Source of the DNA: Erysipelothrix inopinata
GTDB lineage: Bacteria; Bacillota_I; Bacilli_A; Erysipelotrichales; Erysipelotrichaceae
NCBI RefSeq assembly: GCF_014396165.1
Contig: NZ_CP060715.1
Span: forward strand, 1,710,001-1,742,000
Direction: 5' to 3'
Length of the DNA stretch: 32,000 nucleotides
The notes beneath the pieces are model-generated. The model was given only the letters and a program-made list of their open reading frames with translations. It was not told the DNA's origin and made no database searches. The translations under genes and the position numbers were made by a program. This document shows, one piece after another, positions 1 through 32,000 of the stretch. Position 1 is the first letter of the stretch, and each line of letters begins with the position of its first letter.

Positions 1-1944
1 CATAGCTATCTCAAAAAGCTCAGAATTGGTGCAGCCAGCACCAATTAATAAATTTTCACGATGTTCCATGAGATGACGGCGAAGAATTCTTGGTTCCGCC
101 ATAACAGCATCCCCTTTGCTCGTCTTGCCAAAGAACGCTAAGTATTCGGTATGTGACAATGAAATCAATTGATACAACGTTTTAAGACCCGTTCTATTTT
201 TAGCAATAACGTTAACGTGTGAGTTGCGAAGTTTTGTAAAAGCATTTTTGCCACTCAACGTTTGAAGCTCATCAATCGTTTTCATGTTTTGAAGGCGATC
301 ATCACGTAAAAGCGCAAGATAAACAAGACTTAGAACTTCCGCATCATAGTCAGCACGGTGAGCAACACCTTCGTCATAAGGGATACGTAGCAAGCGAGCA
401 ATACTTCCCAATCGATAAGAACGTCTGTTATCAAACATGGCTCTCGAAAGATCCAATGTATCAACAACACTATTTGTGATGGGTTCACGACCAATACGGC
501 GTAATGATTCTTGAATAAAATCAATATCAAACTGTGCGTTATGGGCAATAAGTGTTGCATCACCAATAAAGTTTAAAATATCATCAATACCTTCTTCAAA
601 AGATTTCGCATCTTTTAGATCTTCGTTGGTAATATTTGTGAGTTCTTGAATGAATGGTCGTACAGGAACCGGAGGTTTAATAAACATCTGCATTTTTTCA
701 ACCGTTTTACCTTTAACGATACGAACAGCACCAAATTCAATAATATGATCGTAGTAGTTAGAAAGTCCTGTAGTTTCCAAGTCAAAAGAGATGTATTCAG
801 TCATATGTAAATCTTGACCCTTAACATTTGATGCAATCTTAAGATTTTCTTCAACCATATTCATTTCCACACCGTAACCGAGCTTAAACTGATGGTCCGG
901 ATACTTCTTGCGAAGACCCTTCAATGACCCATAAGCTTTAGGGAATGATTGAACCGCAGTATGATCAGTAATAACCATACCAGGGTGTCCCCATTCAAAA
1001 GCTTGCGCCATATATTCTGAAGCATCAGAAATACCGTCCATTTCAGAATACTTAGTGTGAAGATGAAACTCAGCACGCTTGCGCGGTGCATGGTCGTAAC
1101 GTTTGAAAATATCCTCAACAACTTCGTAGCGGTCCATTTTGAAAATATAATCTTTTTCGTAGCGCGCATCAAAGATATAATTCCCCATTGCTTTAATACA
1201 TGTGTTTTTCGGAATAAACTCATCTTCAGAGTTCACAAATCCAGATACTACTAATGCACCTTTTCCGTCAGTTAAATAATACTTAACGATAAAAGATCCG
1301 GAGCGAGTTTCCCTTGTTTCAACTTCAAACACTTTCCCAACAATCGCAACATCATGAGCTTCATCAGTTAAAGCAGAAAGAACAATGTCTGTATATTCTT
1401 TCTTGCCACGTCTTTGCGGTTTATTAAAAGTCTGTGGCTTTTCTTGCTTTACAACGCGTTCACGCGGTGCAACCATCACAGTTTCTTCTTTAATTTCCAT
1501 TTCAATCATACCTACTGCCACAGGGTATGTAATACCATAAACAGAAATCATCTCAATAAATTGAGGCAAAGATCTTTCGATTGCTTCAAGATGAGAATCA
1601 TCACGACATAAGAGTCGAATTTCATTATTAATGAGTTGGTAAGAGGCATCCATAAGCGCCGAAATTCGTGAACTCCGAGCAACAAAATCAACATAATTAG
1701 AAACATTTAAAAAATCAAGGTTACAAGAATCTGAAACGACACTGAGTTTTACTTCACATTTAATAAATAGTTTTAATTTCTTTGCGAATTCACGGTAAAC
1801 AGAAAAAGGTAAGGTTTCTCTTACCTTTATTTTTAATTCTAAAATATTATCATGACGATGGTAATCTGAAACGAGGAGTTCTGAAGACTCAAAATAGGAA
1901 TAATACTTTTTATTAAAATCAATTTTATCTAACAATTCAAACAT
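1..1944 (-). CDS. polC: DNA polymerase III PolC-type, N-terminal 648 codons (gene continues past the left edge of the window)
   Basis: Not in the supplied ORF track because it has no stop inside the window. Hand translation from ATG 1944..1942 stays open to nt 1 (MFELLDKIDFNKKYYSYF ... HRENLLIGAGCTNSELFEIAM). PHP motif FHLHTKYSEMDG is followed by DEDD proofreading motifs ISFDLETTGLS, IAHNAQFDIDFI and HRADYDAEVL, which is the PolC layout. SD-like AGGGGTG lies 6 nt upstream of the ATG. Confidence 0.9.
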   Translation of the reverse strand, partial: MFELLDKIDFNKKYYSYFESSELLVSDYHRHDNILELKIKVRETLPFSVYREFAKKLKLFIKCEVKLSVVSDSCNLDFLNVSNYVDFVARSSRISALMDASYQLINNEIRLLCRDDSHLEAIERSLPQFIEMISVYGITYPVAVGMIEMEIKEETVMVAPRERVVKQEKPQTFNKPQRRGKKEYTDIVLSALTDEAHDVAIVGKVFEVETRETRSGSFIVKYYLTDGKGALVVSGFVNSEDEFIPKNTCIKAMGNYIFDARYEKDYIFKMDRYEVVEDIFKRYDHAPRKRAEFHLHTKYSEMDGISDASEYMAQAFEWGHPGMVITDHTAVQSFPKAYGSLKGLRKKYPDHQFKLGYGVEMNMVEENLKIASNVKGQDLHMTEYISFDLETTGLSNYYDHIIEFGAVRIVKGKTVEKMQMFIKPPVPVRPFIQELTNITNEDLKDAKSFEEGIDDILNFIGDATLIAHNAQFDIDFIQESLRRIGREPITNSVVDTLDLSRAMFDNRRSYRLGSIARLLRIPYDEGVAHRADYDAEVLSLVYLALLRDDRLQNMKTIDELQTLSGKNAFTKLRNSHVNVIAKNRTGLKTLYQLISLSHTEYLAFFGKTSKGDAVMAEPRILRRHLMEHRENLLIGAGCTNSELFEIAM

Positions 1945-1955
1945 GTCTCACACCC

Positions 1956-2636
1956 CTATTTCACTAATTTCTCAAATGCATCCTTTGCAGCCATTTGTTC
2001 GGCTTTTTTCTTACTTAGACCTTTTCCAATTCCAAAAACGAGTTGATCAAGTTTCACAACAACTTCGAATTCTGGTGCATTAGAAGGTCCTGTTACGTTA
2101 ATCACTTCATAGGATACAGATTTTCTCGAATCTGCTTGGATATATTCCTGAAGTTTCGTCTTGTAATCTGTAATTCCTAGTGAATCAAGATCATTTAAGG
2201 CTTTATTCATCACAATATCAAGGATAATATTGACTGAACTCATACCACTATCAAGATAAAGCGCACCAATAAAGCTCTCAAAAAGGTCCGCAATGATAGA
2301 TGGACGTTGACGACCACCATTACGCTCTTCACCTAATCCCAACATTAAATATTCATTGAGACCCAGTTTAAGACTATACGAAGCCAACGCTTCCTCACAG
2401 ACTAATTTTGCACGGTATAAAGTCATGTCACCTTCACTTAAAGGTACTTTATTCTTGAAAAGGCGCTCTGATACACAAATTTGTAAAACAGCATCACCCA
2501 TAAACTCAAGACGTTCATTATCTTCTAAAAATTTGTTTTGTTCATTCACGTACGAAGAATGTACAAAAGCATTCAAAATTAAATCTTCATTATGATACGG
2601 AATATTTAATTTATCGAGTAGATTCCACACTGTCAT
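1956..2636 (-). CDS. rnc: Ribonuclease III
   Basis: 226 aa. RNase III signature NERLEFMGDAVL. C-terminal dsRNA-binding domain (GPSNAPEFEVVV...GKGLSKKKAEQMAAKDAFEKL). ATG with AGGTGA SD. Confidence 0.95.
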   Translation of the reverse strand: MTVWNLLDKLNIPYHNEDLILNAFVHSSYVNEQNKFLEDNERLEFMGDAVLQICVSERLFKNKVPLSEGDMTLYRAKLVCEEALASYSLKLGLNEYLMLGLGEERNGGRQRPSIIADLFESFIGALYLDSGMSSVNIILDIVMNKALNDLDSLGITDYKTKLQEYIQADSRKSVSYEVINVTGPSNAPEFEVVVKLDQLVFGIGKGLSKKKAEQMAAKDAFEKLVK

Positions 2637-2666
2637 TTTCTATCACCTGTTTTTAATTATACAACA

Positions 2667-4619
2667 CTATATTGTTTTAAAATAGTCTTGACCTTTCACA
2701 TGTTCCAAAATTTTAATATAATCCGGATTGTCGCTATTCGCTACAATTCGCTGCGCATCCTTTTTTGCTTGTTCCATAATTTTAATATCTTTTTCAATAT
2801 CGCCAAGTAGAAACTGTGGTAGTCCTGACTGTCTAACTCCCAGTGCATCACCATAGCCTCTTTGGCGCATGTCTATCATAGAGAGTTCAAACCCGTCATG
2901 AGACTGAACGAGGGCCTGCAAACGATTGTTACTTTCTTCTGATTCACTTTTGGAAAGCAAATAACAGAGACCACCTTTTTCACCACGTCCGATACGACCT
3001 CTTAGTTGGTGTAATGTTGCGAGTCCAAACTGTTCCGCATTATAGATGATCATCATATTAGCATTATGAACATCCAGCCCAACTTCTATAACTGTTGTAC
3101 TCACCAATATATCAATTTCATGATTTGCAAAGCTTGTCATCATGATTTGTTTATCTTGACCACTCATCCGCCCATGTAATATTCCTGTATTATATTCCGG
3201 AAATAACTTTTGCATTTGTTCATGAATACCAAGTACTGTCTTTACTCCCGGACGCTCATCCTCATCGATGGCGGCACACACAATATATATTTGACCCCCT
3301 GCACTGAGTTCTGCTTTCATTTGCGGAAGAAGTGTTCTTACCGAATTTTCCGAGATAAGTTCTGTCCTACTCTCTTTACGATGACTTGGGTAATGAGTAA
3401 TATTTGAAATATCCAGATCATAAAAGAGTGTGTTTGCAAGTGTGCGAGGAATTGGTGTTGCTGAAAGCATCAACAAATCCACATCGTCTCCCTTATCAAC
3501 TAATTTTTGACGTTGGAGAACTCCAAAACGATGCTGCTCGTCAATAAGTACAAACCCTAGCTTGTTAAAATGGACATCATCTTGAAATAAAGCATGGGTT
3601 CCAAAGACCAATGGGCAATTGCCATCTTTTAGATCTTCAAGAATTTTTACCTTATTCTCTGAATTTTGCGAATATACACTATAGTCAATATTCGGAAACA
3701 GTTTTGCAAAAGAAGCAGCGTGTTGATACAGCAAAACTTCAGTAGGAACCATATAAGCTACCTGGAAACCCGCTTCGATAGCAGCAATCAACGATAAAAA
3801 CGAAACGATGGTCTTACCACTTCCTACATCCCCTTGTAAAAGACGATTCATACGCTTATTGGATTTTAAATCTCCCAATATTTCATGAAGTGCAATATTT
3901 TGATCTTCAGTTAATACAAACGGTAACGATTCTTGATATGTCTCAATGACATGATTATCAAAGCGCTTTGAAATACCATACTCAAAATCGCTCTTATTGA
4001 GCGCAATGGATACTTGGTATTTTAAGAATTCATCATATTTCAATGTGCGTTGAGCTTGATAGAGTTGTTCTTTAGTATTAGGAACGTGAATCCATTTGAG
4101 TGCTTGTTGTGTTGAAATGAGTTTATAACCACTCCTAAATTCTCGAGGTATGACGTCTTCAACATCACAAAGAGAAAGAGTTTTCTTCATTAACCGGATC
4201 ACTTCATAATTTTTTATTCCACTCTTTAATGGATATTGCGGTTCAATCCCCAATACGTCATCAAGAGGTTTATTAGTAATCGTTCTTGCGACAACCTTTC
4301 CATCACTGAACTGTCCAGTAACCGTAATCCCTTGAGTATAATTCGATTCTTTAAGATAGGAGCGATTGTAAATAACAACTTTAATTACTTCATCATTCGT
4401 ATTCACTTCAAAATTAGTTGCAGAACGATTTCTACCGAATCGATAGGTTTTAAAACTACTCGCTAAAAACCCCGAAAAAACTACAACATCTCCAGGTTTC
4501 CAAGTATCACGAGTTTTATATTCTAAAAATTGATAGCGATGAGGAAAGTGAAATAGAAAATCACAAGGAGATGTATATCCTAATGATTCGACTATTTTAT
4601 TTTGTTTATCCGTTAACAT
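2667..4619 (-). CDS. recG: ATP-dependent DNA helicase RecG
   Basis: Walker A GDVGSGKT, DEQH box LIDEQHRFG, helicase motif VI QLRGRIGRG, N-terminal wedge/OB region. The track start at 4637 is a TTG inside a hairpin loop. I prefer ATG 4619 (MLTDKQNK...), which gives 650 aa. Confidence 0.92.
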   Translation of the reverse strand: MLTDKQNKIVESLGYTSPCDFLFHFPHRYQFLEYKTRDTWKPGDVVVFSGFLASSFKTYRFGRNRSATNFEVNTNDEVIKVVIYNRSYLKESNYTQGITVTGQFSDGKVVARTITNKPLDDVLGIEPQYPLKSGIKNYEVIRLMKKTLSLCDVEDVIPREFRSGYKLISTQQALKWIHVPNTKEQLYQAQRTLKYDEFLKYQVSIALNKSDFEYGISKRFDNHVIETYQESLPFVLTEDQNIALHEILGDLKSNKRMNRLLQGDVGSGKTIVSFLSLIAAIEAGFQVAYMVPTEVLLYQHAASFAKLFPNIDYSVYSQNSENKVKILEDLKDGNCPLVFGTHALFQDDVHFNKLGFVLIDEQHRFGVLQRQKLVDKGDDVDLLMLSATPIPRTLANTLFYDLDISNITHYPSHRKESRTELISENSVRTLLPQMKAELSAGGQIYIVCAAIDEDERPGVKTVLGIHEQMQKLFPEYNTGILHGRMSGQDKQIMMTSFANHEIDILVSTTVIEVGLDVHNANMMIIYNAEQFGLATLHQLRGRIGRGEKGGLCYLLSKSESEESNNRLQALVQSHDGFELSMIDMRQRGYGDALGVRQSGLPQFLLGDIEKDIKIMEQAKKDAQRIVANSDNPDYIKILEHVKGQDYFKTI

Positions 4620-4625
4620 AATAGT

Positions 4626-4648
4626 AAAAAAGGGCAAAGCCCTTTTTA
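4626..4648 (-). terminator. Intrinsic-terminator-like hairpin between fakA/yloV stop and recG start
   Basis: Minus-strand RNA reads AAAAAGGGC-TTT-GCCCTTTTTT. It overlaps the TAA stop of the upstream gene (4646-4648), and its U-tract ends 6 nt before the recG ATG. Confidence 0.5.
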
Positions 4649-6271
4649 TTCAACTCCGATAATAAATGAGTATACCGGCTGATCCCCTACATGGGTTTCA
4701 ACTTCGACATCAAAGGATGATTCAATATAATCTGTAATTTCAGATACTTCCTCTTCCTCAACACCTTCACCAACAATTAAAGTTAGTAATTCGCTCTCAT
4801 CATCAATTAGTTTGTCACAAAGTTCTTTTGTCGCTTCAACACGATTTGGATTTGTGACAACGATATCTTTTTCTAAAATACCAATAAAGTCATTTTCTTT
4901 GATTTCGATTGATTCAAAGACGGTGTCTTTAATTGCATATGTAATTTGACCTGTTTTAGTATTTGCAACAGCTTCTAACATTTCTTCAAGGTTAGATTCA
5001 ACGTCTGTGTCAGGATTAAACATAACACATGCTGCAAGTCCTTGAGGAACAGTCTTAGTTTCAATCACATGAATATCTTTATCTTCAAGAATTTGCTGCG
5101 CTTGTTTTGCAGCCATAATAATATTTGAATTATTTGGCAAGATGAAAATGTGATCTGCATCAATTTTTTCAATTACTTCTACGAAGTCTTCAGTTGATGG
5201 GTTCATTGTTTGACCACCACTAATGATATATTCTACGCGAAGATCATTAAACATTGAAACAACTCCTTCACCAGCAGCTACAGAAACAAGAGCATACTTG
5301 CTATGTTCTTTAGTTGCTTGAGCTTTATGAGCGTCGTTATCAAGAATTGTATTATGTTGTTCAGACATATTTTCAATTTTCAACTTAACAAACTCACCAT
5401 ATTGTTGTCCTAAGTTTAGAGCATTACCAGGTGTTAATGTATGAACGTGAACCTTAACGATATCTTCATCAGTAACAACTACTAAAGAGTTACCTAAAGC
5501 TTCAAGTTTGCTACGGAATTTATCTTCATTGTAACGGTGAACTGAATCTTCGTTTAAACGAATAATAAATTCTGTACAGTATCCAAATTCATCATGCTCG
5601 AAATCAGATGCAGCTGCATGAGATTCATCGCTGATATCTTTTAATTCAATTGGATTACCTTTAAGAGCTGCGACAAATCCTTCAAGAACTGTCACATAAC
5701 CTTTTCCACCACTGTCAACAACGCCAACTTCTTTTAAGACTGGTAGTAATTCTGGTGTATTATCAAGTGATTTATTTGCTTCATCAACTAAGAACTCGAA
5801 GAATTCAAGAACAGATATTTCTGGATTCTTTAAGACATGTTCATAAGTTGCATCTGCACTTTCACGCAATACAGTTAAAATTGTACCTTCTACTGGACGC
5901 ATAACAGCTTTATAAGCTACTTCTTTTCCACTTACAAAAGCATCTGCCAATTGTTGAACATTAACTTCATGGAAGTCTTCAACAGATTGCGCAAACCCTC
6001 TGAAAATTTGAGATAAAATAACTCCTGAGTTACCACGAGCTCCCATTAAAAGACCACGTGATAAAGTTTTGGATAATTGTCCAATATGTGATGTCATGAC
6101 TTTTTTAGAATCATTCAATCCACTTGTGAACGTTAAATTCATATTGGTACCTGTATCACCATCTGGAACAGGGAAAACATTCAATGCGTTGATTTCAACA
6201 TGTTTGTTTGTAAGATTGTGAGCACCACTCTCAAGCATTGTTAAAAATATATCACCATTTATTTTTTGCAT
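4646..6271 (-). CDS. fakA: DAK2-domain protein YloV / fatty acid kinase subunit FakA family
   Basis: 541 aa. N-terminal Dak2 domain with PVPDGDTGTNM motif. Conserved Asp23-like / Dak2 / recG gene order as in Bacillus yloU-yloV-recG and Staphylococcus fakA. TAATG overlap with the upstream gene. Confidence 0.85.
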   Translation of the reverse strand: MQKINGDIFLTMLESGAHNLTNKHVEINALNVFPVPDGDTGTNMNLTFTSGLNDSKKVMTSHIGQLSKTLSRGLLMGARGNSGVILSQIFRGFAQSVEDFHEVNVQQLADAFVSGKEVAYKAVMRPVEGTILTVLRESADATYEHVLKNPEISVLEFFEFLVDEANKSLDNTPELLPVLKEVGVVDSGGKGYVTVLEGFVAALKGNPIELKDISDESHAAASDFEHDEFGYCTEFIIRLNEDSVHRYNEDKFRSKLEALGNSLVVVTDEDIVKVHVHTLTPGNALNLGQQYGEFVKLKIENMSEQHNTILDNDAHKAQATKEHSKYALVSVAAGEGVVSMFNDLRVEYIISGGQTMNPSTEDFVEVIEKIDADHIFILPNNSNIIMAAKQAQQILEDKDIHVIETKTVPQGLAACVMFNPDTDVESNLEEMLEAVANTKTGQITYAIKDTVFESIEIKENDFIGILEKDIVVTNPNRVEATKELCDKLIDDESELLTLIVGEGVEEEEVSEITDYIESSFDVEVETHVGDQPVYSFIIGVE

Positions 6272-6630
6272 TATTCTACTACCTTAATCCCTTGTACATA
6301 AACATTAACCGAGTTAACTGCGATTTGTAATGTTTTTTCAAGCATGTATTTTGCTTTCTTTTGAACTTCTAAAACCACTTCTGAAATTTTTACATTATAG
6401 CTCACAATAATGTACAAGTCCAAGTTAAATCCTTCTTCAGTATTCTTAACAATTACTCCTTTAGAGAAATTCTCTCCTTTAAGTAATTCTGCTAATCCAT
6501 CTTTAAAAATTTGTTGAGAAGCCATACCAACAACACCGTAACATTCTGTTACAACGCCACCAGCTAGCATTGCGATTGCTTCATTGGAAATATTGATAGA
6601 TCCAAATTCATTTGATTTTTCGATCGCCAT
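6271..6630 (-). CDS. yloU: Asp23/Gls24 family (alkaline shock protein-like) envelope stress protein
   Basis: 119 aa. Typical Asp23-family N-terminus (ISNEAIAMLAGGVVTECYGVVGM). Position immediately upstream of the Dak2 gene. SD GAGGAGGAGAA. Confidence 0.88.
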   Translation of the reverse strand: MAIEKSNEFGSINISNEAIAMLAGGVVTECYGVVGMASQQIFKDGLAELLKGENFSKGVIVKNTEEGFNLDLYIIVSYNVKISEVVLEVQKKAKYMLEKTLQIAVNSVNVYVQGIKVVE

Positions 6631-6660
6631 ATTCTCCTCCTCTTTCTCTTTTTATATTAA

Positions 6661-7461
6661 TTAATCACATTCACGAGTTGTAACCGTTTGTGTTTCATCG
6701 TTAGGACCATACTCCGAAAAATAAAGACAACGATTATTCGGGTCAGCCTTACTTATTATAGTAGCATAATCCTTTAGCAATGGTAAAGTGTTCACGCCCG
6801 AATATGCACGATATTCGTTATTTAGAACAATCATCATCGCTGTTTCATCAAATTTTGTCGGTTGAAGATGAACTTCCGAAATTGCATTCAAGGTTGCATC
6901 TCCGACTTTACCAAAATTTTCTAAAAGTTCTTTTGTAAGAGATTCATCTGAGAATCCTTCAAATACCGGGAGTCCAACGATAATTGAACTATTATCTCCA
7001 ACATCACGCTTCGTACCATCTGACATGAGTACTCGTAGCGGATCTTTTTGATATCCCACAGCTGTTACTTCATGGACATTAATGCTTACAATCCCCTTAG
7101 AATAATACAACGAAGCATCCAAACTTTCAACTCCTGGAATTTTTTTACCTTTTCTTTCGAGTAAAGGAGCAAGCTTCGTATAGATACGATCGCCTTCATA
7201 AATACCAAGACTTTCAGCAACTTCTTGTTGCGGAACAACATTAGTTCCATTGATTTTGACTTGTTTAATTCGTGAATATTCACTTTTATCAAACAGGTAC
7301 CAGGCAACAATAAGAAGTATTAAAAGTAAGATACGAAAGACTTTCATTGTTGTACGTTTTCGTTTTCTTTTGCGCTCCAAACGTTTTTTTTCTTCTAAAT
7401 CTTTTTTTATTTGATTGTAAGATTCATTATGATCAGATTGTTCAGTCTTTCGACGACCCAT
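6661..7461 (-). CDS. divIB: Cell division protein DivIB/FtsQ
   Basis: 266 aa. Highly basic cytoplasmic tail (EEKKRLERKRKRKR), a single TM (VFRILLLILLIVAWYLF), then a POTRA-like region (IKQVKINGTNVVPQQEV). Follows murG as in dcw clusters. ATG 7461 has SD AAGGTGG 9 nt upstream and overlaps the murG end by 20 nt. Confidence 0.8.
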   Translation of the reverse strand: MGRRKTEQSDHNESYNQIKKDLEEKKRLERKRKRKRTTMKVFRILLLILLIVAWYLFDKSEYSRIKQVKINGTNVVPQQEVAESLGIYEGDRIYTKLAPLLERKGKKIPGVESLDASLYYSKGIVSINVHEVTAVGYQKDPLRVLMSDGTKRDVGDNSSIIVGLPVFEGFSDESLTKELLENFGKVGDATLNAISEVHLQPTKFDETAMMIVLNNEYRAYSGVNTLPLLKDYATIISKADPNNRCLYFSEYGPNDETQTVTTRECD

Positions 7462-8536
7462 AACTATCTACCACCTTTTCTATACAATCAGCAATATCAG
7501 AAACTGCATTAGGCATCGCAAGATTTTTGGCATTGATACCTATTTGCTTACGTTTTTCTTCATCATCAAGAAGCGAATTAACCTTTTCATTCAAAGTTGT
7601 GGATCCAATGTTAGCTTCTTCAATCATCTCACAGGCATTTACATCATATAATGACTTAGCATTATAAAATTGATGGTTATTTGCAACATGAGGACTTGGA
7701 ATGAGAAGCGATGATAACCCAAACGATTCAATTTCCGCGATGGTTGATGCACCAGAACGGCAAACAATTAAATCAATTTTAGGGAGCAATGCTTTTTGAT
7801 CAACAAAATCCACAACATGTACATGTTCATCTGGTGTTCCCATTCGTTTAACAAAACCTTCGTAATTAGTAGGTCCAACAACAATAACTACTTGATAGTC
7901 CGTAAACTCAAAATTTTCAATATATTGTAGAAACTTCTCATTCATTGACGAAGATCCTTGAGATCCCATTACCATTAACACAGTTTTTAAGTCGTCTTTC
8001 AAACCTAATCGTTTCCACTCAGGTTCAGAATCAATAGTTTCATGGATTAATGAAGCACGAGGATTTCCAAGATACTGAACTGTTTTCATATCCGAGAACG
8101 CTTCTTTATAACAAGTAATAATAACCGATGCACGATCCGCTACCATTTTATTTGCTTTTCCAGGAAAGGCATTTTGTTCATGAAGAACCAAAGGAATGTT
8201 TAATTTAGATGCTGCAAGAGAAACTGGTGCGCTAACGTAACCACCAAAAGCAACAACAACATCTGGCTTAATATCCTTAAGATGCGACCTCGCGACACGA
8301 TATGCTTTAAATTGAGAGAATACGGCTTTGACTTTGGCAATAACACTTCCTTGTAATCCCATATTGTGAATACCATAGAAAGCATAGCCTGCTTCAGGAA
8401 TAATCTTACTTTCCATCTTGTAATCATTACCGATAAAGACGACTTCATCGCCTCTATTTTTGCTGATATAGTCAGCATACGTTAATGCAGGATAGATATG
8501 TCCGCCACTACCACCTGTTACAATACATACTTTCAT
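7442..8536 (-). CDS. murG: UDP-N-acetylglucosamine--N-acetylmuramyl-(pentapeptide) pyrophosphoryl-undecaprenol GlcNAc transferase MurG
   Basis: 364 aa. N-terminal G-loop TGGSGGHIYPAL and C-terminal RSGASTIAEI. SD GAGGAG lies inside the ruvB 3' end. Confidence 0.93.
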   Translation of the reverse strand: MKVCIVTGGSGGHIYPALTYADYISKNRGDEVVFIGNDYKMESKIIPEAGYAFYGIHNMGLQGSVIAKVKAVFSQFKAYRVARSHLKDIKPDVVVAFGGYVSAPVSLAASKLNIPLVLHEQNAFPGKANKMVADRASVIITCYKEAFSDMKTVQYLGNPRASLIHETIDSEPEWKRLGLKDDLKTVLMVMGSQGSSSMNEKFLQYIENFEFTDYQVVIVVGPTNYEGFVKRMGTPDEHVHVVDFVDQKALLPKIDLIVCRSGASTIAEIESFGLSSLLIPSPHVANNHQFYNAKSLYDVNACEMIEEANIGSTTLNEKVNSLLDDEEKRKQIGINAKNLAMPNAVSDIADCIEKVVDSYGSSKD

Positions 8537-8539
8537 AGG

Positions 8540-9553
8540 TCACTCCTCATCCATGACTTGCGTCAGTATTTCAATCTTTAAATGCTCATACGCTCTGGCT
8601 GTCGCGACACGACCTCGCGGTGTTCTATTTATAAAACCCAATTGTAATAGATAAGGTTCATAGACATCCTCTAGTGTCATTGTCTCTTCAGAAATTGATG
8701 CTGCAAGTGCTTCAATTCCGACAGGACCACCATCAAATCTTTCGATGATTCCACGGAGATATCGAATGTCGACATCATCTAATCCGACCTCATCTACTTT
8801 TAGTTTGTTGAGTGCAATTTGCGTAACTTCTAAATCTACGACATCATCATTAAGAACCATCGCGAAATCTCGAACTCTTCGAAAGAGTCGATTCGCAATA
8901 CGTGGTGTTCCCCTTGATCTTTTAGCAATTTCGCAAACAGCCTCATATTCTATTTCTGTATCAAAAACGCGCGAAGTACGTGAAACAATTTGTTCAAGTT
9001 CTGGTTGTGCATAATACTCTAATTTAGAGATAATTCCAAATCGATCTCGTAAAGGACTTGATAAATCCCCTGCACGTGTTGTCGCACCCACTAATGTAAA
9101 TGGTGGCAAATCAATTTGAATACTTCGTGTTGAAGAATCTTTACCTACCACTAAATCCAAAGTGAAATCTTCCATAGCAGGATAAAGAACTTCTTCGACT
9201 ACTTTAGGGAGTCGATGTATTTCATCAATAAACAAGACATCCCCAGGTTCTAAACTCGATAGAATAGCAGCCAAGTCACCCGTTCTTTCAATACTCGGTC
9301 CTGAAGTAATTTTAATACCGGCATTCATCTCCTCAGCGATAATGTATGCGAGCGTTGTCTTACCCAGTCCAGGAGGACCATAAAACAAAAGATGGTCCAA
9401 TGTTTCATTTCTCTTCTTCGCAGCCTGTATAAACACTTTAAGGTTTTCTTTCAACTCAAATTGACCAATATACTCATCAAGAGTTCCAGGTCTCAAAGTA
9501 ACTTCATAATCATTGGCTGTTTCAAGTTTTTCTCCTGACACAATTCGATTCAT
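8540..9553 (-). CDS. ruvB: Holliday junction branch migration ATPase RuvB
   Basis: 337 aa. Walker [12 protein letters not shown], Walker [10 protein letters not shown], sensor [15 protein letters not shown]. 4-nt overlap with ruvA. Confidence 0.97.
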
Positions 9554-10137
9554 CGTGACCCAACCTTTCTGGAGTGTAATAATTGTAATCCAAGCTTAAT
9601 CAAACCGTCCACAGATTGATCCTCTGATGCAACGAGTTCTTTTTTTATCGCATTGATTTCATTACGTTTAAATCCTAGTTCAAGAAGTGTTGCCATAACA
9701 TCATCAAGATTTGAAGATGAAGCTACAGATACATCCTGATCAGAAGATACAAATTTCCCTTTAAGATCAAGAACGATTTGGGATGCCATTTTCGGACCCA
9801 CTCCAGGGAGTGTTCTTAAGAATACAATGTCTTCGTTCTCTACTGCTTCAATTAAGCGATTTGCAGGTGCTTTTCCTAAGATTCCAAGACCTGTCTTCGG
9901 TCCAACACCTTTCACGCTTATGATTCGCTTAAATAATGCGAGTTCTTGTTTGTTTGAAAAACCAAATAAAATGATTGCATCCTCTCTCACATGCTGATAA
10001 GTATACAATACAGTGGGTTCGTTCAAAGACATCTCATGACTTTTCGCACAATAAACCTGATAACCAATTCCGTGGTTATCAATAACTACTGATTCTAAAT
10101 CTTTATCTACAACTGTTCCTGAAATAAATGCAATCAT
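9550..10137 (-). CDS. ruvA: Holliday junction DNA-binding protein RuvA
   Basis: 195 aa. N-terminal OB (MIAFISGTV...), two HhH motifs ([26 protein letters not shown]), C-terminal RuvB-binding domain. Confidence 0.93.
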
Positions 10138-10150
10138 AATATCACCATTC

Positions 10151-11434
10151 TTATTCTACCATACCTTCATCAAAAATGAATTGTACATCTGCTAAAATTA
10201 CTGTATCGCCATCACGAGCACCTGCGTCTCGCAGTGCTTGATCTACGCCGAGACGTTTCATAGCAAGACCAAATTGAATTACTGATTCTTCCGAATCGAA
10301 TTCAAACTGTCTAAAGATACGATCAATAGCATCTCCCGCAACACGATATGTTTCTGCATTTACACGTTCAACATCAAATTCGCGTTTTGGAGCTTCATAT
10401 TTATACACAACTGACTCTGATTGTTCTTCCACAGCTTCTTCAACTGTTTCATCAAGAATATCAGCAAGTGCATAGAGTAGTTGATCAACACCTTCACCCA
10501 CCATTGTAATAAGTTCGTATACCTTTACACCTGGATAAGCTTCTTTAAAGCGTTCTAAGTTTTCTTGAGCGCCGTCCATATCCATCTTATTGGCAACTAC
10601 TACCATTGGTTTATGAGTGAGTTTTTCATCATACTTCGCAAGTTCTTCATTAATAATGCGGTAATCTTCAACAGGATCACGACCATCTTCCGCTCCCATA
10701 TCAACAACGTGTGTTAGAACACGACAACGTTCAATATGTTTTAAGAAGACATGACCTAAGCCTTTCCCTAGGTGAGCATCTTCAATAAGACCCGGAAGGT
10801 CTGCAACTGGGAATGAACGACCATCAGGTGATTGCGCAATTCCTAAGTTTGGTGCAATTGTTGTGAAATGATAGTCAGCAATTTCAGGTTTAGCACGAGA
10901 AATAACTGATAAAAGCGTCGATTTACCCACAGATGGGAAACCAATAATTCCAACATCAGCAAGTAATTTTAATTCTATAGTGATTTCCAAGCTTTGGCCT
11001 AACTCACCTTTTTCAGCAAAATTAGGAGCTGGATTTTTAGCAGAAGCAAAACGCGTGTTACCACGACCGCCTCTTCCACCGTGTGCAATAACTTCACGTT
11101 GACCAGGACGAATGAGATCCGCTATAACAATCCCCTTCTCCGTATCCGTGACAATGGTTCCAACAGGAACTTTAATGATCGTATCTTCAGCATCACGACC
11201 ATGCATTTTTTTATTTTTTCCTGCTTGACCATGGCTTGCTTTAATTAAACGGTTATAACGCAAGTCTAAAAGTGTTGACTTGTGAGAATCCGCTACAAAT
11301 ACGATATTTCCGCCTCTACCGCCATCTCCACCGTAAGGTCCTCCTAAAGGAACATACGCTTCACGACGAAAAGACATCATTCCGTCCCCGCCATCACCGG
11401 CGACTACGTTGACTTTTACGCGATCTACAAACAT
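10151..11434 (-). CDS. obg: GTPase Obg/CgtA
   Basis: 427 aa. Glycine-rich Obg fold (GGDGGRGGNIVF, GGRGGRGN). G1 GFPSVGKST, G3 DLPGLIE, G4 NKMD. C-terminal OCT domain. Confidence 0.97.
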   Translation of the reverse strand: MFVDRVKVNVVAGDGGDGMMSFRREAYVPLGGPYGGDGGRGGNIVFVADSHKSTLLDLRYNRLIKASHGQAGKNKKMHGRDAEDTIIKVPVGTIVTDTEKGIVIADLIRPGQREVIAHGGRGGRGNTRFASAKNPAPNFAEKGELGQSLEITIELKLLADVGIIGFPSVGKSTLLSVISRAKPEIADYHFTTIAPNLGIAQSPDGRSFPVADLPGLIEDAHLGKGLGHVFLKHIERCRVLTHVVDMGAEDGRDPVEDYRIINEELAKYDEKLTHKPMVVVANKMDMDGAQENLERFKEAYPGVKVYELITMVGEGVDQLLYALADILDETVEEAVEEQSESVVYKYEAPKREFDVERVNAETYRVAGDAIDRIFRQFEFDSEESVIQFGLAMKRLGVDQALRDAGARDGDTVILADVQFIFDEGMVE

Positions 11435-11452
11435 AACATCATCCTTTCAATG

Positions 11453-11476
11453 AAAAATCCCCTAAACAGGGGATTT
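11453..11476 (-). terminator. Hairpin plus U-tract between rpmA and obg (terminator/attenuator)
   Basis: Minus-strand RNA reads AATCCCCT-GTTT-AGGGGATT followed by TTTC. Located in the 50-nt rpmA-obg gap. Confidence 0.6.
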
Positions 11477-11484
11477 GATTAGCA

Positions 11485-11769
11485 CTAAGCTACTGGATAA
11501 ACAGATACGCATTTACGGTTTTTGCTAATGCGTTCAAATTTAACTACACCGTCTACTTTAGCAAACAATGTATCGTCACCACCACGTCCAACATTAGTAC
11601 CTGGGTGAATTTTTGTACCGCGTTGACGGTAAAGAATTGAACCACCTGTTACAAATTCTCCATCAGCTGCTTTTGATCCAAGACGTTTCGAATGTGAATC
11701 ACGACCGTTCTTTGATGAACCAACACCCTTTTTAGATGCGAATAGTTGAATATCTAATTTGAATTTCAT
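11485..11769 (-). CDS. rpmA: 50S ribosomal protein L27 with N-terminal propeptide
   Basis: 94 aa. [31 protein letters not shown] shows the Firmicute-type 9-10 aa extension ahead of the conserved ASKKG N-terminus. Confidence 0.97.
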
Positions 11770-12086
11770 GAACTTACCTCCTTTTCATGAATATTTATAT
11801 AGTTTGGATATGTCTCTTCAATTGTTTTTAATTGAAGAAGCATAAATTTAAACATTAATTGATTTGAATCGTTAACCTGGTTAATATCAATCGCCACAAG
11901 TGGTGAATCATTCATTTCCAAATTAACATCATCATCTAATTCTGAGAAAGCATTGAGCGATCCAATCATGACGGTGCTCACACCGGCACAAACCAAATCA
12001 AACCCTGGTTCTCCTGAATATGCATGCCCACTGACACGGATTCCTTTATATTGGTTTCCTTCAGTTAAGACAGATACCTTTATCAC
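11766..12086 (-). CDS. prp: Ribosomal-processing cysteine protease Prp (YsxB family)
   Basis: 106 aa, located between rplU and rpmA. His/Cys dyad context [24 protein letters not shown] overlap with rpmA. Confidence 0.9.
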
Positions 12087-12091
12087 TATAA

Positions 12092-12406
12092 TTAACCTGA
12101 GATGATATCTGTAACGATTAATTTAGTATAAGGTTGACGATGACCTTGTTTACGACGTGTAGATCCTTTTTTGGATTTATATTTGAAAACAGTAATTTTC
12201 TTACCTTTTCCTTGTTTTTCTACACGAGCTGTAACTGTAGCACCCTTAACATAAGGAGCTCCAACTTTTAAAGTTCTGTTTTTTACAGCAACAACTGTAT
12301 CAAAGACAACTTCTTCACCTTCTTGAACATCAAGTTTTTCTACGAAGATAGCTTGATCTTTTTCAACAAGAATTTGTTTTCCACCAGTTTCAATAATTGC
12401 GTACAT
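12092..12406 (-). CDS. rplU: 50S ribosomal protein L21
   Basis: 104 aa, [18 protein letters not shown]... SD GAAGGAGGTG. Confidence 0.97.
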
Positions 12407-12520
12407 AGTACACCTCCTTCAATTTGCCATAAGACTCGCCACTTAAGGTGGATTTCTCACTTGAACCTTAATATGTGCGGTTGTATGTCCTTGGGACATG
12501 CAACATACGCCTATAAATGC
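12407..12520 (-). promoter_or_regulatory. Structured 5' leader of the rplU-prp-rpmA operon (candidate L21 ribosomal-protein leader)
   Basis: About 113 nt lie between the predicted -10 and the rplU ATG. There are two hairpins on the minus-strand RNA: GTTG-c-ATGTCC-CAA-GGACAT-a-CAAC and CCAC-CTTAA-GTGG. Low-GC Gram-positives are known to carry an L21 leader at this position. Not verified against a covariance model. Confidence 0.4.
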
Positions 12521-12526
12521 TTTAAC

Positions 12527-12555
12527 ATTATAATTCAAATAGATACCGAAATCAA
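12527..12555 (-). promoter_or_regulatory. Sigma-A type promoter of the rplU operon
   Basis: Minus strand has TTGATT (12555-12550), a 17-nt spacer and TATAAT (12532-12527). Confidence 0.55.
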
Positions 12556-12824
12556 GATATTCCACTAAAAAACATCATATTTACGATTTCTAATTAAAGT
12601 AAAGCACCCATTCAGCCATGGTTTAGCCGAATCTGTTTAAATTATACACTATTCTCGCCTTTTTAACCAATATATTTACTCGAAAGTTGATTCTATACAC
12701 AAATTAATATAAACACATGTTTTCTGTCTTTTTTTCACAAGATTCTCAGTAAAACAGGACTGTTTTATGATAACATATAAGTATTATGAAAGGGACTGTT
12801 CAGAATTACAGATAAGGTCAATCT

Positions 12825-14186
12825 ATGAAAGTACAACAAACAAAAAAAGTAAGAAAATTAAATAAGAAAGCAGTCGCGATACTAACACTCATTGTCGCAG
12901 TTCTTATTACAGGAGTTACCCTTCTCATCTTGGATCCATTCAACAAATACCCAAGATATATGAGAAAAGTAGACAACTCCCTTAAACAAGCAGGAACTCA
13001 TGAAGTTACCAAAACAATGAATGACAATCTCATCCAGGTATCTCATTTCCCTAAATTCAAAAGCGAAGCAATGGATACTTGGGTAGCTGAAACACTCAAG
13101 AACCAAGAAACACAGGCACTCACTCAAGTTAAAGAAGGTACTAAAACTGAAGTACTTCAAGATTACACAAGTGAAAACGTCTTCGACATGTATACCTCCG
13201 TCGTTGTGAAGACACAGGTAAATAAAGAGACGATTGCCGAATCAGGTAAAGTGTTCTTTAAAAAAGAAGGCACTGCAGTAGAACCTTCAAACTTATTCAA
13301 CCATCAAGGCGCACGTAAATTAACATATGATATTCGCAAGGATCTAACAATCACAAACGAAAATCGTAGTGCACTCTTAAATGCAACAAAGCTAGATGCT
13401 CAGACACCATGGAGTATCAACAAAGAATCTGTTTCATTTTATCCAGAAAATAAAGCAATCACCTTCAACTTTAAAGACATCACCGATTATCTTGAAGACA
13501 AAGTTGGAGATTATACAAAGACAGATGGTGCAATTCCACCAGTTTATCTTGACGAAGGTGTCAGTGGCAATGAGAAACTTGTCGCATTCACATTCGATGA
13601 CGGTCCTCATCCAGAAAATACCAAACGCGCAATGGACATTCTTGAAAAATACAACGGTAAAGGAACTTTCTTCGTCGTCGGAGAACGCGTCGAAGGAAAT
13701 GCCGGTACAGTTCGAGATGTTATAAATCGCGGCCATCAAATCGCAAGTCACTCATACGACCATCCAAACTTAAATGGATTACCTGTTGATCAAGTACAAA
13801 AACAAATCAACGAAACAGAAGCGCTCATTCGCAAGGTATCGGGATATGAACACCCTATTATGGTTCGTCCTCCTTACGGAGCCGCAAACGAAACTGTTCG
13901 AAACAGTGTTGACGTTTCCTTTGTAAACTGGTCGATCGATAGTGAAGACTGGCGTTCACACAATGCAGAATCAATTTGTAATATTGTTGAGACCTATCAA
14001 CATGACGGGGCTATTGTTCTAATGCACGATCTTTACAAAACAACGATTGATGGATTTGAATGTTCAATTGAAAAACTAAGCCAAAAAGGTTATAAATTTG
14101 TAACAGTAGAAGAACTCTTAAAAGCTCGTAACATTCCGATTGAAAATCACAAATTGTACTTTGATGGTACAAAACCTAGAAATTAA
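12825..14186 (+). CDS. Membrane-anchored polysaccharide deacetylase, PdaC-like peptidoglycan deacetylase
   Basis: 453 aa. N-terminal TM (AVAILTLIVAVLITGVTLLIL), an extracytoplasmic domain of about 200 aa, and a C-terminal NodB domain with motifs FTFDDGP, HSYDH, RPPYG and LMHD. Size and layout resemble B. subtilis PdaC. Confidence 0.85.
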   Translation: MKVQQTKKVRKLNKKAVAILTLIVAVLITGVTLLILDPFNKYPRYMRKVDNSLKQAGTHEVTKTMNDNLIQVSHFPKFKSEAMDTWVAETLKNQETQALTQVKEGTKTEVLQDYTSENVFDMYTSVVVKTQVNKETIAESGKVFFKKEGTAVEPSNLFNHQGARKLTYDIRKDLTITNENRSALLNATKLDAQTPWSINKESVSFYPENKAITFNFKDITDYLEDKVGDYTKTDGAIPPVYLDEGVSGNEKLVAFTFDDGPHPENTKRAMDILEKYNGKGTFFVVGERVEGNAGTVRDVINRGHQIASHSYDHPNLNGLPVDQVQKQINETEALIRKVSGYEHPIMVRPPYGAANETVRNSVDVSFVNWSIDSEDWRSHNAESICNIVETYQHDGAIVLMHDLYKTTIDGFECSIEKLSQKGYKFVTVEELLKARNIPIENHKLYFDGTKPRN

Positions 14187-14192
14187 ACCTAA

Positions 14193-14216
14193 AGGAGCCC
14201 CGCTCCTTTTTTTTTT
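14193..14216 (+). terminator. Rho-independent terminator of the deacetylase gene
   Basis: AGGAGC-CCC-GCTCCT followed by a run of 9 T. It starts 7 nt after the stop codon. Confidence 0.65.
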
Positions 14217-14231
14217 GATGTTTTGCTCAAT

Positions 14232-14266
14232 AAAAAAATGCACGTACCTCTTTAGAAGTCAGTGCA
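14232..14266 (-). terminator. Rho-independent terminator of the two-component/ABC operon
   Basis: Minus-strand RNA reads TGCAC-tg-ACTTC-TAAA-GAGGT-ac-GTGCA followed by TTTTTTT, 15 nt after the permease stop. Confidence 0.55.
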
Positions 14267-14281
14267 CTTTATCTTTAAATA

Positions 14282-15541
14282 TTAGTGACCATTTTTTTCT
14301 TTTTTAATATTCTTAAAGATATCTTTCATTGAGAGCTTATTGCCATAATTTAGTGAACCGTAACGATAAATATAAATTGACAGTTTCGCTACAATGATAG
14401 TTGTTGCAATCATAACCAATGAAGAAATTAAGATTTCAATCCAGGATACCGAGGTCAACAGAACTCGAATCGGCATCGTGAATAAAGAAACAAACGGAAT
14501 ATACGAACTTATTTTGGCTAATGAACTCTGCGGCATTTGTAAACTAATTGATGCAATAACAAACGCTACAACAAACAACATTGTGATTGGTGTAACAGCG
14601 GAGTTCACATCTTCCACCTTCGAAACAAGTGATCCAAGTGAAGCATAGATAAATAAATATAATGCATAGCCAAGTACAGAGAATAGCAAATAGAGCAAGA
14701 AAACAGATGGTGTCATCGTATCTTGAAGTATTGCTAAGATCATTGGTGGATAGTTAACTTTATTAACAAGAATTCCTAACACTAAGGTAAGAAGGATTAC
14801 ACCAATTTGCAAGAGCCCAACACACCCCAACGCAGCAACTTTTCCTAAAATCAATGCCTTTGGCTTAGTACTTGTAATCAACAGTTCCATAGTACGGGAG
14901 TCTTTCTCGCGCGCAACCGAGGTTGCAACAGATTGTCCAAAGAATAAGATTAACATGTACATGATAAACATAATCGCGTAGGATACAAAGAACCCTTTAG
15001 AAGCGTCTTTTCCAAACTGTTCAACGACACCTTCAACTTTAATTGACTGTGCTTCATGAACGCGTTGTGTGTCAATTCCAAACGATGAAAGATACTCATC
15101 GGACGCATAACTTTGTAAGGCAGATTGAATCATTCCTTCTTCAAAAGAGTACATACCTTTATCATTAACTAGCATGGTATAAGAAGTCAAAGAATCAATC
15201 ACAAAACCATAGGTTATTTCTTTGTCTTCGATCGCTTGTTTAAGTGCTTCTTTTGATTCATAAACATTAACAGATTGAAGTGCAAGATAACCACTCAGTT
15301 TTTCAGAAGAAACTTCAGAACTCAGAACAAACCCTAAATCGTTTCTTTCCCCTAATGAAGGTGTCACGTTTTCACTCGTTTCAGCAGGTTTCAAGTCCGC
15401 TTTATTAAACATTTTAGAGATTGTTGGAATAGACGCTCCAATAAACATGAAAATACATAATATAATCGTAGTCGTGAGAACACTTTTCTTCTTAATCATT
15501 TCAGAAAATTCGAATTTAAATACAATATTAAAATTATTCAT
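14282..15541 (-). CDS. ABC-2 family transporter permease (NatB/YhaP-like, large extracytoplasmic loop)
   Basis: 419 aa. TM1 at about aa 21-41, a soluble loop of about 140 aa, then 5 clustered TMs in the C-terminal half. 8-nt overlap (ATGAATAA) with the upstream ATPase gene. Confidence 0.85.
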   Translation of the reverse strand: MNNFNIVFKFEFSEMIKKKSVLTTTIILCIFMFIGASIPTISKMFNKADLKPAETSENVTPSLGERNDLGFVLSSEVSSEKLSGYLALQSVNVYESKEALKQAIEDKEITYGFVIDSLTSYTMLVNDKGMYSFEEGMIQSALQSYASDEYLSSFGIDTQRVHEAQSIKVEGVVEQFGKDASKGFFVSYAIMFIMYMLILFFGQSVATSVAREKDSRTMELLITSTKPKALILGKVAALGCVGLLQIGVILLTLVLGILVNKVNYPPMILAILQDTMTPSVFLLYLLFSVLGYALYLFIYASLGSLVSKVEDVNSAVTPITMLFVVAFVIASISLQMPQSSLAKISSYIPFVSLFTMPIRVLLTSVSWIEILISSLVMIATTIIVAKLSIYIYRYGSLNYGNKLSMKDIFKNIKKEKNGH

Positions 15542-16436
15542 GGTCTTCCCTCGCTACTTCTACAAAAATATCTTGAAGACTTGGAATATAATCATCAAAA
15601 TATGATACTTCGAGGTTGTTATCGACACACGACTTCAATAGTTGTTGCTTGGTCAATGACTCAGGGCATGCAACGATAAGCGATTTCTTATCAAATTCCA
15701 AACTTACGTTTAATGTTTCTAGGTGGCTTTCTAATTCATCTCGTTGTGCACTATCAATTCTTAGTTTATTTTTACCCCAGTCTTTTTTTATTGTGCTGAG
15801 TGATCCATTAAGAACAATTCTACCTTTATCAATGATAGCAATATCATCACAGAATGTTTCAACATAACTCATTTGATGACTTGAGAAAATAATAATTCTA
15901 TCCTCAGAAATATATTCAACAAGAGCATCCTGAAACACTTTTGAGTTTACAGGGTCAAGTCCTGAAAATGGTTCATCCAAAATAAGAATATCCGGTTCAT
16001 TTAGAAATGCCTGTGTAATTTGAACTTTTTGTTGGTTTCCTTTTGACAAAGTATCTAATTTACGATTAAGATATTCTTCAATTTCAAATTTCTTAGCCCA
16101 GTATGTTGCAGATTTTCGAGCATCACTACGACTTGCTCCACGCAGCATTGCAAAGTAAATTAATTGATCCATAACTTTAGTTTTAGAATACATACCACGT
16201 TCTTCTGGCAAATATCCAATTTTATAATTCTTAGGGTCGAAAAGTTTTCCATCCATAAGAATTTCACCACTACTTGCTTTGAACACATCCATCATTATAC
16301 GAATAGATGTAGTTTTCCCAGCTCCGTTTCTTCCTAAATATCCGAAAATCTGTCCACTTTTAACCGAAAAGCTAACATCTTTTAGAACATGGAATTCTTC
16401 GAAGTATTTGTTTATACTATTGAATTCTAATTTCAT
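15534..16436 (-). CDS. ABC transporter ATP-binding protein (ABC-2 / NatA-DrrA subfamily)
   Basis: 300 aa. Walker A GRNGAGKTT, signature LSKGNQQKVQ, Walker B ILILDEPFSGLD, H-loop SSHQM, and a C-terminal extension of about 80 aa. Confidence 0.93.
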   Translation of the reverse strand: MKLEFNSINKYFEEFHVLKDVSFSVKSGQIFGYLGRNGAGKTTSIRIMMDVFKASSGEILMDGKLFDPKNYKIGYLPEERGMYSKTKVMDQLIYFAMLRGASRSDARKSATYWAKKFEIEEYLNRKLDTLSKGNQQKVQITQAFLNEPDILILDEPFSGLDPVNSKVFQDALVEYISEDRIIIFSSHQMSYVETFCDDIAIIDKGRIVLNGSLSTIKKDWGKNKLRIDSAQRDELESHLETLNVSLEFDKKSLIVACPESLTKQQLLKSCVDNNLEVSYFDDYIPSLQDIFVEVAREDHE

Positions 16437-16456
16437 AAGTTTCTTTCTCCATGTGA

Positions 16457-17884
16457 TTAAAAAAATCCATCCCGTTCATACGGTTGATGTGTAATACTTG
16501 GTGTTTCCAACTTCAAGGTATAAAAGAACGTTGATCCTTCTCCTACTGTCGACTCCACCCAACACTTGGAGCCCGTAGCATCACATATCGCTTTAACAAT
16601 TGATAAGCCGAGTCCCGAACTTTTTACAGTTCGTTTATGATTTTTATCAATCTTGTAATATCGATCCCAGATATGTTCTAGAATTTCATCAGCGATACCA
16701 ATACCATGATCTGTAACAGAAACAACTATTTCTTCCCCTACTTCATGTGTGTTTATTTCAATAATATTGTCGTCTCCGACATATTTTGTAGCATTATTTA
16801 CAAAATTATAAAGGACTTGTCCCATTTTCACTTCATCAGCCACAACTTTAACCTTAGGTTTAACATTGACCACAAAATCAACATCCATTCCTGAAAATAA
16901 AGAAACTGTTTTTTCGATATGTTTTTGTAAATTAAAGGCCGAGAGTCGGATTTCAAACGCGTTCGCTTCATATTTAGAAAGTGTCAACATATCAGTAACT
17001 AAATTCTCAAGGTGTTCTGTTTCATCTAAGATAACTCCGAGATGCTTCGCACGCATTTCCGGATCATCACCAGATAAGTCCTGAACCATTTCAGCATAAG
17101 CTCGAATCATGGTCAGCGGCGTTTTTATGTCATGTGAGACGTTTGCAACCAAGTCACGGCGAAGTTCATCGGTCTTTTTAAATTCCTGCGTTGCATAGTT
17201 AAGCGTCTTCGAGAGGGCTTTAATCTCGGTGTAATCCTCACCTTCGAAATTAACCGTTAAATCCCCCATAGCCAAACGGTTCGCACTTTCTGTAATACGT
17301 ACAATAGGAAACGATAATTTACGAGCTAAAATAAGCGTAACTATCGTTGCAATAGAAAATATAGATAACGCAATCAATGTGAATTGTTTTTTCAGTACAT
17401 GAACCGTAACATCCGCCAACTGCACAGAACCACTGACAAAAATATAGTAAACATTATCGTTGACCTTACTATATTTCCCCACTAAATGAGTTTCTTGTAG
17501 ATTGGTATCATCGACAAAAGGAATCGACATCACTCCCGATGGCGATTCATATGCCATAATCATATATTCATTGATAGTCGCTTGTGGCAACTCCTTTAAG
17601 AAACAATTACTCTTCACGTCATTAAGATTCGCAAGATTTGTTCCAAAGCCGTTGTAAATAGCTCCACAAAGATTATCGTAGCTTAAAAGCTTATTTGCTG
17701 CATCCCGCGTAGTATCTATCGAACCTTTGGACAACAAGACTTCAATTTCCGAAATTTGATTATCAATAGTTTGAACACGATTTCTTTCATAATATGATTC
17801 AACAAATGTTATTTGAAGAAGCCACAGTATTGAAAGAAGCAATGTTGTGAAAACTAAAAAATAGAACCAAATTCGAAATGCCAT
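16457..17884 (-). CDS. Sensor histidine kinase (two TMs, extracytoplasmic domain of about 140 aa, HAMP, HisKA, HATPase_c)
   Basis: H-box VANVSHDIKTPLT, N-box NFVNNATKY, G1 TDHGIGI, G2 GLGLSIVK. The track start at 17905 is a TTG. ATG 17884 lies 4 nt after the regulator stop and is preferred, but the choice is not resolved. Confidence 0.9.
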   Translation of the reverse strand: MAFRIWFYFLVFTTLLLSILWLLQITFVESYYERNRVQTIDNQISEIEVLLSKGSIDTTRDAANKLLSYDNLCGAIYNGFGTNLANLNDVKSNCFLKELPQATINEYMIMAYESPSGVMSIPFVDDTNLQETHLVGKYSKVNDNVYYIFVSGSVQLADVTVHVLKKQFTLIALSIFSIATIVTLILARKLSFPIVRITESANRLAMGDLTVNFEGEDYTEIKALSKTLNYATQEFKKTDELRRDLVANVSHDIKTPLTMIRAYAEMVQDLSGDDPEMRAKHLGVILDETEHLENLVTDMLTLSKYEANAFEIRLSAFNLQKHIEKTVSLFSGMDVDFVVNVKPKVKVVADEVKMGQVLYNFVNNATKYVGDDNIIEINTHEVGEEIVVSVTDHGIGIADEILEHIWDRYYKIDKNHKRTVKSSGLGLSIVKAICDATGSKCWVESTVGEGSTFFYTLKLETPSITHQPYERDGFF

Positions 17885-17888
17885 GTTT

Positions 17889-18557
17889 TTAGTTGTCGGC
17901 TTCAAACTTGTATCCCGTTCCTCTTACGGTAACAATATAATCACGGTAAGGGCCTAGGTTTTGTCTTAACATCTTAATGTGTGTATCTACAGTACGGTAA
18001 TCACCAAAATAATTATAATTCCAAACTTTATCTAAAAGAACATCTCTCGATAACGCTTGATTTTTATGTTGAACTAAATAAACAAGTAGATCAAATTCTT
18101 TAGGCGTCACTGTAACACGCTCTTCATCAATGATAAGATTGCGGCCTGTGATATCAATTTCAAGAGTATCAAAACGATACACAGAGTGTTTCTTACCTTT
18201 TGAACGTTCAACCGCAACTTTCACACGAGCAATAAGTTCTCGAGGCGAAAAAGGTTTGGTAACGTAGTCATCAATCCCTAATTCAAATCCTAAAAGTTTA
18301 TCAAACTCTTCTTGACGTGCTGAAAGCATGATAACTGGAATGTCTTTTATTTCTTTTATTTGACGACATGCCGTGTAACCATCAAGATTAGGCATCATGA
18401 TATCCAAAATAACAACATCATAGTTACCTGTCTTAATCTTCTCTACCGCTTCAACACCATCTTCTGCTTCATCACATTCAAAGCCAGATACTAACGCGTA
18501 TTCCTTAATGACCTCTCGAATTTTAATTTCGTCATCAACAATTAATAGCTTAATCAT
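17889..18557 (-). CDS. OmpR/PhoB-family response regulator
   Basis: 222 aa. Receiver domain (LIVDDE, VILDIMMP, TKPF) plus a winged-helix output domain (LTPKEFDLL..., TVRGTGYKF). Confidence 0.95.
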   Translation of the reverse strand: MIKLLIVDDEIKIREVIKEYALVSGFECDEAEDGVEAVEKIKTGNYDVVILDIMMPNLDGYTACRQIKEIKDIPVIMLSARQEEFDKLLGFELGIDDYVTKPFSPRELIARVKVAVERSKGKKHSVYRFDTLEIDITGRNLIIDEERVTVTPKEFDLLVYLVQHKNQALSRDVLLDKVWNYNYFGDYRTVDTHIKMLRQNLGPYRDYIVTVRGTGYKFEADN

Positions 18558-18574
18558 AATATCCCCGTCCTTTG

Positions 18575-21500
18575 TTATCTCTTCTCAAACTGATATATAT
18601 CATTAACAATGATTGATTTCTCCTCTTTCATCGTTCCTTTGATTAATATTAGCGCCCCAACCTCTAAGGTTTCTTTAATACTATTATATACTCTTGGAAA
18701 TAATACGCAATCAACATTTCCTGTATCATCGCTGATATTCACAAAAGCCATAAGTTCACCTTTTTTTGTTCGATGTTGTTTTATACGCTCAACCATACCA
18801 ATAAAACGATAAGCTTCTTCTTGAATCCTTAAACTCATTATCGGTGTTGTCTTATGTTTCATACGAAGACTAAGACTTGGATGTTCTGAAAAATAGAAAC
18901 CCAGCACATCCGATTCTTGAGTTAAAATTTCACGTGGACTCTCTTTCACCTCAGTAACCAACGGCTCCGAAATTAAAGAATAATCCAGTTTATCCCCTTC
19001 TATGGTAGATACTTTCACAATGTTTGCATATCGTAGTGCTTCATCAAGTGTCGCAAGCATATTGAGTCGATCATACCCAAAGTAATCAAAAGCCCCAGCT
19101 TTTATCAGATTCTCGAAATTATTTTTCTTGATACCCGCTAAATTCAAACGCGCAATAGCATCGAAAAATGATTGATAAGAACCTTTCAAACTACGTTCTT
19201 GTTCAATTACCTTACTTGTATTATAACTTATTCCCTTAACAACAGTAAAGGGCAAGCGAATTTTGCGCCCTTCAAGCTTGTAAGTGTCATAACTTTTTTC
19301 TAAATTTGGGCCCATTAGAAGTACATTTCTATTTCGGCATTCATCGATGTATTGTTTTGTTTTTGAATCACTACCGATTACACTGCTTAGTAAGTAAGTA
19401 TAGAACATGTATGGATGATTCGCCTTTAGGTAAGCCATTTGATAGGCTATCAAACCATAAGCAACGGAGTGCGATTTATTGAATCCGTAATTCGCAAACT
19501 TAAGTACAAGTGCAAATAACTCTTCCGAAAAGTTCTTATCGTACCCCTGTTTAATACATCCAGATACAAATTGTTGATGAACCGATTCCAACTCTTCAAC
19601 ATTCTTTTTCCCCATCGCTTTTCTCAAAATATCTGCTTCACCCAAGTCAAATCCCGCCATAATTTGCGCAACTTGCATGATCTGTTCCTGATAAATTAAG
19701 ACGCCATAAGTCGATTCTGTTATTTCCTTGAGTTTTGGATGCAAGTACTTAACCGACTTCGGGTTTTCCCGAGCACTTAGATACAGTGGGATGTTTTCCA
19801 TAGGACCTGGGCGATACAACGCAATGGTATCCACGATATCAGAAAATTGGTATGGCTTCATTTTCATCAACAACTTCTTCATACCCTCTGATTCTAACTG
19901 GAATATCCCTACCGTTTCACCTCTACCTATCAAATCATAAGTTTTTTTGTCATCTAATGGTATTGTCATAATGTCAAAGGTTTCAGTAGTTTTTATTTGT
20001 CTTGAAATATTATCAATGATTGTTAAGTTTCTTAAGCCAAGAAAATCTATTTTAATAAGTCCAATTTTTTCAATGTGAACCATATCGTATTGGATACAGT
20101 AAGTCGTATCGTCCATCTGCATCATCGGAACAACACTCAGAAGTGGTTGCTTTGACATAACGATACCCGCCGCGTGAAGTGAAGTATGACGTGGTAACCC
20201 TTCTACTTTTACTGCAAGATTAAACACATCTTGCAATAAGGGATCCGTATCAATCATCGTTTTAAGTCTGCTTTGCTGTTCGTAATTATCTCGCAAGGAT
20301 GCCTGATTCATCAATTTCGTCGCTTGGTCTACTTTCCTTATTGGAACCTGAAGAACACGTGCAACATCACGAAATGCTTGACGGGCTTTTAAAGTACCAA
20401 ATGTCACAATGTGTGCGATATGATTATCCCCATACTTTTCTCGAACATAATCAATCACATCTTGACGACGGTCATCAGGAAAATCGATATCAATATCCGG
20501 CATTGAGATTCTTTTAGGATTTAAAAATCTTTCGAAAAGCAAATTATATTCGATTGGATCAACTTCAGTGATCCCTAAAGAGTATGCAACAAGTGATCCC
20601 GCAGCACTCCCACGACCCGGACCAACATAAATCCCTTCTTGTTTTGCAAAACGAATGATATCGTAGACAATTAAGAAATAATCTTCAAATGACATGGACG
20701 TGATTACAGAAAGTTCATAAGCTAATCGTTCTTTGTACTGCTGATTAAGCTTATTACCCAATCGTTTTTGCAGCCCAAATTGACTCAATTTTTCAAGGTA
20801 ATAAGCATTTTCTACATTTTGTCCCGTTTCAAAACGAGGCAACTCAGTTTTTATACTTAAAATATCGACGTTACAGTCGTTCGCAATCAATTCAGTTTCC
20901 TTCAAAAGTGATTCAGAATAAAGTTCTCTCAATTCCTGTTCAGAATAGAAGTAGCGGTTCGGTGCTGATACCAATGTTTTATCACCAATATAAGTGCCCT
21001 TTTCAATTGCACGTAATGCTCGAAACGCTTCATCATCTGTTTTGTGTTTATAGAAAACTTTTGTCATAGCGACACATTTCACATCATTTAATAATGCAGT
21101 TTCATACAGTTTAAGATTTCGTTCTTTGAAGAAAGCAGATTCTTGATGTGACATACCAATTCTTAAATGTTTAAAAAGAGATTTATACTTTGTAATTTTA
21201 GTTTGAATCAATCCGTAATCTTCATGAATTAATGCTTCCTCAAAACATCCGTTTTCTGAGAACATAATGACATAAAGATTATCCGAGTCTTTAGCTAAAT
21301 CTTCTAGATTAATACGATGATGTTGTGATAATTCAAATGAAATCGCCATAAGACGTTGATACCCGACATTATTCCTTGCAAGAACAAGTGCATCATATTG
21401 TTCTTCATTTTCTTCAATCGTAATTTCCATACCAAATATTGGTTTGATTCCTAAGGTTTGGGCACGAATAAAAAAATCTAACGATCCAAATAGAACATGA

Positions 21501-21619
21501 TAATCAGTTAAAGCAACTGACTTCATACGATTCGATTTCGCAGATTCTAATATTTCATTTAAACTCATCATTCCATTTAGAAGTGAATAATAACTTCTGA
21601 CATTTAAATGAACACTCAT
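18575..21619 (-). CDS. dnaE: DNA polymerase III alpha subunit DnaE
   Basis: About 1014 aa. N-terminal PHP (VHLNVRSYYSLL), palm motifs GPGRGSAAGSLVAYSLGIT and PDIDIDF, IKIDFLGLRNLT, C-terminal OB fold. The track start at 21625 is a GTG. ATG 21619 has GGGGTG 5 nt upstream. Confidence 0.95.
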   Translation of the reverse strand: MSVHLNVRSYYSLLNGMMSLNEILESAKSNRMKSVALTDYHVLFGSLDFFIRAQTLGIKPIFGMEITIEENEEQYDALVLARNNVGYQRLMAISFELSQHHRINLEDLAKDSDNLYVIMFSENGCFEEALIHEDYGLIQTKITKYKSLFKHLRIGMSHQESAFFKERNLKLYETALLNDVKCVAMTKVFYKHKTDDEAFRALRAIEKGTYIGDKTLVSAPNRYFYSEQELRELYSESLLKETELIANDCNVDILSIKTELPRFETGQNVENAYYLEKLSQFGLQKRLGNKLNQQYKERLAYELSVITSMSFEDYFLIVYDIIRFAKQEGIYVGPGRGSAAGSLVAYSLGITEVDPIEYNLLFERFLNPKRISMPDIDIDFPDDRRQDVIDYVREKYGDNHIAHIVTFGTLKARQAFRDVARVLQVPIRKVDQATKLMNQASLRDNYEQQSRLKTMIDTDPLLQDVFNLAVKVEGLPRHTSLHAAGIVMSKQPLLSVVPMMQMDDTTYCIQYDMVHIEKIGLIKIDFLGLRNLTIIDNISRQIKTTETFDIMTIPLDDKKTYDLIGRGETVGIFQLESEGMKKLLMKMKPYQFSDIVDTIALYRPGPMENIPLYLSARENPKSVKYLHPKLKEITESTYGVLIYQEQIMQVAQIMAGFDLGEADILRKAMGKKNVEELESVHQQFVSGCIKQGYDKNFSEELFALVLKFANYGFNKSHSVAYGLIAYQMAYLKANHPYMFYTYLLSSVIGSDSKTKQYIDECRNRNVLLMGPNLEKSYDTYKLEGRKIRLPFTVVKGISYNTSKVIEQERSLKGSYQSFFDAIARLNLAGIKKNNFENLIKAGAFDYFGYDRLNMLATLDEALRYANIVKVSTIEGDKLDYSLISEPLVTEVKESPREILTQESDVLGFYFSEHPSLSLRMKHKTTPIMSLRIQEEAYRFIGMVERIKQHRTKKGELMAFVNISDDTGNVDCVLFPRVYNSIKETLEVGALILIKGTMKEEKSIIVNDIYQFEKR

Positions 21620-21667
21620 GATCACACCCCGCTTTCTCTATTATACCTTAAATAAGAAGCATTCGGG

Positions 21668-22183
21668 TTAACAAGCATAGTAAAAAGTGAAAATTAATCT
21701 TTGAACGATCAAGAGCAAGACTAAAAGGAAGTATGATAATCGCGGATTTTTAATATTATAGAAAAACGACGCAACTAAACTAATTACTAAAATCGCTATA
21801 AAATCATAAAACAAGAGTATATTATCTATAGATTTAACCTTTATTATCATTAAAAATAATGATTGAGATAGCGTGAGAACAAGAATAAAAAATACATTGA
21901 TAAAGTAAAGAAGTTTCATTTTACAGCCAATTCGAATGCGGATCAAATTTTCTAATTGCTTTAAGTTGTTTATTGACGACAGTACAATCACAGCCTTCGT
22001 CGAAATATCAAAAAAGCTAATCCAAATCGTGCTGATATTTTGATACATAAAGCCATATTCAATCAAAAAGAACTCTTGAGGCGAATAATTTAAAGATAAA
22101 TAAACAGCTAAAGAAGAGAAGATAATCCAAATCATTCTCCTCTGTATAATTAGCATATGTCTTATTTTAAATTTCAATAACAT
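21668..22183 (-). CDS. Hypothetical polytopic membrane protein (about 5 TM), last gene of the accessory ABC operon
   Basis: Basic N-terminus (MLLKFKIRHMLIIQRRM) followed by hydrophobic segments (IWIIFSSLAVYLSL, LLYFINVFFILVLTL, FIAILVISLVASFFY, YFLLVLLLIVQ). No family recognised. Start is uncertain: TTG 22189, ATG 22183, ATG 22156 or ATG 22135. The 22183 start overlaps the ATPase end by 17 nt. Confidence 0.5.
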   Translation of the reverse strand: MLLKFKIRHMLIIQRRMIWIIFSSLAVYLSLNYSPQEFFLIEYGFMYQNISTIWISFFDISTKAVIVLSSINNLKQLENLIRIRIGCKMKLLYFINVFFILVLTLSQSLFLMIIKVKSIDNILLFYDFIAILVISLVASFFYNIKNPRLSYFLLVLLLIVQRLIFTFYYAC

Positions 22184-22754
22184 GGTCAAATTCTATTTTA
22201 CTCATGTTTTCTTTATCATGAGATGCAATGATGATTGATTTCCCTTCGACAGATAATTCACTAATAAGTTTAATAAAAGAATCCACACTTACATCATCCA
22301 AGCCCCTAGTAGGCTCATCTAGTAAAATTAAATTTTGGTCTTCCATAATTGCTTGAATGATCCCTAATTTCTGTCTCATACCTAATGAGTATTTTTTTAC
22401 TAAACTCGAATCGTAGAAGTCAAGATAAAACAAACTGCATAGTGATTCTAACTTTTCGATATCATACAAAGATTCTGATTTCAATTTAAAAAGAAAGTCT
22501 AAATTTTCTCGTGCCGTAAAGTTTGGAACAAAACTCGGGTTTTCTATAAGGGCCCCTATTTCCGTCCCTTCGCCATAAATTATCAATCCATCATCAGGCT
22601 CCAACAAACCCGCAATAAGCCGTAGAATCGTTGTTTTACCACTCCCATTACTTCCCTTGATTAAAGTGATATCACCTTTTTCAACACGCAACGATAAATC
22701 ACAAATTATACTTTTTCCACCTAATTTTTTTGAAACATTAATTACTTCCAGCAT
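22167..22754 (-). CDS. Short ABC transporter ATP-binding protein (ABC-2 / lantibiotic-protection-like NBD)
   Basis: Walker A GSNGSGKTT, Q-loop region, signature YSLGMRQKLG, Walker B LILLDEPTRGLD, H-loop ASHD. ATG 22754 (MLEVINVSKKL) has GGAGGA 7 nt upstream, giving 195 aa. The track start at 22772 is a TTG. Confidence 0.88.
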   Translation of the reverse strand: MLEVINVSKKLGGKSIICDLSLRVEKGDITLIKGSNGSGKTTILRLIAGLLEPDDGLIIYGEGTEIGALIENPSFVPNFTARENLDFLFKLKSESLYDIEKLESLCSLFYLDFYDSSLVKKYSLGMRQKLGIIQAIMEDQNLILLDEPTRGLDDVSVDSFIKLISELSVEGKSIIIASHDKENMSKIEFDHVIEI

Positions 22755-22798
22755 CTTTCTATCCTCCATCAATTAATCCTTGTCCATATTTTTCTTTT

Positions 22799-23332
22799 CT
22801 AGATAATCTGTAAAGCTATATAAACATATATGTAGTAAATAACAGCAAAAACATAGATTGCATTTTTGGGTTTGTTTATTTTTTTATCAACCACTATAAA
22901 GGGCATAATTATAAATTTTCCCAGTTCAATTATTAAAATCAGACACAGTTCAAAACTTGGCTTGAACGGATAATGAATCCAAAGATTAAGTGATGTTAAT
23001 ATTACAAACGGAATAGACCATAAAAGCTCATACTTCTTGAGTAAGGTGAAGTAGGATTGACCCAATCGAAGCTGGCTATTGGTATGTACAATGTCGTAGA
23101 AATTAACACGTTCAATCAACAATAGTAGAAAAATCGGAAACAACACCATGGTCAGTCTGGCCTCGTAGAAGGATAAATTTAAGTACTCACTTATGTTTCC
23201 AGCGTCTAAATAAACTGAACCAAGAATTGATTTCCTCTCAACTGCAGTAACAACAACGTAAATAAATGCGATGCCTACAATCATTCGCAAGCTTATTTTT
23301 CTGAAACAAACCTTTCTTGAATGTCGGATCAT
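22799..23332 (-). CDS. Hypothetical polytopic membrane protein (about 5 TM)
   Basis: 177 aa with a basic N-terminus, then IVGIAFIYVVVTAV, LTMVLFPIFLLLLI, LLWSIPFVILTSLNLWI, LCLILIIELGKFIIMPFIVV and AIYVFAVIYYIYVYIALQII. ATGA start/stop overlap with the upstream gene. No family recognised. Confidence 0.6.
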   Translation of the reverse strand: MIRHSRKVCFRKISLRMIVGIAFIYVVVTAVERKSILGSVYLDAGNISEYLNLSFYEARLTMVLFPIFLLLLIERVNFYDIVHTNSQLRLGQSYFTLLKKYELLWSIPFVILTSLNLWIHYPFKPSFELCLILIIELGKFIIMPFIVVDKKINKPKNAIYVFAVIYYIYVYIALQII

Positions 23333-24165
23333 ATTCGCCCCATTCTTTCTAATTGAATAAGTTTCTTAGAAATCCAACGTATCAGCACCAAATAAACAAT
23401 TAAAGAAGCCAGAAAATTAAACATATTTGAAAATGGCAACATAAATAAATCATAGTTTGGAAAAAGCAAGGTTAGTGGATTAATTATCGAAAATAGAGGT
23501 ATTACAAAGGGTACGATTTCGTTAAAGAACGGAAAAATCATTGTAACCAAAGCAAACACAACAACAATACCTGTAGATACAGCAACTGTACCTAACAATA
23601 GTGATAGGTAATATAAATATTTGTTTGGTCTCAACCTGGTTAACATAAACAAACACACATTAGCGATTCCCATTCCAATTGATTGTAGAAAAACACTCAA
23701 TAGAAATTCAATGATTGGATTATTCACTTGTGTCAGGGTATTATTTGTTACTGAAGAAACGAGCTTAACACCACTACTGGGATGCACAATCCATATTGTG
23801 ACAATCACCGCAATATTAATAGCGACACCAAACACAAATCCTCTCATAAATGATTTTAGTTTTTCTCGCTTATAAAAATCTATGATAGATATTCTTTGAA
23901 TGATTAGATAATCCATTCTCGAACTTACAGTCTCGATATTAAATCCATTCAGGAGCATCGGCATAGAAATTAGTAGAATTAGAATATATGGAAAACATCT
24001 GCCACACTGAAAATCACTCATTAGCGATAAAAAAGTATATTCTTCGACAAATATTACTTTTGGTATCTCATTATAAAGATAACTTAATACTACAAGCAAA
24101 ATCACAAGAGAAAATAGCACGTATTGTGCTACTTTCTCACCAATACCTTTGGAAATTCTATTCAT
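23329..24165 (-). CDS. Hypothetical polytopic membrane protein (6-7 TM), possible ABC-2-like permease subunit
   Basis: 278 aa. Its topology (TM1, loop, then clustered TMs) is reminiscent of ABC-2 permeases. TGATG junction with the upstream secreted-protein gene. No family confidently recognised. Confidence 0.62.
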   Translation of the reverse strand: MNRISKGIGEKVAQYVLFSLVILLVVLSYLYNEIPKVIFVEEYTFLSLMSDFQCGRCFPYILILLISMPMLLNGFNIETVSSRMDYLIIQRISIIDFYKREKLKSFMRGFVFGVAINIAVIVTIWIVHPSSGVKLVSSVTNNTLTQVNNPIIEFLLSVFLQSIGMGIANVCLFMLTRLRPNKYLYYLSLLLGTVAVSTGIVVVFALVTMIFPFFNEIVPFVIPLFSIINPLTLLFPNYDLFMLPFSNMFNFLASLIVYLVLIRWISKKLIQLERMGRI

Positions 24166-24572
24166 CAGTTATGGTCCCCATTCCACTTAGCTTTAATAGT
24201 AAGACCATGTGGATCAAAACCGTTTGTATTAACTCTAAGATGCAGTTGCGATCCTCTAGCAGAATCAAACATTGTCACAAGATTGTGACGATATCCTGTC
24301 CCAATTTTAAATGATTTTGAATAATACTGCCTGTTGGAGCTACTTACCATTTGACCTGTTGGCGCTAACCAGGCACTCACATCCCATGTTTCAACAGTTC
24401 CATAAGTACTCGTTGTTTCTTTTGTTGCGTAATCACTCGAGATAACAAATCCCCCTTTTGGTGGAACATATAGGGTTTCTCTACTTGAATATGCTGCATG
24501 AACCGTTTGAAAAATGATAATACATCCCAACATCAATATCACCTTACCAATAATATTGTTTACCCTCTTCAC
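24165..24572 (-). CDS. Small secreted protein of unknown family (Sec signal peptide, cysteine-free mature part of about 109 aa)
   Basis: GTG 24572 has GAAGGAGGGG upstream, with the GGAGG core 7 nt from the start. Signal peptide MKRVNNIIGKVILMLGCIIIFQTVHA/AYSS. The mature part is rich in S/T/G/Y, beta-strand-like, and carries net charge about +3. The track's ATG 24620 lies upstream of the predicted -10 and so is probably outside the transcript. Confidence 0.6.
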   Translation of the reverse strand: MKRVNNIIGKVILMLGCIIIFQTVHAAYSSRETLYVPPKGGFVISSDYATKETTSTYGTVETWDVSAWLAPTGQMVSSSNRQYYSKSFKIGTGYRHNLVTMFDSARGSQLHLRVNTNGFDPHGLTIKAKWNGDHN

Positions 24573-24597
24573 CGTTACCCCTCCTTCTAGCCTCGGC

Positions 24598-24606
24598 ATT
24601 ATAACA
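24598..24606 (-). promoter_or_regulatory. Extended -10 promoter element of the accessory operon
   Basis: The minus strand reads TGtTATAAT about 26 nt upstream of the GTG start. No good -35 is present, as is common for extended -10 promoters. It lies between the nrnA terminator and the SD. Confidence 0.45.
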
Positions 24607-24663
24607 TATGCATGAACCATCTTGTTTTCCTAATGTTAAGTGTTAAAAAAATTGATATATTCG

Positions 24664-24690
24664 TAAAAAAAAGAGACCTGAATGGTCTCT
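24664..24690 (-). terminator. Rho-independent terminator after nrnA
   Basis: Minus-strand RNA reads AGAGACC-ATTCA-GGTCTCT followed by 8 T, starting immediately after the nrnA stop (24691-24693). Confidence 0.7.
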
Positions 24691-25617
24691 TTAGTTTTGA
24701 CTGATTTCTGCGAGCTTCGCAATGATTTCTTGAACTTCTTCAAATGAAATATCACCGATACCACAAGCAAGACGGTGTCCTCCACCGCGATATTCGTTAG
24801 CTAGATCACTGACTGTAGCAGATCGTGAACGAAGTGATGCTGTATAGCGACCATCTTCCTTCTCAGCAAAGATTGCCCAGATAGCAAACTCTTCAATGCC
24901 ACTCATCATATTAACTTGATCTTTTGCACCACGGTCAGTGATGCCAAGCGAATCCTGAGTTTTTTTATCGACAATAGCATAAGCAAAAGCATTATTCCAT
25001 TGTACGAGGTTTTGTAATGTGCGACGCACTTCAAAGAATGTTAGTGATCTGTTAAATATTTTCGCATTCAACTCACTAATATTCGCACCATTTTCAAGTA
25101 AGAAGGCTGCTGACATTAGTGTTTGAGCTGAAGTATTTTCAATTGAGAATCGAATTGTATCTGTTAAAATACCTGATAATGTTGTATTCGCAATCTCATC
25201 ATTCATTTTCAAATCACATGCTTTGAAGATATCTGCAACGATTTCACAGGCACTTCCGCGTGTTGTATCGACAATTTGTAAATCTCCATATTGATCAACT
25301 TCGAGATGATGATCAATCTTAATGATTTTTTCTGCTTTTAAGTATGTATCTGAATCGATACGATCTTGGTTTGCTGTGTCAATAACGATAGCGAGGAAAA
25401 CATCTGCTAGTTCAGGATTTTCCATTTTGTCATAAATTTTAAATCCATGATCATCTTGTCCAAAAGTATGTACGTGCTTATTAGGATAATTATAGCGCAA
25501 CCACTTTGTCATCCCAAGTTGTGAACCCAGTGCATCACCATCCGGATTGGTGTGACGATACACATAGATTGTGTCGTAAGCTTCTACAAGATTTAAGAAT
25601 TCTTGCGTATTATACAT
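24691..25617 (-). CDS. nrnA: DHH/DHHA1 bifunctional oligoribonuclease / pAp phosphatase NrnA
   Basis: DHH motifs HTNPDGDALGS, VIDTAN, KIDHHLE and DHHA1 GGGHRLACG. ATG 25617 (MYNTQEFLNLVEAYDTIYVYRH) matches the family N-terminus. The track start at 25644 is a TTG inside ackA. 8-nt overlap with ackA. Confidence 0.9.
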   Translation of the reverse strand: MYNTQEFLNLVEAYDTIYVYRHTNPDGDALGSQLGMTKWLRYNYPNKHVHTFGQDDHGFKIYDKMENPELADVFLAIVIDTANQDRIDSDTYLKAEKIIKIDHHLEVDQYGDLQIVDTTRGSACEIVADIFKACDLKMNDEIANTTLSGILTDTIRFSIENTSAQTLMSAAFLLENGANISELNAKIFNRSLTFFEVRRTLQNLVQWNNAFAYAIVDKKTQDSLGITDRGAKDQVNMMSGIEEFAIWAIFAEKEDGRYTASLRSRSATVSDLANEYRGGGHRLACGIGDISFEEVQEIIAKLAEISQN

Positions 25618-26806
25618 TGTGGATTTCGTATGAATCGGTTGCAATCATAAGTTCTTCATTTGTAGGAACAATCCAAACATCTACTTTTGAATCATCAAGG
25701 CTGATTTTCACTTCATCGCCATGAACGGAATCGTTAAGAGCTTTATCATATGTAATTCCCATTCCTTCTGAGATTACTTCTAAAATCGCTTCACGTGTTC
25801 CATTATCATTTTCACCCAGTCCAGCTGTAAATACAATTGCATCTACACGACCAAGTTGTAATGCGTAAGCACCAACATATTGAAGAACGCGTTGTGCATA
25901 CATTTTACGAGTTAAAATTGCACGAGGATTTCCTGCTTCAATACCTGCTTCAATATCACGAGCATCACTTGATAATCCGGAAATTCCTGCCATTCCTGAT
26001 TTCTTATTAAAGATATCAAGAACTTCTTCAGCTGTAATATCTAATTTACGCATTAAGTAAGTAACGATTGCTGGATCTAAATCACCCGTACGTGTACCCA
26101 TCATGACACCCGCAAGTGGTGTGAATCCCATTGAAGTATTGACACATTTACCATCTTTAACTGCTGAAATTGATGCACCGTTTCCTAAGTGAAGTGTAAT
26201 TACGTTTGTACCTTCATTAGTGCGTCCCATTAACTCAGCAACACGGTGTGATACATATTCGTGTGAAACACCATGTGCTCCATAACGACGAACTTGTAAG
26301 TCTGTATAATATTCGTAAGGAAGAGCATACATGTATATTTCTTGTGCCATTGTTTGATGGAATGCTGTATCAAATGTGAATGTATGTGTAGCATTTGGTA
26401 ATGCTTCTTTAAATGCACGGTAACCTATAAGGTTTGCTGGGTTGTGAAGCGGTGCTAAGTCAGCAAGTTCTTCAACTTTTGAAATTGAATCTTCATCACA
26501 GATTACAGATCCTTGGAAGTATTCTCCACCATGTACAACTCGGTGTCCTGCGGCTACGATATCTTGTAAATTTGCAACGATATTCTTTTCAACAAGTCCT
26601 TTAAGAACTAAGTCGGCTGCGACAGAATGATTCGGAATATCAAGAATTTCTGTATCTTTCTTTCCGTCATATTTGAAAGTGATAACACCATCATTTAAAC
26701 CAATACGTTCAACGATACCACTTACTAAAACCTCAGCATGAGGCATTTCTAACAATTGAAACTTAAGGGAACTACTTCCCGCATTAACTGCCAATACTTT
26801 ATCCAT
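25610..26806 (-). CDS. ackA: Acetate kinase
   Basis: 398 aa. MDKVLAVNAGSSSLKFQL, GHRVVHGG, RYGAHGVSH, FTAGLGEND. SD AAGGAGAA lies in the end of ylxM. Confidence 0.97.
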   Translation of the reverse strand: MDKVLAVNAGSSSLKFQLLEMPHAEVLVSGIVERIGLNDGVITFKYDGKKDTEILDIPNHSVAADLVLKGLVEKNIVANLQDIVAAGHRVVHGGEYFQGSVICDEDSISKVEELADLAPLHNPANLIGYRAFKEALPNATHTFTFDTAFHQTMAQEIYMYALPYEYYTDLQVRRYGAHGVSHEYVSHRVAELMGRTNEGTNVITLHLGNGASISAVKDGKCVNTSMGFTPLAGVMMGTRTGDLDPAIVTYLMRKLDITAEEVLDIFNKKSGMAGISGLSSDARDIEAGIEAGNPRAILTRKMYAQRVLQYVGAYALQLGRVDAIVFTAGLGENDNGTREAILEVISEGMGITYDKALNDSVHGDEVKISLDDSKVDVWIVPTNEELMIATDSYEIHNV

Positions 26807-26810
26807 TATT

Positions 26811-27122
26811 CTATTCTCCTTTTTTTATGAATTCATCAAGTATTTGATTCACTCTTGAATCATTTAATTCACTTAACTTATTAAACAATGTTTGATATCG
26901 CGTTGCAACCCCAAGTTTTTTTTCATAATCTTCAAGAAGATTACTGGTACGATTTAAATTATCATACACGGCTGCACGAGATATTTCCTGAATATCTGCA
27001 ATTTCTTGGTAGGACAGATCTTCATGATAATACATACGAAATACTTCTTTTTGTTTTTGAGTTAGAAGTGGTTCATAATAATCAAACAGTTGATTTAATA
27101 ATATTGCTTTCTCAAAGCTCAT
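26811..27122 (-). CDS. ylxM: UPF0122 / YlxM family putative HTH protein (SRP-operon associated)
   Basis: MSFEKAILLNQLFDYYEPLLTQKQKEVFRMYYHEDLSYQEIADIQEISRAAVYDNLNRT aligns by eye with B. subtilis YlxM. ATG 27122 is preferred over the track's TTG 27161. It overlaps the ftsY end by 11 nt. Confidence 0.85.
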   Translation of the reverse strand: MSFEKAILLNQLFDYYEPLLTQKQKEVFRMYYHEDLSYQEIADIQEISRAAVYDNLNRTSNLLEDYEKKLGVATRYQTLFNKLSELNDSRVNQILDEFIKKGE

Positions 27123-28065
27123 GGTTATATACCAATTGGTACAGATATGCTTGGATATCAAAAGGTCTTAAATCATTAACCTTTTCACCCAAACCAATAT
27201 GACTCACTTTTAAACCAAGTTCATCTTTAATGCTTAATAAGACGCCACCTTTTGGCGAACCATCCAATTTTGTCACAATTAATGAATCAACCGGAGTGAC
27301 TTCCGTGAAGACACGTGCTTGGCTGAGTCCATTTTGACCAGTATTTCCATCAATCACTAAATATGTATGGTCAATACTTCCCGCCTCACGTTCAAGAACT
27401 CGTTTCATTTTTTCAAGTTCTTTCATCAAGTTTACTTTATTTTGAAGACGACCTGCACTATCACAAATCATGACGTCAAAGTTACCTTCTTTTGCATAAC
27501 GAGCTGCATCAACATAAACGGATGCAGGATCGGCATTTTCTTTACCACCTACAAAATCCACACCGATTTCATCAGCCCAGACCTGCAACTGGCTACTCCC
27601 TGCTGCTCTGAAGGTGTCGCCACCAACTAGTAGGACCTTCTTACCATCTTGGTGGTATTGCGCAGCAAGTTTAGCGCATGTTGTAGTTTTACCAGAACCA
27701 TTAACACCCACTACAAGAATTGTGTTCAAGCGGCCTGGCTCAACCTCATATGGAGCAACATCGTCACCGTATTGTTCTAATATGATTTCAACGAGCAGTT
27801 CAAGTGATTCCTCTTGTGTCATATTAGATTTAACTTTCTTACGGAAAGCCTTAATAATTTTTTGCGCACTTTTTAAAGAAACATCCGATTGGATTAATAC
27901 TGCTAAGAGATGGTCATACCAAGCATCATCAAACTTAGGTTTACCCATAAACATTTCTTTTAGTTTGTTTCCAAAGGTTGCTTTTGTCGGTTCGAGACCC
28001 GTTGTGTATAATTCTTGATCTTCCTTGTTAGAGAAAGATTTTTTTAATTTATCAAAAAATCCCAT
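27112..28065 (-). CDS. ftsY: Signal recognition particle receptor FtsY
   Basis: 317 aa. Short N-terminus plus NG domain: GVNGSGKTTT, DSAGRLQN, VTKLDGSPKGG. TAATG junction with smc. Confidence 0.95.
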   Translation of the reverse strand: MGFFDKLKKSFSNKEDQELYTTGLEPTKATFGNKLKEMFMGKPKFDDAWYDHLLAVLIQSDVSLKSAQKIIKAFRKKVKSNMTQEESLELLVEIILEQYGDDVAPYEVEPGRLNTILVVGVNGSGKTTTCAKLAAQYHQDGKKVLLVGGDTFRAAGSSQLQVWADEIGVDFVGGKENADPASVYVDAARYAKEGNFDVMICDSAGRLQNKVNLMKELEKMKRVLEREAGSIDHTYLVIDGNTGQNGLSQARVFTEVTPVDSLIVTKLDGSPKGGVLLSIKDELGLKVSHIGLGEKVNDLRPFDIQAYLYQLVYNHEL

Positions 28066-30995
28066 TAAGCTTCCTCCTTGTCTTTCAATTCAATCGCTTC
28101 ATCTAATTTAACGCGTAACATTGATGAAACACCTTTATTAGGCATGGTAACACCGTAGAGCACATCACACTGTGACATGGTTCCAGGACGGTGTGTAATG
28201 ACAATAAACTGTGTGTCATCACTGAAGTTCTTAATATAGTTTGCAAGACGTTCAACGTTTGCTTGGTCCAGAGCAGCCTCAACCTCATCAAAAATACAGA
28301 GCGGAACATGTCTTGCCTTTAGAATGGCAAACAGAACTGAAATTGCAATTAAACTCTTTTCACCACCAGAGAACAATCGAATGTTTTGCACTGATTTTCC
28401 CGGAGGTTGAACATCAATATCAATTCCTGTATTGAGTAGATCATTCTCATCCTCTAACACAAGGCGAGCTTTACCACCACCAAAGAGTGCTCCGAATACT
28501 TCCGGCAATTCTTCGTTGATCCGATCAAACATTTCTTTGAACTGTTTAACCATAATTTGGTCCATGTCTTCAATAACTTGAAGCAACTTATCACGTGCTT
28601 CCACGAGTTCTGCAAGTTGTTTTGATAGGAACTCATAACGTTCGGATGCTTCCTTATATTCTTCAGGAGCCTCCAAGTTAACATTTCCTAAGGCACCAAT
28701 ATCACTACGAAGTTTCATAACTTCTTCACGACTTAATGCGGAATCTTCATCATAGACATTTTCCATCGCATAATCAAAGGTCATTTGATATTCTGATGAT
28801 AAACGTTCTAATCCTGTTTCCATCTTAGTACGTGATTTTGTAATTTCCAGCGATCCTTGATGAAGTTTTTGAGTATATTCGTTTAACTCTGATCGATATT
28901 GACGTAACGACATTTCTTTTCGTTGCACTTCATTACCAAGATTCAAACGCTTTTCTCTCATCAATGAGAGATTCGATGTCAATTCATCACGCTCCATATA
29001 AATGCGGTTTAATTGTGAAACAACATCCTCACCAACACTAACCTCGTCTTCGTGATCGTCCAAATTAAGTTCTTCTAAATCTGCCTTTAAGCGATCGTAT
29101 TTTGCTTTTTTCACATCAAGAAGTGGTTCAAGCTGTGCTAAAGCAATCCGACGTTGCATTAAGACTTCGTTAGAATCTTTAATTTTTGTTTCGAGTTCAT
29201 TACGTTGATTTTCAGCAAGAATTAATTCATCTTTCTTTAAAGTGATTTCTGTTTCAAGCTGAGATTTATCTTTCTTGAGGGTTAGCATCGATTGACCTGA
29301 GCCTTTTGCTTTACCACCAGTCATCGTACCACCACGATGTATCACATCGCCATCGAGTGTCACAATCTTAACTTGGTGATTCAAGCGTTTCGCTAAAGTA
29401 TTTGCTGCCTCAATATTAGAAACCACACATACATTACCTAATAGACTTTTATTTAGAATGTCATAAGCTTCATCATTTTCAACAAAGTCGCTTGCAATAC
29501 CCAAATAACCGTCTACGTGGTTCGCAACCGTTTGTGCATCATCACTGACAAAACGATTTCGACATGAAGTAAGTGGAATAAAAGTTGCACGACCTGAGTA
29601 GTTTTTCTTGAGGAAGTTAATGGCATTAACTGCCGCTTTATCATTCTCAGTAACAACATGCATTAACGAACCCGATAACGCAGTTGAGATTGCAACTTCA
29701 TACCCTTCCTTCGCAAGGAGGACACTTCCAACCACATCATGAATACCAAACAATGAATTCTTGTTATTCATAACGGCTTGGACACCCGCTTGTGATTCAT
29801 AAGGTCTTTCAAGACGATGATTCACTAAATCAAGTCGGTTTTGTGCTTGATTGATATGTGAATGTAGACTGTTGACGCGTTGATTGCGCTCAGCACTCTC
29901 ACGGTTTGCATCATAATTTGATTGAACAAGAAGTTCCACTTCAGCACTCAGTTCATGATGTCGCTTCAAACGATCATCATATTCTGTTTTTGATTCTTGA
30001 AGTTGTGCCCGAAGTTCCATAGCCTTAGCTTGTTGGTCACCAACTTCTAAGGTGTATTTACGACGTTCTTCAATCTCAATTTTTCGTGTTTCAAGATTAC
30101 CAATTTCACGAACCATTTCCATCATTTTTTCTTGATACTTCACGATGTCCTGGTCAATCTTAAAAATAACCGAACGCTTCTCATTTATATCGTGGTCGTA
30201 GACACCAATATTTGTTTCAAGACCTGCAATCTTCGACTCTAAATCATACAAGCCAGATTGTGTTGCTTCGATAGCATCCGAACAAAGTTTGATATCATGA
30301 CACAATACAGAAACCTCAATCGCTTCAAGCATCGCTTTTTTATCACGATAAAGTTCTGCTTTTTTTGCTGCTCTTTTTAAAGAATTAACCTGTCTCGAAA
30401 TTTCATCAACAATATCTTGCATACGATCAACATTTTCTTTCGTTCGTTCGAGTTTGTTGATGGATTCAATTTTACGTTTTTTGTACTTCGAAACACCTGC
30501 AGCTTCTTCAAAAATTACGCGACGCTCAATAGGCTTCGCTTCTGCAAAATAACTAATCGTTCCTTGCGAAATAATCGATAATGAATCACGACCCAATCCT
30601 GTATCCAGAACTAAATCATGAATATCTCTTAAACGACATGGAACTTTATTAATTAAATATTCTGATTCACGTGTGTCTCTATAGAGACGACGTGTAACCT
30701 CAACCTCTTCATATTCAGAGTTTAATGCCTTGTAGGTATTATCAAAAACTAATGTGACTTCGGCCAAATTCACTTTTCTACGCGTTTCAGACCCATTAAA
30801 AATAACATCAGTCATACTGGATCCCCGCATCGATTTGACGGATTGCTCACCCAATACCCAGCGGATAGCATCACTAATGTTACTCTTACCACAACCATTA
30901 GGACCCACGATACCTGTGACGGGATCCTCAAAGTTTATGACAACACGATCAGCAAAGGACTTAAACCCCTGCATTTCAATTTTCTTGAGGAACAT
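28065..30995 (-). CDS. smc: Chromosome partition protein Smc (short-armed, about 976 aa)
   Basis: N-terminal head MFLKKIEMQGFKSF...GPNGCGKSN, hinge around GRATFIPL, C-terminal signature FSGGEKSL and Walker B CIFDEVEAALD. ATG 30995 is preferred over ATG 31007 because Smc proteins typically begin MFLK. Confidence 0.95.
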   Translation of the reverse strand: MFLKKIEMQGFKSFADRVVINFEDPVTGIVGPNGCGKSNISDAIRWVLGEQSVKSMRGSSMTDVIFNGSETRRKVNLAEVTLVFDNTYKALNSEYEEVEVTRRLYRDTRESEYLINKVPCRLRDIHDLVLDTGLGRDSLSIISQGTISYFAEAKPIERRVIFEEAAGVSKYKKRKIESINKLERTKENVDRMQDIVDEISRQVNSLKRAAKKAELYRDKKAMLEAIEVSVLCHDIKLCSDAIEATQSGLYDLESKIAGLETNIGVYDHDINEKRSVIFKIDQDIVKYQEKMMEMVREIGNLETRKIEIEERRKYTLEVGDQQAKAMELRAQLQESKTEYDDRLKRHHELSAEVELLVQSNYDANRESAERNQRVNSLHSHINQAQNRLDLVNHRLERPYESQAGVQAVMNNKNSLFGIHDVVGSVLLAKEGYEVAISTALSGSLMHVVTENDKAAVNAINFLKKNYSGRATFIPLTSCRNRFVSDDAQTVANHVDGYLGIASDFVENDEAYDILNKSLLGNVCVVSNIEAANTLAKRLNHQVKIVTLDGDVIHRGGTMTGGKAKGSGQSMLTLKKDKSQLETEITLKKDELILAENQRNELETKIKDSNEVLMQRRIALAQLEPLLDVKKAKYDRLKADLEELNLDDHEDEVSVGEDVVSQLNRIYMERDELTSNLSLMREKRLNLGNEVQRKEMSLRQYRSELNEYTQKLHQGSLEITKSRTKMETGLERLSSEYQMTFDYAMENVYDEDSALSREEVMKLRSDIGALGNVNLEAPEEYKEASERYEFLSKQLAELVEARDKLLQVIEDMDQIMVKQFKEMFDRINEELPEVFGALFGGGKARLVLEDENDLLNTGIDIDVQPPGKSVQNIRLFSGGEKSLIAISVLFAILKARHVPLCIFDEVEAALDQANVERLANYIKNFSDDTQFIVITHRPGTMSQCDVLYGVTMPNKGVSSMLRVKLDEAIELKDKEEA

Positions 30996-31020
30996 AATAA
31001 CCCCCATTCTTAACTTTAAT

Positions 31021-31049
31021 ATTATATCTTATCTACTGATACATTGAAA
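31021..31049 (-). promoter_or_regulatory. Candidate promoter of the smc operon
   Basis: Minus strand has TTTCAA (31049-31044), a 17-nt spacer and TATAAT (31026-31021), about 25 nt upstream of the smc ATG. The -35 is weak. Confidence 0.35.
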
Positions 31050-31251
31050 GTTTTAATCTTGCTTTATCCACTGTTTGAACACTTTTTAGTAGAGAAACAG
31101 ACTTTTAGATTCACTTTTTTTCTAATTTAGAGGCATAAAACCCTAATTTTCGTTCAATTAACCGCTTTATCAAAAATATTTTGTATGCGCTAACAATCCA
31201 CTCCTGACTGAGTATAATGATCATTGACAACTTACCTTCTGAGTTAGGTTG

Positions 31252-31280
31252 TTGCATTCCTATCATAAACGTGGTAATCT
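31252..31280 (+). promoter_or_regulatory. Candidate promoter of the thioredoxin-fold protein gene
   Basis: TTGCAT (31252-31257), a 17-nt spacer ending in TGg, and TAATCT (31275-31280). AAGGAGG SD at 31294-31300. Confidence 0.4.
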
Positions 31281-31304
31281 ATCCTATGTAAATAAGGAGG
31301 ATTT

Positions 31305-31838
31305 TTGCAAACTATGCGAAAACGAATTGTTTTGATTGCATTCACATCAATAGCAGTTCTCTCACTATTTGTTGTCTTATACGATCAATTTAAACCCAAA
31401 ACGAATGCTTTAGCACGTACAGCGACTACAACCGATAATGTTATCGCAACATCACAATCTTTCAGTGATGTGTCCAACTATTTTAAGACGAATCCCGGAA
31501 CCCATGTTCTCTTCGTTAGAGATTCAAGTTCTGATTCTGATTATGTTGTCGATAATCTCTTATCACCACTCGCTCACGAGCACGACGTTCGACCTACTCC
31601 CAACATTGTGAGTGTCGACATGAGTGAAACTAAAGATTTATCCGTCACACGTTTAAAATCAACACTCGGTATTGAAAAATATCCAGCGTTTGTACTTGTA
31701 ACGACAAATAATGAAAAGAATTCATTTAGCGTTGATTCAGTGATTGAATATGACAAGAAGAAACCTTTCTCAGTCACAGACTTAAGAAAATGGTTCTTCG
31801 ATAATAAATTATGGACTGGACCTTACGGAGACAATTAA
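31305..31838 (+). CDS. Membrane-anchored thioredoxin-fold-like protein lacking any cysteine
   Basis: 177 aa (or 174 aa from ATG 31314). N-terminal TM (IVLIAFTSIAVLSLFVVLY). HVLFVRDSSSDSDYV sits where Trx-fold proteins carry CxxC, and GIEKYPAFVLV resembles the cis-Pro loop. No Cys in the whole protein. The fold assignment is by eye only. Confidence 0.55.
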   Translation: MQTMRKRIVLIAFTSIAVLSLFVVLYDQFKPKTNALARTATTTDNVIATSQSFSDVSNYFKTNPGTHVLFVRDSSSDSDYVVDNLLSPLAHEHDVRPTPNIVSVDMSETKDLSVTRLKSTLGIEKYPAFVLVTTNNEKNSFSVDSVIEYDKKKPFSVTDLRKWFFDNKLWTGPYGDN

Positions 31839-31851
31839 GTCTCCTTTTTTT
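31827..31851 (+). terminator. Rho-independent terminator
   Basis: GGAGAC-AATTAA-GTCTCC followed by TTTTTTT. The loop contains the TAA stop codon. Confidence 0.65.
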
Positions 31852-31869
31852 ATGTCCATGTCCACTTTG

Positions 31870-32000
31870 TTAAAAATCAATGACTAACATGTCATTTTCA
31901 TCAAAACGCCAATCCTTCGAATAAGCAACTTCCCAATAATAACCATCCAAATCTTGGAAATAGCCACTATAACCACCCCATGCAACTTCTTGCGGCTGTT
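31870..32000 (-). CDS. VOC (glyoxalase/bleomycin-resistance) family protein, C-terminal 42 codons (5' part outside window)
   Basis: Hand translation gives ...QPQEVAWGGYSGYFQDLDGYYWEVAYSKDWRFDENDMLVIDF*. The WGGYxGYFxDxDGxxWEVA motif is typical of VOC-family C-termini. Not in the ORF track because it runs off the right edge. Confidence 0.6.
   Translation of the reverse strand, partial: QPQEVAWGGYSGYFQDLDGYYWEVAYSKDWRFDENDMLVIDF

Follow-up and report, generated by a model that had tools for sequence, protein, structure and literature searches.

A co-inherited five-gene cassette for a predicted exported jelly-roll protein and an ABC machine, strongly divergent between strains, in the nrnA-dnaE slot of Erysipelothrix inopinata

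Between nrnA and dnaE, Erysipelothrix inopinata carries five minus-strand genes, P1 to P5, extending from 24572 to 21668 of the window, by which we mean the whole stretch of 32,000 nucleotides that was analysed. Along the minus strand the nrnA terminator is followed by a conserved extended -10 element and then by P1-P5. The features are given below; other contigs bearing related loci are cited by their L numbers.

24670..24692, minus strand: nrnA intrinsic terminator, 9-bp stem and T-run, kept in L001 and L002
24598..24606, minus strand: extended -10 TGTTATAAT, by its sequence the cassette promoter element
24580..24586, minus strand: P1 Shine-Dalgarno AAGGAGG, 7 nt 5' of the P1 GTG
24165..24572, minus strand: P1, GTG start, 135-aa precursor
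24108..24138, minus strand: hairpin with U-rich tail, 13-bp stem, dG -25.3 kcal/mol, z -4.8 in the window
23329..24165, minus strand: P2, 278 aa, polytopic membrane protein
22799..23332, minus strand: P3, 177 aa, membrane protein
22167..22754, minus strand: P4, 195 aa, ABC ATPase
21668..22183, minus strand: P5, 171 aa, membrane protein; preferred start ATG 22183, as called in L011
21640..21645, minus strand: TATAAT, within the 48-nt P5-dnaE spacer

The nrnA terminator is the upstream limit of the operon and, judging from the promoter sequence, the cassette is transcribed from an extended -10 promoter of its own. The block TATGTTATAATGC(C/T)GAGGCTAGAAGGAGGGG is kept in L001 and L002 where the neighbouring spacer has diverged, and both the extended -10 and the P1 Shine-Dalgarno are kept in a 68%-identical sister allele. 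With the -10 at this position the 5' UTR should be only ~20 nt long, too short for a riboswitch, and Rfam gave no match. P1 and P2 join in a TGATG overlap and P2 and P3 in an ATGA overlap, a 44-nt gap containing a GGAGGA Shine-Dalgarno precedes P4, and the start of P5 overlaps the end of P4, which suggests translational coupling. The first-pass annotation, which had read the block as a self-contained operon of five chained ORFs behind the nrnA hairpin, an extended -10 and a GTG with its Shine-Dalgarno, and with no terminator ahead of dnaE, is borne out on each of these points; we find no terminator-like site between P5 and dnaE. The P5-dnaE spacer, with Shine-Dalgarno and ATG, is kept in L001 and L009, and its conserved TATAAT makes it probable that dnaE has a separate promoter too. 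The hairpin at 24108..24138 lies 27 nt 3' of the P1 stop, within codons 10-19 of P2. L009 has a strong counterpart (z -6.7) in which G-U has become G-C, L001 has a weak one (z -1.0) and L005 has none; the hairpin may act as a partial terminator or attenuator that raises expression of P1 over that of the transporter genes. No regulator or quorum-sensing gene is a member of the cassette, and the 32-kb window holds neither mobility nor biosynthetic genes. A two-component system and an ABC-2 exporter lie downstream of dnaE in the window, and a two-component system and an FtsX-type ABC transporter lie near L008.

The P1 start that yields 135 aa is backed by RefSeq WP_187533515.1 and by a homologue of the same length, P0032. 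Residues ~1-26 are predicted to form a Sec-type signal peptide cleaved after VHA, and the [VI]-x-A cleavage motif is kept throughout the family, in accordance with the secretion proposed earlier. The mature protein has 109 aa (~12.1 kDa, pI 9.3) and is free of Cys, as are the other mature members of the family (pI 8.2-9.3). Anchoring features are missing: P1 has neither an LPXTG motif nor a TM helix at its C-terminus, and a lipobox is not conserved, P0032 having Leu in place of Cys17. AlphaFold2 models P1 with a mean pLDDT of 83, reaching ~90 in the mature part, and confidently predicts an all-beta jelly-roll or beta-sandwich fold, for which Foldseek returns generic jelly-roll matches only (PirA, CBM6, Ena, a TNF-like lectin; TM 0.4-0.54). 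As had been noted from the letters, the ATPase alone can be recognised: searches of Pfam, NCBIfam, PADLOC, PHROGs and PDB sequences gave no match for P1, P2, P3 or P5. For P1, Pfam Lactococcin_972 and NCBIfam gave nothing at E <= 1, hhalign against an approximate Lcn972 sequence gave a probability of 0.2%, and Lcn972 is absent from the top 50 structural matches. P1 thus corresponds to no known toxin or bacteriocin family.

The three membrane proteins are unrelated to one another by comparison, as their dissimilarity had suggested. P2 has ~6 TM helices and a possible re-entrant segment; a basic loop joins TM2 to TM3, and the residues Q161, G164, G166, T176-R177 and N229-P230-L231 are invariant. 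Its AlphaFold2 pLDDT is only 54 and its Foldseek matches, which include ABCA4, ABCA1, ABCG25, NosY and CcmB, are non-significant (E >= 0.9), so that P2 is a candidate type-V (ABC-2-like) permease. P3 has ~5 TM helices, with a nearly invariant TM2 and a hypervariable predicted first outer loop (residues 36-57). P5 likewise has ~5 TM helices, and its ORF is kept in L001 although uncalled there, as it is in some other assemblies.

P4 contains every catalytic motif expected of an ABC ATPase, including the Walker A, YSLGMRQKLG and Walker B motifs and the H-loop that had been picked out at first sight in part, and has no C-terminal domain. It scores 83.5 bits against Pfam ABC_tran; its best NCBIfam matches, galliderm_ABC (125 bits, cut-off 309.75) and L_ocin_972_ABC (96.6 bits, cut-off 254.85), and the CcmA models (92 bits, cut-offs 131.6-195) all stay below their thresholds. 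The closest solved chain is NosF (105 bits, E 4e-29). In P4, as in NosF, the Q-loop position is occupied by Glu (Glu71) rather than Gln, and the surrounding GALIENP is invariant in 6 cassette homologues. This 'E-loop' has been described as a hallmark of LanF (bioRxiv 10.1101/2025.10.09.681468), but is not diagnostic of it because NosF has it too. By these sequence comparisons P4 groups with exporter-type (type V, ABC-2) nucleotide-binding domains, not with those of importers or ECF systems. It is therefore very unlikely that the cassette is an ECF-like or binding-protein-dependent importer of a nutrient or cofactor, in which P1 would scavenge outside the cell and P3/P5 would confer substrate specificity, although the sizes are loosely ECF-like (a T-like protein of 278 aa, S-like proteins of ~170 aa, one ATPase) and EcfA in the PDB matches P4 at 65 bits. 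Even at E <= 10 the matches of P2, P3 and P5 include no CbiQ/EcfT, S-component or SBP family, P1 is small and all-beta rather than an alpha/beta binding protein, and the deep allelic diversity described below is unexpected for a nutrient importer.

Four known systems come nearest. In lactococcin 972-type loci (lcn972-orf2-orf3; pneumococcal scbABC) the gene of a Sec-exported, unmodified beta-sandwich protein comes first, and behind it lie genes for one or more membrane proteins and an ABC ATPase, to which immunity or transport is ascribed (PMC4055356, PMC11796350). The cassette resembles them in that the gene of the exported beta-sandwich protein is first (in the window), with membrane and ABC genes in the same operon, and in having L_ocin_972_ABC among the best P4 matches. 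It differs in having five genes instead of three, a mature P1 of 109 rather than 66 aa that matches neither PF09683 nor TIGR01653, and three unrelated small membrane proteins in place of one large one, none of which fits the 7-TM immunity model. With LanFEG systems (NisFEG, NukFEG-NukH, Epi/GdmFEG-H) it shares a type-V ABC architecture in which a single ATPase gene goes with several different membrane subunits, the E-loop Glu and, as best NCBIfam match, a lantibiotic-protection ATPase, and the parts list equals LanFEG plus LanI once the extracellular protein is counted. However, P2, P3 and P5 are homologous neither mutually nor to LanE/G models and have the wrong sizes, P1 is not a lipoprotein as LanI is, and the window contains no lantibiotic biosynthesis genes. 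Membership in either family is rejected, given the P4 scores and the different subunit sets, as had been surmised. The copper-chaperoning NosDFY(L) system also combines a type-V ABC transporter with an all-beta extracytoplasmic protein, and NosF is the nearest relative of P4, yet its extracytoplasmic protein NosD is a large beta-helix, its permease is the single ABC-2 protein NosY, P4 is without the C-terminal domain of NosF (195 versus 308 aa), and the window offers no nos genes or N2O reductase context. The System I cytochrome c maturation machinery CcmABCDE is likewise built from a short ATPase (~200 aa), a small all-beta protein outside the cytoplasm and a set of small, dissimilar membrane proteins. 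P4 falls below the CcmA cut-offs, however, no CcmB, CcmC or CcmE match was obtained, P1 is predicted to be soluble after cleavage instead of being tied to the membrane, and nothing in the context points to cytochrome c.

The cassette is previously undescribed and nearly unique in public data. P1 has relatives in only two 90% clusters among 5.8 billion proteins, with only three more distant, small ones among 1.84 billion representatives; in total the cassette amounts to ~5 clusters in those 1.84 billion, all apparently Erysipelotrichaceae-like. All three distant relatives adjoin cassette genes: L005 and L008 have all four partners, and on the short contigs L006/L007 the ATPase and a P5-like gene are visible. 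P1 is first in the window, L001, L009 and L005 and last in L008 and L006/L007, and no 'orphan' cassettes without P1 were found. That the non-ATPase ORFs are spurious or decaying, and the block a functionless remnant, might be argued from four of the five products having no family in any library and from the patchy calling of P5. This reading is effectively refuted: the five frames are open, of equal length and free of indels even where alleles share only 52% of their amino acids (52-77% overall; dN/dS 0.10-0.23), distant cassettes at only 20-30% identity keep the gene set and the conserved motifs, and the junctions are of the translational-coupling type. The same five genes fill the nrnA-dnaE slot in the window, L001-L003, L011 and L012, that is, in every E. 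inopinata-clade contig retrieved (L009 contributes only its junction with dnaE to this comparison). Copies are extremely scarce outside the clade and lie in other neighbourhoods. The earlier suggestion of a variable slot with strain-specific, accessory cargo is not supported at clade depth, where genes, place and flank-like composition are shared.

Within the clade it is the sequence that varies rather than presence or absence, and the cassette differs between strains far more than its neighbours do. We find at least 4 deep allele classes in the slot (nucleotide identity about 93, 80 and 68%), and the island of divergence coincides exactly with the operon. Between the window and L001, the flanks show dS of 0.24-0.8 and 95-100% amino-acid identity, whereas the cassette shows dS from 1.1 up to saturation and 52-77% identity without indels. 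Against L012, cassette dS is 0.16-0.32 and flank dS 0.05-0.11; against L011 the relation is reversed (0-0.03 and 0.12-0.25). The genealogy of the cassette is decoupled from that of its flanks, a dS pattern that reads as allele shuffling by recombination. The blp locus (PMC11796350) is one of the bacteriocin/immunity loci that show similar shuffling. Across alleles the genes are under purifying selection (dN/dS 0.10-0.38); P1 is the best conserved part apart from the ATPase (77% versus 52-62%; lowest dN/dS, 0.10) and the membrane proteins are the most variable. The low G+C that had been noted stands for P2-P5 (0.27-0.33, flanks 0.35-0.39), and so does the suspicion of confounding attached to it: GC3 is flank-like (0.27-0.36, flanks 0.18-0.32), so that the low value reflects amino-acid composition, not foreign DNA. 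Together with the lack of mobility and biosynthetic genes in the window, this indicates that the diversity is old and resident rather than a recent insertion.

Raised allelic diversity is equally expected at surface or phage-receptor loci. P1 might sit at the wall as an adhesin, a lectin or a subunit of a fibre, with the membrane proteins and ATPase as assembly or anchoring platform and with phage or host pressure driving diversity. The divergence island and the shuffling agree with this, the jelly-roll weakly matches Ena endospore-appendage subunits, lectins and phage tail-fibre domains, and few segments vary more than the predicted outer loops P2 129-149 and P3 36-57. We nevertheless regard it as unlikely: TM-scores to Ena are poor (0.25-0.46), the N-terminal strand is modelled with high confidence inside the sandwich with no sign of a free donor strand, the exposed P1 is the least variable non-ATPase part, some cytoplasmic segments vary as much as the outer loops, and Sec-exported subunits need no ABC exporter.

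What, then, does the cassette do? Its products are a predicted Sec-exported, unanchored 12-kDa basic jelly-roll protein and an ABC machine formed by P2-P5. We tentatively favour the view that P1 is secreted as an antagonist or binding protein and that the ABC machine is dedicated to protecting the producer. Once released to the cell surface or medium, P1 would act as a Sec-dependent protein antagonist by binding some component of the envelope in competing relatives. The transporter would consist of a P4 dimer with two of P2, P3 and P5 as transmembrane domains and the third as an accessory or specificity subunit, and it would shield the producer by keeping P1, or its target, off its own membrane. 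The working mode would be like that of lactococcin 972 (lclABC) or of a LanFEG/LanI module. In favour of an antagonist we count purifying selection on all five genes, the constant company of P1 and cassette genes, the conserved signal peptide with an unanchored, Cys-free, basic mature protein, a beta-sandwich of binding-module type (PirA, CBM6, lectins), the first position of P1 with a strong conserved promoter and, in E. inopinata alleles, a strong hairpin with U-tail, the E-loop and the lantibiotic-protection and lactococcin-972 ATPases as nearest P4 families, and the divergence island, allele shuffling, flank-like GC3 and lack of mobility genes. A structural gene followed by immunity genes, with such a promoter and hairpin, is a common arrangement. 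Against it stand the lack of a bacteriocin family match, a conservation of P1 (77%, dN/dS 0.10) unlike that expected of a diversifying toxin, the lack of a cassette regulator or quorum-sensing gene, the presence of the E-loop also in NosF, the P2 pLDDT of 54, and an allelic diversity that fits surface or phage-receptor loci equally. To our knowledge, three unrelated membrane proteins also exceed the needs of any immunity ABC system.

Possible, if rather doubtful, is an exporter that protects the envelope from an exogenous antibiotic, either a peptide or lipid-II-directed, like LanFEG, BcrAB or CprABC, in which P1 is no toxin but an extracellular capture accessory, LanI-like in function and not lipid-anchored. 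The class and E-loop of P4 agree with this, as do the binding-module fold and conservation of P1, membrane proteins that are most variable, as expected if they set substrate specificity, and the peptide-sensing-type modules nearby (two-component systems and ABC transporters, in the window and near L008). Yet dnaE or other genes separate those two-component systems from the cassette, with which they are at most putatively linked, a freely diffusing binder without membrane or wall anchor would be an inefficient shield, homology to LanE/G, LanI or LanH is absent, and P1-less cassettes were not encountered.

For the secreted antagonist with self-protection, we propose that deep alleles persist and are shuffled in one chromosomal slot because frequency-dependent selection on producer and immunity specificities would maintain them, while homologous recombination in the conserved flanks would move them between lineages. 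Strong between-strain variation is typical of competition or self-protection loci. A bacteriocin/self-protection role for this co-inherited cassette is plausible, and the allelic pattern strengthens it.

Between nrnA and dnaE lies a cassette of five minus-strand genes, P1 to P5, which encode a small exported protein (P1), three membrane proteins (P2, P3 and P5) and an ABC ATPase (P4). All five open reading frames that a first-pass annotation had proposed on this strand are found at the positions it gave them.

Genes of the cassette
24165-24572, minus strand: P1, with a GTG start 7 nt after AAGGAGG
23329-24165, minus strand: P2, joined to P1 by a TGATG overlap
22799-23332, minus strand: P3, joined to P2 by an ATGA overlap
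P3-P4 spacer, minus strand: 44 nt, containing GGAGGA
22167-22754, minus strand: P4, the ABC ATPase
21668-22183, minus strand: P5, overlapping the end of P4

The P1 gene is promoter-proximal and translationally coupled to the genes of the ATPase and the three membrane proteins. Exact-sequence matches place the window in Erysipelothrix inopinata; they exist for P1 to P4 (QNN60386.1 to QNN60383.1 and CAM4199236 to CAM4199407), and in these entries the ATPase is named and all others are hypothetical. Upstream, the terminator of nrnA is detected at 24670-24692, as had been expected, and the extended -10 element proposed for the cassette, TGTTATAAT, is present at 24598-24606. The block of -10, UTR and Shine-Dalgarno sequence is kept whole in the allele of L001, a sister MAG, where the coding sequence is only ~68% identical. 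An Rfam scan of the region matched no family, and a riboswitch or leader RNA ahead of the cassette was rejected on that result. At 24108-24138 on the minus strand, 27 nt past the P1 stop and within the first P2 codons, is a 13-bp hairpin followed by a U-rich tail; its strength is z -4.8 in the window and z -6.7, with a G-U to G-C change, in L009, a contig of the same clade, and it is weak in L001 and absent from L005, a distant cassette locus. This hairpin may be an intra-operon attenuator or the mRNA-stabilising end of a P1-only transcript, and it could raise the ratio of P1 to the transporter.

At the other end of the cassette the sequence had been read as running into dnaE with no terminator, and no terminator-like site is detected there. 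The 48-nt P5-dnaE spacer (21620-21667, minus strand) carries TATAAT at 21640-21645 and a Shine-Dalgarno sequence, followed by the dnaE ATG at 21619. All three elements are near-invariant in L001 and L009, with the cassette alongside 20-40% diverged, and the last ~60 nt of P5 are conserved in the same comparison as well. The conserved TATAAT and Shine-Dalgarno sequence suggest that dnaE is probably transcribed both by read-through from the cassette and from its own promoter. Its start is probably ATG 21619 (1014 aa), rather than the GTG at 21625 chosen by the ORF finder.

The ATPase had been named the only recognisable product, and searches of Pfam and NCBIfam (E <= 1), PADLOC and PHROGs indeed give no match for P1, P2, P3 or P5; with the PADLOC anti-phage defence models, P4 itself gives generic P-loop matches only. 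P4 is a complete but short ABC ATPase that carries all motifs and scores 83.5 bits against Pfam ABC_tran (cut-off 25). Its best curated-family match is the lantibiotic-protection ATPase (TIGR03740), at 125 bits against a cut-off of 309.75, and it reaches 96.6 bits against the lactococcin-972 ABC ATPase (TIGR03608; cut-off 254.85); with scores below both cut-offs, membership of either family was rejected. The solved chains nearest to P4 are NosF, ABCA3/4/7/1 and PmtC, plus soluble ABC-F proteins, and P4 has the complete ABC ATPase domain (NBD) of ABC-2/ABCA/ABCG/NosF class that type V (ABC-2) exporters have. Glu71 (codon 22541-22543) occupies the Q-loop position, aligning with a Gln in EttA and a Glu in NosF, the closest of the solved NBDs. 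Six cassette ATPases, 50-81% identical, all share an unchanged GALIENP. Replacement of the Q-loop Gln by Glu (the E-loop) is a feature of LanF; given that NosF has it also, the E-loop marks a subclass and not a family, and is not unique to LanF. That the cassette encodes an importer is very improbable: in a search of PDB chains P4 is nearer to exporter NBDs than to EcfA, and an ECF importer was rejected, P2, P3 and P5 having no EcfT/CbiQ or S-component match even at E <= 10.

P2, P3 and P5 are predicted from sequence to be polytopic membrane proteins. They match no PDB sequence, and when all members of the three membrane-protein alignments were scanned at E <= 10 no match and no recurrent weak one was obtained; profiles of the P1, P2, P3 and P5 families, searched against PDB sequences, returned nothing usable. 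That P3 and P5 might be paralogues, or might correspond to halves of P2, was rejected, the hhalign probability among the three proteins being at most 1.2%. The hydropathy and charge of P2 indicate an N-in protein with six TM helices, a basic TM2-TM3 loop and a possible re-entrant segment; the type-V transmembrane fold consists of six TM helices, with a TM2-TM3 coupling helix and a re-entrant segment lying between TM5 and TM6. P2 has no ABC2_membrane match in Pfam. Its AlphaFold2 model, with a pLDDT of 54, is of too low a quality for a fold search to mean much, and the Foldseek matches to ABCA, ABCG, NosY and CcmB all have E >= 3 and are not significant. Given this model and these matches, the fitting pattern is only a hint that P2 may be a candidate type-V permease.

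The N-terminus of P1 combines a basic n-region with a hydrophobic core and a site, Q-x-[VI]-[HS]-A, that all relatives conserve. It is a predicted Sec-type signal peptide with no dedicated processing transporter, as in lactococcin 972 (Lcn972) loci. The sole Cys of the signal peptide (C17) is Leu in P0032, a 135-aa homologue; since this Cys is not conserved, P1 as a lipoprotein was rejected. The mature proteins of the family are 105-109 aa long (~12 kDa), free of Cys, with a pI of 8.2-9.3 and 13-17% aromatic residues. AlphaFold2, run on a six-sequence alignment, predicts an all-beta fold with a mean pLDDT of 83 and ~90 across the mature part. Foldseek comparison of this model with PDB and BFVD yields generic jelly-roll or beta-sandwich modules only (TM 0.4-0.54), including PirA, CBM6, a TNF-like lectin, Ena subunits and phage fibre domains; the BFVD matches are generic jelly-rolls only, and neither lactococcin 972 nor LanI is among the top 50 PDB matches listed. 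The Pfam and NCBIfam searches that left P1 without a match included Lactococcin_972 (PF09683 / TIGR01653), and hhalign of the P1 family against an approximate Lcn972 query sequence gives a probability of 0.2%.

An exhaustive HMM search with the P1 profile against 1.84 billion cluster representatives finds, besides the sister allele, only three further relatives, all of them small and secreted. The profile also weakly matched, in several stretches, two giant repeat proteins, P0035 (1739 aa, E 3e-5) and P0037 (1947 aa, E 8e-4), one with about nine tandem Thr/Asn/Gly-rich repeats of ~93 aa each and the other with FN3-like repeats and of eukaryotic appearance. Both were rejected as true relatives, the matches probably reflecting composition or generic beta-sandwich similarity. 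All three distant relatives adjoin cassette genes. At L005 the order is that of the window (P1-like, 289 aa, 186 aa, ABC of 203 aa, 159 aa); at L008, a second distant locus, the secreted protein comes last (305 aa, 184 aa, ABC of 203 aa, 166 aa, P1-like); the short contigs L006/L007 carry the ABC gene, a 157-aa protein and a P1-like gene. The membrane proteins are 20-30% identical to their window counterparts, P1 26-40% and the ATPase 50-55%, and motifs are shared. The distant cassettes have differing genomic surroundings. The L008 cassette sits between rplM-rpsI with a GNAT gene and phosphatase-like genes, and its organism is Erysipelothrix-like, as judged from an L13 that matches the L13 of an Erysipelothrix sp. 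MAG at 90% identity or more.

Queried with P1, with P2 and with a P2 profile, a word-indexed search across 5.8 billion proteins returned the Erysipelothrix alleles and L005 only. Plasmid and phage collections held no relative of the cassette, and two scans of JGI metagenomes gave nothing related and nothing new. Taken with the co-occurrence of the genes in distant loci, these searches indicate, at the level of sequence, that the five-gene family is real, that its genes are strictly inherited together and that it is extremely rare. Its range is confined to a few lineages, all Erysipelotrichaceae-like.

As a separate observation, the genes that follow the cassette at L005, the most distant one with the same order, encode (3620-8026) an ECF sigma factor, a 420-aa protein without family, a VanY carboxypeptidase and an M23 peptidase with an SH3_5 domain (lysostaphin-like). 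The 420-aa protein is possibly an anti-sigma factor, and this cell-wall-remodelling or lytic neighbourhood may or may not be tied to the cassette.

The nrnA-dnaE interval had been suggested to be a variable slot with strain-specific cargo. At the depth of the E. inopinata clade the cassette is no presence/absence polymorphism, as every contig compared carries it there (L001-L003, L011 and L012, with L009 covering the dnaE side only). The comparison covers this clade; an nrnA scan of genome contigs gave the sister MAG alone, and the 90% clusters of the flanking proteins contained no other species. Relative to the window, the flanks of L001 are ~92% identical in nucleotides and 95-100% in amino acids, with dS 0.24-0.8, whereas its cassette is 57-75% identical in nucleotides, without indels, and has dS from 1.1 to saturated, values above ~1 being saturated and meaning only that dS is much larger than in the flanks. 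The dN/dS of the cassette is 0.10-0.23. Its amino-acid identity, given as a range between whole-gene alignment and the BLAST-aligned part, is 76-77% for P1, 71-73% for P4, 62-66% for P2, 52-62% for P3 and 52-54% for P5. L012 differs less (flanks dS 0.05-0.11, cassette 0.16-0.32), and in L011 the order is reversed (flanks 0.12-0.25, cassette 0-0.03). The near-identical tract of L011 also takes in dnaE and a response regulator; over ~7 kb it is at most 1% diverged except for one 400-nt mosaic patch in the 5' part of dnaE (21106-21506), with 36 mismatches in 400 nt. L009 represents a fourth allele class, whose identity to the window is ~80% all along. The diverged region ends abruptly at the P1 promoter; on the other side, divergence fades across the first ~2 kb of dnaE, a spill seen in all comparisons.

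The GC3 of the cassette (0.27-0.36) is like that of the flanks, and a foreign base composition was rejected. The earlier suspicion that its low GC is confounded by membrane-protein make-up was borne out: the deficit lies in codon positions 1 and 2, and total GC is lower because of the amino-acid composition of membrane proteins. Substitution patterns and contig comparisons show that purifying selection acts on all the cassette genes, that these are always inherited together and that their alleles are hyper-diverse. That they are not real genes is effectively excluded. The simplest reading of these sequences is that of an old resident locus, whose deep alleles would be kept in the population and exchanged among lineages by homologous recombination via the conserved flanks. 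Whatever its function, the cassette is a clean case of a hyper-divergent recombining island amid core housekeeping genes, with divergence that extends into dnaE, an essential gene.

The remaining genes of the window are housekeeping ones (rnc, recG, fakA, asp23, murG, ruvAB, obg, prp, rplU, smc, ftsY, ylxM, ackA), apart from a deacetylase gene and a two-component system accompanied by an ABC-2 exporter; genes for mobility or biosynthesis are absent from the 32 kb. The two-component module (14282-18557, minus strand) lies directly downstream of dnaE, encodes an OmpR-type response regulator, a HAMP histidine kinase, a DrrA-like ABC ATPase and an ABC2_membrane_3 permease, and is conserved in L001, L011 and L012. 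By analogy it looks like a sensing-plus-efflux module of a kind often tied to antimicrobial peptides. A 177-aa ORF without Pfam family (31305-31838, plus strand) lies upstream of smc on the opposite strand, and a 174-aa gene is called at the matching place and orientation in L001 (735-1259) and L011.

The subunit set had been described as unlike that of lactococcin 972 or LanFEG, and the layouts of both indeed differ from it. In Lcn972 loci the gene of a Sec-exported beta-sandwich bacteriocin comes first, and presumed immunity and ABC genes come after it (PMC4055356, PMC11796350). Such a locus has three genes (the bacteriocin, one large multi-TM immunity protein, TIGR01654, and the ABC ATPase), whereas the cassette has five. 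Lcn972 is a small beta-sandwich that binds lipid II and inhibits septum formation; mature P1, of 109 aa, is modelled as a beta-sandwich/jelly-roll. On structural family, three-gene layout and model cut-offs, an Lcn972 locus was rejected. LanFEG has two homologous 6-TM ABC-2 permeases (LanE and LanG), whereas P2, P3 and P5 are mutually unrelated and match no permease model even at E <= 10; LanI is a lipoprotein, and its locus is linked to lantibiotic biosynthesis genes, whereas P1 has no conserved lipobox Cys and the window no such genes. LanFEG(+LanI/H) was rejected on these permeases, the lipoprotein, the biosynthetic context and the model cut-off; the one LanFEG property that the cassette does have is the non-exclusive E-loop. 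NosDFY, CcmABCDE and ECF modules resemble the cassette in parts list only, and CcmABCDE and NosDFY were rejected for this reason. We class the cassette as an operon for an ABC exporter and a partner protein that is itself exported, made of four orphan protein families.

What might such an operon do? We tentatively favor a reading by analogy, at somewhat less than even confidence, in which P1 would act outside the cell as a secreted antagonistic or binding protein and the ABC machine of P2 to P5 would protect the producer, a logic like that of lactococcin 972 loci and LanFEG/LanI. The main rival, possible but rather doubtful, is that the machine detoxifies, exporting an exogenous compound, and that P1 serves it as an accessory binder. 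This rival is favored by P1 being the most conserved non-ATPase part; against it weigh that P1 has no anchor of any sort and that no cassettes lacking P1 were found. A surface-structure or receptor locus is less likely, and we regard it as improbable. Building on the antagonist reading, it is conceivable, if doubtful, that the cassette represents a new class of Sec-dependent protein bacteriocin, in which a 12-kDa jelly-roll toxin would be countered by an E-loop ABC ATPase with three unrelated membrane proteins, and in which ancient, balanced alleles, incompatible with one another and seated at a recombination hot spot next to dnaE, would make up a kin-discrimination locus of Erysipelothrix with four new protein families.

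Orphan operons are common, and the practical reach of this one is limited for now: it occurs in few lineages, and apart from anatomy and evolution all that is said of it is inferred. Should the antagonist reading be true, P1 would be a structurally new protein antagonist, matched to a new immunity-transporter architecture, with four families absent from Pfam and NCBIfam. The locus would then offer a compact natural system, with at least four allele classes in one slot, for toxin/immunity co-evolution and recombinational exchange. Given its strict five-gene co-inheritance, its extreme rarity and the recombining island of divergence adjoining dnaE, the cassette is a well-defined and testable candidate for a new antagonism/immunity system.
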